64,000 nucleotides of DNA from a virus (Duplodnaviria > Heunggongvirae > Uroviricota > Caudoviricetes). Positions within the stretch are counted from its first letter, which is position 1, and each line of letters opens with the position of its first letter. The stretch lies in the IMG/VR virus record IMGVR_UViG_3300031555_002904. One strand, given 5' to 3'. The position numbers were made by a program, and so were the translations under genes. This document shows positions 1 to 64,000 of this stretch, one piece after another. The notes below the pieces were generated by a model, which saw only the letters and a program-made list of their open reading frames with translations, searched no databases and was not told where the DNA came from.

Positions 1-107
1 ATTGCCACAATTACTACAATTATTTTAGTAAATAAATAAAAAAAATGCTTGACAAATAAATCTTTGTGTGTTATAATAAAGACACAAAGAGAGAGAGGTA
101 AGACACA

Positions 108-416
108 ATGATCAATGTAAGAACAATCAAGAAGCTCGCTAACAATGAAGGCTTGACCATTAAGGCAGGCAAAGTCATCACATACAAGAGCGGCTGGCAG
201 GTCGCTGACTATGGTGTAGAAGCACACACAGCAGAAGAGTGCATCAAGGCAGTGCGTATGATGAAGGGCAACTGCGGTGTATGGTACAGTGATGGCGTGT
301 ACTACATCGACCACAGCTACCGAGTAAACACCAAGAGAGAGGCAATGTCCATTGGTAGAGCACACAATCAGATAAGCGTCCTTTGCTGGAAGACTATGGG
401 CTTAGCGTACTGCTAA
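108..416 (+). CDS. hypothetical phage protein
   Basis: ORF with GAGGT RBS, behind TTGACA-N17-TATAAT promoter. Confidence 0.75.
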   Translation: MINVRTIKKLANNEGLTIKAGKVITYKSGWQVADYGVEAHTAEECIKAVRMMKGNCGVWYSDGVYYIDHSYRVNTKREAMSIGRAHNQISVLCWKTMGLAYC

Positions 417-576
417 GCCTTTTTGCTACGCGCGCCCACGGATCTGGCGCGCGTTATTTGCGCTAAATAAAACCTACAGAAAAATAAAATTCTGCAAAAT
501 AATTTATAAAAAGGTATTGACAAATCCCGAAACCTGTGCTATAATACAGATACAAACAAGAAAGGAATTGATTACC

Positions 577-777
577 ATGAAAGAACAGATTAGAGAACTC
601 CTCGCCCACCATCCCAACGGACTTCGCCTGCGTGAGATTGCGATGTACCTGCAGGTCAATCGCTTCTCCCTCATCAACCTGCTTGATGAGTTGAAAAAGG
701 CGGGTGTCATCACTGGTATCGGAGTGAATAACTTCGTACAGGGTGAGAGTTACATCCTCTGGAAACTGGCAAAATAA
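577..777 (+). CDS. small winged-helix/HTH protein
   Basis: GLRLREIAMYLQVNRFSLINLLDELKKAGVI resembles wHTH; AAGGA RBS; own promoter. Confidence 0.6.
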   Translation: MKEQIRELLAHHPNGLRLREIAMYLQVNRFSLINLLDELKKAGVITGIGVNNFVQGESYILWKLAK

Positions 778-852
778 ATTGCCAGTTTCCAAAAAGAACT
801 CTTGACAAAATAAAACATCTGTGATACAATTAAGGTACAAAAAGGAAAGGAA

Positions 853-1041
853 ATGAATACCATGTACAAGACTTTACAGAACATTTACAAGCAACTGCGT
901 GAGCAACGCACCGCAATCTACTGCACGGACAATGATGACAATGCCGAGTATGTAGCAAACCACTTCCGCAAAGAGAAGTATAAAGTCGAAGTAAAGAACA
1001 ACTGCTGTGTGACCATCTCCAAAAGATGGTGGATGAAATAA
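853..1041 (+). CDS. hypothetical protein
   Basis: ORF, RBS, own promoter. Confidence 0.65.
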   Translation: MNTMYKTLQNIYKQLREQRTAIYCTDNDDNAEYVANHFRKEKYKVEVKNNCCVTISKRWWMK

Positions 1042-1054
1042 GGGGGTAAATAAA

Positions 1055-1363
1055 ATGACTACTATGAAAATGAGCTACCACGCAAGAGTTGAGCGACTGG
1101 ACCGACTGGTTGCTTGCATGACCCACATCGGCTACAATGAGTTTGCCTACGAAATCCCCGACCCTCGGTCTCCCAGCCACATCTACACCATCACCGACAC
1201 TGGCATTATTCTTGTGCGGGGGGCAGATGATGGAACAGTGGTAACTGGCTACATGGCTACCATCAAGAAGCTGACCGCAATCTTCAACGGCAATGTTCCT
1301 ACTGGTCTGAAAAAGGTTGTTGTCCGCAACGAAAAGAAATACGCATTTCTTCTGAAAATGTAA
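1055..1363 (+). CDS. hypothetical protein
   Basis: ORF with GGGGT RBS. Confidence 0.65.
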   Translation: MTTMKMSYHARVERLDRLVACMTHIGYNEFAYEIPDPRSPSHIYTITDTGIILVRGADDGTVVTGYMATIKKLTAIFNGNVPTGLKKVVVRNEKKYAFLLKM

Positions 1364-1433
1364 AAAATGGGGGTTGACAAAACCCCCAACCCATGTTATA
1401 ATTAAGGTACAAAAAAGAAAGAGGTACAGAGCA

Positions 1434-1616
1434 ATGACTGAATTTGAAATCATTAAGAAAGCACTGGCAAGAGTAAGAGCAGATGTAGAAATCTACGATT
1501 TCCCCACATCCAAAAGCATTCACATCCCTGTCGATACTCTGCTTGACCCCAACGCAGAACTGGAACTGGAATTTGATGGCGAAGGCAAGCTGATAAATAC
1601 TTTTGTTTGGGACTAA
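1434..1616 (+). CDS. hypothetical protein
   Basis: ATG after GAGGT RBS and promoter. Confidence 0.6.
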   Translation: MTEFEIIKKALARVRADVEIYDFPTSKSIHIPVDTLLDPNAELELEFDGEGKLINTFVWD

Positions 1617-1683
1617 AAAAGTCCTTGACAAATAGTAAATGTTGTGGTATAATACAAGTACAAAGAACAAGGAGTGATTGAAA

Positions 1684-1836
1684 ATGGCTAAGAAGAATAA
1701 GAAAGTCGACCGCAGAGCCTTCAAGAAAACTGGTGAAGAATTACAGCAATGGCTTATCTTCACTCGCAGAGGTAGCAAAGTCGAAAGCGGTAAGAAGTAC
1801 AACCGCCAAAAGTTCAAGAGAGGTGATAAAGAATGA
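1684..1836 (+). CDS. small basic hypothetical protein (50 aa)
   Basis: MAKKNKKVDRRAF... after AGGAG RBS and promoter; overlaps next start; below ORF-track cut-off. Confidence 0.55.
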   Translation: MAKKNKKVDRRAFKKTGEELQQWLIFTRRGSKVESGKKYNRQKFKRGDKE

Positions 1837-2111
1837 TGAATGAAGTCCGCTATGCAGACCTACTGGATAAACTGGGAGAAATGAGCCAAGCCCAGTTGGC
1901 AGGTCTGCTAACCGCCACAGAAGACCGAATGACAGAACGGCTCGACCGCTTCAAGTATCTGTGCGGACAGGTCAAGATGTATCTCGATGTAATTTTCGAA
2001 GAGTTCCCCAACTCTAAACTGCCATTGACCAAAACCACCGCAGGCGAAATTGATTTAATGGACTACATCGTGCCAAGCGATTTCGTAGAAAAATGTGAAA
2101 TTGGGGATTGA
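1833..2111 (+). CDS. hypothetical protein
   Basis: ORF, GAGGT RBS. Confidence 0.6.
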   Translation: MMNEVRYADLLDKLGEMSQAQLAGLLTATEDRMTERLDRFKYLCGQVKMYLDVIFEEFPNSKLPLTKTTAGEIDLMDYIVPSDFVEKCEIGD

Positions 2112-2158
2112 CAAATCCCCAATTCTATGCTATAATCAAGGTACAAAAACGAAAGGAA

Positions 2159-2464
2159 ATGATGAAGATGAAAGCAACTGGTATCATTCGTAGAGTGGAT
2201 GACCTCGGCAGAGTGGTTATCCCCAAGGAAATCCGCAGAACTCTGAAAATCAAAGAGGGCGACCCCCTTGAGATTTATACCGAAAGGGATGCGGTTGTGT
2301 TCAAGAAGTACGGGGTTGACCTCGTTGGTGAGGCTAACTCCCTTTTGGAGAATGTGGTCTGCTATCTCGACGCAGACGCACCCTGCCGTGATGAAGTGCG
2401 GATGGCACTTGAACGGGTAGTTCTCCTGCTGAAGAAACAGAAGAAGGAGGAAGAACAATGGTGA
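2159..2464 (+). CDS. AbrB/SpoVT-family swapped-hairpin transcription regulator
   Basis: MKATGIIRRVDDLGRVVIPKEIRRTLKIKEGDPLEIY is the AbrB/SpoVT N-terminal signature. Confidence 0.9.
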   Translation: MMKMKATGIIRRVDDLGRVVIPKEIRRTLKIKEGDPLEIYTERDAVVFKKYGVDLVGEANSLLENVVCYLDADAPCRDEVRMALERVVLLLKKQKKEEEQW

Positions 2465-2694
2465 AGATACTCGACCAGCGCCAAGAGCGCGGTATCCGCT
2501 TCAGCGAGATAAGTAAGGGGCAGACCTTTTGGTCTCCTACTTACCTCTGCTTCATGCTGAAAATTGAAGAGTGCGGTTGCGATGAGTGCGACGGCTTTGT
2601 AAATGCGGTCAGCCTGTCCGAGGGCAGTATCTACGGCATTGAGCCGACCGAAATCGTTGAGCCGTGTCACGCAGAAATCAAAATCTTCAACTGA
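2458..2694 (+). CDS. hypothetical protein
   Basis: ORF with GGAGG RBS, followed by terminator hairpin. Confidence 0.6.
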   Translation: MVKILDQRQERGIRFSEISKGQTFWSPTYLCFMLKIEECGCDECDGFVNAVSLSEGSIYGIEPTEIVEPCHAEIKIFN

Positions 2695-2720
2695 GCGAGG
2701 GGTCAAACCCTCGCTTTTTC
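2694..2720 (+). terminator. intrinsic terminator
   Basis: AGCGAGGG..CCCTCGCT hairpin plus T run; near-identical copy at 11564-11587. Confidence 0.7.
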
Positions 2721-3470
2721 TATTGAATTTTCGGCCGCGCGCCCACGATTGTCATGGGCGCGAATTTCCATTATACCACAGCCCCAGCAATTTGTCAATA
2801 GGCAATTTCAACAAAATAATCATCCCACAAAATCCCGAATTTGTGCAACATTACCAGTTGACTTTGTGTGCGGTCTGTGGTATACTATCATTGTCAAGAG
2901 GGAACGCAAACTGTGGCGCGAATGTAGCGCCCGATTCAGGAGAAGCGGTACCGACAATAACAGAGCGAAAAAAGTTGAAAAAATTTCAATTTCCCTCTTG
3001 ACAAATCACCCAAGTTGTGATACAATAAGGGTGTCAAGGGGGAGGGAAACCCCAATCGAGTATCCTCCCCAGTAGCTCCCTCGCGAAAAGGTGAGAAAAA
3101 GTTGGGAAAACCCCTTGACAAATCCCTTAGAGTGTGATACAATAAGGGTACAAAAGGCGAGGGTAAGGCAACCGCGAAGATGGCGGATTCCCACGAGAGT
3201 ATGTAAGACCATTACCCGATGACCCGACCGCAAGGTGTTCCTGTTTGCGGTATACAAATGTGAACCAGACCCCACAGGCTGAAAAAATGTTGGGGATACG
3301 CAGGATACAAAAGCCACCACCCCTACTGCGGGAGAAGGAAAACTACCCCGGAAAACCACGAGGTTCTCGCCAAGTATCTTCTCGGAAAAATATAAGACTT
3401 GGCAAAAAAAATGCTTGACAAACAAATCAAGTTGTGCTATAATTAGAGCATCAAAGGAAGCCGAAAGGAA

Positions 3471-4088
3471 ATGATTGAAATGGTACACGCAATTCACCCC
3501 ACCCCCACCCTCACAATGCAGGACTACCGCAATGGAAATGACCTTGTTGGTGCATACAAGAGATACCAGTCAGCCACTAAGAATTGGCAAGGTCGTTGGT
3601 GGAAAGTAGTCGAGGACATTTTCAATGCCTGCACCGCCTGGGCAAAATACTTCATCCTTGACCCCATCAAGCGAGAGCTGAAAAAGTTGGGCAGAGGTCG
3701 CATCCCAAATCCTGCCACTCTTGTCAATCACAATCTGATTTTTAATGTTCCGGCAGAGGGTTGCGGTGCTTACATCGTTCAGCATTTCAACAAGAAAGGC
3801 AAGCACCTGTGGATTAAATGCGGAAAGGCTGACGATGCAATCCGCAGACTAAATCAGCATTTCACAGTTGACTACGCAAACGAAGCTGACAGCGGTGTGG
3901 TGCTTGGTTGGTATCCCTGCAAAAATAAAAATCACGCACTCGCTATGGAAGATGTTATCCGTGACCACTTCGAGAAAAAAGGTCTGACCCTCTTGGGCAA
4001 TGACCGCTTCCCCGAACTGCGAGAAATCACCGCAGAAGATGTGGCAGAACTCAACCGCAAGGCTGAAATTTTGGCAACGATTTTCTAA
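3471..4088 (+). CDS. GIY-YIG-like nuclease-domain protein
   Basis: GAYIV...WIKCGKA...RRLNQH...ME pattern typical of the GIY-YIG superfamily. Confidence 0.45.
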   Translation: MIEMVHAIHPTPTLTMQDYRNGNDLVGAYKRYQSATKNWQGRWWKVVEDIFNACTAWAKYFILDPIKRELKKLGRGRIPNPATLVNHNLIFNVPAEGCGAYIVQHFNKKGKHLWIKCGKADDAIRRLNQHFTVDYANEADSGVVLGWYPCKNKNHALAMEDVIRDHFEKKGLTLLGNDRFPELREITAEDVAELNRKAEILATIF

Positions 4089-4157
4089 AAATAAGGCTTG
4101 ACAAACTCCCAAATCTATGATACAATAACAGTACCAAAAGGAAAGGAACTGAATACT

Positions 4158-4565
4158 ATGGACAGCTTACAAACTATTCTCTACAATGTTTCCGCAGGTG
4201 TGGAACTCTCTCCCTCGCAGGTGCGTGAACTCTCCGCACTGGTTTCCCTCGGCTTCAACACAAGAGGTCGCATCGACAGAGACTACGAACTGCGCTCCGA
4301 CATTCTCGCAACAATGCCCCTCGGTGTGCCTCTGCGTGTAAAGGAAATCCAAGCACGCAACGGCAAAGTTGACGACTACTCGGTGCAGAAAGTCGCCGCC
4401 GCACTCAAGGCTCTGGTGTGGGCTGGTGTGGTCGAACGGCAGAAAACCGATGAAGTCGAAAAGGTTACCATTCAGCGGTGGGTTGGTTGGAAGAGGGGCG
4501 TTTCCTCTCCTTACAAGGACGAAGAAATCCTCGTTCCCATCATCAAGTTTGTGCGGATTATCTGA
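4158..4565 (+). CDS. hypothetical protein, possible wHTH
   Basis: SVQKVAAALKALVWAGVVER resembles the wHTH motif of the 8209/12029/30983 paralogs. Confidence 0.55.
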   Translation: MDSLQTILYNVSAGVELSPSQVRELSALVSLGFNTRGRIDRDYELRSDILATMPLGVPLRVKEIQARNGKVDDYSVQKVAAALKALVWAGVVERQKTDEVEKVTIQRWVGWKRGVSSPYKDEEILVPIIKFVRII

Positions 4566-4614
4566 AAATGGGGGTTGACAAAACCCCCACAATCTGCTAT
4601 AATAATGCCAAGAG

Positions 4615-4854
4615 GTGAGAACAATGAAAACAGCGGCTCAAATCGCCCAAGAGTGGCAAGCGCAGTTGAGAGACCCGCGCATTCGTTGCCCTAACTGCGG
4701 AAGTAGCGCCCAAGCGGAACTGGTATACCTGGACTCAACAAGCAACCACAAAGACAAAACAGACGAATACATTTGCGGGTGCGGGTGTCGGTTTTCGGCA
4801 CGCTTTGCACTCATTCAAACCGACATACTGGAAATCGAAGCGCCCTATCATTAG
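4615..4854 (+). CDS. zinc-ribbon protein
   Basis: CPNCG...CGCG; ends at a TAG inside a hairpin. Confidence 0.55.
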   Translation: MRTMKTAAQIAQEWQAQLRDPRIRCPNCGSSAQAELVYLDSTSNHKDKTDEYICGCGCRFSARFALIQTDILEIEAPYH

Positions 4855-5029
4855 GGCGCAATTTTCAGCTCAAAATTCGGCGGCGCGCTATCGGTCCTGG
4901 CGCGCCGATTTTCGTCAGAATAACCAACCCCAGGATTTATTTTGGGGAATAATTTGTGCAAATTGATTATTGACAAATCCCATAATGCGTGTTATAATTA
5001 AGACACAAAGAACAAAGGAGATGCAAACT

Positions 5030-5185
5030 ATGTGGATTTTCGCAGTAATTAGTGCCATTCTTGGCTTAGGATGCATTAGCTATAATCAAGAGAATAATGT
5101 CAAGCACAACATTCTGCTTGGCTTCGTTGGCTACACCCTTGCGGTGCTTGTACCAGTTGCAATAATTGGCGGATTTTATTTCTAA
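5030..5185 (+). CDS. small two-TM membrane protein
   Basis: two hydrophobic stretches, AGGAG RBS. Confidence 0.55.
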   Translation: MWIFAVISAILGLGCISYNQENNVKHNILLGFVGYTLAVLVPVAIIGGFYF

Positions 5186-5243
5186 AAACCCCTTGACAAA
5201 TAGTAAATGATGTGCTATAATTAAGGTACAAAAAGGAAAGGAA

Positions 5244-5702
5244 ATGAAAACTATGAAGACTATGAACATCACCATCAACTTCGATATGGACGGAACAATC
5301 GCTGACCTGTACGCAAACCCCAACTGGTTGCCCCTGCTCCGAGCCTACGACCCCACTCCCTACGCAACGGCAAAGCCTCTGCTCCGCTTGTGCGACCTCG
5401 CCCGCAAGCTGAATACTCTCCAGAGAAACGGCTACCGCATTGCGGTAATCAGCTGGCTCAGCAAGGAAAGCACTGCCGAGTATGATGAAGCCGTTACCAA
5501 TGCAAAACTGGAATGGCTTGCAAAGCACCTGCCGAGCGTCAACTGGGACGAAATCACAATCGTTCCCTATGGCACTCCGAAAGAAAATTTCTGCCACAAC
5601 CCCCTTGACATTCTGTTTGACGATGAAGAACGCAACAGAAACAACTGGACGGGCAGAGCCTATGGAGTTGAAAACATCTTGGAAATTCTCAGAGAAATCT
5701 GA
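5244..5702 (+). CDS. HAD-superfamily 5'(3')-nucleotidase-like hydrolase
   Basis: FDMDGT motif I, K, and LFDDE motif IV. Confidence 0.8.
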   Translation: MKTMKTMNITINFDMDGTIADLYANPNWLPLLRAYDPTPYATAKPLLRLCDLARKLNTLQRNGYRIAVISWLSKESTAEYDEAVTNAKLEWLAKHLPSVNWDEITIVPYGTPKENFCHNPLDILFDDEERNRNNWTGRAYGVENILEILREI

Positions 5703-5882
5703 GAATTTTTTTTGTGCATTTTGCCTATTGACTTTTGAGCCGAGCGCGCACGGCCCACGCGCTCGGAATTTGGCATAATAAACAACCCAGGCAATTATTT
5801 TAGGCAAAACTTTGTGCAATATTCACAATTGACATTTCCCGCAATGTGTGATAGAATACTATCAGAAAGTGAGGCGAGAAGA

Positions 5883-6047
5883 ATGCTGAAACGAGGAACT
5901 AAGTTCCGCATTGCCCCTTACGGTGTGTGCGTGGTGTCCAGTTACGATGATACCAGCGGTAAATACATTATGAGGGTGTGGAACTCAAGCGAAACTTTTT
6001 ACGCAAGTGCGGAAGAAATTGAAAAAAAGTGCTTGACAAACCGTTAA
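5883..6047 (+). CDS. hypothetical protein
   Basis: ATG after GAGG RBS and promoter. Confidence 0.5.
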   Translation: MLKRGTKFRIAPYGVCVVSSYDDTSGKYIMRVWNSSETFYASAEEIEKKCLTNR

Positions 6048-6124
6048 ATCTATGATACAATGTACTCACAGTTGAGGGAGCGACGGCAAACCCACAACAC
6101 ACTAATGAAACGAGGTAAAGACCA

Positions 6125-6787
6125 ATGAAAACAATGTACGCAACCCTTGATACCGAAACAGTTGGCGGTATCGACCACCCCAAGGGATTTTACAATGTGG
6201 GTGTGGTTATCCACGATAGAGAGGGCAACATCTGTGCGACCACTTCTCTGTTGGTGATGGAGTTCTATGACGAAATCAAGAACGACGACTACGCAAAGAA
6301 GAATTTCCACATCTATGCCGAGCGACTGGCAAGGGGCGAAATCTCCGCAGTTGCCACCGAAGCCGAAGCACTCAACATCGTGCGAAATCTCCTGCGTTTT
6401 TATAATGTCAAGTACATCTGTGCTTACAATTCCGCTTTTGACCTCTGCAAGACCTGTTGCCGTGAGTTGGCTGACGAGTTCCAGTTCATCGACCTTTGGT
6501 TGATGGCATTGCAGACCATTACTCATCAGAAAGGCTATGCCAAGTTCTGTCGAGAGAATGGCTACAAGTCCAAGGGTGGAAAGACTTGTGCCACCTCTGC
6601 CGAAAGTGTGTACGCATACATCAGCGGAAATGGTGAGTACATCGAGGAACACACCGCACTGGCTGACGCACTGATTGAAATGGCAATCTTTGTGCGGTGT
6701 GTCCGCACCCACAAGCACTATACAAAGAATGTGCATTGTTGGGATTGCACCGAGCGAAACAAGGTATTCCCCAAGTGGGCGGTGTAA
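6125..6787 (+). CDS. DEDDh 3'-5' exonuclease
   Basis: LDTET (ExoI), AYNSAFD (ExoII), HTALADA (ExoIII). Confidence 0.85.
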   Translation: MKTMYATLDTETVGGIDHPKGFYNVGVVIHDREGNICATTSLLVMEFYDEIKNDDYAKKNFHIYAERLARGEISAVATEAEALNIVRNLLRFYNVKYICAYNSAFDLCKTCCRELADEFQFIDLWLMALQTITHQKGYAKFCRENGYKSKGGKTCATSAESVYAYISGNGEYIEEHTALADALIEMAIFVRCVRTHKHYTKNVHCWDCTERNKVFPKWAV

Positions 6788-6884
6788 CAACCGCCCAACC
6801 CCCAAAAAAAAGTTGAAAAAACCTCTTGACAAACCGCCAAAAGTGTGCTATAATGAGTTCATCAAAGGAAAGGAACTGATAACT

Positions 6885-7376
6885 ATGAAAAACTTCAACT
6901 ACTCTGTCATCATCACTACCGAGGACAACCGCTTCACCTACGAAACGAATGATGTGCGTGAGGCAATCCGAGCCGTGTTTGAGTGCGACTTCGAGGACGC
7001 TCACATCTGCATTTGCAACGGCTACACGGGCGAGGTTCTGTACCACAATGGTGAAGAGCCGTGGTGTACCGATGAAATGGCACTGATGATGCTCGGCTTT
7101 GTGGTCGAGCAGGCAGGTGCCGAGGAAGAAGAGGACGAGGACAGCAACCTGCCCACCTGCGGAATGTGCGGTGGTGATGTGGTTAATGGGGTCTGTGAGT
7201 TCTGCGGTCGCAAGGTCGAACCCTACACCGAACGCATCCCCTACATTGGTGAGGTAATGGTTGCTCTTGCCAAGCAGATGGCTGACGAGCTGGGGGTTGA
7301 GGTTATCCCCCTGCCCGGCAGGGACTTGGATGTGTCCCCTTGCTTACTCCCCATTCCCAAGGATCTGCCCTCCTAA
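6885..7376 (+). CDS. hypothetical acidic protein with Zn ribbon
   Basis: CGMCGG..CEFCG; start after promoter and AAGGA RBS. Confidence 0.6.
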   Translation: MKNFNYSVIITTEDNRFTYETNDVREAIRAVFECDFEDAHICICNGYTGEVLYHNGEEPWCTDEMALMMLGFVVEQAGAEEEEDEDSNLPTCGMCGGDVVNGVCEFCGRKVEPYTERIPYIGEVMVALAKQMADELGVEVIPLPGRDLDVSPCLLPIPKDLPS

Positions 7377-8208
7377 TGGCTCTTGAGGGGTCGAGCCAAT
7401 CGACCCCATCCCACTTGAAAATCCGCTTGGTGGTGCTTGCGGATTAGACAATTCATAATCTCCTTTCTGGCGGTCCGCCACTCCAAAATGGGGTGGCGGA
7501 TTGTCGGCTTTTTCGGCGACTCGCTCACGGGCGCGCGAGCCGAAATTTTATTATACCACAGACCCCAGCAATTTGTCAATAGGCAAACCGCACAAATAAA
7601 TCAGCGCAAAATCTCCCATAATTGTGCAACATTACCACTTGCATTTTGGCTCAAGATGTGATAGAATACTATTGTCAAGAGGGGACAGCAACTCCCCACA
7701 GCCGTGAGGTTGAGCCACAGAATGGCGAAAAAAAGTTGAAAAAACCTCTTGACAAACGGCACAAGATGTGCTATAATGAGTATGTCAAGAGGGGACAGCA
7801 ACTCCACTCGGTAGGTCGGGTCAAGTTGATGGACAGACCGAAACGAAAAAAAGTTGAAAAAACCTCTTGACAAACCCCACAAAGTGTGGTATAATGAGTG
7901 TGTCAAGAGGGGAACACATCGAGATACTCCCCTATGGATTGGTGGAAACGGAAACACTGCGGATTGAAACCAAGACCCATTGACCAAGTATGTTCGCCAA
8001 AGGGTAGAACGAACGGCAGAATGGTGCGGTAGACTCAGGGCAAGTAAGGACAGAATACAATCCCAATGACGGCATGAGGTCTGTTGTATAATGAAAAAAG
8101 TCCGGAATTTTTTCAGAAAACCTCTTGACAAATTCAACCACTTGTGGTATAATCTAAATGTAATCAAGGACAGGTTCAAGTCCCTAAAACCGAAAGGAAT
8201 TGATAACT

Positions 8209-8583
8209 ATGGCTAACACTACCTCTACCCCCAAGCTGACCAAGACTCAGAAGTTCGCTATCATCGCCGAACTGCCCGAGGTCAAGTCCAATCCCATGCT
8301 GAGCGAGTTCATCGCCCATGAGGTGGAACTGCTCAACAAGAAGAACTCCGCTGAGAAGAAGCCCACCGCTCAGCAGACTGCCAACGAGGGCATCAAGACC
8401 GCCATTCTGAACGGCATGGAGAGCGGTAAGGCGTACACCGTCACCGAGATCATCAAGTCCGTTCCCGAGTGTGCCGACCTCACCAACCAGCGTGTTTCCG
8501 CTCTGATGCGTCAGATGGTGGAGAGCGGTGCGGTGGTGCGTACCGAGGACAAGCGGAAAGCCTACTTTACCAAGGTAGGCTAA
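8209..8583 (+). CDS. wHTH DNA-binding protein (paralog of 12029-12403)
   Basis: LTNQRVSALMRQMVESGAVVR wHTH; strong codon bias. Confidence 0.75.
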   Translation: MANTTSTPKLTKTQKFAIIAELPEVKSNPMLSEFIAHEVELLNKKNSAEKKPTAQQTANEGIKTAILNGMESGKAYTVTEIIKSVPECADLTNQRVSALMRQMVESGAVVRTEDKRKAYFTKVG

Positions 8584-8692
8584 GCCGACCGCCCAAGGGG
8601 GAGAGAAATCTCCCCCACCCACCCCGAAAAAAGTGCTTGACAATCGGGGTAAACTGTGCTATACTGTAAGTACAGAAAGGAAGTGAACCCCG

Positions 8693-9046
8693 ATGGAAGA
8701 GAAAATCCAAAAGCTGATGAAGTCGCTGAACATCAGCCGAGAAGAGGCAATCGACCTCATCGAAGAAGATAAGCGAATCGACAGGGGCGAAAAGTTGTAC
8801 GAACTTGACCCCGAACTGGAAAAGGGTGCGAAAAAGGCAAGACAAGCCGACCGCAAGAAGTCCGACACTCCCACCAAGAGAGAGCGAAAGCCGAAACCCG
8901 AAAAGGCTGAAATCTGCTCCGCTATGATGGCAGGACTTGCGGAACTGGGTGTGGCTGATTTCAACATCACCAACCCCGAGCGAGAGTTCCTATTCACCCA
9001 CAACGGCACGAAGTACAAGGTCACCCTTGCGTGCCCCCGTTCCTAA
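8693..9046 (+). CDS. hypothetical protein (paralog of 12502-12870)
   Basis: shared SREEA..EDK.IDRGEK motif. Confidence 0.7.
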   Translation: MEEKIQKLMKSLNISREEAIDLIEEDKRIDRGEKLYELDPELEKGAKKARQADRKKSDTPTKRERKPKPEKAEICSAMMAGLAELGVADFNITNPEREFLFTHNGTKYKVTLACPRS

Positions 9047-9382
9047 GGCTCTCTGAGTGGGGTCGAGCCTATCGACCCCCATCCCAGCGGGGCAGAAAGA
9101 AGACTGCCCAACTGCGGCAAGGGGGTTTTACTGTGGTCGTAGAGCCTAGCCAACCGAATCAAACTCCGAAAAAACTCCCCAGTGTTTGACCACGGCACTG
9201 GGGAGCGGTTTTGTGCATTTTGACGAAAAATTTGGCCGGGCGCTGACGTGCGTGGCGCCCGGAATTTGCATTATTATACATCCCACACAAATTTTTATTC
9301 AGAAAAAAAGTTTTACAAAACCCCTTGACAAATCCCGAAAGGTGTGCTATAATTTAGATACAAACCAAGGAGGTAATGACCT

Positions 9383-9598
9383 ATGATGAACTGCTTAATC
9401 AACCAACTCGACCTGCACCTGCATAACTGCAAAAAGTTCGGTGAGAACCACTTCCCCACCGCCCGCACCTACTTCGACCAAGCTTTTGGTATGTTACTGA
9501 TGGCTTGTGCCTACGACCCCAACAACTGTGCCAAGTATGAACAGCTGTGGAACGAAACCTACAAACCTGCTTTTGAAAAAATAGTTTTCAAAATCTAA
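9383..9598 (+). CDS. hypothetical protein
   Basis: GGAGG RBS, own promoter. Confidence 0.6.
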   Translation: MMNCLINQLDLHLHNCKKFGENHFPTARTYFDQAFGMLLMACAYDPNNCAKYEQLWNETYKPAFEKIVFKI

Positions 9599-9698
9599 AA
9601 AAAGGGGTTGACAAACCCCACAAAGTATGCTATAATGTAATCACGGTTGGGGGAGCGATGGCAAACCCCCAATACAAAAATGAAATGAGGTAACTACT

Positions 9699-10142
9699 AT
9701 GTATCGTAACACTTTTTCTCACACTGTCCCCACCATGTTCGCACTGGCAAAGGTAACCGAGCAGTTTCTGCAGAGCCTGCCTGCCGAGTTCACCAAGAAG
9801 CAGTTTGACGAACTGCGTAAGAGTTGCAAGGAACATCCGCTGAGCCTGCAGACCTGCCGCGAGTATGGCTTCATCGTTGTAGCTCGCACCGAGCCTGCCA
9901 CCTACACCAAGGAAGAGAGTGTGTGGGTTGACTCCAAGGGTCGCAAGTACAACGAAGAGGAAATGGGTCTGTTTGACCGCAGAGCCATCGCCACTCTGTT
10001 TGACCGCCCGGACTTTGTAGACAGATGGGGTTCTATCTACACTCTGCCTTACCACGAAGAGCCTGTGGAACACGCCTGCGAGCGTAACATCTTCCGTTTC
10101 AATGTGGAAAAGTTCAAGCGTTTTCTCGCAGAAAACGCTTGA
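9699..10142 (+). CDS. hypothetical protein
   Basis: GAGGT RBS, own promoter. Confidence 0.65.
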   Translation: MYRNTFSHTVPTMFALAKVTEQFLQSLPAEFTKKQFDELRKSCKEHPLSLQTCREYGFIVVARTEPATYTKEESVWVDSKGRKYNEEEMGLFDRRAIATLFDRPDFVDRWGSIYTLPYHEEPVEHACERNIFRFNVEKFKRFLAENA

Positions 10143-10199
10143 CAAATCCCCCAAAGTGTGCTATAATCAAAGTACCAAAAGACGAAAGGAAATGATACT

Positions 10200-10625
10200 A
10201 TGTTAGAAATCCTGCTCTCTGTACTCATTACTTGGATGGTAATGGGTGCCCTCTACACTTGGAAAGAGGAAACCTGCAACAACACTCTGTGGAACATTTT
10301 GGACTATGCCATCTCTCTGCCGTGGGTGGTGCTGACGGGTATCTTCATCATCATCTGGTATCCGTTTATGCTGATTTGGAAGTTCATCCGCAACGCAGTC
10401 AAGCCAGTAACCCAAGAGGCTTGGGATAGGGTCAAGATTGAGAAGTATTTCAAGATTGGCAACCTCTACATCTGCTACGACCAAAAGGCAAGAGCATTTT
10501 GCAACAAGCTGTTCCTTGTGCGAATTGCCAAACCGAGAACCGCAATCGCTCACGACCCTGTGTTGATTGTGATTGATGAGCCGAGTGTTCCCGAGGGTGA
10601 GTTCCGCATTGGCAAGGGGGAGTAA
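10200..10625 (+). CDS. membrane protein
   Basis: two N-terminal hydrophobic segments. Confidence 0.6.
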   Translation: MLEILLSVLITWMVMGALYTWKEETCNNTLWNILDYAISLPWVVLTGIFIIIWYPFMLIWKFIRNAVKPVTQEAWDRVKIEKYFKIGNLYICYDQKARAFCNKLFLVRIAKPRTAIAHDPVLIVIDEPSVPEGEFRIGKGE

Positions 10626-10816
10626 CATCCCCCACAACCCCCATCCGTGTTCGCGGGTGGGGGACATTTTTTGGCCGGCCCTTCACGTACGCGCGGGCCG
10701 GTTTTTCGGCAAAATAACCAGTTTCAACAATTTTTTGGGTAAATCTTTTGTGTAAATTGACACTTGACATTTCCCGTATTTGTGGTATAATACTAACAGA
10801 AAGTGAGGTAAATAGA

Positions 10817-11290
10817 ATGAATACAAAACTGCTCTTAGTGTTCGTTGTACTGAACATCGCCAATGTCATCATTCAAACTGTAAAATCTATCGCCACTGTC
10901 AAGTGCGGAAAGGCAACCGCCGCAGTTGTCAATGCAGTTGCCTACGGTCTGTATACTATCGTCACTGTCTATTTGATGTGTGAACTTGACCTTTATCTCA
11001 AAGCAGGTATTGTTGCCTTGTGTAACCTTGTCGGTGTCTATGTGGTAAAACTGATTGAGGAAAAGGCACGAAAGGATAAACTGTGGAAAGTGGAAGCAAC
11101 CGTTCCTGCCAAGTACCAAGGTGCGGTGCATTTCGATTTGAAAGACATTCCCCACAACTACATTGAGGGTGTCGGCAACTACACCTTATTCAACTTCTAC
11201 TGTGCGACCCAAGCCGAGAGTGCGAAAGTCCGTGACATTATCAATCAGTACGAAGCCAAGTACTTTGTGAGTGAAAGCAAGACCCTGTAA
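10817..11290 (+). CDS. DUF5698/UPF0316-like membrane protein
   Basis: three TM helices (NVIIQTVKSI..KG..AA pattern) plus C-terminal soluble domain. Confidence 0.55.
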   Translation: MNTKLLLVFVVLNIANVIIQTVKSIATVKCGKATAAVVNAVAYGLYTIVTVYLMCELDLYLKAGIVALCNLVGVYVVKLIEEKARKDKLWKVEATVPAKYQGAVHFDLKDIPHNYIEGVGNYTLFNFYCATQAESAKVRDIINQYEAKYFVSESKTL

Positions 11291-11351
11291 AAAGGGTCTT
11301 GACAAACTCAATAATCTGTGCTATAATAACCACAGAAAGGAAGTGAATGAA

Positions 11352-11564
11352 ATGATGAATTTCTTATTTGAAGATACCATCGATGGTGGTTTCTTCTTTG
11401 TACAGTGCAACAGTGTAGAAGAGGCTTACGAAATCATTTGGGAAGAAATCGCTTGCGAACATTCCGGCTTGGTGATGGGGTGTTCCGATGTTCCCGACTG
11501 GTACGACTATCTCGGTGAGTACACCGACGCACAAACGGAAGCAATGGGATACGACACATTTTGA
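11352..11564 (+). CDS. hypothetical protein
   Basis: ORF after promoter; terminator follows. Confidence 0.55.
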   Translation: MMNFLFEDTIDGGFFFVQCNSVEEAYEIIWEEIACEHSGLVMGCSDVPDWYDYLGEYTDAQTEAMGYDTF

Positions 11565-12028
11565 GCGAGGGGAAACCCTCGCTTTTCCCATTAAGATTTG
11601 GCGGCCCGCGGACGTATGTGCGCGGGCAGAAATTCCATTATAACAGACCCCCAGCAATTTGTCAAGAGGAAATTTTGCACAAATAATCATTCTGTAAAAT
11701 CCCGTTATTTGTGCAAATTACTACTTGCAATTTGCGGTGCGATGTGGTACAATTAAGGAGCAATGAGGGTGAGCAACAACGCAGGACAGAGCGAGCCGAG
11801 CGAAAAAAAAGTTGAAAAACCTCTTGACAAATGCCCCAAGATGTGATACAATGTAAGAGCAATGAGGGGAACACCCCAAGCCAAGCGGTTGAAAAAAAGT
11901 TGAAAAAACTTCAAAAAACCTCTTGACAAACCGCACTGAATGTGCTATAATAAGAACACAAAGAGGGAAACCTCTTGTGAATATTACCGACAGGTTCAAG
12001 TCGTAAAAACCGAAAGGAAGTCGATACT

Positions 12029-12403
12029 ATGGCTACTAACACTACCTCTACCCCCAAGCTGACCAAGGCACAGAAGTTTGCTATGCTCCGTGCCATCCCT
12101 GCCGTTGCGGAGAACGCAATGCTGGTCGAGTTTATCGACCACGAGGTCGAGTTGCTGACCAAGAAGAACTCCGCTGACAAGAAGCCCACCGCACAGCAGG
12201 TGCAGAACGCAGGTATCGCCACCGCCATCGTCGAGGGTATGGAACCCAACCGTCTGTACACCGTTACCGAGGTCATCAAGTCCATCCCTGCGTGTGCTGA
12301 CCTGACCAATCAGAGGGTGTCCGCCCTGCTCCGCCAGTTGGTCGAGGCTGGCAAGGTCAAGCGTACCGAGGACAAGAGAAAGGCATACTTCTCCCTTGTC
12401 TAA
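12029..12403 (+). CDS. wHTH DNA-binding protein (paralog of 8209-8583)
   Basis: long near-identical stretches shared with the 8209 ORF. Confidence 0.75.
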   Translation: MATNTTSTPKLTKAQKFAMLRAIPAVAENAMLVEFIDHEVELLTKKNSADKKPTAQQVQNAGIATAIVEGMEPNRLYTVTEVIKSIPACADLTNQRVSALLRQLVEAGKVKRTEDKRKAYFSLV

Positions 12404-12501
12404 CCCTGCCGAGGGTCGAGGGGGCAATCGCCCCCTCAAAACTCCCTCTTGACAACCTGCCCCAAGTGTGCTGTACTATGTAATGAAAGGGGGCAACCAC
12501 T

Positions 12502-12870
12502 ATGGAAACGCAAGTTGACCGCATTATGAAAAATCTGCGTTGTAGCCGAGAGGAAGCCGAAGCCGTACTTGCCGAGGACAAGAAGATAGACCGAGGGGAA
12601 AAGGTCGATTTTGACTTGACCGACGAGCAACACAAGCAGGCTATGAAGAACGCCAACGCAGGCACACGCACCGCCAAAGAGGGCAAAACCGCACGAAAAG
12701 CACCAGAAAACCCCACAAAAGAGGGTGTAATTGCTAAAATTGCGGAGTTTTTGACCGAAAATGGCTACAATTCCGTCGAAATCACCAACAAAACACGGCA
12801 AATCGCCTTCAAAATTGGTGAAGATGCCTACGAATTGACGCTAATCGCTAAACGCAAGCCGAAAAGTTGA
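12502..12870 (+). CDS. hypothetical protein (paralog of 8693-9046)
   Basis: shared motif; same gene order as the 8.2-9.0 kb pair. Confidence 0.7.
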   Translation: METQVDRIMKNLRCSREEAEAVLAEDKKIDRGEKVDFDLTDEQHKQAMKNANAGTRTAKEGKTARKAPENPTKEGVIAKIAEFLTENGYNSVEITNKTRQIAFKIGEDAYELTLIAKRKPKS

Positions 12871-13071
12871 GAAAAACCGCCTAAAATGGGCGGTTTTTCG
12901 CGTTTTTGTGTAATTTTTTGTGCGGTTTACATAATTTTCGGCCGCCCGCAGACAAATGTCGCGGGCGTTATTTAGCATTTTGCACAACCCAGGCATTTTT
13001 TCAAATCGAATTTTTGTGCACTATTACCACTTGCATTGTCCCGCAATTATGGTATAATACTATTGTCCGAT

Positions 13072-13168
13072 GGGGATGGGCTGGCTAGGAAAGTCAGAGG
13101 ATGCTTTGGTCTAAGCCTTCATCCTGCCGAGGGTGTGCAAGGGGGTTCGATTCCCCCCATCTCCACCA
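13072..13168 (+). ncRNA. tRNA-like RNA with Ala identity (G3.U70, A73, CCA) and aberrant anticodon arm
   Basis: GGGGATG/CATCTCC-ACCA acceptor; GGGGG-TTCGATT-CCCCC T arm; own promoter. Confidence 0.65.
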
Positions 13169-13237
13169 AAAAAAGTGCTTGACAAATGGCACAAAGTATG
13201 CTATAATAAGTTCATCAAATGAAGGAGATTGATACCC

Positions 13238-13843
13238 ATGAGAAACATTAAACTTTTCGAGCGTGAGTTGGCGCTCATCGTAAATGAAGACCTGCGCATG
13301 GCTACCAAGTCTTATCTGGAAGAAGCCACACCTGACTACTTTTGGACGGACGGCGCATCCAGTTCCGGCAAGTATCATCCGAAGTTCGCCCACGGCATCG
13401 GCGGTACTATTCGCCACACCAAGGCAGTTGTGATGTTTGCAGAAGAGTTGCTCCGCATGAGTTCCTATGCGTACATGAGAGCAGAGTACAAGGATTATGT
13501 CATTGTCGCCTGCCTTATCCACGACACGAACAAGTACGGCATCAAGGACTTTGACAAGTCCCAGTACGCAGACCATGCACGAAACGCCGCCGAGAGTTTC
13601 ACCCATTGGTGCGAGGAACAGTACGGATTTACTCCCCATTTCTTGCTGACAAATGCGGTTGCAAGCCACATGGGGCAGTGGTCTACCGACAGAGAGGACA
13701 GACCTTTTACTTCCGTAGACAGATGTGTTCACATGGCGGACTACATGGCAAGCCGTTCTTTCATCGACATTCCTGCAATCAGCGAGGAATACAGCACGAT
13801 TGCGTGCGAATGGGCGGCTCAAAACCACGAACTGCCTTTCTAA
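13238..13843 (+). CDS. HD-domain phosphohydrolase
   Basis: ASSSGKYHP...H...LIHD...HMG...ADY pattern. Confidence 0.85.
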   Translation: MRNIKLFERELALIVNEDLRMATKSYLEEATPDYFWTDGASSSGKYHPKFAHGIGGTIRHTKAVVMFAEELLRMSSYAYMRAEYKDYVIVACLIHDTNKYGIKDFDKSQYADHARNAAESFTHWCEEQYGFTPHFLLTNAVASHMGQWSTDREDRPFTSVDRCVHMADYMASRSFIDIPAISEEYSTIACEWAAQNHELPF

Positions 13844-14033
13844 AAAAAACGAAAAAGGGGGTTGACAAAACCCCCAAGGTATGCTATAATACATTCAGAA
13901 AGTGAGGTGCAGATTATGAACTGCTTGAAGTGCCCTAACTACTGGAAAACCGACATTGACGAAACCAAGTGCGACCAGTGCGGAACGCAAGAACAGCCGA
14001 CCGCAGACCCTAAGGAAAGCGAGGACAAGAACA

Positions 14034-14204
14034 ATGGCTAAAAAGCATCTCGGCTGTGCCGATAGCAACTGTGGCTACTACTGGCAAGATGAAGGGGAAG
14101 ACCACCCTTCCTGCCACTACCCCAGCGATAGCCCTTTCCCCGCCCCCTGTGAAGAAGATGACTGGGATGCCGAACCTGCAGAGGAGGACGAGGACTATGA
14201 GTAG
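14034..14204 (+). CDS. small Cys-rich acidic protein
   Basis: GAGGA RBS; ends in TAG overlapping next start. Confidence 0.45.
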   Translation: MAKKHLGCADSNCGYYWQDEGEDHPSCHYPSDSPFPAPCEEDDWDAEPAEEDEDYE

Positions 14205-14367
14205 ATGTTGGCGTTGCTCCCATGTGGGACAGGAAACCACGGACGATGTGGCCTGTTGCAATCTGTGTGAAGAGGGTGACGAGTGTTGGGACTTCTTCGA
14301 CCCCGTCGAAGACCCTTACAACGAGGATGACCCCTATGTAGTAACAAACCCCATGGCTCATTATTGA
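14197..14367 (+). CDS. small Cys-rich acidic protein
   Basis: CWRC..CCNLC; GAGGA RBS. Confidence 0.45.
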   Translation: MSRCWRCSHVGQETTDDVACCNLCEEGDECWDFFDPVEDPYNEDDPYVVTNPMAHY

Positions 14368-14863
14368 GTCATGGGGTCATTTTTTGGCGGGCCGTACACT
14401 AGCGCTTCCGGCCCGAATTTCGATTTGTCAAGTGATTTCAAGTATTTTTTCACAAAATGCGGCCGGGGCGAACATCCGTTCGGATTCCCGAAACTCGACG
14501 GGCCGAGGACGCCAGTACTGGCCCGATTTTCCGATCGGTACACCCCATATGCAAATTTTCTGCTACTTCTAGCGACCTCTATATGGCCTCAATTTTTCCC
14601 GAAAACCAAGTCCCCGCAGGGCCGATCGGGAATCCGCATATGGCCGATCTATTTGTATAAAGCCGATCGGCTTATTATTATTCTCTTCCATTATAATTAT
14701 AACATATTTTTTTATAAAAATCAACCCGATCGGGAAATTTAGTTTTTTTTAATATTATACCAAAAAAATTCTTATTTGTCAAGGCCGCACCGACCGCAAT
14801 TGACTTTATAAAAAAAATATGATATAATAATAATACAATAAAGAAGAAATGAGGTATATACCA

Positions 14864-15301
14864 ATGATTAGTGAAAAGGATATCCTGGCCCGTCTGCGCA
14901 ACGGTGAGTCTATGGATACTATCGGGCAGTCTATTGCCGACGTGCTGAACGCCGCTCAGAGTGCCTATGATGCTGAGGTTGAGGCCACCAAGAAGGCCGA
15001 GGCCGCAAACGCTCTGGCTACCCAGAAGCGCGAGCTGGCCGAGGAGTTTATTCATCTTATGCAGAGATACGGTGACCTGGTTTGTCCCGGCAGTCGTGAC
15101 ATTCTGTCTGAGTACACCGATGAAGACCTGGACGAAATGATCGCCGCAATCGATCAGATGTTCAATCTACTTCAGTTTGCAATTCAGATGCGCGCCGCCT
15201 TGGAAGAGAAGCCCCAGACCAAGAGCCACATTACTCCCGCCACCCACGCTTCCAAGAGCGATGATGAAGTATTAGCCAATTTCATCAAGAGTTTGGTCTA
15301 A
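14864..15301 (+). CDS. hypothetical protein
   Basis: GAGGT RBS, biased codons, own promoter. Confidence 0.7.
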   Translation: MISEKDILARLRNGESMDTIGQSIADVLNAAQSAYDAEVEATKKAEAANALATQKRELAEEFIHLMQRYGDLVCPGSRDILSEYTDEDLDEMIAAIDQMFNLLQFAIQMRAALEEKPQTKSHITPATHASKSDDEVLANFIKSLV

Positions 15302-15534
15302 GTGAAGAAACTCTCACAAGAAGGCTATAACTAAGAGCGTAGCTACCAAGAGAAGAGCTAGCGCAATATGATTTCAATCCCGAGGACTTTCCATGGTCCC
15401 CGGGATTTTTTATGTTTGGAAACTGATAGGGTGACGATAACGATGACGGGCAAATTGATCGATGAGTCTAGGCCCCGATCGGCCACCACACTCCACTAAC
15501 TTTGTACCATATAAAACAAAAAAAAGGAGAGGTT

Positions 15535-15618
15535 TTACCCTCTCCTTCTCAATATTAAATGTATTGCCACAATGCCAAGAGCATAACCAATGCACCAGCC
15601 AATTATGAATTCAATCAT
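15535..15618 (-). CDS. 27-aa single-TM peptide
   Basis: MIEFIIGWCIGYALGIVAIHLILRRRG, coupled to upstream stop (ATGA). Confidence 0.35.
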   Translation of the reverse strand: MIEFIIGWCIGYALGIVAIHLILRRRG

Positions 15619-16103
15619 CCCTTAGCTTCCAGTCCATAGTTGAATCCATCCAAGAGAGAGTCAACGGTCATCTCTCTCGCATTCTTCAATACGGCATCTA
15701 CATCAATGCCAATCTTGACATCTCCAATAGGCCCACAATCTGCGGCCGCTGCTGTTCCGTCACACTGACTTGCAGTCTTTCCGCATACTGCATGAGCCTG
15801 TTCCTTGTAATACTGCGGACTCTGGTATTCCTGCACGTAAGATCTGGGACTGCGATACTCGTCCACATTGCCGGCTTCACTTACAGTACCATATTCAAAC
15901 CAGTCGCCATTCTTGTAACGTACAATCTTATTATTGTCATCATAGACAATATAATAGACTCCGCTACTCTTATTCTTCAGTCCATGCTGAGAAGAAGCGA
16001 ACACCGGCACTCCGTGCCAGTTGCCGACTCTATTTCCACCTTGATCTGCACTTTTCAAATTACTATATGAAAATTTCATTTCAATTTTCCTTTCGTTTTT
16101 CAT
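15615..16103 (-). CDS. hypothetical protein
   Basis: ORF with minus-strand promoter near 16165-16197. Confidence 0.65.
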   Translation of the reverse strand: MKNERKIEMKFSYSNLKSADQGGNRVGNWHGVPVFASSQHGLKNKSSGVYYIVYDDNNKIVRYKNGDWFEYGTVSEAGNVDEYRSPRSYVQEYQSPQYYKEQAHAVCGKTASQCDGTAAAADCGPIGDVKIGIDVDAVLKNAREMTVDSLLDGFNYGLEAKG

Positions 16104-16185
16104 TTCATTTTTTCAAATGAAAAATCATTTTTTCAATTCATTTTTTCATTTCATTTTTTCCTACAATTATTATATCAAAAAATAA

Positions 16186-16386
16186 TTAAAAAATCAAATG
16201 GGAATTTTCTTCGCCCTCTTCTTTAACTTTAGTATAGTCATAAGGTATTTCAGAAACTGGTACTATATAAATAGCAGGATCTCCACTTACCATATATAAT
16301 TTAATCTCTTCAGCATCATATGGTAAATCCTCTATACTACCTATCTTAAATTTTACATCGCCCTTAGGCGCTTTAAAATATCTCAT
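16186..16386 (-). CDS. hypothetical protein
   Basis: AAGGAG RBS. Confidence 0.6.
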   Translation of the reverse strand: MRYFKAPKGDVKFKIGSIEDLPYDAEEIKLYMVSGDPAIYIVPVSEIPYDYTKVKEEGEENSHLIF

Positions 16387-16489
16387 AATCGCACTCCTTT
16401 ATCACTTCATCGCCGGTAGGCGCAAGCGGATTGGTGCCAACGGCACCAAACGCACCTATTATCATTTACATTATCATTATCATTAACAT

Positions 16490-16780
16490 TATCATACATT
16501 TGTAAGTTTTGTATTATTTGTATTTTTGTAATCATTTGGTAAAATCGTTTGTAAAATCTACTTTTATTTGTAAAATGTTTGTAAAAATTTTAGAAATTCC
16601 ACGGTTTTTGGCCGTCAACAAGCGCAGATGTTTCATCTACTTTACAAACTTCACCAATTTTACCAAACTCACCATCAGTACAAACTTTTGTATTTTTTGT
16701 AACTTTTGTATCATTTGTATTTTTGTAATTATTTGGTAAATTTGTTTGTAAATTTTGTGAATCTTTTTGTAAAAGTTCTG
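16490..16780. repeat. iteron-like TTTGTA(A) direct repeats, candidate replication origin
   Basis: about 15 TTTGTA/TTGGTAAA copies in and just downstream of the initiator-like gene; AT-rich TTTCA repeats at 16070-16160. Confidence 0.55.
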
Positions 16781-17174
16781 GATAAGTAGAACGGATAACC
16801 CCCAGCCGATAGCTCACTATTTGCTGCGTCAAGCCCAGTCTCTCCGCAATTTCACGCTGGCGCATGCCTCGCAGATGCAAGTCCGCAATCTGATCCAATT
16901 TTTGATCCAAAATTTTCTTTTGTCTCTGCGTTTCCACTTTCTAATCATACTTAACATGATCCTTCCCCGCCACAACCTTTGTAGGTTCTAACATCAATTC
17001 AACAATCATATCATCACTGCTAATCTATCCACATAAAACCATTTCAATGGCACTAATAGCCAACTCTCCGGCTTTCTCTGGATCAACAGCATATAATTTC
17101 TTTATCTATTCAAAAGTGCTCTAATAAATAACACCACTTTGTCTAACTTCTAAATCTTTGAAATTCTCAATCAC
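16590..17174 (-). CDS. phage replication-initiator-like protein with HTH (4 in-frame TAG=Gln)
   Basis: GTG start after GGAGG; MIENFKDLEVRQSGVIY*STFE*IKKLYAVDPEKAGELAISAIEMVLCG*...YD*KVETQ... continues into HTH (MRQREIAERLGLTQQIVSYRL); N-terminus is DUF6291-like; internal repeats. Confidence 0.65.
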
Positions 17175-17358
17175 TGCGGCCGACCTCCCCCATAAGCGCC
17201 TCAAAGGCAGCTGTAAAGCGCGGAGTAGCCTCGTATACCCAACAATTTAGGTGCGGATTTTGCGGATTTTTCATTTCCGTAATATGTACGAATCCCTATT
17301 GCTATAGCGCAACATGGAGTCGCAATGAATAAACTATTTTAGTCTTCGTATTTAGCAT
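17167..17358 (-). CDS. DUF5659-like small protein (2 in-frame TAG=Gln)
   Basis: MLNTKTKIVYSLRLHVAL*Q*GFVHITEMKNPQNPHLNCWVYE...; AAGGAG RBS. Confidence 0.6.
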
Positions 17359-17371
17359 TAATATTGGCTCC

Positions 17372-17509
17372 TTATCTATCAAATTTTTCGTCTAATAACT
17401 CTTTAATTAGACGGCGAATAACCTAAGATATGGTGAGATCATTATCTTCAGCATATTCTTGTAATAACTGTTTCTCAATATCATCAATTTTTATAGTAAT
17501 TGAGGTCAC
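17372..17509 (-). CDS. ribbon-helix-helix (CopG-like) regulator (1 in-frame TAG=Gln)
   Basis: MTSITIKIDDIEKQLLQEYAEDNDLTIS*VIRRLIKELL fits the RHH consensus with Q; GGAGGTG RBS. Confidence 0.75.
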
Positions 17510-17772
17510 AGAATCACCTCCTATACTTATTATAAAAATCTAACTAATAAAATTGTCTTACCCTGTCCTACGCTGTCTTACCTTTCTTATTGTAAATAAG
17601 CCCAACTAAATCTATCTAATTGATTTTATAAAAAAAATATGATATAATATATATGTAAGATAAAGAAAAAGAAAAAGACAAGTAACCGTCAGAATTATCA
17701 AAATCCGTTTTTCGGAAATGTCTGACAACGTCCGACAAACCCACAAAAAAAGCCATTTGGAGGTAAAAGATT

Positions 17773-18033
17773 ATGAACGGCGTTGGCAATGATTTTCACC
17801 CCTCAGCAATCGAAAATCACATCTATGATATAATCAACACTGAAGAGCATACCGTGTCGTCCAGTGAATACGATCGTACTATCGGTCCTGCAATTATGGA
17901 ATATCTTGAGGACTGTTCCGTACAGTTCAATATGATCGAAGATCCTTATCCCGATATGACGGGTGCATCCCTTTCCATTTGCTGGATTGAGACCGGCTAC
18001 CTCCATCACATTGTACTCAATCTCAAGTACTAA
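17773..18033 (+). CDS. hypothetical protein
   Basis: GGAGG RBS; first of a coupled operon. Confidence 0.65.
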   Translation: MNGVGNDFHPSAIENHIYDIINTEEHTVSSSEYDRTIGPAIMEYLEDCSVQFNMIEDPYPDMTGASLSICWIETGYLHHIVLNLKY

Positions 18034-18045
18034 GGAGACCAACCC

Positions 18046-18330
18046 ATGAACTATATTCGTATCAATCACGATTTTATCAACCTGCGGCAGGCCTTGCATA
18101 TACGCGTCCTACAACCCAGTAACTCTGAGATCGCTATCCAGGTCATTTACCCGGATCGAGTAGAAACTATTCGCCTCGATACCCATGCCAGTGAGATTTC
18201 TGAGCTTCCTGTTCTCACCCGAGAGGCCATCTCCGCAAGCATCCAAGATGCTATCGCCAGTTGCGCTGATGCGGACTGCGAGAATGTTGCATCATATGTG
18301 GAGGACAATCTCGATGACGAAGATTACTAA
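18046..18330 (+). CDS. hypothetical protein
   Basis: AAGGAG RBS. Confidence 0.65.
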   Translation: MNYIRINHDFINLRQALHIRVLQPSNSEIAIQVIYPDRVETIRLDTHASEISELPVLTREAISASIQDAIASCADADCENVASYVEDNLDDEDY

Positions 18331-18781
18331 TAAGCACGAAGTTGTCCTCAACTTCATCGAACAGTTCCGCGCATTCGGCGACGCAGTCAAAGATTGTTTC
18401 AGCAACGGTATGTGCTGGCATTTCACAATGGTTCTGCGCGGACGCTTCGGCATGGAAAACCAGGTCATGTACGATCCAGTAGTCAACCATTTCGCCACGA
18501 AGATCGGCGATCATATCTATGACATTACTGGCGACATTACTGATAATCCTGCTTACAAGTTTGAATACTGGGCCTCGTATTGGCTGAACGACCTCAAGGA
18601 AACCGCACGCATTCGCAGAGATTGTATATGGAAAATTCCCCACGATTTGTTGACCTGTGGGATTTGTCCCTATGGCTACGAAGATGATTTTGGCAATTTA
18701 ATCTGCGACATAGATAACTCTCCCGTCGACTGGGACGACCCCTGCAAGTGCGGCTACCACCCCGTGGAGGTGGCACAGTGA
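18314..18781 (+). CDS. hypothetical protein
   Basis: MTKITNKH... after GGAGG; GMCWHF...NHF motif. Confidence 0.65.
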   Translation: MTKITNKHEVVLNFIEQFRAFGDAVKDCFSNGMCWHFTMVLRGRFGMENQVMYDPVVNHFATKIGDHIYDITGDITDNPAYKFEYWASYWLNDLKETARIRRDCIWKIPHDLLTCGICPYGYEDDFGNLICDIDNSPVDWDDPCKCGYHPVEVAQ

Positions 18782-18990
18782 TGTTTGTAAGAGTTAACGG
18801 TCGATGGATTATCAATTTATCTAAGGTCAAATATCTTGGCCTATCCAATGAAAATCAAAGTAAGATCGAAGTCAAATATGAAGATGGCGAGTCAGTCACA
18901 TTCTCCTGCGACAGCGAAGAAACTGCACTGCGTAACATTCAACATATTCTTGATTTGTTCGATCCCGATGATGGAGGTGCAATCAAATAA
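18781..18990 (+). CDS. hypothetical protein
   Basis: translationally coupled (TGATG). Confidence 0.6.
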   Translation: MFVRVNGRWIINLSKVKYLGLSNENQSKIEVKYEDGESVTFSCDSEETALRNIQHILDLFDPDDGGAIK

Positions 18991-19226
18991 TGGACGGAAC
19001 TTATATCTGTTTATATTCCGTTATCTATCACGATGATAGCGGAGAGAATAAAGAGGACTTCGGTATGATTTTTGCCGACTCCTTTGCCAGCGCAGCTGAG
19101 TACCTGGAAAAGGTTCTCTATGGCGAGGATCTGGTTGAAATTACTCATATGGAATTGCTCGACACCTGCCCCATCTTCACCAAGGAAACTTGGGAAATTA
19201 TGAAGAAGGAGCTGAATAATAACTAA
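18990..19226 (+). CDS. hypothetical protein
   Basis: coupled (TAATG). Confidence 0.6.
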   Translation: MDGTYICLYSVIYHDDSGENKEDFGMIFADSFASAAEYLEKVLYGEDLVEITHMELLDTCPIFTKETWEIMKKELNNN

Positions 19227-19570
19227 TGGGCGTAGATATCACTGCTCGTATTGGTATCGGATGGATAGTCACAGCCGAGCAGAGAGAAGAAATGATTGAG
19301 GCCGCCCTAGCCAATGCTTCAGAAGATGTATATGTGGAAGACGAATTCCATTTTATCAATGGCTATACCGATGATTCCGACTATTTCCTCGGCGAATGGC
19401 TGAGTTCAGTCGATGCTGGCGAGTGGGAGGATTTGGAAGGCTTTTCTGATAACTTCGATGATGAAGATTTTATGCGAAAATATACAGAAATTCTTCGTGT
19501 TTGCGGCCAGGCCCTCAATCTCGATGACTGGGGACCACCTAAACTATATCTGATAAATCAACTATGGTGA
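19226..19570 (+). CDS. hypothetical protein
   Basis: coupled (TAATG). Confidence 0.65.
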   Translation: MGVDITARIGIGWIVTAEQREEMIEAALANASEDVYVEDEFHFINGYTDDSDYFLGEWLSSVDAGEWEDLEGFSDNFDDEDFMRKYTEILRVCGQALNLDDWGPPKLYLINQLW

Positions 19571-19579
19571 GGTAAGCAT

Positions 19580-20056
19580 ATGGAACATAAATGCGGCCAG
19601 TGCGCCCTAAAGGCGCTAAAAGGTGGGATGTGCCCGATCTTCAATGCTGATATGAGTGAGAAAGACGGTTGTCCCTACTTCACCACTGAACTGCGGACCT
19701 GCCATATCTGCGGGTCTGTGATACTCGGCGCAGGGGTTCTTGAAGCCGATGGAGATATCTGGCATGAAATGTGTCAGAAATGCGCTGCTGCATCACCCTG
19801 CAATGTATGTCAGCGCAAAGAGTGCAGATTCAATAACGATCAATCCTGCACCGAGCCGCCTTACGTAATGGTTCAACAAAGGCAAGGTAATGCAATTATT
19901 CAAACGCAAGCACTGAACCCCAAGCGCGTTGAAGCCACCTGCGCGCAAGGTTGTCCCTGTTACAATCCAGAGGGTCTGGAAGATGGATTCTTCTGTTTGA
20001 GTACAGTGGGATGTGGCTGTAAAAACTATAAAACAAATTGGAGGAACACGAAATGA
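19580..20056 (+). CDS. Cys-rich (multi-Zn-finger) protein
   Basis: multiple CxxC pairs. Confidence 0.65.
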   Translation: MEHKCGQCALKALKGGMCPIFNADMSEKDGCPYFTTELRTCHICGSVILGAGVLEADGDIWHEMCQKCAAASPCNVCQRKECRFNNDQSCTEPPYVMVQQRQGNAIIQTQALNPKRVEATCAQGCPCYNPEGLEDGFFCLSTVGCGCKNYKTNWRNTK

Positions 20057-20466
20057 TTTTGATTACTGTACTTTTGATCGCACTCATTCTGACCGCCGCA
20101 GCCATCATCGTCCCCGCACTGTTCCATTACAGATCTAAGTGGCTGCACTGTGCTGTATGCGTTGGCTTGGCTATCTGCATTGTCTTCGGTGCGAGCTGCG
20201 TATGCGTTGGTAATGGTGCTCGTAATGACGCCGCTTGGCTGAAGAATGAGTCTGCTGACATCCAACTTTATTACAATACCATCGTATATTCTGATAACGA
20301 ATATGTGCGCTATGACTTCTACGACAGGGTAAAAGAATACAACCATTTCTATGCAGCCTACCAGGAAGCCATTGAGAATCCTTGGACCAGTTGGCTGTAT
20401 GATGAAACTGTATTGACTGAGTGCGCGCCCATCGACTTCACGCTGCATACCGGCACATATGGCTAA
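20053..20466 (+). CDS. membrane protein
   Basis: two N-terminal TM segments; GGAGG RBS. Confidence 0.65.
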   Translation: MILITVLLIALILTAAAIIVPALFHYRSKWLHCAVCVGLAICIVFGASCVCVGNGARNDAAWLKNESADIQLYYNTIVYSDNEYVRYDFYDRVKEYNHFYAAYQEAIENPWTSWLYDETVLTECAPIDFTLHTGTYG

Positions 20467-20618
20467 GGTAACAGCACCCTGTCAATATTGCGGCAGCTGC
20501 TCCATATGGCTGGCCGCATTTGAAGAGGGCTCTGGCCTCGACACAATGGAGCAGGTTGTCGAGGCCTGCAAGAAATATATGAATTGCCCTTATGTGGGCA
20601 CAGAAATGGAGATTCCCG

Positions 20619-21011
20619 ATGCTGAAGAGACTGTATAAAATCTACGCAGGTTTGAATGGCTCCTTCGGTGGCGCCATCTTCCAAGGCGTATATGAATTCG
20701 CCAGCCAAAAGGAAGCAGATAAATTTGCGTATGATTTGGCGGTCGAGGAGTATGAGTCCTATGGTGGCAATCATGGATTGCTGGATTGGGATGGTGTTTA
20801 TGAGGACCTGTTGGAATCTGAGTGGATTGAGCCTGGCGCTCAAAGTGAAGCTGAAATCGAGGGCATTGTTGATGATGCCTATATCGAACAAATGGAAGGT
20901 TGGCTAGAATACAAAGCAGTACCTATACCATTTGGGCGAATGTGCGACTCAGATTGTGATGAAGACGATGCTTATGATGACGATGACGCTGACTGTTATA
21001 CCGATGACTAA
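20619..21011 (+). CDS. hypothetical acidic protein
   Basis: GGAG RBS. Confidence 0.6.
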   Translation: MLKRLYKIYAGLNGSFGGAIFQGVYEFASQKEADKFAYDLAVEEYESYGGNHGLLDWDGVYEDLLESEWIEPGAQSEAEIEGIVDDAYIEQMEGWLEYKAVPIPFGRMCDSDCDEDDAYDDDDADCYTDD

Positions 21012-21172
21012 ACATTGAATCACTCCTTTCTACATATATTATAACAAAATAAATCAGAAAAATCAAGTCATCGCGGCGACTGATCGACCGAGCCTCCTAG
21101 TCCCTAGGAGGCTTCTTTGATTTTTATAAAAAAATATGATATAATATATATAGAAAGTGAGAGAGAAAGGAA

Positions 21173-21376
21173 ATGAGAAATATGGATAAAGTCGAGATTA
21201 TGCGTAAAGCCTTTCTCAAGACATGTAAATACCTGCGAGAACATCCACCTGCTGATGCTGGCTGGGATGGAGATATGGATATTATTGCTCTGTTAGTTGA
21301 TGCCAAGAGCGATCCCGATGGAAAGCGCTGGATGAGCTACTTTTTAAGAGAAGCTATGAAAGAGGAGGAAGAATAA
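21173..21376 (+). CDS. hypothetical protein
   Basis: first gene after promoter. Confidence 0.6.
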   Translation: MRNMDKVEIMRKAFLKTCKYLREHPPADAGWDGDMDIIALLVDAKSDPDGKRWMSYFLREAMKEEEE

Positions 21377-21726
21377 TGGTATCTGTCAAACTGAAAAATA
21401 TTACCTATATCGACACTGAAGATGTGGATCAGCTGATTGCGCCGGCCCGTTGGAACGACTGTGAGTTCGCACAGATGGCTGAGAATGACAGCTATGTGCG
21501 TCTGGACTGCTCTGACTATGGCCTGGAAGAGCTGTATGAGTATCTGGACTGGGAGGTTCGCAAGGGCAATGAACCTCGTCCCGAGGATTATGATGATCCC
21601 GAAGAATACGAATGGAAGGCTAAGCATTGTTACGCCGCTCGTTTGCGGAATCAGATCAAGCTGGTTGAGCGTCTGCGGAAAGAATATGGTATCCGCTACG
21701 AAATCCTAGTCTGGGTCAGCTGGTAA
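21376..21726 (+). CDS. hypothetical protein
   Basis: coupled; GGAGG RBS. Confidence 0.65.
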   Translation: MVSVKLKNITYIDTEDVDQLIAPARWNDCEFAQMAENDSYVRLDCSDYGLEELYEYLDWEVRKGNEPRPEDYDDPEEYEWKAKHCYAARLRNQIKLVERLRKEYGIRYEILVWVSW

Positions 21727-21735
21727 GGAGGATAT

Positions 21736-22014
21736 ATGGATATCTATGAGGCTTTGGAAAAGCTCGACGGTTTTTTCGATGCACTTGCTAATTATGGCGA
21801 GTGTAGTGATGAGGACCTGGAGCTAATGGGCGAAATTGAAGATGTTATCTATCAGTTCGCCAAAAAGTATGAGCCAAGACCAGAAGATCTACCTATGGAG
21901 TACACTTGTGATTGCGGCACTCATATGACCCGCAATCGTATTACTGATAGTGGAGATGCAGAATTTATTTGTTCTGGATGTAATGCTATCTGGTATTTGG
22001 GACCATCTTTCTAA
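21736..22014 (+). CDS. hypothetical Zn-ribbon protein
   Basis: CDCG...CSGC. Confidence 0.6.
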   Translation: MDIYEALEKLDGFFDALANYGECSDEDLELMGEIEDVIYQFAKKYEPRPEDLPMEYTCDCGTHMTRNRITDSGDAEFICSGCNAIWYLGPSF

Positions 22015-22025
22015 GGAGGCAGTTT

Positions 22026-22298
22026 ATGAAATATACAATGATGCCAGTGGTTTCGCTGGCAACTTTGGTTGAAGAGCTGAAACTTCAATATGACATTGAT
22101 GTTGGCTTCAAGCAGCTCAGAAATATTCTGTGGTATGAACCGCCTGGTAATGATTGCCACAAAGAATACTTCTATGGTGACGGTCCGATAGTTGCGGACT
22201 CCGAGGATCCCGATCGTACCATCGAAAACTGTGTCATCACAATGCTGGAAGATTGCTTCCCCGACTGGGAGAGCATTCTCATTGATGTAACCTACTAA
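22026..22298 (+). CDS. hypothetical protein
   Basis: GGAGG RBS. Confidence 0.6.
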   Translation: MKYTMMPVVSLATLVEELKLQYDIDVGFKQLRNILWYEPPGNDCHKEYFYGDGPIVADSEDPDRTIENCVITMLEDCFPDWESILIDVTY

Positions 22299-22308
22299 GG
22301 AGGTTTCT

Positions 22309-22725
22309 ATGGTAAAATTATTTTTCCGCAATCTACTGTATATTCTATCTGTCTTAGGTGCGGCGTTTGGCATCTTTGCAGTGCTGGTGGGATGTCTCAA
22401 ACTCCTTGCTTTGTCTGGAACCTGGGGCGCCATTATTCTGATAATAGTAGGTATACTTCTGGTTACATATATCACTGCCCGCAAAGACTTCAACGAAGCT
22501 ATGGAAATGGAATATCAACTGTCGTGCCGTACACTCGAACAGTCTTATGACGATATGGTATGGACGCTCTCTCATAATGATGGTAAGGGCGCTGAAACTC
22601 AGATCGAATCATTCAAGAAGATCCTTGCGGAACATATAATCAAATTTACCGCCGATGACTCCTACGCCCAAGGATATAGTGAGAGATACAAAGCCTTGAC
22701 GGTGTTTTATAACCTTCCTATCTAA
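22309..22725 (+). CDS. membrane protein
   Basis: two TM segments. Confidence 0.65.
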   Translation: MVKLFFRNLLYILSVLGAAFGIFAVLVGCLKLLALSGTWGAIILIIVGILLVTYITARKDFNEAMEMEYQLSCRTLEQSYDDMVWTLSHNDGKGAETQIESFKKILAEHIIKFTADDSYAQGYSERYKALTVFYNLPI

Positions 22726-22816
22726 CGACAGGAAGGTTTTTTGATTTTTATAAAAAAATATGATATAATATATATGTAAGGTAAAGAGAAAAGAAAAAAC
22801 GGAATGGAGTGTTGAT

Positions 22817-23275
22817 ATGAGTACGAATGTTATCATTATGGGAGATATTCCTAAGAGTGGCTATGTCGCTATCGCCTGCGGACAGGGTTCCGCTCTCTCT
22901 GACGCGGTCAAAGAAGCAGTAGAGAAGTGTTTTGCTCCTAAAGAGAGCGACGAGCCGGAATCCTCCACTCCGGTCAAATATTATCGCGTTACTGCCTATA
23001 CTCCTTACTGCGGCGAGCATCTGGAAGACTTCATTGCCACCAGTAGTAAAGATGAACTGGAAGCCTTCAAGCAGAACCTCATTGAGGACTGCGCGGCTGA
23101 GTGGGAACCCTGTTGGGTGGACTACGAAGAAGAGGGCTATGAATCTGAGGACGAGTGGCAGGAAGCTTATTATGGCGGCTGCGGTGCTACCGTTGAAGAA
23201 ATTTCCGAGGCTGAATACAAGGAAGAAACTAAACCTCGATGGCCATATGAACTGGTGAAAAAGGAGGCAGACTAA
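22817..23275 (+). CDS. hypothetical acidic protein
   Basis: ORF after promoter. Confidence 0.65.
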   Translation: MSTNVIIMGDIPKSGYVAIACGQGSALSDAVKEAVEKCFAPKESDEPESSTPVKYYRVTAYTPYCGEHLEDFIATSSKDELEAFKQNLIEDCAAEWEPCWVDYEEEGYESEDEWQEAYYGGCGATVEEISEAEYKEETKPRWPYELVKKEAD

Positions 23276-23571
23276 TGCCGAAATATGAAAAAACTGCCAA
23301 GGATAAAGCATGGGATCGCGAGCGCACTCGCTTACAAAGCGAAGTTCAAAACTGGATTGGCAAGTGTGCTGAAAAAGAAATTACTATCCAAGAGCAGAAG
23401 CGTCAAAATCTGGTTCTGGCAAATCGAGTCCATGAGCTGGAAGAGGTTATTACAAAGCTCACTGACGGTAAAATGACTCCCGATGAAGCTATTGCAAATT
23501 TGCGGTCTGCCGCTAAAATCGGCGAGATGGCCAGCTTCATTATGGGATGGGAGAGAGGGGGTTATTTCTAA
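23275..23571 (+). CDS. hypothetical coiled-coil protein
   Basis: coupled. Confidence 0.6.
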   Translation: MPKYEKTAKDKAWDRERTRLQSEVQNWIGKCAEKEITIQEQKRQNLVLANRVHELEEVITKLTDGKMTPDEAIANLRSAAKIGEMASFIMGWERGGYF

Positions 23572-23837
23572 TGAGTAGATATGCTTTTATCCCCGATGTG
23601 TTCTATGTAATCTGCGTCTGGGACGACGAGGGTATAAATTTTGAAACCATTGATGCAACAATCAATGAAGAGGTCGCCCAGGAGCAAGTAATGGCATACG
23701 CCTTTGAAGATGCCTATGAGAGCGCAATGGAAACATTACAATCTCGTAATATGACTCTGGCAAAGATCAAATATCAAGTGCGGCTAGAGTGCCCGCGCTA
23801 CTTCTATAAGAAAGTTGATTTGAGAAAGGAAAAGTAA
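23571..23837 (+). CDS. hypothetical protein
   Basis: coupled. Confidence 0.55.
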   Translation: MSRYAFIPDVFYVICVWDDEGINFETIDATINEEVAQEQVMAYAFEDAYESAMETLQSRNMTLAKIKYQVRLECPRYFYKKVDLRKEK

Positions 23838-23838
23838 T

Positions 23839-24366
23839 ATGCTGTTTGTAATTATTCCCGCAATCGTATTCTTCGCAGTATTCCTGGGTATTGGCATCTC
23901 TGAAGGTGAATGGGGCTATGGTTTCCTGTTTGGTCTGTTGGGTGGTGCGGTTGCGGCTTTGGTCGTTTTGTTAGCCAGTATGTGCTTCGTTGGCGCGCCC
24001 GCTGGTGTAATTGATACTGAGACTCATGAAATTCACGCCCTAGTTGACAATATGCAGTTTGAGGGCAAGGTTTCCGGTAGTGTATTCCTGGTTCAGAGTC
24101 GCGTTGATGAAGAGCTAAAGTACAACTATATGTATAATGTTGAGGGCAAAGGTTTTGGATTCAAGAGTGCTAAGGCGACTTCCTGCTATTTGAATTATTT
24201 GGAAGATCCTGCGGCCACCCCCTATGTAAAGATTTTGCACTATGACTGGGAGAGCCCGATCCTACGCTGGTGTTTTGGCGAGGGTTGGCTTACTAAGACA
24301 GAATATGTGTTTTATCTGCCCGAGGGCGCCAATATCATTGATGACTTTACCATTGATTTTCAGTAA
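23839..24366 (+). CDS. membrane-anchored protein
   Basis: two N-terminal TM segments. Confidence 0.65.
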   Translation: MLFVIIPAIVFFAVFLGIGISEGEWGYGFLFGLLGGAVAALVVLLASMCFVGAPAGVIDTETHEIHALVDNMQFEGKVSGSVFLVQSRVDEELKYNYMYNVEGKGFGFKSAKATSCYLNYLEDPAATPYVKILHYDWESPILRWCFGEGWLTKTEYVFYLPEGANIIDDFTIDFQ

Positions 24367-24375
24367 GGAGGATAT

Positions 24376-24567
24376 ATGCTAAAATACTTCTTAAAAGTAT
24401 TCGGCATTATGGTTGCGATTCTCGCTGGGTTGGGAGTAGCAATTTTTGGCACAATCCTATCATTTGCCATCAATGTTGCACTCGGCATAGTCGTTTTGAT
24501 TGTCGTAATCGCTGCAATAATTGCAATCATAGTTACCGTTATCGAATTTAGTTCCCCATGGGATTGA
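24376..24567 (+). CDS. small membrane protein
   Basis: almost entirely hydrophobic. Confidence 0.6.
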   Translation: MLKYFLKVFGIMVAILAGLGVAIFGTILSFAINVALGIVVLIVVIAAIIAIIVTVIEFSSPWD

Positions 24568-24658
24568 AGATAGAAGCCTCTCTGTTTAGCGCAGAGAGGC
24601 TTCTTTGATTTTTATAAAAAAATATGATATAATATATATAGAAAGTAAAGGAAAGGAA

Positions 24659-24859
24659 ATGATAGGTATGACACGAGAGAAGGCGAACATCGTCGCAAGA
24701 ACTCTGCAAGATATTGACGATTTTGAGTTGTTTATGGATGAGATCGAGAAAGTTATCGTCAACTTTGAGGGCGATGTCAATTTCTTCTATGAGAAGCAGA
24801 TGTTACCTGCGATGCAGGCGGAATTAGCTCGTCGTAAAAGCGTATTGGAGGGACTGTAA
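24659..24859 (+). CDS. hypothetical protein
   Basis: after promoter and AAGGA RBS. Confidence 0.55.
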   Translation: MIGMTREKANIVARTLQDIDDFELFMDEIEKVIVNFEGDVNFFYEKQMLPAMQAELARRKSVLEGL

Positions 24860-24860
24860 T

Positions 24861-25076
24861 ATGATCGGAACAAAAGATGGACGCCAGAGAGGTGAAACCG
24901 CATACTGCTCTGTAACTTATTTGTGGAGCTTTACTCGTGCGGATCTCGGTCTGCCGGACGACGCAACGAATGAAGAATTGGAAGCTGCTGCTGAAGCGAA
25001 GATGGAAGAGATCACCGACCATATCACTCATATGGCCGATATTTATCATAACGACCTGGAAATCTCTGTTGCATAA
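24861..25076 (+). CDS. hypothetical protein
   Basis: GGAGG RBS. Confidence 0.55.
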   Translation: MIGTKDGRQRGETAYCSVTYLWSFTRADLGLPDDATNEELEAAAEAKMEEITDHITHMADIYHNDLEISVA

Positions 25077-25090
25077 GGAGAGGTATAGCT

Positions 25091-25363
25091 ATGCCTATTA
25101 TGTATGTTTTATGCGAAATCGACTACGATGATTCGTGGTATGATTTCATTATGGCAAGCCCTGATTTGGGCTTACTGCAAGATATTTGCCTGGCTCTTTT
25201 CCAAGAGCAAGATTATGAGAGTTATTTGAATGATGTTTTTTATTACGGTTTCAGTAATGAAGATGGCATCTATCATATCTCTCCCGCAGACTGTAATTAT
25301 TTCATCAAGGAGGTGCCGTTAGTTGGTTGCGAAATCGTATCAAAAGCTGAAAATGTTGTCTGA
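25091..25363 (+). CDS. hypothetical protein
   Basis: GAGGT RBS. Confidence 0.55.
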   Translation: MPIMYVLCEIDYDDSWYDFIMASPDLGLLQDICLALFQEQDYESYLNDVFYYGFSNEDGIYHISPADCNYFIKEVPLVGCEIVSKAENVV

Positions 25364-26039
25364 TGAACCCTATGCCAAGGCTAACGGTAAGCTCTATGTC
25401 AAGGTTCTGATGAAAGGCGGCAGCGAGCGAGAAGTTCGCTGGTATAATGCCGAAGAATATGCAAAAATGTATCCCGGTGAATTCGTTGAACCCGAAATGT
25501 TCGTCAATCAGAAGAATATTCTCGGTTTCCAGGAGGGATACATAACTATCTTCAAAGGCAACCAAGAGGAACATGAAGACTGGTTCGGTCGCTCCATCGC
25601 AAGATATTGCCGCCATTGGGGTTGGTATGTAGTATCTGAGGATACTATCCCATTTGATTTACCTGCTGGATTAGAGCCAGTAGAGTTGAAGTGGGAAATG
25701 GTTGGTTGCGGTACCACTCTGAAAAATGATGAGGAAGTGCGGGCGGCGGTAAGTTCGCTGCTATATGGCACGCATCCAAGTGTTTTCCAGGGTCATATCG
25801 GCGATCGTCTCGAGCTGAAAATCACAGTTATCAAGTCTCATCAAACTGAAAATCATTTCGGTAAGACTGCCCATCATATCTTTGAAGATGCCAATGGTAA
25901 TCATTATGCATGGGATACCGGCGCCAAGTTCTGGGCTGAGGGTTCCATTAAGACTATCCGTGGTTCTGTCAAGGAACATAAAATCATCAACAATATTCAA
26001 ACCACTGTGCTTACACGGTGTTTGGAGCAAATGAAATAA
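25323..26039 (+). CDS. protein with C-terminal OB-fold-like domain
   Basis: FQGHIGDRLELKITV...FEDANGNHYAWDT...IRGSVKEH...TVLTRC. Confidence 0.55.
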   Translation: MVAKSYQKLKMLSDEPYAKANGKLYVKVLMKGGSEREVRWYNAEEYAKMYPGEFVEPEMFVNQKNILGFQEGYITIFKGNQEEHEDWFGRSIARYCRHWGWYVVSEDTIPFDLPAGLEPVELKWEMVGCGTTLKNDEEVRAAVSSLLYGTHPSVFQGHIGDRLELKITVIKSHQTENHFGKTAHHIFEDANGNHYAWDTGAKFWAEGSIKTIRGSVKEHKIINNIQTTVLTRCLEQMK

Positions 26040-26051
26040 TGGAGGAAAAAT

Positions 26052-26738
26052 ATGAAACGACTTTATGCAATTCTGTTAGCTTTGGCTCTGCTTCTGTCCC
26101 TGTGTGCGTGCGGCGCCCCTTATCCGAGCGGTGGTATGAATGTTGCCACAACTGATGAAAATGGTGAACCCATCAAGATTTCATATGTCGCCGAGTTTTA
26201 TGATAACTACGGCGCTCAGTGGCTCTCTGTTGAGGGTACTAGCTTCAATATCGAACCGAACAAGGTCAAGGAATACGCATATGACAGTGATGGTTCCTGG
26301 GTTTCCAAGTGGACGACTTCTTCGGTTATGTCTATTACCATTGACGACCAGCATATTGAGTCCTGTGGTTCTACCGTATTGTTCTATGATACCCGTCTGA
26401 CACCGCTGGAAATTGATATTCCAAAGGAAATTACATCTTCTACCGGTGATTCTGCTACTATTGAAACACCCTATGATGGCTATAGCTGGTCCAATGATCG
26501 CTGGGGTTTGATGTATTGGTATTGGCAGACTGAGAAACAGGCAAATACTACTCCGGCATCTAGAGTTGTGGTTATTCAGTCTCAGAATGGCGATCCGATT
26601 TGTATGTTTGCCGGCGAGGAAGTTACCTGGTCGGTATCTCGTAACTTACCTAAAACCACCGAATTGATGATTGATGGTAAGGTTATATATATCCACAGAT
26701 CCAATTTCTCTATCATAGATACATCTATCCTCAAATAA
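26052..26738 (+). CDS. lipoprotein (DUF5052-like)
   Basis: signal peptide with lipobox LCAC; VVVIQSQNGDPICMFAG..LPKTTEL.IDGK. Confidence 0.6.
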   Translation: MKRLYAILLALALLLSLCACGAPYPSGGMNVATTDENGEPIKISYVAEFYDNYGAQWLSVEGTSFNIEPNKVKEYAYDSDGSWVSKWTTSSVMSITIDDQHIESCGSTVLFYDTRLTPLEIDIPKEITSSTGDSATIETPYDGYSWSNDRWGLMYWYWQTEKQANTTPASRVVVIQSQNGDPICMFAGEEVTWSVSRNLPKTTELMIDGKVIYIHRSNFSIIDTSILK

Positions 26739-26829
26739 GACAGAAGCCTCTCTGCATGGACGCAGAGAGGCTTCTTTGATTTTTATAAAAAAATATGATA
26801 TAATATATATAGAAAGTGAAAGAAAGGAA

Positions 26830-27129
26830 ATGATAAATATGAAAGTTGTTCGAGTGAAAGCAAAGGTTTCTTCTCCTAAGTTATATACTCAAGAGCAGAT
26901 GGACTCTATGTCTGCGGAGTTGGTCTCACTACGCGACCAGGTGATGGAGTTAAAGCAGAAAAATGCTAAGCTCGATACTGAGCTGGATATTGAGAGAAAA
27001 AATCATGCGCTTGTCCTTGCCGGCGTGCAGTTGTGGCAGCGAGAGTGTGAAAAGCTGCGTCAGGAAGTAAGAACTCGTGATAGTCGCATCACTCTGTTAG
27101 AACAATGTAATCGCATCTTGAAACTGTGA
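26830..27129 (+). CDS. coiled-coil hypothetical protein
   Basis: after promoter. Confidence 0.55.
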   Translation: MINMKVVRVKAKVSSPKLYTQEQMDSMSAELVSLRDQVMELKQKNAKLDTELDIERKNHALVLAGVQLWQRECEKLRQEVRTRDSRITLLEQCNRILKL

Positions 27130-27231
27130 AAGCTACTCTCCTGGCGCCATAAGACTTATTTGATTTTTATAAAAAAATATGATATAATATATATGTAAGA
27201 TAAAGAAAGAGGAAAGGACTGATACTGATTT

Positions 27232-27537
27232 ATGGAAAAGGTTCGCGTTCTTTGTATGGACGACGATAATCACGACGCCCAATTTGTAACCGAGGACTGG
27301 CATACCTACTCTAATGCCTGCTCTTTCATTACCCACCGCTTGGCTCAGCCGCATACGGACAGTTATGAAGTCCGTGGTTTTCACATTTGCGACCACGATG
27401 AGATTCCCGGCATTAGCGAAGATGATGTTATTCGTCTGTTTGATATTGCTTTGGGCTTTATCACAGTTCCCGAAAACGAATGGCGAGCTGTGTTTGAAAC
27501 TCTGTGGCAGTACAGTTCTGAGTGGTGGCACGCATGA
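27232..27537 (+). CDS. hypothetical protein
   Basis: after promoter. Confidence 0.6.
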   Translation: MEKVRVLCMDDDNHDAQFVTEDWHTYSNACSFITHRLAQPHTDSYEVRGFHICDHDEIPGISEDDVIRLFDIALGFITVPENEWRAVFETLWQYSSEWWHA

Positions 27538-27773
27538 TCGGAATTACTCCTCCCTGGTATCAAGATCCAGTAGAGCATACAGCATTCAATGCATATGCTT
27601 ATTCTCAGCAGAGAATTGAAAATTTTATCAACGCACTTGCGGCCGCCGATGATCCGAACGATATATCGGCACAGGCAGATGCTGCCTTGGCCGCCAATCT
27701 AAATATAAGTTCCCTTACTCGCGATGAGCGAGAATATGTTGAAAGAGAGGTTGCCAAAAGGTGGCGAGGATAA
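27534..27773 (+). CDS. hypothetical protein
   Basis: coupled (ATGA). Confidence 0.55.
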   Translation: MIGITPPWYQDPVEHTAFNAYAYSQQRIENFINALAAADDPNDISAQADAALAANLNISSLTRDEREYVEREVAKRWRG

Positions 27774-29014
27774 AAAAGCGTTATAGCCACGTCATCGATT
27801 ACAAAGAACTGCATGATTTGCTAACAGACTTCCAGAATCGCGTATATGAAGATAAGGCAAAGAAAATGCCTTATGCCTATTGGCGCGATATGATTAGGGC
27901 TACAGCAGATGATTGGGCTCTGTTTGAAATCGAATGGGAAAGCGATGGATATGAAACTATCATCGACATTTTCTATGACAGTAATCGAGTAGCGTGGTCG
28001 TTTAATACCGGAGACAACTCCTTTGGTGATTTCATTTATAAAAATCTACTATTTGGAGTTGAAGATGAAATGCGTCGTGAGTATCCCTCCGATTATTACA
28101 CCGACCAAGAAGGTCGTCAGTATTACGAGTACTATGATTCTCGTACTGGTAAATCTACCATCTACGAAGAACTGGCTCACAGAACTAAGTCAGAGTATGA
28201 AAGTGCACTGGCTACCAAGGCTGAGGCTTATGACCTCGAGCGTACAAATGATACCATCAGTAAGCTATGCGAGTCTGCGGCTCTCGCAGCCCCGCTGAAA
28301 AATGAAAACAACAACAATAAAACTAATAAGGAGAGTTTTGCTATGAAGTTCAATTTCGATTTCGGCCCCGTCAATTCCTCTATGGTTCGTATGTCCCTGT
28401 ATGGTCTGGCTGTGAAGAACAAGGCCGGCACCTGGGTTTCCTATGACGCCAAGGCTGGCGACATTATGGATGTCGACATCCTCAACTTCGACGGCGCCAA
28501 GTTCCTGTACAAGATGCCTGTTGCCATCAAGGATATCGCTATCGGCGATGTTGTAATCCACAATGGTATCCCCATGTTCGTCATCGCCATCGCTACCAGC
28601 GGCGCCTACATCACTGCGGTCGACCCCATCAACGGCGAGCGTAAGGACATTATGCTGCCCAAGTCTCCCTTCGGCTTCAACTTCGCTACCAAGGTTGTCA
28701 ACTTCCTGGGTAACGCCTTCAATACCAGCGCCACCGCCGAGAATCCCTTCGGCAATATGTGGATGCTGATGGCTATGTCCGGTGAGAACAAGGATATGAA
28801 TGACATTCTGCCCTTCCTGATGCTGAACAATGCCACCCCCGGCATTGACAACAATGTACTGATGTTTATGGCACTGTCCAATACCAAGGACGGCAGCAAG
28901 GATAATATCCTGCCTATGCTGATGATGCTGAACGCTCAGCATCCCGTTCCCAATGTTCCTTCCCAGGGTTGCACCTGCGGCGGTCACTGCACCGATAACC
29001 ACACCCAGGGCTAA
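27761..29014 (+). CDS. hypothetical protein (possible internal start at 28343)
   Basis: 417-aa ORF; C-terminal half has strong codon bias and its own RBS. Confidence 0.7.
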   Translation: MARIKKRYSHVIDYKELHDLLTDFQNRVYEDKAKKMPYAYWRDMIRATADDWALFEIEWESDGYETIIDIFYDSNRVAWSFNTGDNSFGDFIYKNLLFGVEDEMRREYPSDYYTDQEGRQYYEYYDSRTGKSTIYEELAHRTKSEYESALATKAEAYDLERTNDTISKLCESAALAAPLKNENNNNKTNKESFAMKFNFDFGPVNSSMVRMSLYGLAVKNKAGTWVSYDAKAGDIMDVDILNFDGAKFLYKMPVAIKDIAIGDVVIHNGIPMFVIAIATSGAYITAVDPINGERKDIMLPKSPFGFNFATKVVNFLGNAFNTSATAENPFGNMWMLMAMSGENKDMNDILPFLMLNNATPGIDNNVLMFMALSNTKDGSKDNILPMLMMLNAQHPVPNVPSQGCTCGGHCTDNHTQG

Positions 29015-29130
29015 TAACTGATCCGCAATAAGGCTCTCTTGCTGAGAGCAGAGAGCCTTATTTGATTTTTCATAAAAAATATTGTATAATATATATACAA
29101 GATATGAAAAGAATGTGAGGTAGTAGTCCA

Positions 29131-30888
29131 ATGGATTTATTGGCAAGACTTCCGGAAGAAGATAAGGATTTGATTCACCGCTATATTGCCTGGTATGGCG
29201 GCGGTGATTGTGAGACCGACTATTGCGTAATCAATCGCAACCGTATGGACTACTTCCTCCGGTATTGGGCGACCGCCAAGGCACCCTTCTACAAAATGTT
29301 CGGTGAGAAGTTTATTCTCAAGAGAGAAATCTCCTTCACCAAAAATACCGACGACCTCGAAGAGGAAATGGATGATATCCTGCGTCGGAGTGCAGATGTT
29401 CCTACTCTGACTTTCCGCCGTGAGTATATCGCTTTCATCGAGAATCATTACGATATGTCTTTTGAACTGCGCTATCAACTGAAGCGTTTCGTCAATGATA
29501 CCTCTATGCTCGTCAGAAATGTATATGACGGCGATCCCATCGTAATTCCGAGTCAGTTTACCAAGAATGGACATCCTCTGCAAATCAATTCTGGTGCCAA
29601 GGCTATCAAGATGCTTGGCAAGATTTGCTCTGCTTTGGATTTTTCCGTCAAGATGTACTACTGTGAGGATTGCGGTTACTGGGATCTGTACCGCCAGCCC
29701 GGTAAATGCCATTGCGGTAGTGACAAGCCGTTGAAAGAATTTGATGGCTATGAGTCATTCCGCCGAGCCCATTCTCTGGCATTGAACCAGAAGACCGTTC
29801 GTGGCAATCTGTGTCTGAGTATCCATCCGCTGGACTTTATCACTATGTCCGACAATGAGTGCGGCTGGAGCTCCTGTATGAGCTGGATGGAAGAGGCGGG
29901 TGATTACCGCCTTGGCACTATCGAAATGATGAACTCTGAAAGTGTCATCATCGCCTATATTGAGGCGAAAGAAGATATGTGTATTTGCAACGCTGACGAT
30001 AAGTGGAACAATAAACGCTGGCGTCAGTTAATCATTGTTACCCCCGAACTCGTTCTCGGCAACAAGCAGTATCCATACTTCAATGATGTGGTGCAGGGCA
30101 CCGCACTTAGATGGATCAGAGATCTTGCGGCCGGCACCGATTTCTCTGGCACTCCTTATATGAGCTACGGCCCCTATGATGAGGAGAGCGTCCAGATTAG
30201 CAACCAGAATACCAATACCATCGGCAATCGTCGTGTGCGTTTCAACCTGTATATGGGTGGTTATATGTATAACGACATTTATGATTTGCGGATGGGCTTT
30301 ATGAAGAGCAACTGGGATGGCACTGATCTGAGTATTGATCTGTGCGGACCTGCCGTGTGTACTTCCTGCGGCGACATTATTCCCAGTCAAGATGTCGAAT
30401 CCAGCTGGACCACTTGCCGCGACTGTAATGGTATGTGGCAGTGTGCCAAATGTGGTGACTGGCATTATGGAGAACCCTACTATGCGGCAGATACTGACCG
30501 CAACTACTGTGAATATTGTTATTCACACGAACTGCACGAATGTGAAGTCTGCGGAGACCGAGTGGAGCACATCAACAATGTATTTATCGAGCTGATTCCC
30601 GCAGGTAAGTGCCCCGAAGATCTGGTTTGTTATAACTGGACTTATAAAATCCCGATGTGTGACTGTTGTATGCGTCGCCCCGAAGACTATGAGGTTACTC
30701 TCGGCGAGTTGAAAGAAACTGCCGATATGTGGGGTCGCATTAGAGTCGTTGCCCGAATTGAAAATATCAATGATGAGGGACTTAGTCGTGGAGACCTTCC
30801 CGACGATGTCTTCAATGTACTCACCAAAATCAGAGATGCAAAGAGCATCGAAGAGAGGATTGCCTTGATTCGGCAGTACATTGATTGA
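29131..30888 (+). CDS. large conserved-type phage protein with Zn-finger C-terminus (paralog of 33425-34819)
   Basis: LSIHPLDFITMS..WSSC..GDYRLG..KRWRQ..GNKQYPY; many CxxC. Confidence 0.75.
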   Translation: MDLLARLPEEDKDLIHRYIAWYGGGDCETDYCVINRNRMDYFLRYWATAKAPFYKMFGEKFILKREISFTKNTDDLEEEMDDILRRSADVPTLTFRREYIAFIENHYDMSFELRYQLKRFVNDTSMLVRNVYDGDPIVIPSQFTKNGHPLQINSGAKAIKMLGKICSALDFSVKMYYCEDCGYWDLYRQPGKCHCGSDKPLKEFDGYESFRRAHSLALNQKTVRGNLCLSIHPLDFITMSDNECGWSSCMSWMEEAGDYRLGTIEMMNSESVIIAYIEAKEDMCICNADDKWNNKRWRQLIIVTPELVLGNKQYPYFNDVVQGTALRWIRDLAAGTDFSGTPYMSYGPYDEESVQISNQNTNTIGNRRVRFNLYMGGYMYNDIYDLRMGFMKSNWDGTDLSIDLCGPAVCTSCGDIIPSQDVESSWTTCRDCNGMWQCAKCGDWHYGEPYYAADTDRNYCEYCYSHELHECEVCGDRVEHINNVFIELIPAGKCPEDLVCYNWTYKIPMCDCCMRRPEDYEVTLGELKETADMWGRIRVVARIENINDEGLSRGDLPDDVFNVLTKIRDAKSIEERIALIRQYID

Positions 30889-30982
30889 TTTTTCAAAAAA
30901 AATATGTTATAATATATATGTAAGGTAAAGAGAGAAAAACCTTGCAGAAAAAAAATAAAAAAAGAATTTTTGAAAGGTATAG

Positions 30983-31399
30983 GTGCAAACTATGGAAAAG
31001 ATTACCAAGCGTGAAATGTATGAAGCTATCAAGGAGACTTTCGAGACCGGTTCCTGCAAGTACGATGCTGCCACTGTGACTGCGTTCTGCGACAAGGAGA
31101 TCGCCGCCCTGGACGCCAAGGCTGCCAAGGCTAAGGAGCGCGCTGCTGCCAAGAAGGCTGAAGCCGATATTCTGATGGGCCAGGTTGAGGACGCTCTGAC
31201 CGATGAGTACCAGGTCATCGCCGATATCGCCGCTACTGTCGCCGGCGTGAATCCCGACGCTACCGTATCCAAGGTTACCTACCGTCTGGGTAAGCTGGTC
31301 GAAGCCGGTGTTGCCGAGAAGACCCAGGTCACCATTCCCGCTACCGAGACTTCCAAGGCTCGTAAGGTTCAGGCCTACCGTGCCGTTGTGACTGACTAA
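30983..31399 (+). CDS. wHTH DNA-binding protein (distant paralog of 8209/12029)
   Basis: KITKREMY..FCDKEIAAL..TVSKVTYRLGKLVEAGVAEK. Confidence 0.7.
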   Translation: MQTMEKITKREMYEAIKETFETGSCKYDAATVTAFCDKEIAALDAKAAKAKERAAAKKAEADILMGQVEDALTDEYQVIADIAATVAGVNPDATVSKVTYRLGKLVEAGVAEKTQVTIPATETSKARKVQAYRAVVTD

Positions 31400-31612
31400 T
31401 CTCGGTCTGATGTAATACTTCCCGCCCCTCTCACAAGCGCTGAGAGGGGCGGCTTTTTTATTGTCTAACATAATGTTCCACAAGCCTGCTCCGGCCGGCG
31501 ACGCGCGCAAAGTCCGAAACGCCCAAATAGAAAATCGGTTTAGAAATTTTTTGTTCCAAAAGTTGAAAAACTTGAAAAAAAATGTTATAATATAATAAAG
31601 GAGTGTGATTAT

Positions 31613-32422
31613 ATGCGTTACTGTGTATCTGGTAGACAACCTTATTCAGTTCTCAAACGAGCTGATGAAATCAAGGTTGCATATGCCGATCGGGACCGCA
31701 TTCTCGACTTTGTTGAGAAGTTACCCGATAAAGTAATTATTTTGGAATTGCCAGGAGATGCTGAATATGAGTGGTCTACCTGGGAAATGTATAGTGAGAA
31801 GTTTAGTGAATTTTACATCGCTTCTCACAGACTTGACCGCTTCAAGGATTTCCAAGAGCACAATATCAAATGGTATTGGCCTTATCCCATTACCTCATTC
31901 TATGAATTAGGTATGATTATGGATTTGGATCCTTCATATGTGATGGTTGGTCCACCTTTGAGCTTTGATTTAGATCAGGTGTTTAATAATACCTATTATG
32001 ACGGTAGTACCGATCAGTGTCCTGTGCGTATGGTAGTCAATAATGCAAAGCCTTCATATTTGGCCGCCCAGGGAGTAGGCACTGGATTACGCGGTCAATG
32101 GGTGCGTCCAGAAGATGCAAAGTTGTATTCTACCCGCGTACAATGTTTTGAATTTGAAAATGTAGATTTGAAGCAAGAAGAAGTATTGCTTCATGTTTAC
32201 AAGGAAAATCAAACATGGCCTGGCAACCTGAACTTATTGATTCAAAACCTGAATTTCAATGTAGACAACAGAGCAATTCCAGAAGAGCTGGGAGAAGCTC
32301 GAATGGATTGCGGCCAGCGGTGCTGGTCTACCTCAGGGTGCCGTTTGTGCGAGAGCGCCTTCCGCTTCGCCGACAATGTGCGTAAAGAGAAGCTTCGCCG
32401 CAACCAAGAAGATAAAGATTGA
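31613..32422 (+). CDS. hypothetical protein (possibly U32-peptidase-like/Fe-S C-terminus)
   Basis: C-terminal RMDCGQRC..CRLC cluster; family call is weak. Confidence 0.6.
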   Translation: MRYCVSGRQPYSVLKRADEIKVAYADRDRILDFVEKLPDKVIILELPGDAEYEWSTWEMYSEKFSEFYIASHRLDRFKDFQEHNIKWYWPYPITSFYELGMIMDLDPSYVMVGPPLSFDLDQVFNNTYYDGSTDQCPVRMVVNNAKPSYLAAQGVGTGLRGQWVRPEDAKLYSTRVQCFEFENVDLKQEEVLLHVYKENQTWPGNLNLLIQNLNFNVDNRAIPEELGEARMDCGQRCWSTSGCRLCESAFRFADNVRKEKLRRNQEDKD

Positions 32423-32477
32423 TTTTTATAAAAAAAAATGGTATAATATAATATAAGAAATAAAAGGAGGAAACTTT

Positions 32478-33461
32478 GTGCGAGTCTTGAGTGAAAAAGA
32501 TTATAGACTATTTGAACGATTAGTATCTCTGACTGAGAAAGAAATGGTTCGAGCGATGTCTCAATATCTCAAAGATAAGTATGACAAGAATGTAATTATC
32601 ACAAAGGATTACATTATTGCTATTGGAGATATTCCCATTGCCTTGGTCGCTCATATGGATACTGTATTCAAAACTCCTGTATCTGATTTATATTATGACC
32701 AGCGTAAAGGTGTATTGTGGAGTCCGGAGGGTCTTGGTGCCGATGACCGGGCTGGCATTTTCGCCATTATTAAAATATTGCAGGAGGGCTTGCGGCCGTC
32801 CATTATCCTCACCACAGGTGAAGAAGATGGCGGCGTAGGCGCTTGCGCTATCTGTGATAAATATCCCGATTGTCCGATTCCAGGACTTAAATATATGATT
32901 CAGTTAGATCGTCGAGGCACAAATGATTGTGTGTTCTATGATTGTTATTGCCCCGAATTTGTGGATTATGTTGAGAGTTTTGGGTTCTGTGAACGATGGG
33001 GTTCTTTTACCGACATTAGTTTCTTGATGCCGGAATGGCAGATCGTCGGTGTGAATCTGTCTGTTGGCTATGAAGACGAACATAGTCATACTGAAATTTT
33101 GAATGTCAATCCGCTTTTTGATACTATCCGTAAAGTCAAAAAGATGTTATCTGAGAAAGATATTCCAGATTTTGTATATGACGAAGTGGTTGCTTCTACC
33201 TCTGCTTGGTGGAGACAGAGTATCTTCGGTCAGCATTGCAGCAAATGCAAGAAACTTCATTCTGAATATGAACTATTCCCCGTGATGGGAATTGATGGAA
33301 AAGTAAAATACTACTGCCCCGATTGCATTGTTGGCAACGTGGAGTGGTGCGAAGAGTGCGGCGAGGCCTTCGAAATCGCTTCTCCGACTACTACGAAATT
33401 ATGCAAGGAGTGCGAAAAAGAAGTATGTATGAAGACATCAAATCCCAATTCCGAGAAGTAA
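32478..33461 (+). CDS. M28-family zinc peptidase with C-terminal Zn fingers
   Basis: VAHMDTV, GLGADDRAG, GEEDGGVGA, QLDRRG, GYEDEH. Confidence 0.8.
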   Translation: MRVLSEKDYRLFERLVSLTEKEMVRAMSQYLKDKYDKNVIITKDYIIAIGDIPIALVAHMDTVFKTPVSDLYYDQRKGVLWSPEGLGADDRAGIFAIIKILQEGLRPSIILTTGEEDGGVGACAICDKYPDCPIPGLKYMIQLDRRGTNDCVFYDCYCPEFVDYVESFGFCERWGSFTDISFLMPEWQIVGVNLSVGYEDEHSHTEILNVNPLFDTIRKVKKMLSEKDIPDFVYDEVVASTSAWWRQSIFGQHCSKCKKLHSEYELFPVMGIDGKVKYYCPDCIVGNVEWCEECGEAFEIASPTTTKLCKECEKEVCMKTSNPNSEK

Positions 33462-34819
33462 TCGCTTATTCTCAGTGTATTTCCAGTCCTTAGATTGATG
33501 ATTTATTTACTCTTTGGGAATCGTCTAAGGCAAAGTTTATTGAGCGATTTGGCGGTTTGATTTATGAATGGCCCAATCCTATTGAGTTCCATTTGGACTC
33601 TCAAACGAAAAAATATCGCATTATGGAGTTTGCGAATCAGGTAAATGATACATATCATAATCCCGATTTGGCGCACTTTATTGATGAAAATTTAGACTCA
33701 TTTTTTGATAATCGAGTTTCTAATACTACTGGTAGACAGATTCCAGAAGGTATGAAGCTCATCAAGGCTTTCAAGTTTTTTGAGGATGATAAGAAAGTAT
33801 TGCGTAATCTGCAAGATATGGCAAGTATTCTTATCCAAGAGAATAAGGTTGTTGGTACTTTGTGTTTCTCCGTTCATCCGCTCGATTTTCTGAGTAGTAG
33901 TGAGAATACATATAACTGGCGCAGTTGTCACGCTCTCGATGGAGAATATCGAGCTGGCAATTTAAGCTATATGGTTGATACTACCACATTTATGGTATAT
34001 CTCAAAGGCGCAGATGATGTTATTCTTGCGGGCTTCGGTCCAGAAGTGAAATGGAACTCGAAGAAATGGCGTATGTTGATTCATACTGCTGAAGATGATA
34101 AGATTATGTTTGCGGGACGCCAGTATCCATTCTCTTCATTTGATGGTATTACGCAAGTCCTCAATATTTATAATAATCTAATGCAACAGCCTTCCGATAA
34201 TCCTTTTGGAGGATATAGTCGATTTAGGTATAATAATTGGCGAGCTGATTATGTCAATGGTTATGTGCCTTATGATGCTGCATATGATACAGAACCTGTA
34301 CCTCTTGATGATAAGTATATCGTTTTCAATAATCAATTAGTCGGATTGCATGATGTAGTGAAACAGGGTCCAGGAGCAATGAATTACAATGATATTCTTT
34401 GTTCCACTTGTTACGAATTTCCATACTATGCTGTTTATGATACTTGGTGCTATGAAAGTCCCGAACGACTGAGACATAATCCAATTGTTGTAGGCGGTGA
34501 AATCACTTGTTTGCACTGCGGCCAGGCTGTCGTTCGGAATCCTGAAACAATGCGCTGCGATGATTGTGAAATGGAATATGGGTATGAAGAAAATGATGTA
34601 TACGGCTCATGCTCTTGTTGCGGTCGACGCATCTATTTAGACGATGCTCCATATGTCGGTCGATATGATGAACCCGTATGTGACAGCTGTTTCCAAGAAA
34701 GATGTTTTGTCTGTGATAGTTGCGGCAGTGCATATTTCAAAGAAGATGCAAATTATATAACATATGAAGATGGGGATGATGCAATGGTGTGTCCTCATTG
34801 TTACGAACAATATAAGTGA
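33425..34819 (+). CDS. large phage protein with Zn-finger C-terminus (1 in-frame TAG=Gln at 33491)
   Basis: MYEDIKSQFREVIAYSQCISSP*IDDLFTLWESSKAKF... joins the 33557 ORF in frame; W..AK..F motif aligns with the 29131 paralog. Confidence 0.75.
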
Positions 34820-34836
34820 TAAAGGAGAAAAATGAA

Positions 34837-35151
34837 ATGGCAAAGGGTGCTAATGCAAAGATCGAAGTCCAGAAGCGAATTGCACAGGCTTTTGGAGATA
34901 ATTATATCGGTGAATACGATAAGAAAATTTATGTATGGGCTAATGATGGTGGTGAAACCGTTCAGATCGCCATTTCTTTGACCTGCCCTAAAGTCCCCGT
35001 TGAAGTAAGTGCGGCCCCCGTGACCGGCGACTTCAATTTTGAAGATGATACACCCAATGTGGTGGTTGCGGCTGGTGCTTATCAGCCTGCAGAGATTTCA
35101 CCTGAAGAGCGCGCGAGAGTCAATGATCTGATGAAGATGCTTGACCTATAA
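34837..35151 (+). CDS. hypothetical protein
   Basis: AAGGAG RBS. Confidence 0.7.
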   Translation: MAKGANAKIEVQKRIAQAFGDNYIGEYDKKIYVWANDGGETVQIAISLTCPKVPVEVSAAPVTGDFNFEDDTPNVVVAAGAYQPAEISPEERARVNDLMKMLDL

Positions 35152-35282
35152 GATCGGCTGGGCGAATCTATTCAATATGGGGAATGTAATTTTTAGAATA
35201 ATTACATTCCCCATTTTTTACGCATTTGATTTTTATAAAAAAATATGATATAATATATATGTAAAGAATGAAAGATAAATAT

Positions 35283-35357
35283 AGGGGAGTCGTCTAACGG
35301 CTAGGACTACAGTCTCCAAAACTGTGTATTGGGGTTCGAATCCCTACTCCCCTGCCA
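35283..35357 (+). tRNA. tRNA-Trp(CCA)
   Basis: cloverleaf; ACAGT-CTCCAAA-ACTGT; CCA end. Confidence 0.9.
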
Positions 35358-35358
35358 C

Positions 35359-35477
35359 CGGTAGTTAGTTTAAGGTAAAACCACCTCCGTGGATCGAGGA
35401 GGAAGTAATTGAACGAGTAGTCCTTTGTAGGGTGAAACACTCAATGAAAGATGTCGTTCGGAGCGACACTATCGCCA
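35359..35477 (+). ncRNA. tRNA-like RNA with anticodon arm replaced by a ~65-nt insert
   Basis: CGGTAG/CTATCG-CCA acceptor, GTTT..AAAC D arm, TGTCG-TTCGGAG-CGACA T arm. Confidence 0.5.
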
Positions 35478-35545
35478 TTAAAAAGTCTTTCTTGATTTTT
35501 ATAAAAAAATATGTTATAATATTTATGTAAGATAAAGGAAAGGAA

Positions 35546-35941
35546 ATGATAGCGATGGAAAAACGATATTACTTCGATAAACCAAAGCAAGTTGTTTTTG
35601 CCGACCCGGAAAATCCGGGAGATTGGCTGTGTGGTATCGCATACCGTGATGAGGTAATTTGCTCCTGTTGTGGTGGCGTATTCGAGATCGATGAAGTGGT
35701 GAAGACCGCTGCGGAAGACGGCGTCGTCAATCCTTTTTATCTGTATGAGGATTGGAGCGATCTGACCGATGATATTTGCGGCGGCGTGCTTCCGGAAGGA
35801 TTACAGTTCAGCGACAGCGAAGAGAATCCTGGGATCGTGGAGACCGTAAAAGTCGTTGGTTACGAGCAGATGATGTTCGAAGACGAGATTGATAAGGTCG
35901 GCGCATTTTTGACTGAGGCTTCTGAAAATCCTGCTGAATAA
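35546..35941 (+). CDS. hypothetical protein
   Basis: after promoter and RBS; GIAY.DEVICSCCGG motif. Confidence 0.7.
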   Translation: MIAMEKRYYFDKPKQVVFADPENPGDWLCGIAYRDEVICSCCGGVFEIDEVVKTAAEDGVVNPFYLYEDWSDLTDDICGGVLPEGLQFSDSEENPGIVETVKVVGYEQMMFEDEIDKVGAFLTEASENPAE

Positions 35942-36053
35942 AAAAATCTTTCTTGATTTTTCAAAAAAAATATGTTATAATATATATGTAAGGTAAAGAA
36001 AGTGATATGCACGGATTGCTTTCTTTCTCCATACAACCTTTTCCATTGTAAAA

Positions 36054-36230
36054 AAGACGGTAACAGCAATTATGACGAGCTTGTGGTGCCGCAGGTCGTT
36101 GGTTCGAGTCCAACCGTCCCTCCCATCACCTGGCAAGGTGGCGTAGGTGAACTACTAAGGGGACCTTCGGGTCCCTGATATGAGGGGCGTAGCTCAGCTG
36201 GATAGAGCAGCGTATGTCAAATTCCGTCTT
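36054..36230 (+). ncRNA. ACAGCAA-stem RNA A, enclosing circularly permuted tRNA-His(GUG)
   Basis: AAGACGG/CCGTCTT termini; 3' tRNA piece 36079-36125 precedes 5' piece 36182-36212. Confidence 0.8.
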
Positions 36231-36612
36231 GGCAAAATAAAAATCAAGGGCAAAAGTGCTTATTTGATTTTTATAAAAAAATATGATATAATATATATGT
36301 AAGGTAAAGGAAATGTGAAAACTCTCCTCAAGAGAAATGACTCGACATTCTGCTAATGCCTCGAGGGTGAAGTACTTGAGAATAAGATCCATTTCTGAGA
36401 AGCTCTCATCAAGTTGACGCAGGTAGCAGCTGGTCCGGGACTTCGATCATCTTCTCACCTTACATATGTGTTATATCAACACAGAAAGGTAGAATCTCGT
36501 ATACCTTGGGTGGGACCAAAAGTACGACGGCAGATGCAAGCGAGAAGTATCCGGGTCTAGCCATGGACTCATGTAACCGGGGAATACCCATCCCAAAATG
36601 GCAACTAAATAT

Positions 36613-36688
36613 TGCCCTGTAGCTCAGTCGGTAGAGCGCCAGACTGTTAATCTGGATGTCGTGGGTTCGAGCCCCACCGGGGCAGCCA
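36613..36688 (+). tRNA. tRNA-Asn(GTT)
   Basis: cloverleaf, CCA. Confidence 0.92.
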
Positions 36689-36956
36689 AGGTCGAGTTTG
36701 TTGGAGTGACGAGAGACCTTAAACTAAACCAACCTCCAGAGGTTCCAGTTATGTAGCTTCTCTGTATAATATAAGCCATAACTATTGGAAAAGCAAAAAT
36801 TCCAGCAATCAACAAATGTGCGGTTAGCTGACCCAAAGCTAAACACTACTCCTTTCATTCGCATGGAGTAGATGGTGGGTTATCATCTGAGAAAAATCCC
36901 TTAAAAGCCACTGTGGTAGATGTGGGCCTGTGGCTGCCATAATCACAGTTCCATCT

Positions 36957-37039
36957 CCGGGTATGGTGGAATTGGTAGACACGTCGGATTTAGGTTCCGA
37001 TGCTCCGCGTGATGGGTTCGAGTCCCTCTACCCGGACCA
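36957..37039 (+). tRNA. tRNA-Leu(TAG)
   Basis: class II cloverleaf, CCA. Confidence 0.9.
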
Positions 37040-37253
37040 CAGGTTTGTAGGTTTTTCCTGTGCGAAGAAAAAAATCACTAAACAGCTCTACGGGCATATA
37101 GCACGAGCTTGAGTCAAAAAAATATGATGTATGCGGGTGGTTGGCAACTCCATCAGTACATAAATAAGTTGCATTTCCATATGGCTGTCCGGGTGGCAGG
37201 GGCAATGGCGCCCCGTAAGAAACAGGAGTTCAACTCTCCAGACGGTCGTCTAT

Positions 37254-37331
37254 GGGGTCATAGCTCCAACTGGAGAGAGCGACTGCCTTGCAAGCAGTAG
37301 GTTGTGGGTTCGAGTCCCACTGGCTCCACCA
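37254..37331 (+). tRNA. tRNA-Ala(TGC)
   Basis: G3.U70, cloverleaf, CCA. Confidence 0.92.
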
Positions 37332-37334
37332 TAT

Positions 37335-37408
37335 GCTGATGTAGCTCAGTCGGGAGAGCGGTCCCTGTAGGAGGGGACAGGCCGGCGGTTCGAGTCCGTC
37401 CATTGGCT
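37335..37408 (+). pseudogene. tRNA-like element with irregular anticodon loop, no CCA
   Basis: D and T arms canonical; loop TGTAGGAG is 8 nt. Confidence 0.5.
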
Positions 37409-37420
37409 TATTACTAAAAG

Positions 37421-37492
37421 ATCCGGTAGTTCAACAAGGCAAGAACGCTCGCAGTAATAGGAGTGATGCAGGTTCGATTCCTGTCCGGAAAA
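37421..37492 (+). pseudogene. degenerate tRNA-like element
   Basis: TCCGG/CCGGA acceptor, GTTC..GAAC D arm, GCAGG-TTCGATT-CCTGT T arm. Confidence 0.45.
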
Positions 37493-37872
37493 AGTCCTCG
37501 TACTCTAGGGGTTTCGAGAATCGGGGCCAGAGCCATACTAATAAGTGGCCTGTTACATACAAAGAAGCCCACTAAATAGGTCTTTTTGTGAGATGGTTTT
37601 TCCCTTACTGACTCCCGAGGTTTGACCGATAACTACAATCTCAAGACGAGAAAGGGAAGTTTGCTGGTAAAGCTAGAAAAACCAGACGATTGGAGACTAG
37701 TCGGATTGAGTTGACGGCCTTGTGTGGGGCGCTAAGAATGCACGGGTGTATGATGGTGACAACGACCAGCCGTAAGTGAGAGTTGTTCGGTGAAGCTGCC
37801 GGAGAGGGAGTGCACGCCCTCGAAATGCGTTTTAGATCGAGGTTTCGCGGAGCCTCTAAAAAACCGCCATAT

Positions 37873-37959
37873 GGGGATATGGTGGAATCGGTAGACGCGC
37901 TAGACTCAAAATCTGGTGACCGAGAGGTCGTGTGGGTTCGAGTCCCACTATCCCCACCA
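37873..37959 (+). tRNA. tRNA-Leu(CAA)
   Basis: class II cloverleaf, CCA. Confidence 0.92.
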
Positions 37960-38090
37960 AAAGGTAACTAAGGAAATTGAAAACGCAATCGTAAGTGCGT
38001 GAGTCCTAAGAGCGAGACACCGAAAGTAGGGCTTTATGCCGCGGCACACTGACACGACCAGTCCCTAGCCGATTAGTTACTTTTATATTT

Positions 38091-38177
38091 GCCTTTGTGA
38101 TGGAATTGGTAGACATCCCAGACTAAGAATCTGGTATCCGCAAGGGTGTGCGAGTTCGAGTCTCGCCAGAGGCACCA
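38091..38177 (+). tRNA. tRNA-Leu(AAG)
   Basis: CCAGA-CTAAGAA-TCTGG; A34. Confidence 0.88.
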
Positions 38178-38308
38178 TAAGAGGAATCCGAAAAATAAAG
38201 AATGTGGAGCGACAGTAGGCGACCTGTGAGTGTAGCTACCAATACCAGGCAACGCGCGTACGGCAGCAGGCAGATGCGGATTAGTTGCAACCCTCTTTTT
38301 TCACTCGC

Positions 38309-38378
38309 ACCAAGAGAGACGGAGGTTCAAATCCTTCCTTCGGCCGAGTAGTTTAGGCAGGTCCAGAACGCTCTTGGT
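38309..38378 (+). ncRNA. permuted tRNA mimic (T arm, closed acceptor hairpin, D arm; YrlA-like topology)
   Basis: CCAAGAG/CTCTTGG closing stem; GGAGG-TTCAAAT-CCTTC; CTTCGGCCGAG; GTTT..GAAC. Confidence 0.6.
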
Positions 38379-38384
38379 TCATAT

Positions 38385-38471
38385 GCCCTTGTGATGGAAC
38401 TGGTAGACTTCTTAGACTCAGAATCTAAGGTCCGAAAGGGCGTGCGGGTTCAAGTCCCGCCGAGGGCACCA
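38385..38471 (+). tRNA. tRNA-Leu(CAG)
   Basis: class II cloverleaf, CCA. Confidence 0.92.
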
Positions 38472-38815
38472 TAGTATAATATCCGGTAGCTAACTCCTGG
38501 CTGGCCTATAAAAAACTGAGAGCTCGTAAAAAATGCATGAGGGTTCGGGAACGGTATTATACTAACCACCGTGGTATGCACGGCAAAAACCGAGGTATAA
38601 GAGTGATATAAAGTGTGTGAGTAAAGCGGAAAGGCTCAATCACCGCCTAGCTGAGGGGCACACGCAGAGTTTGGTCCGGTTCTCTGATTTTTTATCAAAA
38701 CAAGATGGCAGGAAAGTAGAGTCCTGGATATGCGGAGTTCGGTACGCCCCTACTCGCGACATATAAACCTGTGAAGCGCAAGCAGGACTTGTTGAGGTAT
38801 GTGTGATTTATCACA

Positions 38816-38912
38816 GAGTGTGTGGCGAAAAATAAAACTAAACGCGCTCCGGACAACGGGGTGCCGGGCCTGGACGCTTGGCTTGCGGGGGAGGATCCCG
38901 TCGCACTCACCA
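38816..38912 (+). ncRNA. class-II tRNA-like RNA with non-canonical T and anticodon loops
   Basis: GAGTGTG/CGCACTC-ACCA acceptor; long variable hairpin; T loop GGAGGAT. Confidence 0.45.
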
Positions 38913-38988
38913 ATATAGTTGTGGGCGTATAAGACTCAAAACCCTCATCCTCCAATAATACTGCGCAGACTATTGGAGGGCAATATTT

Positions 38989-39067
38989 GGGCTGTGGGAC
39001 TGCTTGGGGTGGTCACCTGTCTGGCAGACAGGACGGCAGATCGGTTCAAATCCGATACGGTCCACCA
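38989..39067 (+). tRNA. tRNA-Ala(GGC)
   Basis: G3.U70; CCTGT-CTGGCAG-ACAGG; atypical D arm. Confidence 0.8.
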
Positions 39068-39126
39068 GGTCTATTTAGACCTCCTTTTCCAAACCATTTA
39101 GACATCGACCGCAAGAAATTGTGATT

Positions 39127-39236
39127 CGCAGACTAGCTTAACTGGATATAGACCCGAGATCGCTTTACCGGTCAACAAAGGGTGAGAGCATCTCCCTTCA
39201 AAGGAGAAGATTGGGGTTCGAGTCCCCAGTCCGTGC
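39127..39236 (+). tRNA. tRNA-like gene with UCA anticodon and ~40-nt D-loop insertion
   Basis: TCTCC-CTTCAAA-GGAGA; TGGGG-TTCGAGT-CCCCA; no encoded CCA. Confidence 0.5.
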
Positions 39237-39335
39237 CGTAGCAAAAATGGTGTCTAGTAAAAAAAATCTTCCTTGATTTTTATAAAAAAATATGTTATAA
39301 TATATATGTAAGATAAAGGAAGAGAGGTAATCAAA

Positions 39336-48403: not shown

Positions 48404-48811
48404 ATGTTATTTGAAACTAATCGTGATAAGGGTCGCGCTGGTATGGCGATAGCAATCGCTTATTTTGGAGCCAATGGATATACAGTAAATGTGCCTCTAA
48501 ATGATACTCAATGGTATGATTTAGTTATTGAAAAAGACGGTGAGTTCAAAACCGTTCAATGTAAAGCAACTGGCAGTGCTGATAATGTAGTTTCTATGAA
48601 GAGTGCGGGTGGCACAAAAGGTAGTGTTTATGATTCTGTACTAAATCATCCTGTTGATTATTTGTTCTGCTTAGATGGCGAAATGCATATGTATGTTATT
48701 CCAGTGCAAGATTTGCGAGATTATGGAGTAAGTAAACAAATTTCTTTGCGTACTCAAAAATCTGCAAATGGACAAGGTTTCCAAACTTATCAATATATGG
48801 TGTCTTTGTAA
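48404..48811 (+). CDS. PD-(D/E)XK endonuclease (I-Ssp6803I/PDDEXK_5-like)
   Basis: KGRAG...GYTV..P..D..YDLVI...VQCK. Confidence 0.75.
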   Translation: MLFETNRDKGRAGMAIAIAYFGANGYTVNVPLNDTQWYDLVIEKDGEFKTVQCKATGSADNVVSMKSAGGTKGSVYDSVLNHPVDYLFCLDGEMHMYVIPVQDLRDYGVSKQISLRTQKSANGQGFQTYQYMVSL

Positions 48812-48819
48812 TACCATAT

Positions 48820-48905
48820 GGGTCAGTAGAGTGTAATTGGTACCACCCCCGACTGTAAATCGGGTTCGTATGACATTGTAGGTTCAAGTCCTACCTGGCC
48901 CACCA
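48820..48905 (+). tRNA. tRNA-Tyr(GTA)
   Basis: CCCGA-CTGTAAA-TCGGG; class II; CCA. Confidence 0.85.
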
Positions 48906-49836
48906 TAGGCTCCATGCCTAGACATAGTTATGCGTACAAGTCAAAATGAAACGCTTAGAGTTATCGTTCTCTTCCAAAAACTTCTACAATCAAATAGAAT
49001 GCCATTCGCTGCGAATATAGGCGGGGTACGATGCAAAGCTCAGAAATGAGTTCCCAAATCCTCGTTAGGGTAATGACGTGAGAACTGCTCCTATGGCTGA
49101 AGGTTCTTGGTGGCATTTGGATTAGGTGAGGTTTTTTCCTTTCGCCTGGTGACTGTGGTGAAACGATACATCCCGGCCCGTGCTGATACGTATCAGACAT
49201 CTAATTCAACGCTCCTTATTGCGTTAGATAAGGTAAGAGTTTGCTGATTTCTCTTTTGACCGGTCTGGTTGAATAATCAGATTGCAGTAGTTGTATGAAT
49301 TGATATTACGATAATTTCTTCTTCATAGTCTACGGTCTATGTTGTAAGCAAATTATCCCTCTGCTGTAAGGTCCCTGGAGCATAAACTGAGTCGGGTTCC
49401 GAATATGAAGATTAAGTCCAGGCGCCCCTACTGCGAAATAAGTAGGTGAGATTGGGTAGCGATAATGATACAGACTCGCAACTGCTATATGATTACATAA
49501 AAGTATAAAAATCTCATTCTTGATTGAGTAGCGCTCGGTAATATAGCCCAATACTGAGGTAAGGCGATGAAAAGCGAAAGATTGATTTTGAGTGGAAAAT
49601 CCATATTGGATCGAAAACAATACCGATGGAAAGTAAAAATACCTCAATTTTGTCACAACACGGATACAAACCCGACAAAGTATGAGCGTTAGGTGGTAGC
49701 ATATGGCGACGGAAAGACCGTTAGCGCATATGGAGTAGGTAGAGTTTGAAATTCAATATGGGTTTTTTCTTGCGGCCGCCCGTCCGTAAAGCGCGCAATA
49801 GTGTGCTTGTCAGCGGATTTGGGCGACCCGTCCGCA
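48906..49836 (+). ncRNA. second candidate large structured ncRNA region
   Basis: ~900 nt without a credible ORF or RBS, rich in hairpins, co-transcribed with tRNAs. Confidence 0.4.
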
Positions 49837-49896
49837 CTTGATTTTTATAAAATTTTTTTGTATAATATATACATAAGAAATGAAAATAAATAAAAA

Positions 49897-49991
49897 AAGA
49901 CCCTTCCTGCAATCTTTTTTCTTGGATAATAATTTTTACTTCAAATGAAAATTTAGCGGTTCGAATCCGCGTAATAAATGAAAAGGGTCTT
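49897..49991 (+). ncRNA. ACAGCAA-stem RNA J (CTGCAA variant) with UCA anticodon-like loop and T arm
   Basis: AAGACCCTT/AAGGGTCTT termini; TTTTA-CTTCAAA-TGAAA; GCGG-TTCGAAT-CCGC. Confidence 0.65.
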
Positions 49992-49997
49992 GTTTAT

Positions 49998-50072
49998 GCC
50001 CCGATAGTTCAATCGGTAAAACAGTGGATTTGTAATCCTCCGTTCTCGGTTCAAGTCCGGGTCGGGGCTCCA
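49998..50072 (+). tRNA. tRNA-Thr(TGT)
   Basis: cloverleaf, CCA. Confidence 0.88.
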
Positions 50073-50148
50073 ATGGTGAAAACTCGTTCTGGGAGCAAAC
50101 TTACGAGTTACCCTTTTTGACACTCCCACAAATAAAAAAGAGTAAAAG

Positions 50149-50511
50149 GTGAAGAAAATGAGATATCCAGTTGAAAAGTACAATATTGTTGTGCATCAGC
50201 ATAAGGACTACAAGACCACTGAAATCATCGCTTATTCCACTTACGCCGGTAAGGTTGTAAAGGGAAATGCAATCGTTCACGAGAATGATACCTACGATGA
50301 AGAGAAGGGCAAGAAGTTGGCTATTGCCCGCTGCGCTGAGAAGATCGCCCGCAAGCGTCAGGCTCGTTCCGCTCGCTTGCTGAAGAAGGCTCATGAGCAG
50401 CTGAAGATGGCCCAGAAGTATGTTGATGATATGGCTCAATACAATGCTGATGCCTGTGCTGAGGTTTGTGAAGCTCAGAGTGATCTCCAGAAGATTCTGG
50501 CAAAGATGTAA
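50149..50511 (+). CDS. hypothetical phage protein
   Basis: STYAGK.V.G.A..HENDTYDEEKGKKLAIARC; terminator after. Confidence 0.75.
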   Translation: MKKMRYPVEKYNIVVHQHKDYKTTEIIAYSTYAGKVVKGNAIVHENDTYDEEKGKKLAIARCAEKIARKRQARSARLLKKAHEQLKMAQKYVDDMAQYNADACAEVCEAQSDLQKILAKM

Positions 50512-50548
50512 TTCGATAGAAGGGGCGCTATGCCCCTTCAATAGAGAT

Positions 50549-50637
50549 GGACAGGTGGTAGAGTCTGGCTTATTACACCGGTCTTGAAAACCGGCGGGCG
50601 TAATGCTCCGGGGGTTCGAATCCCTCCCTGTCCGCCA
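50549..50637 (+). tRNA. tRNA-Ser(TGA)
   Basis: class II cloverleaf, CCA. Confidence 0.92.
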
Positions 50638-50714
50638 TCAGTTGTAGTTCAAGAAGAAGAATACCTTCGTCGACGTCGAGGAGATGTTTGGTGCTACCCG
50701 CCCAAACCGACTGA
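50638..50714 (+). pseudogene. degenerate tRNA-like element
   Basis: TCAGTTG/CGACTGA acceptor; D-like, anticodon-like and T-like arms with non-canonical loops. Confidence 0.4.
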
Positions 50715-50744
50715 GCCTAAACTAAATAGAGAGGATGATGTGAT

Positions 50745-51074
50745 TTGATTGGTGCTTATAATAGAGATGTATCAATTCGTAAAGCCAAGAGAAAGCGTAG
50801 AATTGACATTCAGCACAAAACCAGTTATAATGATGGAAAACCTGTTCCTTGGTATAATAATCTCCATCAGTATTCAAAAAACAAAATCCATTGTTCTTGT
50901 CCCGATTGCAATACCAAAACTCGCAACAAGGGTTCCAAGAGACACAGAAGCGGAAACTATAATCAAGCAATTCTTTATCGTGCCTCCGATTTGCGGAAGG
51001 TAGTTGCTATGGATGAAGATTTGCGCGAAGCCGGTTATTTTGCGCCTAAACACAAGCGCAATCGTTACGCATAA
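50745..51074 (+). CDS. basic hypothetical protein
   Basis: HQYSKNKIHCSCPDC motif; GAGGA RBS. Confidence 0.65.
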   Translation: MIGAYNRDVSIRKAKRKRRIDIQHKTSYNDGKPVPWYNNLHQYSKNKIHCSCPDCNTKTRNKGSKRHRSGNYNQAILYRASDLRKVVAMDEDLREAGYFAPKHKRNRYA

Positions 51075-51269
51075 TGGGGCACCGCAAGATGCGGCCGCAG
51101 CCTCCTCGTTACTTTTGGCCCGACACAGATGGTTGTTGGTGTTGTAAAAATCGAAATGGTTGTTCGGGGTGTAAATTTTTGAAACGCTATATTGCTGAAG
51201 GTAAAGGTCGCAATAAAAGAAAAATTTAGCGAAATGAAAAAATTTTTATAGAAAGGAAAATGAGAAAAT

Positions 51270-51536
51270 ATGGCTAGTATTAAAGTTTTTTAGAATAATC
51301 GCTACCAATCTCATTATGTTCAATTTGTAGCAGACACTGCAGATGATGTAAAACTTTTAAAGGTAGCAGAACTCGCTATGGGTAGTGAAGTATATGTTAT
51401 TCAAGAAAAAAGAACTTATATTCTTGGTAGCGACAAACTCTGGTATTCTAAGGCGGTAAATGATGACGCAATTATTGAGTGTGATTGCGTTGAAGAATCT
51501 ACTATCTGGGAAGATTTGCCTCAACCCAATAATTGA
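51270..51536 (+). CDS. hypothetical protein (1 in-frame TAG=Gln at 51291)
   Basis: MASIKVF*NNRYQSHYVQFVADTADDVKLL...AMGSEVYVIQEKRTYILGSDKLW. Confidence 0.65.
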
Positions 51537-51574
51537 CTTTATAAAAAATTTTTGATATAATATAATATAAGATA

Positions 51575-51703
51575 AAGGCATAAACAGCAATTTATTGATT
51601 AAGCCTGCCAAGCCGGAAGTCGTAGGTTCGAATCCTACCGCCCCTGCCATATAGGGGTCGTAGCTCAGATGGTAGAGCGCCGTTAAATATCAAATTGTGC
51701 CTT
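51575..51703 (+). ncRNA. ACAGCAA-stem RNA K, enclosing circularly permuted tRNA-Gly(GCC)
   Basis: AAGGCATA/TGTGCCTT termini; 3' piece 51603-51649 (ends CCA) precedes 5' piece 51653-51682. Confidence 0.82.
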
Positions 51704-51712
51704 GTGGAATAT

Positions 51713-51787
51713 TCCGGTGTCGTTCAATGGCTAGGACGGCGGGCTCTAACCCCGCATATCTCTGTTCGAGTCAGAGCGCCGGTGCCA
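51713..51787 (+). tRNA. amber suppressor tRNA(CTA), Gln-like
   Basis: GCGGG-CTCTAAC-CCCGC; unpaired 1:72, G73, CCA. Confidence 0.9.
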
Positions 51788-51862
51788 TGGGGGTTAGCGT
51801 AGCGGTAGCGCGGCGGTCTCTAAAACCGTTGTGGCTGGGTTCGAATCCCAGGCCCCCCGCCA
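51788..51862 (+). tRNA. amber suppressor tRNA(CTA), Gln-like
   Basis: GCGGT-CTCTAAA-ACCGT; TGGGGGT acceptor like the two tRNA-Gln genes; G73, CCA. Confidence 0.9.
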
Positions 51863-51921
51863 TTGTGCGGAAAGTTGATTTTTATAAAAAAATATGATAT
51901 AATATATATAGAAGATAAAGA

Positions 51922-51997
51922 AAGGCTCATACAGCAAATTTCACTTTTTCTAACCGACATAAAATTGGTAATGCTTGAGAGAAAAAAAATGAGCCTT
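51922..51997 (+). ncRNA. ACAGCAA-stem RNA L (anticodon-like hairpin only)
   Basis: AAGGCTCAT/ATGAGCCTT termini; ACCGA-CATAAAA-TTGGT. Confidence 0.72.
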
Positions 51998-52005
51998 GTA
52001 AATCT

Positions 52006-52092
52006 GCCGGCGTGGTGGAATAGGTAGACACCAGGGACTTAAAATCCCTTGGGCCTGTGCCCGTACCGGTTCGAGTCCGGTCGCCGGCACCA
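52006..52092 (+). tRNA. tRNA-Leu(TAA)
   Basis: class II cloverleaf, CCA. Confidence 0.92.
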
Positions 52093-52169
52093 CTTATCTT
52101 TATTGAAAGGATGTGTTTCCAATGTGGAGGTTGAGTGTCTTCTAACTACCGTAAAGGAGGTTAGAAGTA

Positions 52170-52466
52170 ATGAGTAGATCATTCAAACACACCCCTCGCT
52201 CGGGTGATACAAAAGACAAATTCTTTAAAAGATATGCTAATCGCAAAGTGCGCCGTCTTCCCATCGACGAGCATCCTAAAGGTAATACATACAAAAAGGT
52301 GTTTTGCCAATATGATATTTGCGACTATGAAACAGTCGGCACTTCTTTCGAGCAATATTGGGAGAGTCTCGTCAAAAGATGGTACGAGTGGGATTGGAGA
52401 TATTCCGAATTTCCCGATCGCGAAGAAGCATATCAAGAATATCGTCGTTGGTTCATTAGAAAATGA
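52170..52466 (+). CDS. hypothetical phage protein
   Basis: MSRSFKHTP...KRYANRKVRR...YKK...YDICDY. Confidence 0.7.
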   Translation: MSRSFKHTPRSGDTKDKFFKRYANRKVRRLPIDEHPKGNTYKKVFCQYDICDYETVGTSFEQYWESLVKRWYEWDWRYSEFPDREEAYQEYRRWFIRK

Positions 52467-52585
52467 GTTGATTTTTCAAAAATTTTTTGGTATAATAATA
52501 GTACAGGAAATAAAGAAAAAATCTTCTCCCCTTTCTTTAAAGTTCCTATCTTCTCGGGGGCATTCCTCGGAGTGCCCCATTCTTT

Positions 52586-52660
52586 GCGGGTGTAGTACAT
52601 CGGCTAGTGCGCCTGCCTTCCAAGCAGGATAGAGGGGTTCGATTCCCCTTACCCGCTCCA
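52586..52660 (+). tRNA. tRNA-Gly(TCC)
   Basis: cloverleaf, CCA. Confidence 0.9.
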
Positions 52661-52787
52661 TATAAATAATTCGCCAGGTGTTGATACTGGTCCGTCTATT
52701 GCGGATAGAAGCTCGAGGAGGGCTAGCTCGCAAATTCCGTTATTAACAGGTGGCCTCGACGGAAAAGTAATTATTTATAGAAACACT

Positions 52788-52921
52788 GAGAGCCATACAG
52801 CAAACCAGCTTGTACTTAATAGTACAGATCGCTACTTCAAGTAGCTTCTATGATGACTTAACAGTCGCGTTTTTAAATGATAGAAAGAAGAATGGTTTTA
52901 CTAAAAAAACTTTCGGCTCTC
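52788..52921 (+). ncRNA. ACAGCAA-stem RNA M (degenerate permuted tRNA-like arms)
   Basis: GAGAGCC/GGCTCTC termini; hairpins TGTACT..AGTACA and GCTAC-TTCAA-GTAGC. Confidence 0.65.
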
Positions 52922-53012
52922 CGGGAATGTGATAATCAGTAGTAGATGTGATGAGGCTCTCGACACTCATCATCGCATAAATGAAAGTTACCACCAAAGG
53001 AGAGTATTTATA

Positions 53013-53106
53013 CAAGACATATACAGCAAAATTTTCAAAATGATAATACTCAATATTTGACAAACAAACATAGAGAATGATCTTTTTAGAAACATCTTAT
53101 GTCTTG
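53013..53106 (+). ncRNA. ACAGCAA-stem RNA N
   Basis: CAAGACATA/TATGTCTTG termini. Confidence 0.68.
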
Positions 53107-53150
53107 CGGGATGGGTCAACAAAAGGCCCATCCCACTTTTCCCTTCATAT

Positions 53151-53698
53151 GCGCCGCTAGCTCAGCAGGTTTCAGAGCACCGCCCTTTTCACACAGGAGA
53201 AGAAAGTATTTTCCCAGGAGGTGAATTAAGTGTTAAACACTCATTTCCAAGGTGAAATTACTGAACTCCAAGTTGCCGAATCGTTTTTGACATTGGGGTA
53301 TCAAGTGTGTAAGCCTTTGGTATCTGATAGTCGCTATGACTTTATCGTTGATATCAACCATCAGTTATATCGTATTCAAGTAAAGACATCATCATTGAGT
53401 GAAGATGAAGATTATATTGAGTTTAAGACTCAATCCTCTCATACAAATACTCAAAAGACAGTATATCAATCTTATTCTGCGGATGACATTGATTATTTTG
53501 CTACAATGCATAATCATCAGTGCTATCTTGTTCCAGTTGATAAAGCTGGTAGTCGTTCTTGTAGATTGCGTTTAAAGCCTACAAAGAATGGTCAGACTAA
53601 GAATATCAATTTCGCAAAAGATTTCAAACTTGAAGATACTTTCATCGAATGACTGAAAAAGGCGGGTGTCCTGGGTTCGAATCCCAGGCGGCGCACCA
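53151..53698 (+). tRNA. tRNA-Lys(TTT) split in the anticodon loop by a ~469-nt endonuclease-encoding insertion
   Basis: 5' half 53151-53189 (..CCGCC-CTTTT), 3' half 53659-53698 (AA-GGCGG..GCGGCGC-ACCA); halves pair perfectly. Confidence 0.8.
53230..53652 (+). CDS. PD-(D/E)XK homing-endonuclease-like protein inside tRNA-Lys
   Basis: GEITE...GYQVCKP..DSRYDFIVD...RIQVKT...Y..DDIDYFA; GGAGGTG RBS. Confidence 0.85.
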   Translation: MLNTHFQGEITELQVAESFLTLGYQVCKPLVSDSRYDFIVDINHQLYRIQVKTSSLSEDEDYIEFKTQSSHTNTQKTVYQSYSADDIDYFATMHNHQCYLVPVDKAGSRSCRLRLKPTKNGQTKNINFAKDFKLEDTFIE

Positions 53699-53931
53699 AG
53701 TCATTATTGCTCGACCGGTCTCGCCTTAGTGCACTGGGAGAAATTCCTCGAGACCGCCCTATGGGGTGCGAATAAGGTTTTACAGTTGGAACTAAGTGGC
53801 AATCGGATATCTGGAAATCAGATCCGACCTAAGTCCAAAGATTAGCCTTATTCGCTGTTTTTTATTTTATTTGATTTTTATAAAAAAATATGTTATAATA
53901 TATATGTAAGATAAAGAAAGGGGAAAATCCT

Positions 53932-54135
53932 ATGGAAATCAATATTGACAAGGAAATTGATAATCATAGATGCCCTACAATATGTTTATGCACTGTGGCA
54001 ACAACTTGCTATGAGCCAATAGAAAGAGAGCAAAGATGTTATCGTTGTTGGAAAGGATATTGCCAAGAGCATAACATTACAATTATCTACGATAATATAC
54101 CACGCCCGTTTAGCTCAGCTGGTCAGAGCACCTGA
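53932..54135 (+). CDS. small Cys-rich protein; 3' end overlaps tRNA-Lys(CTT)
   Basis: after promoter and RBS; CPTIC..CYRC..C. Confidence 0.45.
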   Translation: MEINIDKEIDNHRCPTICLCTVATTCYEPIEREQRCYRCWKGYCQEHNITIIYDNIPRPFSSAGQST

Positions 54136-54180
54136 CTCTTAATCAGGGTGTCGAGGGTTCGAATCCCCCAACGGGCACCA
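54104..54180 (+). tRNA. tRNA-Lys(CTT)
   Basis: cloverleaf, CCA. Confidence 0.92.
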
Positions 54181-54597
54181 GGGTAGCTCCTCACAGGGAG
54201 GATAAGTAATGTAAGTAGTACGGAAGTAAAAACTGCGATGTGGAGATAAACGCCCACTGTCGCCTTGCGTGCGCGAAACCGGTGTAGCGTGGATGGGGTC
54301 TCTCCAGAAGGCTACATGAAAAAAGCGAGGTTCGAGTCCTCGAGTATCCACCATTATCCCGCGGAATGCGGTGGCGATGAAGCCAGGGCTTGTCCGGAAG
54401 TGCTGGTGGAGCCTCTTCCCAAGGTTGGCAGTATACGAATAAAGAGGGGTTAACCTTAGTGCCGAGACTAAGACTTGAACGGTCAAAAAACTGCAATCAT
54501 ATTAGGTACAGTTTACTAGTGACTGGGTAATATGAGCCTCTTGGAAGAAGGATTAGTGTAATACACGCAATACAGCACGCCAAGAGGCAATTCACAC

Positions 54598-54674
54598 GGG
54601 CCTTTAGTACAATTGGCTAGTGCGCCCGGCTCATAACCGGGACTATCTGGGTTCGAGACCCAGGGGGCCCACCA
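54598..54674 (+). tRNA. tRNA-Ile2/Met(CAT)
   Basis: GGGCCTT acceptor; CCCGG-CTCATAA-CCGGG typical of Ile2. Confidence 0.85.
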
Positions 54675-54688
54675 AGAGGAGGACGCAT

Positions 54689-55153
54689 ATGAAAGTTTAT
54701 ACATCTTATTTCTATAAGATACGATTTTTCAAACCGAATATGATTCCTATTTCTACTGCGTTATGGGACCCCAAATGGTATCATCAAAATCGAGACCAAG
54801 GACATTGGTTCATTGATAAGAATGGTGTTATCAATGGATTGCGGGCGCCCGACTTCGCGCCCGGTAAGGTGGCGACCGCAGTATCTAATTGCGGAAGTTG
54901 TTCTGATAAGAATCCCGATCAATGTAATTTCCTCAAAGCATATGCTCATCAGCTAAGTCTTTTGGAAATCAATGATATTATGACTCGTACACGCAATTTA
55001 TGCGAAGCTGTCCGTTCAGTAGTCGGATATGAGGGTGAACCAATTCCAGTATTTATTGTGCATGAGGCTCCTGATAATCCGTGCTCTGAGCGAGTTGTAA
55101 TTCAAAATTATTTCCGCTCTAATGGCATAGAATGTGAAGAGTGGCAAGAATAA
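54689..55153 (+). CDS. DUF488-like protein
   Basis: MKVYTSYF...P.W...FAP...HE.PD.PCSERVVI. Confidence 0.6.
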   Translation: MKVYTSYFYKIRFFKPNMIPISTALWDPKWYHQNRDQGHWFIDKNGVINGLRAPDFAPGKVATAVSNCGSCSDKNPDQCNFLKAYAHQLSLLEINDIMTRTRNLCEAVRSVVGYEGEPIPVFIVHEAPDNPCSERVVIQNYFRSNGIECEEWQE

Positions 55154-55155
55154 AT

Positions 55156-55241
55156 GTCAGCGTAGTCAAGTGGCTTAAGACCCCGGTCTGCAAAACCGCG
55201 TGCCTTCAATGGCGTGAGTTCGAATCTCACCGCTGACTCCA
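55156..55241 (+). tRNA. tRNA-Cys(GCA) with unusually long variable arm
   Basis: CGGT-CTGCAAA-ACCG; U73; CCA. Confidence 0.8.
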
Positions 55242-55264
55242 AATTTAACAATGAGGTATGATGT

Positions 55265-55510
55265 ATGTTTAAAGGCTATAAAATCAAATATGTGACCTAT
55301 GGATGGGGCAAAGATGGCCCCAAGTTGTACGGTGTTTTGATGATAAAATCAGATCGTGGTTGGGTTGTTGAAGTATGGCCTTGCGACACGCATGGCTCCC
55401 AAGTGTCCGATCCTATTGAGTGGGATGATGGACTCTCTTGGTGGAGCGCTCGCAAACTATTTTATAAATGGTATGCTGAGTATGACCGATATGTAAATAA
55501 TCGTATATAA
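55265..55510 (+). CDS. hypothetical protein
   Basis: GAGGT RBS. Confidence 0.55.
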   Translation: MFKGYKIKYVTYGWGKDGPKLYGVLMIKSDRGWVVEVWPCDTHGSQVSDPIEWDDGLSWWSARKLFYKWYAEYDRYVNNRI

Positions 55511-55562
55511 TTCTGCTTAGCAGGTTATAAATATACTATAAAAATTGAAAGGATGTTTAATT

Positions 55563-56768
55563 ATGGGACTTACTGAAAATGGACGGTCTGCACTAACACA
55601 CATTAAACAGCACTGTTTACTCACTTCTTTTTCTGCAAAAGAGTTGAGTGATGCCTGCGGAGTAAAAATTGCTCCTGCCACATTAACTGGCGTTGTAAAT
55701 CATGGATACCTCAACCGACTGGGAGGCTCTCCGGTGCGCTATGAAGTCGTAGATGATTTCTTGGATTTGATGAAAATCCTTGAGGAAGAAGAGAATTCCA
55801 AAGGATGCGATAATTCCAATCTACGTACCGCAAAAAGAGTAAAAAATGATGAATTTTATACTCGCTATGAAGATATCGAAGCTGAGGTTATGAAATATCG
55901 TAAGTATTTCTATAATAAGGTTGTATATCTACCTTGTGATGATCCAGCTGAGAAAAAGAGCGAATTCTGGTCTTTCTTTGTTAACCGGTTTGATGCTTTT
56001 GGTCTAAAGAAACTAATTGCCACTCATTATGATGAGAATGGCAAGGCATATAAGATTTGGATTGATGCTGATACCACTGGCGACGGCGCCATTGATGATA
56101 GCGATGCTTTGCAAGAGGATTTGACTGGAAATGGTGATTTCCGCAGTCCTGAGTGCATTGCTATTTTGGAAGAGTGCGATATTGTTTGCACCAATCCTCC
56201 TTTCTCTATGTTTAGAGAATTCATTGATACAATTCTCACTCACAACAAGCAGTTCCTTATTATTGGCAGTAAAAATGCTTATACCTATAAGGAAATTTTT
56301 ACCCGTATTTGGCGAAATGAAATTTGGCCTGGCTACAATGCAGTTCATAAGTTTATCCAACCCGATGGATCTATTAAATCTTTCGGTAATATTGGTTGGT
56401 TTACCAATCTACCCACCTCTAAGAGAGAGGAAGAATTGATCCTTACTAAAACTTATGATCCCGCCATTCATCCTAAATACGATAATTATGACGCGATTAA
56501 TGTGGATCGTGTTGTAGATATTCCAATGAATTACGATGGAGAAATGGGTGTTCCTATTTCCTTTATTGATAAATATAATCCTGATCAGTTTGAACTGGTT
56601 GGAGGTTTCAATGGATATGCTCATCCAGATTATGAGCATGGTTTAATCTGTGGTACTCCTACCACTTATCAAGATAGTAAGACTGGTAAAACTAAAACTT
56701 GGAACGGTCCTACTGTTGATGGGCAGACTAAATATTTTAGAATCTTGATCCGACATAAAAAGTCTTAA
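55563..56768 (+). CDS. adenine-specific DNA methyltransferase, EcoRI family, with N-terminal HTH-like extension
   Basis: AKRVKNDEFYT, PCDDP, GDFRS.EC, DIVCTNPPFSMFREF, MGVPISFIDKYNPDQFE. Confidence 0.88.
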   Translation: MGLTENGRSALTHIKQHCLLTSFSAKELSDACGVKIAPATLTGVVNHGYLNRLGGSPVRYEVVDDFLDLMKILEEEENSKGCDNSNLRTAKRVKNDEFYTRYEDIEAEVMKYRKYFYNKVVYLPCDDPAEKKSEFWSFFVNRFDAFGLKKLIATHYDENGKAYKIWIDADTTGDGAIDDSDALQEDLTGNGDFRSPECIAILEECDIVCTNPPFSMFREFIDTILTHNKQFLIIGSKNAYTYKEIFTRIWRNEIWPGYNAVHKFIQPDGSIKSFGNIGWFTNLPTSKREEELILTKTYDPAIHPKYDNYDAINVDRVVDIPMNYDGEMGVPISFIDKYNPDQFELVGGFNGYAHPDYEHGLICGTPTTYQDSKTGKTKTWNGPTVDGQTKYFRILIRHKKS

Positions 56769-56782
56769 AAGGAGATCTACAT

Positions 56783-57973
56783 ATGTTTCAGCGGAATAAT
56801 ATGAAAACTGAACGCATTTTTGTTAAAGTGCGTGATTTGTGCGCCGGCTATGTAAATAATTCCGATACCAATGAAGAGCGTGGCGTTTATGCCTATGGCG
56901 GTAAATTGTGTGTCCGTCCAGAATTCCAGCGTTCTTTCGTATATAACCGTGAACAGGCCAATGCAGTAATTGATACTGCATTGGCAAATCTCCCTCTCAG
57001 CATTATGTATTGGGTAGATAACGAAGATGGTACTTATGATTGTCTCGATGGTCAGCAAAGAACTATCAGTTTGTGTGATTTTATTTCTGGTGATACAACT
57101 CAGACCAGTTTTAAAGCAAACTGGTTGAGAAATGGCAAAGAAACATATTTTGACATCCTTGAACAGTATGATCCAGATTTAGCTGAAGCATTGCTTGATT
57201 ATGAAATTGAGGTTTATCTGTGCAAAGGCACCAAGAGAGAGCGGTTAGATTGGTTTAATCGTATCAATATCGCTGGTGCACAATTGTCTGCACAAGAAAT
57301 CCGCAATGCCAATCACACTAGCGTGTGGCTAACAGACGCTAAGAGATATTTTAGTCGAGCAAGTAAAAATGGTTCCTGCCCTGCAGAGGTTTTGTTTAAG
57401 AAATACAGTAAAAAAGATGCAAACCGACAAGAGCTTTTGGAGCAAGTAATCTATTGGCGAGTCAATGATAAGAGTGATGAAGCAATTTGCGCGTACATGG
57501 AACAGCATATGAATGATGCAGATGCTTCTGATTTGTGGAATTATTTCAATGAAGTAGTTGCATGGACTAAAGCCAATTTTGAATATTATGATGACGGCTT
57601 TAAAACTGTTGAATGGGGCTGGCTATATAACAAGTACAAAGATGAGGAGTTAGATCCCAGCGAAATTGCTGATCTACTCAAGGAATTATTCAGCGCTAAG
57701 CTTGCTAAGGAATTGACCTGTACGAAAGCTGCTATCGTTGAGTATTGTATTACTAAAAATGAGCAGTTACTGACACATCGTAAATTTACTGATAGTCAGC
57801 GTAAATTACTCTACAATAGACAAAACGGTATTTGTCCCGATTGCGGGCAGTCATTTGCTATGGCTGATATGCATGCTCATCATATTCAGTCTTGGCGTCA
57901 AGGTGGCACTACTGAGCTTGCAAATGGAGTAATGCTTTGTACTGAATGTCATCATCATCGACACGGCACTTAA
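56783..57973 (+). CDS. DUF262 (GmrS/ParB-like) plus C-terminal HNH nuclease
   Basis: RPEFQRSFVY, LDGQQRTISL, FNRIN..G..L; CPDC..HAHH..GG...LCTECH. Confidence 0.85.
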   Translation: MFQRNNMKTERIFVKVRDLCAGYVNNSDTNEERGVYAYGGKLCVRPEFQRSFVYNREQANAVIDTALANLPLSIMYWVDNEDGTYDCLDGQQRTISLCDFISGDTTQTSFKANWLRNGKETYFDILEQYDPDLAEALLDYEIEVYLCKGTKRERLDWFNRINIAGAQLSAQEIRNANHTSVWLTDAKRYFSRASKNGSCPAEVLFKKYSKKDANRQELLEQVIYWRVNDKSDEAICAYMEQHMNDADASDLWNYFNEVVAWTKANFEYYDDGFKTVEWGWLYNKYKDEELDPSEIADLLKELFSAKLAKELTCTKAAIVEYCITKNEQLLTHRKFTDSQRKLLYNRQNGICPDCGQSFAMADMHAHHIQSWRQGGTTELANGVMLCTECHHHRHGT

Positions 57974-58147
57974 TCGCGGCCGCCCAGGTTGTCCGAGCGG
58001 ATGGCCTGGGTCCCGCTCAAACTATCATATTTGATTTTTTCAAAAAAATATGATATAATATATATGTAAGGTAAATGAGAAAGAAATCACCTACAAAATA
58101 ATTCCTCTTGTCCAAGAGGAAACAATGAGAAAAAGGAGAAATTTGCT

Positions 58148-59098
58148 ATGAGTAATGCATTTCTGAATGGAATGAAGACTGCTACCAACTACACTCTGAC
58201 TGAGAATGGTGCAGTTACCCACAAGTCTACTATGAATGCTCTGCTGGATCTCTTCGCCATGGGTGCGGCCTACCGTACTCGTTCTGACGAGGATGTTATC
58301 CTGCTGTTCAAGAACGCCTTCGCCGAGGATCCTACCTATGCGCTGAAGTGTCTGTTCTACATCCGTGACGTGCGTGGTGGCCAGGGTGAGCGTCGTTTCT
58401 TCCGTGTTGCGACCAAGTGGCTGGCTTCCTACAATACCGACGCTATGCAGCGCAACCTGATTCACGTTCCTGAGTTCGGTCGCTGGGATGACCTGTTCGT
58501 GTTCATCGGTACTCCTCTGGAGACCCAGGCTCTGAACATCGTTAAGCACCAGCTGGCTCTGGACGTCCAGTGTAAGACTCCCTCTCTGCTGGGTAAGTGG
58601 ATGCCTTCCGAGAACACCAGCTCTGCTAAGACTCGTAAGACTGCCGCAAAGGTTCGTGCCTTTATGGGTATGACTCCCAAGCAGTATCGTAAGACTCTGT
58701 CTGTTCTGCGTGCCCGCATCAACGTCCTGGAGCGTCTGATGTCTGAGGGTCGTTGGGATGAAATCGAGTTCGACAAGATTCCTTCCAAGGCAGGTCTAAA
58801 GTATAAGAACGCCTTTGCTCGTCATGACATTGAGCGTATGAAGCGCAATCCCGAGGTTAAGACTTATGCGGATTTCGCAAAGGATACTACTACCAAGGTT
58901 AATGCCAAGGACCTGTATCCTTATGAGGTTGTTGACAAGGCAACCCGTTGCTTCCATGCCGAGGACATTGGAGTTGGCAACATTTCCTATGTGTCTGGTA
59001 TGTCTCCTTCCATCTTCGAGCAGATTATGTCCGGCAAGACTGGTCTGGATTTGATGTTTGAGAAGCTGGACTCCCCTCGTTATGAGTGTATCCGCTAA
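58148..59098 (+). CDS. DUF2828 (TROVE/Ro60-like) protein, apparently lacking most of the vWA region
   Basis: TENGA..ST..LLDLF, FYIRDVRGGQGERRFF, EFGRWDDL, SLLGKWMPSE, YRKTLS.LR, LYPYEVV; C-terminal VSG.SPSIF. Confidence 0.82.
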   Translation: MSNAFLNGMKTATNYTLTENGAVTHKSTMNALLDLFAMGAAYRTRSDEDVILLFKNAFAEDPTYALKCLFYIRDVRGGQGERRFFRVATKWLASYNTDAMQRNLIHVPEFGRWDDLFVFIGTPLETQALNIVKHQLALDVQCKTPSLLGKWMPSENTSSAKTRKTAAKVRAFMGMTPKQYRKTLSVLRARINVLERLMSEGRWDEIEFDKIPSKAGLKYKNAFARHDIERMKRNPEVKTYADFAKDTTTKVNAKDLYPYEVVDKATRCFHAEDIGVGNISYVSGMSPSIFEQIMSGKTGLDLMFEKLDSPRYECIR

Positions 59099-59177
59099 TT
59101 GAAAATGCGGCGGCACTGATAAAGTATTTACTCCAGCTGAGTTTAATGCTGCTAAAGACTCTACCACAAGCAGTTAT

Positions 59178-59399
59178 ATGTTTAATAAACTTTATGAGTT
59201 TGGCTATCTGGTTAAGCCTGCTCGTGGTAAATATGCCTTGAATATGGATAAAGTCAATTATATGACTGAAATGTATGAAAAGGCACAGGCTGGTAAAAAG
59301 GCTCGTTATGATGCCTTTATCAAAGAATGTGAAACCTATAATGAGAATGCTCGTATCTTTAACAGTAATCTCATTAAGAGTCGCCAACCTAAGCAGTGA
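59178..59399 (+). CDS. hypothetical protein
   Basis: ORF followed by terminator near 59460-59495. Confidence 0.45.
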   Translation: MFNKLYEFGYLVKPARGKYALNMDKVNYMTEMYEKAQAGKKARYDAFIKECETYNENARIFNSNLIKSRQPKQ

Positions 59400-59670
59400 T
59401 GACCTGATGATGGAGAGGCTGAACAGCGAGCGCTACGCCGTTATTCACTAATCGGTCTCTTTTCCCTTCCGAGAAATCGGGAGGGATTTTTTTTTGCTCA
59501 TTTATAAGAGCAATAGACCTGCTCCGGCCGGCCTCAGTCGAAAGGGCCGAAAACCCAAAACTAAAAATGGCCTAACTAATTTTTAATTGTAAATGGGCAT
59601 ATATAATCAATTTTATTATTTTATTTTTCAACATTAAAAGGAATAATAGTTCTTGGAAAGGAGAATTTTT

Positions 59671-59901
59671 ATGTTATTATATGACAACAATCCAGAAGTA
59701 ATTTACCGAGCGGAATCACTAGATGGAGATGTAACACTTGGATTTTTATCATTTTACCCTCCTCGCAAAAACATTCTAGATTATTAGGTTATATTGTCTA
59801 TGCCAATACCAGATATTTCTTTAGAACAAAAAGAAATTTTAGCAAAGGACATGATTGATTTTATTGTTAATGCAGACAATTATATTAAGGCAGACTCTTA
59901 A
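59671..59901 (+). CDS. hypothetical protein (1 in-frame TAG=Gln at 59785)
   Basis: AAGGAG RBS; MLLYDNNPEV...ILDY*VILSMPIPDISLEQKE...; terminator overlaps TAA. Confidence 0.55.
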
Positions 59902-59978
59902 TGAGTCTGCCTTTTTTTTGTTTATTGATTTTTTATAAAAAATATGATATAATATATATACAAAGAATAGAAAGGAAG

Positions 59979-60329
59979 ATGGTTATGAAAAGAGGAGTCC
60001 TGTGTAAGCATTGTGTTCCTTATGAGGATAGCAATAAAATTTATTGTAAACTGAAAAAGTGCGATGTTGAAGGATACAAGTGCGATAAGGGTCACTGTTC
60101 CGACCATTCTTTCGAGCCTGCCGCAATGGTAGTAATCGGCGTTGGCCGATGCGACGAATGTCCTTGTGTTAAGGAAACTCGCACTCCAAGAGCTGGATTC
60201 GCTTTTGATTACTACTGTAATGCCTGTCAGACTTCCAATGGACCTCGCAAAATCACTGGATACATTGAGTATGATAGCGAAATGCCTCCCGTGCCCGATT
60301 GGTGTCCTTTTAAGATTCGGGAGGAATAA
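59979..60329 (+). CDS. Cys-rich hypothetical protein
   Basis: several CxxC, PDWCP end motif. Confidence 0.6.
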   Translation: MVMKRGVLCKHCVPYEDSNKIYCKLKKCDVEGYKCDKGHCSDHSFEPAAMVVIGVGRCDECPCVKETRTPRAGFAFDYYCNACQTSNGPRKITGYIEYDSEMPPVPDWCPFKIREE

Positions 60330-60431
60330 TGGGAGACTTTGTGATTTGTTCTCAATGTGTCTATTGGGAAGACTGTGAAATGAAAGAAAGCCGAGACGGC
60401 TGTTATTTTGGAGAAACGGAGGATAATCTCA

Positions 60432-60791
60432 ATGAAGATTTGGATGGATGATGTGCGTCCCGCACCGGCCGGATATATTCGAGTTTATGACGTTGATGGC
60501 GCCATCTGCGAGATTATCCGCTGTAAAAAAGAAACTGACTTCCTCTGGAAGCAGTATATCATGGGTTATATGGAGCGAGAGCTGTTTGAAAAGTGCTTCG
60601 CAGTTTTCAATATCGAAGAAGTTTCTTGCGACAATGACCTAGGCGAAGGTATTCCCGAAGGTTATAAGCTCTTGGACTGGCTGGAAGCTACTGGTCACAA
60701 TGTTCCTATTCGTATTCATTCTGCTAATCCTGTGGCAAGACAGAGAATGCAGGCAATTATTCAGCGAAATGGCTGGACGGAGGTAAAGTAA
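60432..60791 (+). CDS. cyclic-phosphate-processing receiver-domain protein
   Basis: MKIWMDDVRPAP...SCDNDLG...GYKLLDWL...IHSANPV.RQRM. Confidence 0.78.
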   Translation: MKIWMDDVRPAPAGYIRVYDVDGAICEIIRCKKETDFLWKQYIMGYMERELFEKCFAVFNIEEVSCDNDLGEGIPEGYKLLDWLEATGHNVPIRIHSANPVARQRMQAIIQRNGWTEVK

Positions 60792-60792
60792 T

Positions 60793-61098
60793 ATGAAATG
60801 GGAATATCATGACTATCGACCCGAAGGCTTTGAATGTTGGTCTGCCATTTGGGGCAAACCTACTAATAGGAATAAATGTGAAATTTCTGTCGCCAAAATT
60901 GGTGAAAATAGATACACTGTTTGGTGGTATGATAGAGGCTTTACCGATATTAAAGTTCATATTAATGCTGAAGATTTTGAAGCTGCTAAGAAGCGAGCTG
61001 TTGAAATCGTTCGGCAAACGTTAACGAAAAGAGCCAATTATTGGCAACTAATGTTAGATAAATATAATCAATGGGTGGAGGAAACAACTGATGCTTAA
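60793..61098 (+). CDS. hypothetical protein
   Basis: GGAGG RBS. Confidence 0.6.
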   Translation: MKWEYHDYRPEGFECWSAIWGKPTNRNKCEISVAKIGENRYTVWWYDRGFTDIKVHINAEDFEAAKKRAVEIVRQTLTKRANYWQLMLDKYNQWVEETTDA

Positions 61099-61372
61099 TA
61101 CAAATGTTCATGTTGGCGGTAGCCATTTTAACTATCATGTAAATGCGGTCAGCGGTACGCTCCGCAAATCCCACCCCAAGAGCAAAATGATTATCCGCAA
61201 TCTTGATGCTAATAGTTCTCTATTTGATGATGAGCCTAAGCTATTCATTAATAGATACTGTGTTAAAGATGTTGTCATTTTACAGACTATGCTTTGTGGA
61301 GATAATAAAGTATTAGTTGAGTATGTACTCAAAGAAGATTTTGAGGAAGGATGGGGAGAACCTAATGCCTAA
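61091..61372 (+). CDS. hypothetical protein
   Basis: GGAGG RBS. Confidence 0.6.
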   Translation: MLNTNVHVGGSHFNYHVNAVSGTLRKSHPKSKMIIRNLDANSSLFDDEPKLFINRYCVKDVVILQTMLCGDNKVLVEYVLKEDFEEGWGEPNA

Positions 61373-61721
61373 GCAATATGCTTTTGAAATTTGGCGTGCG
61401 GGCAAAAAGCCCTGTACTTATTATAATATTTGTGCCGACGATGAAGCGGCTAAAACTTGGATTACTGTCCAAGGTAAGCTGTGGGGATTTGGTGAGCTGG
61501 GTTTGGATTGGGAAATTAAATCTATAACTTCTCGTCTTTTAAGCCAGGTTTATGACCATGATGGTGATAAAGCTGGCTATCTGTGTGAGCTTGTAGAAGA
61601 AATTTTTGCAAGAGAAACTTCTAATAACTGTCCTAACACTGCATTCCGTGGACTAAGCTACATTGACCTGTGCGAAGCTGCCATTGAAATTCTTGAAGCT
61701 CTGGAAAGGAGATATAGGTAA
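61365..61721 (+). CDS. hypothetical protein
   Basis: GGAG RBS, overlap. Confidence 0.6.
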   Translation: MPKQYAFEIWRAGKKPCTYYNICADDEAAKTWITVQGKLWGFGELGLDWEIKSITSRLLSQVYDHDGDKAGYLCELVEEIFARETSNNCPNTAFRGLSYIDLCEAAIEILEALERRYR

Positions 61722-62053
61722 TGGAAACTCCCAAATCATATAAAGAACTTTATGCGGAGCTGGAACATTCTACGAATTTAGTTATCCTTAACTATGCGAT
61801 TGATAGGCTCGCACAGAATAAAGAAGAAAAAATTAACCTACGAGATTGGCTCCATGGTTCGTATATTTCTCCTGCTAAAGTCGTTGACTATTTAGAAGAA
61901 ATGCACTGGGAGCGTTATGATATGGATGAAAATGGCTGGCAACAGGATACCTGGATGAAGTTTGAAAGCCCCATTTGTTCATTTGAAATTACGCTCTTTT
62001 ACTCTGGATATTATGGAGATTTGGAACTATATCGTTCCGATATTGATGATTAA
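61721..62053 (+). CDS. hypothetical protein
   Basis: coupled. Confidence 0.6.
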   Translation: METPKSYKELYAELEHSTNLVILNYAIDRLAQNKEEKINLRDWLHGSYISPAKVVDYLEEMHWERYDMDENGWQQDTWMKFESPICSFEITLFYSGYYGDLELYRSDIDD

Positions 62054-62071
62054 AGAAAGGAGGGGGTCGCA

Positions 62072-62959
62072 ATGACCAAAGATTATCCTGAAATTGAAAA
62101 AGCATTCGCGGATTTGGCTGCAAAAACTTATATCGCAAGTCCTAAAGAAATCCGTGCGGCCCTTATTATGAAGCGAGTACAAGACCACTATGATGAAGCA
62201 CTTCAGTATTTTCCAGAAGAGCAAATCGTAGGTGTGTTCTTACAGGGTAGTCAGAATTATGAGCTGGACTATGAGGGTTCTGACGTTGATACCAAATTGA
62301 TTGTAGTTCCGAGTTTCAAGGACATTTGCTTGAACAAGAAACCCGTTTCTACTACTCATGTCCGAGCAAATGATGAGCATACTGACTGGAAAGATATCCG
62401 TCTGTATATGGAAACTTTCCGCAAACAGAACCTCAACTTCCTTGAGATTCTGTTTACTGATTTCTATATCATCAACCCGATGTATAGGGAACAGTGGGAC
62501 CGACTAGTTGCGGCCCGTGAATTCATCGCTCGTATGAACGTCCATCGTGCGGTTAAATCTATGAAGGGTATTGCGATGGAGAAATATCACGCAATGGAAC
62601 ATAGATACCCCGCAAAAGTTGATATCATCGACAAATATGGCTATGATGGTAAGCAAGTATCTCATTTGGATAGAGTAGATGACTACTTGGAGAGATATAT
62701 CGCTGGTGAGGCTTACAAGGATTGCTTAATCCCTACTAGCAGCCGTAGACCCAGAATGATGGATTTCAAAATGCTGAGCGTGTACTCTCTTGAGGAAGCT
62801 CGAGTGCTTGCGAAAGAAATCTTAGACCATGTTGTTGAAATCGCAGATGAGTTCTGCGCGGCTCACCCTGACCAAGAAGAAGCTTGGGTTCGTGAGCTTT
62901 TGGAGGACGTTTCTTACAACATCATGCGTATTTCTGTAGAAAAGGAGCTAAAAGTATGA
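62072..62959 (+). CDS. Pol-beta superfamily nucleotidyltransferase (YcgL/RlaP-like)
   Basis: FLQGSQNY.L...SDVDTK...D...KQNLNFLEIL...YDGKQVSH. Confidence 0.8.
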   Translation: MTKDYPEIEKAFADLAAKTYIASPKEIRAALIMKRVQDHYDEALQYFPEEQIVGVFLQGSQNYELDYEGSDVDTKLIVVPSFKDICLNKKPVSTTHVRANDEHTDWKDIRLYMETFRKQNLNFLEILFTDFYIINPMYREQWDRLVAAREFIARMNVHRAVKSMKGIAMEKYHAMEHRYPAKVDIIDKYGYDGKQVSHLDRVDDYLERYIAGEAYKDCLIPTSSRRPRMMDFKMLSVYSLEEARVLAKEILDHVVEIADEFCAAHPDQEEAWVRELLEDVSYNIMRISVEKELKV

Positions 62960-63381
62960 AGTGTCCATTAAAAAGTTGGGAACACTCTCAGTTTGTAGAG
63001 TGTTAGGGGAGGTCCTGTGCTTTTGCGGACGAAACCGGTGATTGCCTTGTGCGGCAGGCCCTTCAGTGTTATGTAAGTGCTGAGCGCACTCGTGTAGCAG
63101 AAGAAACGGAACGAATTCGCAGAGAAACTCAACTAGCACAAACCTATTGGGCAATCAAGAAAGATGGAACAAGAAGTCCTATCCAATTCTTAAAAGATGG
63201 AGATATGACTCCTTATGTTCCGCCTGTAAATGTAGAGCCTGACCCAGATTTTCCAAAAATTGATATGTATGATGAGCCTGTGCCTGGTGGCATACGATGG
63301 GCGCACCAACCTGCAACTGAAAAATACCCACATGGCGGTTGGTTTGAAGATTTAAGTAATATGAGAAGGGAGCCTGAATAA
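62956..63381 (+). CDS. hypothetical protein (1 in-frame TAG=Gln at 63004)
   Basis: coupled ATGA start; MKCPLKSWEHSQFVEC*GRSCAFADETGDCLV joins the 63049 ORF in frame. Confidence 0.65.
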
Positions 63382-63445
63382 GGCTCCCTTTTTTGATTTT
63401 TATAAAAAAATATGTTATAATATATATAGAAAAGTGGAAAGGAGA

Positions 63446-64000
63446 ATGATGATGATTAAAAAGTGGATTATCACTGGTGATACTCACGGTGGAGTCAGCA
63501 CCATCACTCGGATTAGCAATATTAAACGGAATAACCCCGGTTTTGAAGATGGTGAACTCGGAGTCATCATTCTAGGTGACGCTGGTCTAAACTTCTATCT
63601 GAACAAAACTGACAAGAAGCATAAGAAAATGCTTAACAATATGGGTGTTAAGATTTACTGCGTTCGGGGCAATCATGAACAGCGGCCCGAACTTATCCCC
63701 GGAATGCACCTTGAAAACGATTTCCAAGTTGGTAATATGACTTGGATGGAAGAAGAATTTCCCAATATTCGGTATTTTGCCGATGGTGGCAATTATGTCA
63801 TCGACGGTCATCCTACTCTAGTCATCGGCGGAGCTTATTCTGTTGATAAGTATTGGCGGCTCATTCGGGCCGAATACTCTGCGACTGATGGGGCTATTGC
63901 AGACCCTAAGAAATGCGGCTGGTTTAAAGATGAGTGTCTAACCCAAGAGGAAATGACTGCCATCCAGGAGAGTAATGTTGGCAAGAAGTTTGACCTTGTG
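63446..64000 (+). CDS. calcineurin-like metallophosphoesterase (partial, runs off window)
   Basis: ITGDTHG, ILGDAG, VRGNHE, IGGAYSVDK. Confidence 0.85.
   Translation, partial: MMMIKKWIITGDTHGGVSTITRISNIKRNNPGFEDGELGVIILGDAGLNFYLNKTDKKHKKMLNNMGVKIYCVRGNHEQRPELIPGMHLENDFQVGNMTWMEEEFPNIRYFADGGNYVIDGHPTLVIGGAYSVDKYWRLIRAEYSATDGAIADPKKCGWFKDECLTQEEMTAIQESNVGKKFDLV

Follow-up and report, generated by a model that had tools for sequence, protein, structure and literature searches.

Handle-bearing small RNAs in the tRNA arrays of a giant gut phage, a probable Y-RNA-like class linked to DUF2828

Y RNAs dock on Ro60 through their terminal stem and in bacteria occur in rsr-Y RNA-rtcB operons. YrlA of Mycobacterium smegmatis, itself a genuine Y RNA, undergoes RNase P cleavage and has CCA added (PMC4201824). 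We analyze here a window of 64,000 nucleotides from a giant gut phage, where 13 small structured RNAs lie among 42 tRNA genes and have in common a handle, made up of a closing stem and the heptamer ACAGCAA (Table 1). Because numerous phages and gut bacteria have this handle next to enzymes of RNA repair and to a gene for a Ro60-shaped protein, the RNAs probably form an undescribed kind of Y-RNA particle. The reading that we consider likely is that of a Y-RNA-like class with DUF2828 as its predicted Ro60-like partner and with a role in the tRNA-damage response. A literature search found no paper describing the family. When the window was compared with Rfam, no family other than YrlA fitted, and YrlA gave matches below threshold only, at four places, three of which are elements (36072, 51614, and 45358) and the fourth of which spans two ordinary tRNAs. 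The likeness to YrlA is seen in element 6, which presents the T arm, closed acceptor, and D arm without an anticodon arm.

Table 1. Handle-bearing elements and associated genes in the window (R1, covariance model of the family).
Feature	Position	Strand	Handle	Cargo or product	Neighbors and second-array copy	Scores
Element 1	36054-36231	+	AAGACGG/CCGTCTT, ACAGCAA	tRNA-His-like body, permuted with the break at anticodon-stem position 29/30: GUG loop, T arm, acceptor 3' strand (C73, CCA), spacer (56 nt, three hairpins), G-1, acceptor 5' strand, D arm		YrlA 38.6 bits, full model length
Element 2	41427-41543	+	TAGGCGCA/TGCGCCTA	Unpermuted CCA-less tRNA-Asn(GUU)-like body, A/U-rich acceptor	tRNA-Phe begins 5 nt 3'; copy keeps cargo, compensatory stem change	R1 34.0 bits, E 5e-6
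Element 3	43204-43282	+	TAGACAGA/TCTGTCTA	Small, without tRNA features	Begins 2-3 nt past tRNA-His; ends 9 nt ahead of tRNA-Arg(UCU)	R1 34.2 bits
Element 4	43905-44018	+	AAGGCTC/GAGCCTT	CCA-less tRNA-Gly(UCC)-like body	Promoter-like site 43833-43861; tRNA-Ile begins 6 nt 3'	R1 30.8 bits
Element 5	44447-44585	+	TAGGCACA/TGTGCCTA	Hairpin, T arm, loop-closed acceptor, D arm, anticodon arm with CCA (Trp) anticodon; permutation break within variable region	Copy has anticodon GAU, stem identical	R1 34.7 bits
Element 6	45357-45467	+	AAGGCAC/GTGCCTT	Hairpin, T arm, acceptor closed by CCA-containing loop, D arm	tRNA-Gln begins about 5 nt 3'	YrlA 26.4 bits; R1 38.5 bits
Element 7	45570-45634	+	AGACGCA/TGCGTCT, variant CCAGCAA	Minimal		R1 25.4 bits, E 8e-4
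Element 8	47174-47242	+	AAGGCAG/CTGCCTT	Minimal	Own promoter-like site 47128-47156; ROOL RNA begins 67 nt downstream	R1 44.1 bits (copy was in seed alignment)
Internal (circularly permuted) form	47930-48069	+	Loop-closed helix 47974-47997 with one mismatch, then ACAGCAA 47998-48004	tRNA-Tyr(GUA)-like gene, open acceptor and CCA	Kept in second array, anticodon there UAA	R1 partial match 47988-48034, E 0.2
Element 9	49896-49992	+	AAGACCCTT/AAGGGTCTT, variant CCTGCAA	Hairpins and T arm	Promoter-like site 49838-49866; tRNA-Thr begins 6 nt 3'	R1 20.9 bits, E 0.01
Element 10	51574-51704	+	AAGGCATAA/TTGTGCCTT	tRNA-Gly(GCC)-like body, permuted with the break at 29/30; CCA-UAUA joins acceptor strands	Promoter-like site 51533-51561; tandem CUA-anticodon tRNAs begin 9 nt 3'	YrlA 33.5 bits (tRNA-like core); R1 29.4 bits
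Element 11	51921-51998	+	AAGGCTCAT/ATGAGCCTT	Small hairpin	Promoter-like site 51875-51903; tRNA-Leu(UAA) begins 8 nt 3'	R1 46.1 bits, E 5e-9 (absent from seed)
Element 12 (uncertain member)	52788-52961	+	Deviant GAGAGCC/GGCTCTC, ACAGCAA	At least 3 hairpins	Deviant handle conserved in second array of the record	
Element 13	53013-53106	+	CAAGACATA/TATGTCTTG	A/U-rich	Terminator-like hairpin directly 3' (53108-53134)	R1 29.9 bits
DUF2828 gene (predicted Ro60-like)	58148-59098	+		316 aa		Pfam PF11443, 104 bits
cREC_REC gene	60408-60791	+		Cyclic-phosphate-processing receiver domain		Pfam PF20274, 66 bits
Phosphoesterase gene	63434-64000	+		Calcineurin-like phosphoesterase; runs off window		

The handle is a 7-bp helix with fixed A-U, G-C, R-Y, and C-G pairs, and across the 13 elements of the window its outer five base pairs follow (A/U/G)-A-G-R-C with G-Y-C-U-(U/A/C), or, with the inner pairs included, (A/U)AGRC-NN / NN-GYCU(U/A)-G, the last G lying directly 3' of the 3' strand. 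Eleven elements have a perfect closing stem of 7-10 bp, the 5' strand of which stops 0-2 nt ahead of the unpaired ACAGCAA; two carry a variant heptamer. The exact heptamer occurs 18 times in the window (8.7 +/- 3.2 in shuffles), and 14 of these copies are on the + strand in the 36-53 kb region, 13 of them accounted for by 12 element sites (those of 11 elements and of the internal form) and a single copy within ROOL. A 14th member is circularly permuted within a tRNA-Tyr-like gene, the anticodon stem of which is interrupted by about 53 nt carrying the handle, and this form is real but imperfect. The sequence-only reading had placed family members at these 14 sites, and their contents are as it described at every one, including the permuted, CCA-less, and hairpin types of cargo. 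Its further proposal, of a co-varying stem beside a conserved heptamer, holds; the stem is not free in sequence, the outer five base pairs being constrained.

When stem positions 6-9 were left free in 118 viral pattern matches, positions 6-7 paired in 79%, against about 14% by chance. Among 60 short elements, 79 cells show changes on both sides of a pair, compared with 28.5 +/- 4.1 in shuffles (0 of 500 shuffles reach 79), and in 106 model matches all seven of seven pairs covary (126 cells versus 33.4 +/- 4.0). The covariance model R1, for which 59 elements from other genomes and a single one from the window (element 8) served as seed, recovers 11 of the 13 window elements at E<=0.01, each of them on the + strand, and matches nothing further at that level in 128 kb of searched strand. 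The two that it misses are element 1, with its long cargo, and element 12, whose handle deviates and whose membership is uncertain.

Many of the 13 elements enclose parts of tRNAs, displayed as L-shaped bodies, permuted bodies with closed or CCA-bearing acceptors, T arms, and lone anticodon stem-loops. Permuted bodies are present in elements 1 and 10 (36054 and 51575) and, with another break point, in element 5 (44448), CCA-less bodies at 41428 and 43906, and a YrlA-like module without anticodon arm at 45358, with small hairpins in the remainder. Over a larger set, a tRNA-type hairpin of 5 bp and 7 nt is present in 87 of 228 elements (6 in shuffles), but 173 of the 228 have no T or D arm recognizable under strict criteria, and tRNA mimicry is therefore a trait of some elements only, of which this phage has unusually many. 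Between the two diverged arrays of the record, anticodon bases differ at 7 of 15 positions and the other bases of the anticodon arm at 2 of 64 (Fisher p 6.5e-5).

These cargoes could also be read as precursors of functional tRNAs, the handle marking RNA for removal and a phage or host RNA ligase joining the tRNA parts at 29/30, in the case of permuted genes via a circular intermediate. In the record as a whole, five elements are permuted tRNAs with a common break at 29/30, and 36054 and 51575 are the two that fall in the window. CCA is encoded in these cargoes, their identity elements are plausible (G-1:C73 for His and G73 for Asp), and in the internal form the handle interrupts the anticodon stem of a tRNA whose CCA end is open. 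Such maturation is nevertheless very unlikely in our judgment. Most cargoes are not tRNA halves, several tRNA-like ones have loop-closed acceptors and no CCA (44448 and second-array copies), and in some the handle is joined to the acceptor end or to the variable region. Each cargo anticodon in the window duplicates that of a canonical tRNA in the same array, orthologous elements switch anticodon and acceptor between the two arrays, and the junction is three-way rather than bulge-helix-bulge. Since M. smegmatis YrlA also is cut by RNase P and acquires CCA (PMC4201824), a CCA-bearing acceptor is no proof of a translating tRNA.

The position of the elements is closely tied to tRNA genes. Of 162 elements in viral loci, 59 are followed by a tRNA at a distance of 4-15 nt and 20 begin <=5 nt after one, and in the window 7 of 13 are followed by a tRNA at that distance. 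Strong promoter-like sites, which match at 10-12 of 12 positions and usually include the TG, stand 14-75 nt ahead of six window elements, in agreement with the suggestion that several copies start from their own promoter. It is conceivable that the elements are processing or stability clamps of tRNA operons, which would sequester leaders and spacers, shield 5' ends, or direct a host RNase with no dedicated protein partner, and such a role would suit their location, which is either where transcription units begin or in the gap between two tRNAs, 4-15 nt ahead of the second. We give this a slimmer chance still, as an invariant single-stranded heptamer and three fixed base pairs, maintained in hosts that range from Bacillota to Gammaproteobacteria, exceed what a clamp needs, and as the same element is found directly upstream of DUF2828 in bacterial WYL-DUF2828-RtcB loci, mostly ones with no tRNA array in their 6-kb flanks. 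On the favored Y-RNA-like reading, the elements would be discrete small RNAs of one family, each clamped by the conserved handle. Their transcription would be that of the phage tRNA operons, in which they would either have a promoter of their own or be spacers, and they would be excised by the enzymes that mature the flanking tRNAs: RNase P would cut at the tRNA that begins 4-15 nt further on, and on the other side the 3'-end processing of the preceding tRNA would release them. The RNA-library data are assembled contigs.

The link to DUF2828 extends well beyond this phage. DUF2828 is encoded in 41 of 48 handle-bearing viral records, and in 16 of the 18 that are >=90% complete, against a base rate of 711 in 50,697 phage records (1.4%), which bears out the co-occurrence expected from the sequence-only reading; two complete handle-bearing records lack the gene. 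This phage co-occurrence is partly phylogenetic, as many records may stem from few clades. In 80 bacterial or MAG DUF2828 loci, picked by protein similarity alone, the handle model gives 106 matches, all on the strand of the gene and none on the opposite strand, and 102 of them upstream; 33 of the 80 loci have no handle within 6 kb. Up to 6 elements occur per locus, some downstream of the gene, and the nearest handle is <=500 nt from DUF2828 in 37 of 47 bacterial loci. Of 20 phage DUF2828 windows, 10 have handles within about 300-700 nt of the gene, always on its strand and almost without exception upstream of it, and in cultured Bacillus phage Izhevsk 6 matches fall between the tRNA array and the DUF2828 gene.

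In 19 of the 47 bacterial loci the nearest element ends <=100 nt from the DUF2828 start codon on the same strand, and the handle might accordingly be imagined as an operator in the mRNA leader of an autoregulated gene, with the tRNA-array copies acting to titrate the protein. To this cis-regulatory reading we assign the slimmest chance of all: in the window no element precedes the DUF2828 gene, the nearest lying 5 kb upstream, and arrays of up to 6, downstream elements, and structured tRNA-like cargo better suit free RNAs. It is compatible with, not opposed to, the Y-RNA-like explanation.

For the protein, an AlphaFold model of a full-length DUF2828 (pLDDT 87) has a Ro60-like fold, its best 13 PDB matches all being Ro60/TROVE. 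On the favored reading, the handle would be the docking site for the Ro60-like ring protein DUF2828, the part that the terminal stem plays when a Y RNA binds Ro60. The gene in the window, which had been put forward as the TROVE-like partner, does belong to the DUF2828 family but does not encode the full-length protein: alignment with 20 full-length phage homologues reveals an in-frame deletion of the whole vWA/MIDAS domain, with retention of the conserved helical-repeat domain at the N terminus and of ~45 residues at the C-terminal end. The model of this vWA-less form is helical-repeat and yields no significant PDB match, Ro60 not being retrieved, and the Pfam TROVE model has no match in the genome. 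A full-length DUF2828 copy is located elsewhere in the same record. The core proposal of Y-like RNAs with their own motif and a DUF2828 partner is supported by co-occurrence, synteny, fold, repair neighbors, and YrlA matches together.

Genes of RNA repair complete the comparison. Downstream of DUF2828, the cREC_REC gene is the first recognizable member of an RNA end-healing and repair cluster; past the end of the window come genes for another phosphoesterase, a Thg1-like enzyme, a sigma factor, an exonuclease resembling RNase T, an RNA ligase, and a homologue of Major Vault Protein. The ligase and the Thg1-like enzyme would serve tRNA maturation as well, as would RtcB, of the tRNA-splicing ligase family, in the bacterial loci; against this, neither a splicing endonuclease (PF01974) nor RtcB was found in the phage genome. 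Under the Y-RNA-like reading, the particles may act in a tRNA-damage response during infection, where they would serve as tRNA-like baits or adaptors, either for nucleases that attack anticodons or for the end-healing, Thg1-like, and ligase enzymes encoded with them. In the bacterial loci, RtcB follows DUF2828 in 30 of 80 (median +27 nt) with WYL regulators upstream, and the RNA-repair neighbors of DUF2828 thereby resemble the rsr-Y RNA-rtcB arrangement.

A perfect closing helix of 7-10 bp stands at 13 of the 14 sites at which the sequence-only reading had placed a covarying stem followed by ACAGCAA, as found by searching for partners of the bases that precede the heptamer; the fourteenth is an internal form with one mismatch. 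The 13 elements are 61-177 nt long, the 5' strand of the helix ends 0-2 nt ahead of ACAGCAA (varied to CCAGCAA at 45580 and CCTGCAA at 49906), and minimum-energy folds keep the helix and leave the heptamer unpaired. We refer to helix and heptamer together as the handle, and to the enclosed variable part as the cargo. A second, diverged tRNA array elsewhere in the record holds 13 further elements of identical build. The site at 47930 corresponds topologically to a circularly permuted handle RNA: a tRNA-Tyr-like gene has an open, CCA-ended acceptor, and its anticodon stem is interrupted by the loop-closed, one-mismatch handle helix, followed by ACAGCAA.

Comparison across genomes shows that the helix is maintained by compensatory change. 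At least 112 IMG/VR contigs matched the pattern AAGGC-NNNN-ACAGCAA-N40-70-GCCTTG, and in 79% of 118 matches the free positions beside the fixed pairs are complementary for at least two steps, against about 14% expected. An alignment of 60 short elements, 59 of them from other genomes, has three pairs that never vary and six in which both sides have changed; it contains 79 compensatory cells versus 28.5 +/- 4.1 in shuffles, and pairing collapses to 26-54% in slid controls. The covariation first read from the window is thus borne out, but the stem is less free in sequence than had been proposed, as its outer five pairs are constrained to (A/U/G)AGRC / GYCU(U/A/C) and only the inner pairs are free; the 3' strand is followed by a G. 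From this alignment a covariance model (R1) was built, a check suggested with the original description, and it recovers 11 of the 13 window elements at E<=0.01, all on the plus strand and with no other match in the 64 kb. It misses the long element 36054 and the element at 52788, whose deviant GAGAGCC handle is conserved in the second array. When 35-56 kb was compared with Rfam at E<=1, as had also been suggested, no family fitted the handle, and the Y RNA family YrlA appeared below threshold only.

The candidate protein partner, encoded at 58148-59098, matches Pfam DUF2828 (PF11443) with 104.2 bits against a cut-off of 29 bits, and the second copy in the record is also above the cut-off; most records annotate this family as unknown. 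The proposed co-occurrence of handle and DUF2828 is found in 41 of the 48 searchable handle-bearing viral records (16 of the 18 near-complete ones), compared with a base rate of 711/50,697 phage records. Among 80 DUF2828 loci taken from bacterial and archaeal assemblies by protein similarity alone, R1 gave 106 matches, all on the gene strand and none opposite (102 upstream, four downstream, none inside the gene), with the nearest element within 500 nt of the start in 37 of 47 positive loci. These counts support the tie to DUF2828 that had been postulated for the RNAs as Y-like molecules. All seven pairs covary in these matches; aligning them to the model biases the set towards pairing, though not towards compensatory diversity. 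A simple pattern scan of DUF2828 loci gave 100 versus 1 by strand, and 10 of 20 phage DUF2828 windows, each 2.2 kb long, have elements near the gene, without exception on its strand and almost always upstream. Where elements abut the gene, the handle may possibly serve as a cis-regulatory site in the DUF2828 leader, a role that is not applicable to the window. In cultured phages, DUF2828 abuts a tRNA array in a Felix O1-like coliphage, Listeria phage LMSP-25 (RtcB nearby), Bacillus phage Izhevsk, and Mycobacterium phage Tyson (band-7 protein and phosphoesterase nearby); R1 finds six clear matches in Izhevsk, and one clear and two weak ones in LMSP-25. The family as a whole ranges over phages of Bacillota, Pseudomonadota, Actinomycetota, and Campylobacterota and over gut and rumen bacteria, and is always tied to tRNA arrays or RNA ligases.

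Full-length phage homologues of DUF2828 (~500 amino acids) combine an arginine-rich, conserved helical N-terminal half with a vWA domain that carries a MIDAS motif (DxSGS...T...D). The window copy has lost the entire vWA domain, present in 20 of 20 other phage homologues, through an in-frame deletion; a full-length copy elsewhere in the record is cut by the contig end. As a DUF2828 profile search against PDB sequences returned a weak vWA match only, the link to Ro60 needs fold comparison. An AlphaFold model of a full-length homologue 45% identical to the window copy (pLDDT 87, pTM 0.87) had as its top 13 Foldseek PDB matches exclusively Ro60/TROVE structures, from a Thermus phage, Xenopus, human, and Deinococcus, aligned over the whole length (E 1e-7 to 5e-4, TM 0.34-0.59). 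The model of the window copy consists of confident helical repeats, and the fold search with this copy, which lacks the vWA domain, gave no significant match (best TROVE match rank 17, E 0.36). Pfam TROVE (PF05731) has no match in the 402-kb record. Judged from modelled structure, DUF2828 is a distant, fold-level relative of Ro60/TROVE; the TROVE-like character ascribed to the protein at 58148-59098 accordingly holds for the Ro60-like fold of its family, but the copy that had been named is without the vWA domain.

Ro60-Y RNA particles, whose function is still under debate, are found in animals and in some 5% of bacteria. The Ro60/Rsr proteins and YrlA Y RNAs of bacteria and mycobacteriophages (Rfam RF02553; Chen et al. 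2014, PMC4201824) and the Salmonella rsr-yrlBA-rtcBA operon (Hughes et al. 2020, PMC7790460) resemble the handle system in several respects. Both have a ring-type TROVE+vWA-like protein, predicted in the case of DUF2828, and small RNAs closed by a stem between their two ends, which docks the protein in Y RNAs and would do so in the handle RNAs. Several handle RNAs also share with YrlA a module of permuted T arm, closed or acceptor-like stem, and D arm (36054, 44448, 45358, and 51575; absent in at least six other window elements). As in rsr operons, RNA and protein genes are neighbours on one strand, with RtcB as an operon partner and a ligand-sensing regulator. RtcB is directly downstream of DUF2828 in 30 of the 80 bacterial loci (median gap 27 nt, same strand, by unbiased ORF clustering), and two WYL-domain regulators lie upstream in 21-22 of the 80, a layout equal to that of Salmonella rsr-yrlBA-rtcBA with WYL replacing RtcR (PMC7790460, PMC4201824). 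Since M. smegmatis YrlA undergoes an RNase P cut and CCA addition in vivo (PMC4201824), an acceptor of seven pairs with CCA has a precedent among Y RNAs.

The differences are equally specific. DUF2828 (PF11443) is not TROVE (PF05731), with ~11-14% identity in structural alignments, and the handle motif is an (A/U)AGRC helix plus ACAGCAA, not the GNCGAAN0-1G helix that forms the Ro60-binding motif of YrlA (PMC4201824). Unlike YrlA, the cargo is modular, often just a hairpin or an anticodon arm, and many paralogues per genome (13 here) are embedded in tRNA arrays. The YrlA model (RF02553) scores 38.6 (36072-36238), 33.5, and 26.4 bits on the tRNA-like cores of three elements, against a gathering threshold of 69, and its basal stem aligns to flanking bases rather than to the handle. 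From these comparisons, the handle system would appear to work like Ro60-Y RNA, but it falls outside YrlA on score, docking motif, and TROVE gene. It is apparently a second, undescribed branch of Ro60-Y RNA-type particles, with another protein family, another docking motif, and modular cargo. The handle/DUF2828 RNAs correspond to no Rfam family, and full-text searches, one RNA-repair review being outside their reach, found no published description. In 2016, Burroughs and Aravind reportedly discussed repair systems that combine Rot/TROVE and SPFH scaffolds with cognate RNAs.

The interpretation of the cargo is helped by the makeup of the record. The window (G000:C1:193889-257888, minus strand) is part of a 402-kb record made of two syntenic genomes of ~200 kb, head-to-tail and 65-88% identical in nucleotide sequence, each half with its own tRNA array and DUF2828 gene. 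A chimeric or concatenated assembly of two related phages is more probable than a single 402-kb genome. The record thus built of two halves contains a second, diverged copy of the entire tRNA array (81 tRNAs in total; 42 in the window, at 35.3-55.2 kb, all on the plus strand), which served as a natural comparison for the window elements. Megablast against 50,697 phage records found no close relative of the array, only short tRNA matches.

Both kinds of tRNA cargo originally described, permuted and CCA-less, are present. Permuted tRNAs are enclosed at 36054 and 51575 and in three elements of the second array, all broken after the third anticodon-stem pair (29/30); they encode CCA and have plausible identity elements. 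The acceptors at 44448 and 45358 are closed by loops, and 41428 and 43906 hold complete tRNA bodies without CCA, in which the acceptor continues into the handle. Among 228 elements from all sources, 87 contain a tRNA-type 5-bp/7-nt hairpin, versus 6 in shuffled cargo; these hairpins represent T arms as well as anticodon arms of many specificities, Lys-UUU being the commonest anticodon. By strict criteria, 50 of the 228 have a T arm and at least 11 are permuted. Each cargo anticodon of the window duplicates that of a normal tRNA of the array, and between window and second array anticodons are swapped while the arms stay fixed (GUG to GGG, CCA to GAU, GCC to UCC, GUA to UAA), so that 7 of 15 anticodon bases differ as compared with 2 of 64 other bases (p 6.5e-5). 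Redundant anticodons and their turnover on fixed arms argue that the tRNA-like cargoes are mimics rather than decoding tRNAs.

It could be supposed that the elements are instead mini-introns or belong to a permuted-tRNA splicing system. Permuted tRNA genes are known from Cyanidioschyzon merolae, and non-canonical archaeal tRNA introns are spliced via a bulge-helix-bulge. The permuted elements resemble these in that the 3' half precedes the 5' half, the flanking sequences pair, and the interruption is at 29/30. The junction here, by inspection, is three-way, with both single-stranded linkers at one end of the helper helix, and not a bulge-helix-bulge; neither RtcB nor tRNA splicing endonuclease (PF01974) was found in the phage genome. 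Most cargo does not consist of tRNA halves, the handle is attached at differing points and also encloses non-tRNA cargo, and the tRNA-like cargo duplicates normal tRNAs and differs in identity from one orthologue to the next. As a general account splicing therefore fails, and we consider it very unlikely; it may still apply to the five 29/30-broken elements and the internal form.

Two cargoes carry additional structure. Element 1 contains a three-hairpin insert (36125-36180; loops UGGCAA, GUGAA, and UUCG) between CCA and 5' end, conserved in the second array (G000 oriented 399305-399365) where the mimic that carries it is Gly rather than His; no other locus examined has this spacer. At the acceptor-like stem of element 2, the tRNA-Asn mimic, a single A-rich tract is contested by two U-rich ones (41444-41465 and 41520-41534; UUUUUCUUUU / AGAAAAAA / UCUUUUCUUU), an arrangement kept in the second array that could represent alternative pairing or a U.A-U triple.

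The positions of the elements bear on how they may be released. As had been noted for several copies, strong promoter-like sites lie upstream, at 14-75 nt from six elements. Element 43204 starts 2-3 nt after a tRNA 3' end and seven window elements end 4-9 nt ahead of the next tRNA; across viral loci, 59 of 162 elements are followed by a tRNA at a distance of 4-15 nt, and 20 begin within 5 nt of one. The simplest reading that we infer is release by tRNA-processing enzymes, whereby RNase P and tRNA 3'-end processing would produce discrete paired-end RNAs. The tRNA cluster of phage T4 likewise contains stable RNAs of unknown function, species 1 and 2 (rnaC/rnaD), which, compared by description, are also small non-tRNA RNAs co-transcribed and co-processed with a phage tRNA array; we know of no shared handle or protein partner for them. 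If the handles had a purely processing or stabilizing role, the fixed heptamer and the linkage to DUF2828 would be left unexplained, and such a role seems to us highly improbable.

Genes for RNA end healing and repair follow DUF2828 (table). They encode a cyclic-phosphate-processing REC domain, two calcineurin-like phosphoesterases, a Thg1-like 3'-5' polymerase, an RNase T-like exonuclease, and an RNA ligase with a PHA02142 OB domain, with a phage sigma-70 factor among them. About 13 kb past the DUF2828 stop codon, in one gene cluster with DUF2828 and the RNA ligase, lies a homologue of the Major Vault Protein (MVP) that matches the rat and human proteins over residues 320-790 (phmmer E 2e-23). 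MVP homologues occur in 9 of 49 handle-bearing records (this phage and 8 of 48 others), in the others 3-7 kb from DUF2828 on the same strand. The eukaryotic vault has a Major Vault Protein shell, TEP1 with a TROVE domain, and vault RNAs. At the level of genes alone, the likeness consists of a full-length MVP homologue encoded 3-16 kb from a TROVE-like gene, both on one strand, and of small structured RNAs; unlike in the vault, the MVP homologue is missing from most handle-bearing phages, the handle RNAs have no similarity to vault RNAs, and DUF2828 has no telomerase-associated domains.

Features in and around the tRNA array (window coordinates unless a record or locus prefix is given)
Feature	Coordinates	Strand	Remarks
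drum RNA	42605-42715		78 bits; within tRNA array
ROOL RNA	47309-47922		327.8 bits, full-length; 67 nt past element 8, directly before internal form
Internal form	47930-48069	+	tRNA-Tyr-like gene
PD-(D/E)XK (PDDEXK_5) endonuclease ORFs	48404-48811, 53230-53652		both within tRNA array
Two tandem CUA-anticodon (amber-reading) tRNAs	51713-51862		directly after permuted element 10; pair also in second array
OLE RNA, partial match	53768-53855		53.4 bits vs threshold 50; model positions 437-594 only; 3' of endonuclease ORF; may be spurious
EcoRI-type adenine methylase and GmrSD_N/HNH nuclease gene	55545-57973		between tRNA array and DUF2828, this record half
cREC_REC domain	60408-60791		downstream of DUF2828
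RNA end-healing/repair cluster	60408-64000 and L225:4279-12456		3' of DUF2828; L225 part outside window
MVP homologue, 838 aa	G000:C1:183019-185535 = L225:1020-3536	-	Pfam MVP_shoulder and Vault_3; outside window

When these observations are joined, it could be speculated that the handle is an address tag that loads interchangeable tRNA baits onto a Ro60-like ring. The anticodon swaps between the diverged arrays suggest that the phage would quickly evolve the anticodons displayed, and this turnover might serve to intercept or report whichever host anticodon nuclease is met. The cyclic-phosphate, phosphoesterase, Thg1-like, and ligase enzymes encoded alongside would mend baits or tRNAs that have been damaged, and in this lineage the whole process may be housed in a shell of the phage's own MVP homologue. 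Taken with all of these parts, the proposal is unlikely; if true, it would describe a viral counterpart of the vault from the prokaryotic world, with MVP, TROVE protein, and small RNAs. The MVP homologue near DUF2828 in any case hints that vault shells may be more deeply connected with TROVE proteins and small RNAs. The handle/DUF2828 branch also gives testable content to the purpose of non-tRNA RNAs in phage tRNA clusters, to the role of DUF2828 in well-studied phages (Felix O1-like, Listeria P100-like, Staphylococcus, and Enterococcus myoviruses), and to the means, other than spare tRNAs, by which phages withstand tRNA-cleaving defences. As an example, the window is unusually rich, with 13 elements, permuted CCA-bearing mimics, and a tRNA-internal handle, and the two diverged arrays of the record provide direct evidence of anticodon change in cargo with fixed arms. 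The vWA-less protein variant and the nearby Thg1-like/ligase/MVP cluster are new here as well.

Other neighbours of the array were also considered. Recoding of TAG, TGA, or TAA brought no clear gain in the window (with TAG as sense, no clear ORF lengthening), despite the two CUA-anticodon tRNAs. The methylase and GmrSD_N/HNH genes are apparently absent at the matching place after the second array. A pairing of ACAGCAA with ROOL was rejected, since the complementary UUGCUGU at 47700 sits in a variable ROOL insert and the ACAGCAA at 47901 belongs to ROOL's own closing region. RNA-library contigs from four metatranscriptomes (gut, bovine) contain no credible joint at the 29/30 junction, the joints listed being tRNA-to-tRNA chimeras; as assembled contigs carrying no end or strand information, they are uninformative on transcript ends. 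These contigs cover 35500-55400, and the ROOL stretch is by far the deepest.

What the first reader, a model, noticed from the sequence alone, without database searches (positions are those of the whole stretch)
36054..36230. Circularly permuted tRNA-His(GUG) gene with complete identity elements
Seen: the 3' part (GC-TTGTGGT-GCCGC, variable loop, GTTGG-TTCGAGT-CCAAC, CGTCCCTC-CCA; 36079-36125) lies upstream of the 5' part (GAGGGGCG incl. G-1, D arm, GCG; 36182-36212), separated by a ~56-nt hairpin-rich linker. The break is between positions 29 and 30 of the anticodon stem, and the flanks pair (TGAC/GTCA, then the ACAGCAA stem). Established: permuted tRNA genes are known from some algae and archaea and mature via a circular intermediate; I do not know of examples in phages. 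Inference: either splicing at 29/30 plus RNase P and 3' trimming gives a functional tRNA, or the RNA stays two-piece and chargeable while tethered to the ACAGCAA module.
Basis: partly seen in the sequence, partly recalled or inferred. Interest (0 to 1): 0.85.

Follow-up and report, generated by a model that had tools for sequence, protein, structure and literature searches.

The report
Phage tRNA mimic on Ro-type handle
This gut phage carries a small RNA shaped like a histidine tRNA with its two halves swapped. It is most likely not a working tRNA gene: it belongs to a widespread, uncatalogued family of tRNA-mimicking "Y-RNA-like" partners of a Ro60-like protein that the phage also encodes, and it may be cut into a two-piece RNA with a tRNA-type end.

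Summary
The halves rejoin into a complete tRNA-His with G-1:C73 and CCA, and a near-identical copy exists in an independent sample.

The reading as a spliced tRNA gene is not supported:
- The halves hang on a 7-bp stem plus ACAGCAA handle shared by about 12-14 small RNAs in this tRNA cluster.
- The order T arm, acceptor, D arm matches YrlA Y RNAs (Rfam E 7e-7, below cut-off).
- In 13 orthologues the anticodon drifts (GTG 6, GAG 3, GGG 4) independently of the acceptor; the full His set occurs only here.
- There is no in-register BHB motif or splicing endonuclease, and a normal tRNA-His exists.

In 101 related viral modules the whole cloverleaf is kept, anticodon loop included (YrlA lacks it), but most acceptor ends are sealed. 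Viruses with such modules carry DUF2828 (35/48, against 2/27 controls), which folds like Ro60 and is encoded here.

RNase P signals are conserved in this clade (13/13 7-bp stems, 12/13 UAU|G, 11/13 C74C75), so a two-piece form is plausible; charging is untested. A conserved 56-nt three-hairpin insert occurs in different paralogues.

This scan has found the family before on other DNA.

The parts
35953..35981 (+). sigma70/sigmaA-type promoter-like site with extended -10; a second one follows the RNA at 36264-36292, so the RNA probably heads its own short transcription unit
   Evidence: the same motif occurs 23 times in the window
36054..36060 (+). handle stem, 5' strand (7 bp with 36224-36230)
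   Evidence: conserved in orthologues
36063..36069 (+). ACAGCAA box, mostly unpaired; putative binding site of the Ro60-like protein
   Evidence: shared by about 12 stem-closed RNAs of the cluster; binding is inferred
36073..36076 (+). inner helix TGAC, pairs with GTCA 36216-36219; grafts the handle onto the anticodon stem
   Evidence: GAC/GTC and GAT/ATC variants in orthologues
36079..36125 (+). tRNA positions 30-76: anticodon loop (GTG at 36083-36085), variable loop, T arm, acceptor 3' strand, C73, CCA
   Evidence: loop-to-T-loop pattern also matches ordinary bacterial tRNA-His genes
36126..36181 (+). 56-nt conserved insert closing the acceptor stem (two or three hairpins, the last with a UUCG loop); ends in ATAT, the leader signal of the phage's real tRNA genes
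   Evidence: no Rfam match; no HDV/theta fold by my scanner
36182..36212 (+). tRNA positions -1 to 29: G-1, acceptor 5' strand, D arm, upper anticodon stem
36224..36230 (+). handle stem, 3' strand
43125..43201 (+). ordinary, uninterrupted tRNA-His(GTG) of the same phage
41429..53106 (+). region holding the other ACAGCAA-handled RNAs. Permuted type: 44449, 45358, 51576. Normal-order D-anticodon-T without acceptor: 41429, 43907. Short or other cargo: 43206, 45572, 47176, 49898, 51923, 52790, 53015
58148..59098 (+). DUF2828 (Ro60-like helical + vWA) gene. The copy in the window spans the chimeric join of the record and is shortened; the rest of this phage's own gene lies at the other end of the record (L001; about 519 aa whole)

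Best explanation
It is a Y-RNA-like non-coding RNA, not a tRNA gene. SHOWN BY SEQUENCE: a complete tRNA cloverleaf, written in the order anticodon loop - T arm - acceptor - D arm and opened in the 5' strand of the anticodon stem, is grafted onto a handle (7-bp stem plus ACAGCAA). SHOWN BY COMPARISON: the design recurs in many phages, and those phages mostly encode DUF2828, whose model matches Ro60. INFERRED: the handle is bound on the DUF2828 ring as Y RNAs are bound by Ro60/Rsr. The L-shaped domain then tethers or occupies host enzymes that recognise tRNA or structured RNA (PNPase as in Rsr-Y RNA-PNPase and phage phiLo, or anticodon nucleases and modification enzymes). The dozen paralogues offer a panel of different loops. 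INFERRED FOR THIS CLADE (about 50%): host RNase P cuts at UAU|G and the 3' side is trimmed or repaired to CCA, giving a two-piece RNA held by its own stems, as in M. smegmatis YrlA. This copy could then be histidylated (about 25%), but the amino acid is not under selection. Origin (inferred): the 3' half of a bacterial-type tRNA-His gene joined to the 5' half of a downstream tRNA gene, with later swaps of acceptor stems.
For: YrlA model hits this copy (38.6 bits) and orthologues or paralogues (36-59 bits). Family of 101 modules, features not used in selection: pairs 27:43 and 28:42 form across the two halves (89/101 Watson-Crick each, shuffled 34-38); 30:40 and 31:39 form inside the 5' piece (70 and 76, shuffled 45 and 32); U33 78, R37 98; Levitt pair G15:C48 60 and A15:U48 35. 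The pattern holds after dereplication to 75. Acceptor loop 8 nt or less in 72/101, CCA in 21/101. Anticodon and acceptor are uncoupled in 13 orthologues. DUF2828 in 35/48 module-bearing records against 2/27 other tRNA-cluster viruses (Fisher p 3e-8, kinship not corrected), and both control positives carry the handle RNAs. A Ro-like gene of some kind is in 21 of 22 near-complete records. The top 13 Foldseek hits are all Ro60 (E 3e-6 to 4e-4); VIA-align Z 13.8, rmsd 8.5, 381 aligned to phiLo Ro60. RNase P signals: 7-bp stem 13/13, G at the predicted 5' end 13/13, TAT before it 12/13, C74C75 11/13; TAT precedes 23 of 42 ARAGORN-called tRNA genes. G-1:C73 microhelices are HisRS substrates (PMC4357726).
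Against: Binding of the RNA to DUF2828 is not shown. The gene lies 22 kb away, whereas YrlA is usually within 4 kb of rsr (PMC4201824). The GNCGAAN0-1G motif is absent and Pfam TROVE is not found. The protein model is moderate (pLDDT 71, TM 0.3-0.4 to Ro60). One complete module-bearing record (G031) has no detectable Ro-like gene, and with the broad phrog_850 profile 7/27 controls also have a strong Ro-like match. The processing signals could be inherited from recent tRNA ancestry rather than selected. The effector role is analogy only. Transcription is not proven: coverage in RNA libraries comes from contigs and may be DNA.
Confidence: 0.75

Rival explanations
1. A true permuted tRNA-His gene: the ends are cut at 29/30 and ligated to a circle, RNase P and 3' trimming open the acceptor, and the product decodes His codons.
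For: The rejoined sequence is a perfect tRNA-His with G-1:C73 and CCA. Both phage genomes encode a distant DRB0094-like RNA ligase (below cut-off).
Against: No BHB in register: exon 24-27 is GCAG and the facing flank is TGAC; an EndA-type cut around TGAC/GTCA would leave 9 extra bases. No tRNA-intron endonuclease or RtcB in the record. The bases at both junctions vary among orthologues. Orthologues would mis-code. Most relatives have sealed acceptors. An ordinary tRNA-His exists at 43125. Known permuted tRNA genes depend on BHB and occur in algae and one archaeon (PMC3978253).
Confidence: 0.03
2. A free-standing decoy for host anticodon nucleases or tRNA-modifying enzymes. ACAGCAA is a processing or stability signal and DUF2828 does not bind it.
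For: The anticodon loop is kept in canonical register across the family, unlike YrlA (10.1101/312249). In this clade U33-G34-N35-G36-G37 is invariant while N35 varies, which fits enzyme recognition (G36G37 is the TrmD signal; own knowledge) better than decoding. One complete record lacks a detectable Ro-like gene.
Against: Strong co-occurrence with DUF2828. Several handle RNAs of the window carry no tRNA-like cargo. The phage's roughly 40 real tRNAs would already serve as decoys.
Confidence: 0.12
3. An unligated two-piece tRNA that is charged with histidine and used on the ribosome.
For: All identity elements are present in this copy; two-piece tmRNA shows that a broken tRNA-like domain can work (PMC3978253).
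Against: A branch of more than 10 bp at 29/30, probably carrying a 58-kDa protein, sits where the small subunit grips the anticodon stem (inference from known ribosome contacts). Only 2 bp close the loop. Anticodon and acceptor are uncoupled in orthologues.
Confidence: 0.03
4. A non-functional relic of recombination between tandem tRNA genes.
For: The order 3' half - spacer - 5' half arises naturally in tRNA arrays; CCA and the TAT leader look like array leftovers.
Against: Own promoter-like site, conserved handle, compensatory changes in acceptor, T stem and inner helix across 13 phages, cross-half pairing across 75 dissimilar modules.
Confidence: 0.04

Closest known systems
YrlA Y RNAs of bacteria and mycobacteriophages (Rfam RF02553; PMC4201824; structure preprint 10.1101/312249)
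   Same: Order T arm - acceptor - D arm; D and T loop consensus and Levitt pair; ends paired into a long stem attached through the anticodon stem; Ro-like protein in the same genome; several paralogues per genome.
   Different: ACAGCAA instead of GNCGAAN0-1G; a 7-nt anticodon loop is kept as a side hairpin (YrlA lacks the loop); the partner is DUF2828/DUF7788, not Pfam TROVE; about a dozen copies spread through a tRNA cluster up to 22 kb from the gene; score below the Rfam cut-off.
Mycobacterium smegmatis YrlA (PMC4201824)
   Same: 7-bp acceptor stem; there it is cut by RNase P and given CCA, yielding a two-piece RNA, the fate predicted here.
   Different: Here CCA and G-1:C73 are encoded, and a 56-nt structured insert must be trimmed away. 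Processing is untested here.
Thermus phage phiLo Ro60 with Yrl1/Yrl2 (PMC12135203; PDB 9KOP, 9L5Y)
   Same: Phage-encoded Ro ring with its own small RNAs; best structural match of the DUF2828 model.
   Different: CGAA motif, RNAs beside the gene, 15-16% sequence identity to this protein.
Circularly permuted tRNA genes of algae and Thermofilum pendens (PMC3978253)
   Same: 3' half lies upstream of the 5' half, with an intervening sequence in the acceptor.
   Different: Those have a BHB at the junction and are religated to a normal tRNA. Here there is no BHB, the flanks form a conserved handle, and identity is not conserved.
Two-piece (permuted) tmRNA
   Same: Permuted gene, acceptor opened by RNase P, no religation.
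   Different: No mRNA-like domain here: the RNA ends 18 nt after position 29 and a new promoter follows; ARAGORN finds no tmRNA.

Membership tests
Permuted tRNA gene (algal/archaeal type) | 3' half upstream of 5' half, rejoining to a full cloverleaf | tested here: met
Permuted tRNA gene (algal/archaeal type) | BHB motif in register at the junction | tested here: not met
   the required central helix cannot form
Permuted tRNA gene (algal/archaeal type) | tRNA-splicing endonuclease available | tested here: not met
   PF01974 absent from the record, rings in 4 archaeal controls; host is bacterial by promoters and genes, and bacteria lack EndA (own knowledge)
Permuted tRNA gene (algal/archaeal type) | Anticodon and acceptor identity conserved together | tested here: not met
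   full His set in 1 of 13
Permuted tRNA gene (algal/archaeal type) | Circular intermediate and ligated mature tRNA | tested here: inconclusive
   no such joint among those listed, but only contigs were available and 34 joints were not shown
YrlA (RF02553) | T - acceptor - D tRNA-like domain with tertiary contacts | tested here: met
YrlA (RF02553) | Rfam gathering score of 69 bits | tested here: not met
   38.6 bits here, best orthologue 59.3
YrlA (RF02553) | GNCGAAN0-1G motif near the 5' end | tested here: not met
   sequence shows ACAGCAA instead
YrlA (RF02553) | TROVE/Rsr gene within about 4 kb | tested here: not met
   PF05731 absent; DUF2828 gene 22 kb downstream
Y RNAs (broad) | A Ro60-fold protein in the same genome | tested here: met
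   moderate model, MIDAS-like DTSAS in the vWA part
Y RNAs (broad) | Bound by that protein through the terminal stem | not testable with these tools
   co-occurrence only
Two-piece tmRNA | mRNA-like domain with tag peptide after the D loop | tested here: not met
Theta (HDV-like) ribozyme, for the 56-nt insert | Nested double pseudoknot starting at the tRNA 3' end, catalytic C in J4/2 | tested here: inconclusive
   my simple scanner finds no such fold; the published descriptor (PMC10879173) was not run

The most novel reading that the evidence does not exclude
In this phage clade the handle RNAs are matured by RNase P into two-piece, CCA-ended RNAs that are aminoacylated (histidine for this copy) while bound to the Ro60-like ring. 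That would be a charged tRNA mimic with an intact anticodon loop, displayed on a protein scaffold as bait or sensor, with a 56-nt module that moves between paralogues and controls or reports the processing.
Probability: 0.15. Interest if true: 0.8.

Novelty: new variant of a known kind. Interest (0 to 1): 0.5.

Why it matters
It removes a false 'first permuted tRNA gene in a phage' and puts a testable RNA partner beside DUF2828, a common phage protein that had only 5 passing mentions, all in plant or animal papers, in the library searched. The family keeps a full anticodon loop, which YrlA lacks, so it can test what the tRNA-like domain of Y RNAs is for, an open question in PMC4201824 and 10.1101/312249. 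This copy is a good test substrate because it has every His identity element, while natural orthologues supply the controls (Leu or Pro loops, sealed or CCA-less acceptors, with or without the insert). The family itself has been noted repeatedly by this scan; the uncoupling of anticodon and acceptor, the clade-wide RNase P signals and the 56-nt insert found in two different paralogues are what this report adds.

Tried and rejected
- His-specific viral pattern: 0 hits. Orthologues were reached through the neighbouring gene instead.
- GTDB scan for the loop-T pattern: the matches printed are ordinary tRNA-His genes.
- TROVE PF05731, RtcB, tRNA-intron endonuclease and CCA-adding PolyA_pol: absent from the record. 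The T4 Rnl1 search rang in no control and says nothing.
- DUF2828 has no PDB match by sequence.
- Theta/HDV ribozyme in the insert: not found by my scanner; hammerhead core absent by inspection.
- Read mapping: only contigs, so no ends, strand or rare junctions. Joints into 36093-36095 and 36188 come from other tRNA-like sequences; small word shares were not used to name a habitat.
- Paper searches for ACAGCAA with TROVE, DUF2828, permuted tRNA with phage, and tRNA decoys found no description of this family; subscription papers are not covered, and two Wolin reviews were not held.
- Complex prediction was not used, as it takes no RNA chain.

Full report
1. Observation. The sequence at 36054-36230 is as described. 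Joining 36182-36212 to 36079-36125 gives an ARAGORN tRNA-His(GTG) with G-1:C73 and CCA. The outer stem is 36054-36060 with 36224-36230; ACAGCAA lies beside it, and TGAC/GTCA forms an inner helix. An independent run holds the stretch on one contig with 3 differences, so it is not an assembly artefact.

2. Setting. The record is 402 kb and consists of two related phage genomes of about 200 kb in tandem (about 65-85% identical in aligned blocks), joined inside a DUF2828 gene at about window 58.3 kb. The element belongs to the first genome. It lies at the start of a cluster of 42 ARAGORN-called tRNA genes that includes an ordinary tRNA-His at 43125, between two promoter-like sites. The phage reads TAG as glutamine and has two CTA-anticodon tRNAs.

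3. It is one of a family. ACAGCAA next to a 7-bp end-pairing stem recurs about a dozen times in the cluster. The cargo differs: permuted tRNA shapes, normal-order D-anticodon-T pieces without acceptor, or short loops. Rfam YrlA matches the element at E 7.2e-7 but only 38.6 of 69 bits; orthologues reach 48-59 bits. YrlA has the same T-acceptor-D order and occurs in phages (PMC4201824).

4. Family-wide anatomy. A scan of viral contigs plus relatives gave 108 modules, 101 long enough to score. Features not used for selection show a whole cloverleaf opened in the 5' strand of the anticodon stem. Positions 27 and 28 come from the piece after the D arm (89/101 Watson-Crick pairs each; shuffled 34 and 38). 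Positions 30 and 31 come from the piece before the loop (70 and 76; shuffled 45 and 32). Position 29 is mixed. U33 is in 78, purine 37 in 98, and the Levitt pair covaries (GC 60, AU 35). The same holds for 75 dereplicated modules. Anticodons are of many kinds. The acceptor loop is 8 nt or less in 72/101 and CCA sits at 74-76 in 21/101. So the family does not need a chargeable end, yet keeps the anticodon loop that YrlA lacks (10.1101/312249).

5. Orthologues. Thirteen were gathered: the second genome of the record, neighbours of the upstream gene in related phages, and one metagenome hit whose synteny was not checked. The anticodon is GTG in 6, GAG in 3 and GGG in 4; G-1:C73 is in 5; CCA is in 4; all three His elements together occur only in this window. 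L274 and L281 pair a Leu anticodon with a His acceptor; L273 and L278 pair a His anticodon with a Gly-like G1:C72, C2:G71, U73 acceptor. Spliced products would mis-code. What is constant is U33-G34-N35-G36-G37, a perfect 7-bp acceptor stem (13/13), G at the predicted mature 5' end (13/13), TAT before it (12/13) and C74C75 (11/13). These are bacterial RNase P determinants (own knowledge), and TAT also precedes 23 of the 42 tRNA calls in the window. The loop-to-T-loop pattern matches ordinary bacterial tRNA-His genes, so a tRNA-His origin is likely (inference).

6. The insert. The 56-nt linker is nearly invariant in 7 of 13 orthologues, with compensatory changes in its UUCG hairpin. In the second genome it sits in a different, Gly-type paralogue. 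It matches no Rfam family, my scanner finds no HDV-like fold, and in the sequences searched it was found only inside these RNAs. It behaves like a module of its own; its role is unexplained.

7. Splicing test. A BHB for a 29/30 junction needs exon bases 24-27 (GCAG) to pair with the flank, which reads TGAC. Cuts around the TGAC/GTCA helix would leave nine extra bases. The record has no tRNA-intron endonuclease or RtcB. It has a distant DRB0094-like RNA ligase, so ligation is not impossible. Contigs of RNA libraries show the region contiguous in a relative (X7) and list no back-junction, but contigs drop rare forms.

8. The partner. The phage encodes DUF2828/DUF7788 (PHROG 850 'RNA-binding protein'). 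Its model (pLDDT 71) has Ro60 structures as its 13 best Foldseek hits and Z 13.8, rmsd 8.5, 381 aligned to phiLo Ro60. DUF2828 is found in 35 of 48 module-bearing records and 2 of 27 other tRNA-cluster viruses; both of those two carry handle RNAs. Among near-complete module-bearing records, 21 of 22 have a Ro-like gene by one of four profiles. The broad profile also finds 7 of 27 controls, so Ro-like genes are not rare in such phages; the specific link is with DUF2828. Kinship was not corrected, and binding is inferred.

9. Mechanism. Most likely (0.75) the RNA is a Y-RNA-like partner of the DUF2828 ring. Its handle binds the protein and its tRNA-shaped domain tethers or occupies host tRNA- or structured-RNA-recognising enzymes, as phiLo Ro60 with its Yrl RNAs engages host PNPase (PMC12135203). 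In this clade an RNase P cut to a two-piece RNA is about even odds, by the conserved signals and the M. smegmatis precedent (PMC4201824). Histidylation of this copy would then be chemically plausible, since G-1:C73 microhelices are charged (PMC4357726), but it is not conserved. Rivals: protein-independent decoy 0.12, relic 0.04, spliced tRNA gene 0.03, unligated translating tRNA 0.03.

10. Verdict. It works like YrlA but fails its membership tests (motif, score, TROVE neighbour), and it fails the tests for a permuted tRNA gene. I found no paper on the family; earlier notes of this scan describe it on other genomes and agree, which is not independent evidence. New variant of a known kind; interest 0.5.

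Noticed in passing
whole record; join at about window 58240-58370: The 402-kb 'genome' is two related phages of about 200 kb in tandem, joined inside the DUF2828 gene; it should not be counted as one jumbo phage.
   Followed up: yes
window 58148-59400: The DUF2828 reading frame past the join lacks about 200 residues of the vWA part, and a second copy of its C-terminal tail lies about 300 bases later, around another ORF; rearrangement or assembly error.
   Followed up: partly
window 51713-51862: Two tRNAs with anticodon CTA (amber suppressors); coding density rises sharply under TAG=Gln, so the phage is recoded, mainly in one gene block.
   Followed up: partly
window 36293-36470: A second conserved, promoter-led structured RNA of about 180 nt closed by a long stem, no Rfam match, present in 6 other relatives and in the second genome; a relative's contig over 36309-36581 has depth 750 in one RNA library.
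   Followed up: partly
window 47309-47922, 42605-42715, 53768-53855: ROOL, drum and a partial OLE match inside the tRNA cluster.
   Followed up: no
window 41429-41541 and 43907-44010: ARAGORN's 'tRNA-Asn' at 41457 and 'tRNA-Gly' at 43929 are not tRNA genes but ACAGCAA-handled D-anticodon-T mimics without a true acceptor or CCA.
   Followed up: partly
window 38091, 42188, 42483: tRNAs with A34 anticodons (Leu AAG, Ser AGA, Thr AGT), unusual in bacteria.
   Followed up: no
window 37335-37408: tRNA-shaped gene with an 8-nt anticodon loop and no CCA; a similar sequence shows as a loose end in an RNA library.
   Followed up: no
window 60408-60791, 62072-62959; L363:782-1999: Possible RNA-repair genes: a cyclic-phosphate receiver domain, a nucleotidyltransferase (PHROG 388) and a distant DRB0094-like RNA ligase in both genomes.
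   Followed up: partly
window 55545-57973: EcoRI-type methyltransferase beside a GmrSD_N + HNH nuclease.
   Followed up: no
L283-L291: Several relatives carry a peptide release factor gene (RF-1/PCRF domains) just upstream of the tRNA cluster.
   Followed up: no
L362 (second genome of the record) and L278:3629: A permuted Asp-type paralogue with GTC loop, G73, CCA and a 3-nt linker, identical in acceptor in two phages; here anticodon and acceptor do agree.
   Followed up: partly

Follow-up and report, generated by a model that had tools for sequence, protein, structure and literature searches.

To our knowledge, all the tRNA introns known in bacteria and phages are self-splicing ribozymes, and protein-catalysed tRNA splicing is, as far as we know, held to be an archaeal and eukaryotic trait. 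The group I intron in the tRNA-fMet gene of Synechocystis PCC 6803 shares with the insert described here the endonuclease family (PF11645; 2OST), a tRNA as host gene and mobility, and Bonocora and Shub are said to have placed it, in 2001, directly 3′ of the anticodon, that is, at the same point as our insert. This intron, which encodes I-Ssp6803I, is 655 nt long and has an ORF of 150 aa (PMC1995217). It leaves ~200 nt for the ribozyme, whereas the insert considered in this work leaves 46 nt, has no detectable core and has a last base other than G; moreover, the ends of our insert pair with the anticodon, whereas the Synechocystis group I intron forms P1 and P10.

The archaeal bulge-helix-bulge introns, found in tRNA and rRNA genes, some with LAGLIDADG genes, and processed by EndA and RtcB, are likewise devoid of a ribozyme. 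In these introns a helix between exon and intron ends defines the splice sites, the anticodon pairs with the intron and a homing endonuclease gene can be present, as is the case here. However, the archaeal motif consists of two 3-nt bulges and a 4-bp central helix, whereas at our locus a continuous helix runs from U33:A37 through the two junctions, which are 3 bp apart. The archaeal junction is 37|38, whereas ours is 36|37 and the host is a bacterial virus. A bulge-helix-bulge reading of the locus was rejected because the helix is free of bulges. Both EndA and RtcB are absent from the 402-kb record.

In the repair of tRNA-Lys by phage T4, in which PrrC cuts the tRNA and Pnkp and Rnl1 reseal it, a phage ligase acts on a broken anticodon loop, and this corresponds to the ligation step proposed below. 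T4 repair, however, answers a host attack at 33/34 and involves no intron, and the ligase found here is not Rnl1 (PF09511 is absent) and has a putative role. A further likeness is with the tRNA scaffolds reportedly engineered by Ponchon and Dardel, in which a foreign RNA takes the place of the anticodon loop and prolongs the anticodon stem without a break. There, the tRNA body lends processing and stability, which is also the logic of the main rival explanation, that of an insert that is never spliced; these scaffolds, however, are man-made, and we know of no natural tRNA scaffold with an mRNA cargo. The catalogue of bacterial tRNA group I introns by Williams (2020; bioRxiv 10.1101/2020.01.27.920355) required a match to a group I covariance model, a criterion by which ORF-only inserts could not be collected, and such inserts are not described there. 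Our literature search returned no description of ORF-only tRNA inserts, and none is given in a review (PMC7824862) either. The family of endonuclease-only inserts reported here matches neither the ribozyme picture nor the archaeal and eukaryotic splicing picture.

The window, that is, the whole stretch of DNA analysed (64,000 nt), corresponds to positions 193889-257888, on the minus strand, of a 402,311-bp IMG/VR virus record (hereafter G000), and its array comprises 42 tRNA genes. Both sequence reading and ARAGORN in intron mode placed the split in the anticodon loop of tRNA-Lys(UUU) (53151-53698; Table 1). The overall observation of the initial annotation, an ORF-bearing insert that splits this tRNA gene, was confirmed. 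The tRNA halves, as it had described them, are undamaged by both approaches, with an acceptor stem of 7/7, an anticodon stem (CCGCC/GGCGG) of 5/5, a canonical T arm and an encoded CCA. The same holds for the make-up of the insert, in which the sequence reads as a 40-nt leader, a 423-nt PD-(D/E)XK ORF and a 6-nt trailer, the non-coding remainder being 46 nt.

Table 1. Features of the split tRNA-Lys(UUU) gene, in window coordinates
Feature	Coordinates	Strand	Basis
5′ exon of tRNA-Lys(UUU), tRNA positions 1-36, ending in anticodon UUU	53151..53189	+	100% identical to G000 891-969
Junction helix, 5′ strand (U33-U36 and first two insert bases)	53186..53191	+	fold; family pairing 93-100%, 4-6 pair types each
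Insert, 469 nt, ORF-only, ribozyme-less, first base C, last base A	53190..53658	+	boundaries from two empty alleles
Leader, 40 nt, with Shine-Dalgarno AGGAGG at 53216-53221	53190..53229	+	sequence reading
Second helix of the rod, 12 bp, 5′ strand, in the leader	53202..53213	+	minimum-free-energy and centroid folds
Homing-endonuclease ORF, 140 aa, GTG start, TGA stop, PD-(D/E)XK family PDDEXK_5	53230..53652	+	PF11645, phrog_5018, 2OST
Second helix of the rod, 3′ strand, in the last ORF codons	53632..53643	+	fold, relatives
Trailer, 6 nt, CUGAAA, final AAA pairing with the anticodon	53653..53658	+	sequence reading and family end analysis
Junction helix, 3′ strand (UGAAA and A37)	53654..53659	+	fold and family pairing
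3′ exon of tRNA-Lys(UUU), A37 to CCA	53659..53698	+	sequence reading, ARAGORN, empty allele G000 891-969

Two empty alleles were obtained from the comparison with insert-less relatives that the initial annotation had proposed, and both are exact. The first one, given by ARAGORN in intron mode on the whole record, is an uninterrupted tRNA-Lys(UUU) gene located elsewhere in it (G000 891-969), all 79 nt of which are identical, letter for letter, to the two window exons. Hence the claim that there is no other Lys(UUU) gene is right for the window and wrong for the 402-kb record. The second one is a public contig of 1,613 nt from run X19 (a library of unrecorded kind, with an even depth of 10.5), which carries the window's own flanks with 5 of 741 letters different, joins 53189 to 53659 and has zero depth over the insert. 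Since both empty alleles set the boundaries, the junction is unambiguously U36|A37 and the insert begins with C and ends with A. For the same reason, as both alleles join 53189 to 53659, we excluded the alternative junction after U33 that had been suggested, with terminal G53655 and anticodon AAA; ARAGORN itself called the AAA-anticodon junction for the split gene. Furthermore, since the X19 contig consists of the window flanks without the insert, the insert is optional at the window's own locus.

The ORF matched PF11645 with an E-value of 1.5e-31 (109.7 bits, cut-off 26.1), PDB entry 2OST (I-Ssp6803I), which is the sole solved relative, with an E-value of 7.6e-13, and also phrog_5018. Residues E12, D37, D41, Q50 and K52 are invariant across 7 relatives and align to the matching motif of 2OST. 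Judged by these matches, the nuclease is a relative of I-Ssp6803I within the PDDEXK_5 family, in agreement with the type first assigned to it. Free-standing relatives of the endonuclease gene adjoin tRNAs too, as for example at 48404-48811 of the window. A DNA-level search of a phage collection with the region 53000-53900 gave no match. We also considered a "tRNA-shaped insert" cut by RNase P/Z, and this was rejected because the insert, in its sequence and fold, has neither a T-arm-like hairpin nor a CCA-like 3′ tail.

The search for a ribozyme was performed with Rfam at three levels. At gathering score, no group I, group II or small ribozyme was found in the whole window; at E ≤ 10, there was no group I, group II or small self-cleaving ribozyme in the region 52900-54000, where the cmsearch with group I/II models called for by the initial annotation thus gave nothing; at E ≤ 1, none of these was found in 7 short-insert and 8 long-insert relatives. 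In the long inserts (657-846 nt) the extra length is a longer ORF, and the ORF of one locus (L089) encodes a 236-aa protein with an additional C-terminal domain. A group I core hidden within the ORF was ruled out by its evenly variable synonymous sites. Precisely, among nine Lys-type relatives the synonymous-codon identity along the ORF is flat (0.47-0.74 per 10-codon window, 0.59 overall), and the ORF has no constrained synonymous block of ~200 nt. The last base of the insert, A53658, is not the omega G, and across the family the last base is one that is matched to base 34 of the anticodon. Immediately before the 5′ junction there is U36 in the window and U, C, A or G in the family, and base 36 pairs with the 3′ end of the insert and not with an internal guide. 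The original statement that there is no room for a group I core is therefore upheld by the 46 non-coding nt, the lack of any Rfam match, the terminal A and the even synonymous variability; as for a core overlapping the ORF, which it had named as the finding that would overturn it, Rfam is empty and the synonymous sites are even.

IMG/VR was scanned with the endonuclease protein and with a seven-sequence profile, and this gave 89 loci, nearly all of them on phage contigs of 50-200 kb with tRNA arrays. We analysed 82 loci (80 scan loci, the window and a Met insert, L002), in 60 of which the ORF lies inside a tRNA anticodon loop. For the whole family we adopted the 36|37 junction that is proven in the window, and the tRNA bodies were matched to uninterrupted tRNAs, which confirmed the anticodons (Thr(UGU) for L032, with a score of 60; Gly(UCC) for L074, with a score of 61; Trp for L089). 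A sister insert of 463 nt (L071) is present at about 105.2-105.8 kb in Enterococcus phage EFP01 (NC_047796), the annotation of which reports only a hypothetical protein and calls no tRNA. The tRNAs with short inserts that ARAGORN gave (L050, L068/69, L073, L087 and G000 6101-6239) do not follow the 36|37 rod rule described below, and they are thus no ORF-less derivatives of the family. A scan of metagenomes with the first 24 nt of the insert returned two contigs only, neither of them new. We consider it firmly shown that the ORF-only endonuclease inserts at 36|37, with their selected anticodon rod, form a large, undescribed family. The initial annotation had missed this family, with its anticodon-pairing rod, as well as the empty allele in the same record.

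It had rightly stated that the insert ends prolong the anticodon stem, since UUUUCA (53186-53191) pairs with UGAAAA (53654-53659). In the relatives, an internal loop lies beyond this junction helix and is followed by a helix that the leader forms with the last codons or the trailer. In 46 of the 51 unique inserts (16 anticodon classes) the anticodon is paired with the final insert bases at all three positions, and in 32 of these 46 the pairs are all Watson-Crick; examples of anticodon and insert end are UUU/AAA, CUU/AAG, CAU/AUG, UGU/ACA, CCA/UGG and GCA/UGC. As a control, the ends were shuffled among the loci, which gave 8.5 on average and 18 at most. Pairing was also counted position by position in 45 inserts, with i1 for the first base of the insert and n for its last. 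The pairs 33:37 and 35:n-1 are formed in 100% of the inserts, 36:n-2 and i1:n-3 in 98%, 34:n, i2:n-4 and i3:n-5 in 93%, i5:n-7 in 91%, i6:n-8 in 87% and i4:n-6 in 67%, and shifted pairing registers are 20-69% paired. Four to six pair types occur at each rod position and G-U pairs are common. C32-A38 is left unpaired in 34 of the 45 inserts, like in ordinary tRNAs. The window insert satisfies the rule of the family, with UUU/AAA, CA/UG and the 12-bp helix.

Since G-U pairs are tolerated and many pair types are found, the rod is, as judged from this covariation, the product of selection on RNA pairing and not on a DNA repeat. Two other sources of the terminal complementarity were discarded: a target-site duplication would yield a direct and not an inverted repeat, and fold-back copying would be expected to leave perfect repeats, yet G-U pairs are common. 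One unbroken helix contains both junctions, at a distance of 3 bp and with a 3′ stagger, which places U36 across the minor groove from A37.

Two collinear units that have diverged from each other make up the record, with 72 collinear matches over 66 kb at 73% identity and an offset of ~203 kb. Since the related complete genomes are 165-190 kb long and have terminal repeats, the record is probably made of two related phage genomes joined head to tail. Lys(UUU) is split in unit B, which includes the window, and empty in unit A. In unit A the tRNA-Met(CAU) gene (G000 13059-13589) is split by a 453-nt insert that carries a paralogue with 48% identity, and the corresponding site of unit B is empty; this Met insert follows the rod rule as well, CAU pairing with AUG and then 7 more bp being formed. 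The 40 tRNA pairs between the two units have an identity of 55-100%, with a median of ~80%; the Lys(UUU) exons are 100% identical, their flanks being at 68-80%, and this looks like recent gene conversion around the homing site. In the Lys group, nearly the same leader is found in tRNA bodies that differ at ~20 positions, all of them compensatory in the stems, and the exons have maintained perfect cloverleaves despite the many compensatory changes. Because near-identical leaders sit in clearly different tRNA-Lys bodies, horizontal spread is indicated. Exon decay is seen in at least one relative, L006/L007, where the T loop is shortened. The presence/absence polymorphism at one site, with exact boundaries, identifies the insert as a mobile, optional element, and the idea of a mobile insert in a phage, put forward at the outset, is borne out by the empty site at the same locus and by the related inserts in unrelated tRNA-Lys bodies.

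RNA evidence came from public runs, four of which (X1, X2, X6 and X19) were used as assembled contigs that can reveal presence and joins, not absence. In X1, a bovine metatranscriptome, a 653-nt contig with a depth of 294 covers 53009-53664 unspliced, from a variant strain, and it is the sole long RNA contig across the locus; in X6 the insert is without cover. The 53189-53659 join is in no contig of X1, X2 and X6, data of a kind that could hardly show a 79-nt modified tRNA, and a spliced product of the split gene would look identical to the product of the empty allele. X2, a gut metatranscriptome, has one 195-nt contig, with a depth of 2.5, in which 53629-53699 is joined to 53190-53313 with no shared letters. 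The order in this contig is the insert end, the whole 3′ exon, CCA plus one A, and then the first insert base; the 20-mer across this permuted junction (53699→53190) is absent from IMG/VR DNA. The contig may derive from a circular RNA made of the insert plus the 3′ exon or from a jump of the reverse transcriptase from one RNA end to another; in either case it implies an RNA that starts precisely at the 5′ junction and a 3′ end that matches that of a near-mature tRNA, a single weak observation, exact to the base. As the tRNA 3′ end is joined in it to the first insert base, it points to RNA cleavage at the 5′ junction.

As regards the enzymes encoded by the phage, RtcB (PF01139), EndA (PF01974) and a ligase of the T4 Rnl1 type (PF09511) are absent from the 402-kb record. 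An RNA ligase of 472 aa is present, with matches to phrog_968 (E=4e-68) and, in Pfam, to the PHA02142 OB domain and to RNA_ligase (26.5 bits, cut-off 27). It is found in both units, with 74% identity, and in 4 of 5 related phage genomes with split tRNAs. The record also includes AAA_33 kinase-like ORFs. The phrog_968 ligase fits a 5′-phosphate/3′-OH ligation, and it is also what is expected for ordinary tRNA repair.

The explanation that we put first, tentatively and as one that is quite possible, is that the insert is a protein-spliced mobile intron, in which a nuclease cuts and an RNA ligase reseals tRNA-Lys. At the DNA level, the insert would spread during co-infections, in which its endonuclease would cut the anticodon stem-loop region of tRNA genes that lack the insert. 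In the transcript, the rod would bring the two junctions face to face over the minor groove, with a distance of 3 bp between them, and both would be cut by a protein nuclease that leaves a 5′-phosphate and a 3′-OH; candidates for this step are the endonuclease of the insert or some other enzyme of host or phage. An ATP-dependent RNA ligase, for which the phrog_968 ligase of the phage is a candidate, would reseal the anticodon loop and give a working tRNA-Lys. We preferred this explanation because the junction-proximal pairs are the best conserved, because the bases opposed to the anticodon were re-matched in 16 anticodon classes, because the exons retain tRNA-specific features and because one RNA end coincides to the base with the 5′ junction. 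It also agrees with the lack of a ribozyme, with an ORF-only family at 36|37, with the optional nature of the element and with the presence of an RNA ligase. Of the protein-spliced intron that the initial annotation had inferred, the ribozyme-less and mobile character has been substantiated, whereas spliced RNA was not seen in contig-level data hardly able to show it. To this must be added that the sole long RNA contig (X1) is unspliced, that the helix has no bulge-helix-bulge motif and the record no EndA or RtcB, and that the permuted RNA junction is a single contig with a depth of 2.5. Moreover, a recent invasion with co-conversion could equally leave the exons intact, the ligase is common to related phages and may serve ordinary tRNA repair, and phage tRNAs are dispensable, hence an unspliced insert is tolerable.

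The nature of the nuclease also speaks against splicing by proteins, since PD-(D/E)XK homing endonucleases are DNA enzymes and we know of no nuclease able to cut a regular RNA helix on both strands at a 3-nt stagger. RNase III was discarded, by reasoning only, because its stagger is 2 nt and the offset here is 3 bp. A more specific proposal, which we regard as unlikely, is that the endonuclease, or a dedicated phage partner of it, reads the RNA rod as a mimic of the DNA target (anticodon stem plus triplet duplex) and would cut both junctions with a 3-nt 3′ stagger, the phage ligase sealing U36 to A37. I-Ssp6803I, according to what Bonocora and Shub reportedly found in 2001, makes its DNA cuts on the two sides of the anticodon triplet, with 3-nt 3′ overhangs as the result, and if so the geometry of the junctions in the rod is that of this DNA cut. 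The opposite view, possible as well though somewhat doubtful, is that the insert never leaves the RNA: the endonuclease gene would have invaded a dispensable tRNA gene of the phage and disabled it, with both the tRNA halves and the rod then serving the selfish gene or reducing its harm. The fold could allow trimming by RNase P/RNase Z and protect the mRNA ends, like in the engineered tRNA scaffolds, and the pairing could hide the anticodon from synthetases and anticodon nucleases. An insert of this kind would need no new enzyme, and no candidate splicing nuclease is known. It agrees with the sole long RNA contig, unspliced and abundant, with a spliced joint in none of the three RNA runs, with the relatives of the gene that are free-standing beside tRNAs (48404-48811 in the window) and with the decayed exon of L006/L007; further, phage tRNAs are dispensable, and a recent horizontal spread into different tRNA-Lys bodies would leave the exons with an intact look. 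However, if the rod only stabilised the RNA, this would leave unexplained that conservation is highest in the junction-proximal pairs and that the three anticodon-opposed bases were re-matched in 16 anticodon classes; C32-A38, moreover, is unpaired, like in tRNAs that function. An RNA that starts precisely with the first insert base would be unexpected, and translation of the ORF must melt the rod, which includes the stop and the last codons, so that the rod is ill-suited to a purely protective role.

Two further explanations were weighed against protein-dependent splicing. It is very unlikely, in our view, that a ribozyme splices the insert after all, be it formed by the rod with its internal-loop motif, by a core overlapping the ORF or by a phage RNA acting in trans, such as ROOL. 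An asymmetric internal loop, with one A opposite CA at 6-7 bp from the junction, is indeed kept in most members, the permuted RNA junction could also come from transesterification, and ROOL is in the same tRNA array as the window insert and also near the sister insert in L011. Nevertheless, no Rfam family, small self-cleaving ones included, matches at E ≤ 10, the terminal G is missing and the base before the 5′ junction varies family-wide (U, C, A, G), the synonymous sites are evenly variable, both junctions lie within a regular helix, that is, in a poor geometry for in-line attack, and ROOL is without any link to splicing. Restoration at the DNA level, by which the insert would be precisely excised from some genomes and the empty alleles would be excision products and not ancestral sites, would suit the precise empty alleles in the same record and at the same locus. 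We hold it to be highly improbable, since homing requires empty sites as targets anyway, a hydrolytic nuclease is unable to rejoin DNA precisely, and the G-U-tolerant covariation indicates a pairing of RNA and not of DNA.

The window is a good test case, as one record holds split and empty alleles of two tRNAs and there is an RNA hint of a cut at the 5′ junction. If the insert is unspliced, it would be a natural "tRNA scaffold" for the mRNA of a selfish gene and a new route of erosion of phage tRNA sets. If it is a protein-spliced mobile intron, it would follow the logic of the archaeal endonuclease-bearing introns with another splice-site structure, and, should the endonuclease itself be the splicer, the bacterial world would have its first case of tRNA splicing catalysed by a protein, with a homing endonuclease doubling as a splicing nuclease. 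Splicing of these inserts would, in any case, amount to a new phage splicing pathway, and the ancestry of protein-spliced introns would become testable in a cultivable phage, EFP01.

The split tRNA-Lys(UUU) of the window is accompanied, in the same 402-kb record (G000), by a second split tRNA, a tRNA-Met(CAU). In this case, the insert encodes a 137-aa paralogue with 48% identity to the window endonuclease, and its terminal AUG pairs with the anticodon CAU. The acceptor stem of this tRNA contains two G-U pairs and one C-U mismatch. As for the other members of the nuclease family, a free-standing gene of the window stops 8 nt upstream from tRNA-Tyr(GUA) (48820-48905), a weaker relative with a TAG in frame lies at G000 2530-2811, and members with 34% identity were found in the haloarchaeal tailed viruses HRTV, HJTV and HSTV (phage-collection matches H6-H10).

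Short inserts of another kind were found in the anticodon loop of two tRNAs of related loci, a tRNA-Lys(UUU) and a tRNA-Leu(UAA). We compared both loci with the rule by which an insert lies between positions 36 and 37, its last three bases pair with the anticodon and the leader/trailer helix continues, and neither of the two inserts obeyed it.

Several structured RNAs lie in or near the tRNA arrays (see the table). The tRNA-like gene directly after the ROOL RNA has a copy in the other unit of the record (G000 6101-6239), which reads as a tRNA-Leu(UAA) with a 52-nt insert, the latter adjoining a duplicated anticodon-stem strand. The hairpin downstream from the split tRNA-Lys aligns with the OLE RNA model over model positions 437-594, with the middle deleted, at 53.4 bits against a gathering score of 50; to find such a partial OLE-like domain in a phage is unexpected. 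One strain variant has 21 nt in place of window 53690-53870.

Coordinates of the additional split tRNAs, nuclease and ligase genes and structured RNAs (L002, L005, L050 and L073, related IMG/VR loci)
Feature	Position	Strand	Remarks
Split tRNA-Met(CAU)	G000 13059-13589 (L002 1356-2076)	minus	453-nt insert
Free-standing nuclease-family member, 135 aa (phrog_5018)	window 48404-48811	plus	not inside a tRNA
ROOL RNA	window 47309-47922		inside tRNA array; 327.8 bits
tRNA-like gene directly after ROOL RNA	window 47931-48069		called by ARAGORN only with a 42-nt insert
drum RNA	window 42605-42715		in the window's tRNA array; 78 bits
RAGATH-33 RNA	L005 209-337		adjoins tRNAs in related contig
OLE-like hairpin	window 53768-53855	plus	directly downstream of split tRNA-Lys
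RNA ligase, 472 aa (phrog_968)	G000 186281-187696 and 384724-386130	minus	one per unit
tRNA-Lys(UUU) with ~72-nt anticodon-loop insert	L073 351-499		insert ends in a helix, then CCAA
tRNA-Leu(UAA) with ~49-nt anticodon-loop insert	L050 40-175		insert after position 32

The whole record, in which the window occupies G000 193889-257888 on the minus strand, is made of two collinear, diverged units (~73% identity, offset ~203 kb), each with an array of ~40 tRNAs. Given this make-up, and given that the complete genomes of related phages are 165-190 kb in length with terminal repeats, the record probably represents two related phage genomes in a head-to-tail join. The RNA ligase carries a PHA02142 OB domain at its N-terminus and shows conservation between the two units as well as among related phages; its sequence comparison gave no relative with a solved structure.

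Between tRNA-Gly and the split tRNA-Lys (window 52787-53047), the depth of the metatranscriptome contigs was very high, reaching 4,500-8,000 in X1, a bovine metatranscriptome, and up to 1,370 in X6, another of the four public runs. In all four runs, many contigs branch or go back at window 53867-53921, an AT-rich, promoter-like element and probably a repeat that these phages use at many sites.

Two neighbouring tRNAs of the window (51713-51862) have the anticodon CUA (amber suppressors), and TAG is found in frame both in an endonuclease ORF of the related locus L013 (1501-1890) and in the RNA ligase gene of the related phage genome G003 (16751-18163). Taken together, the paired CUA tRNAs and these in-frame codons hint that TAG may be recoded in part of this phage group.
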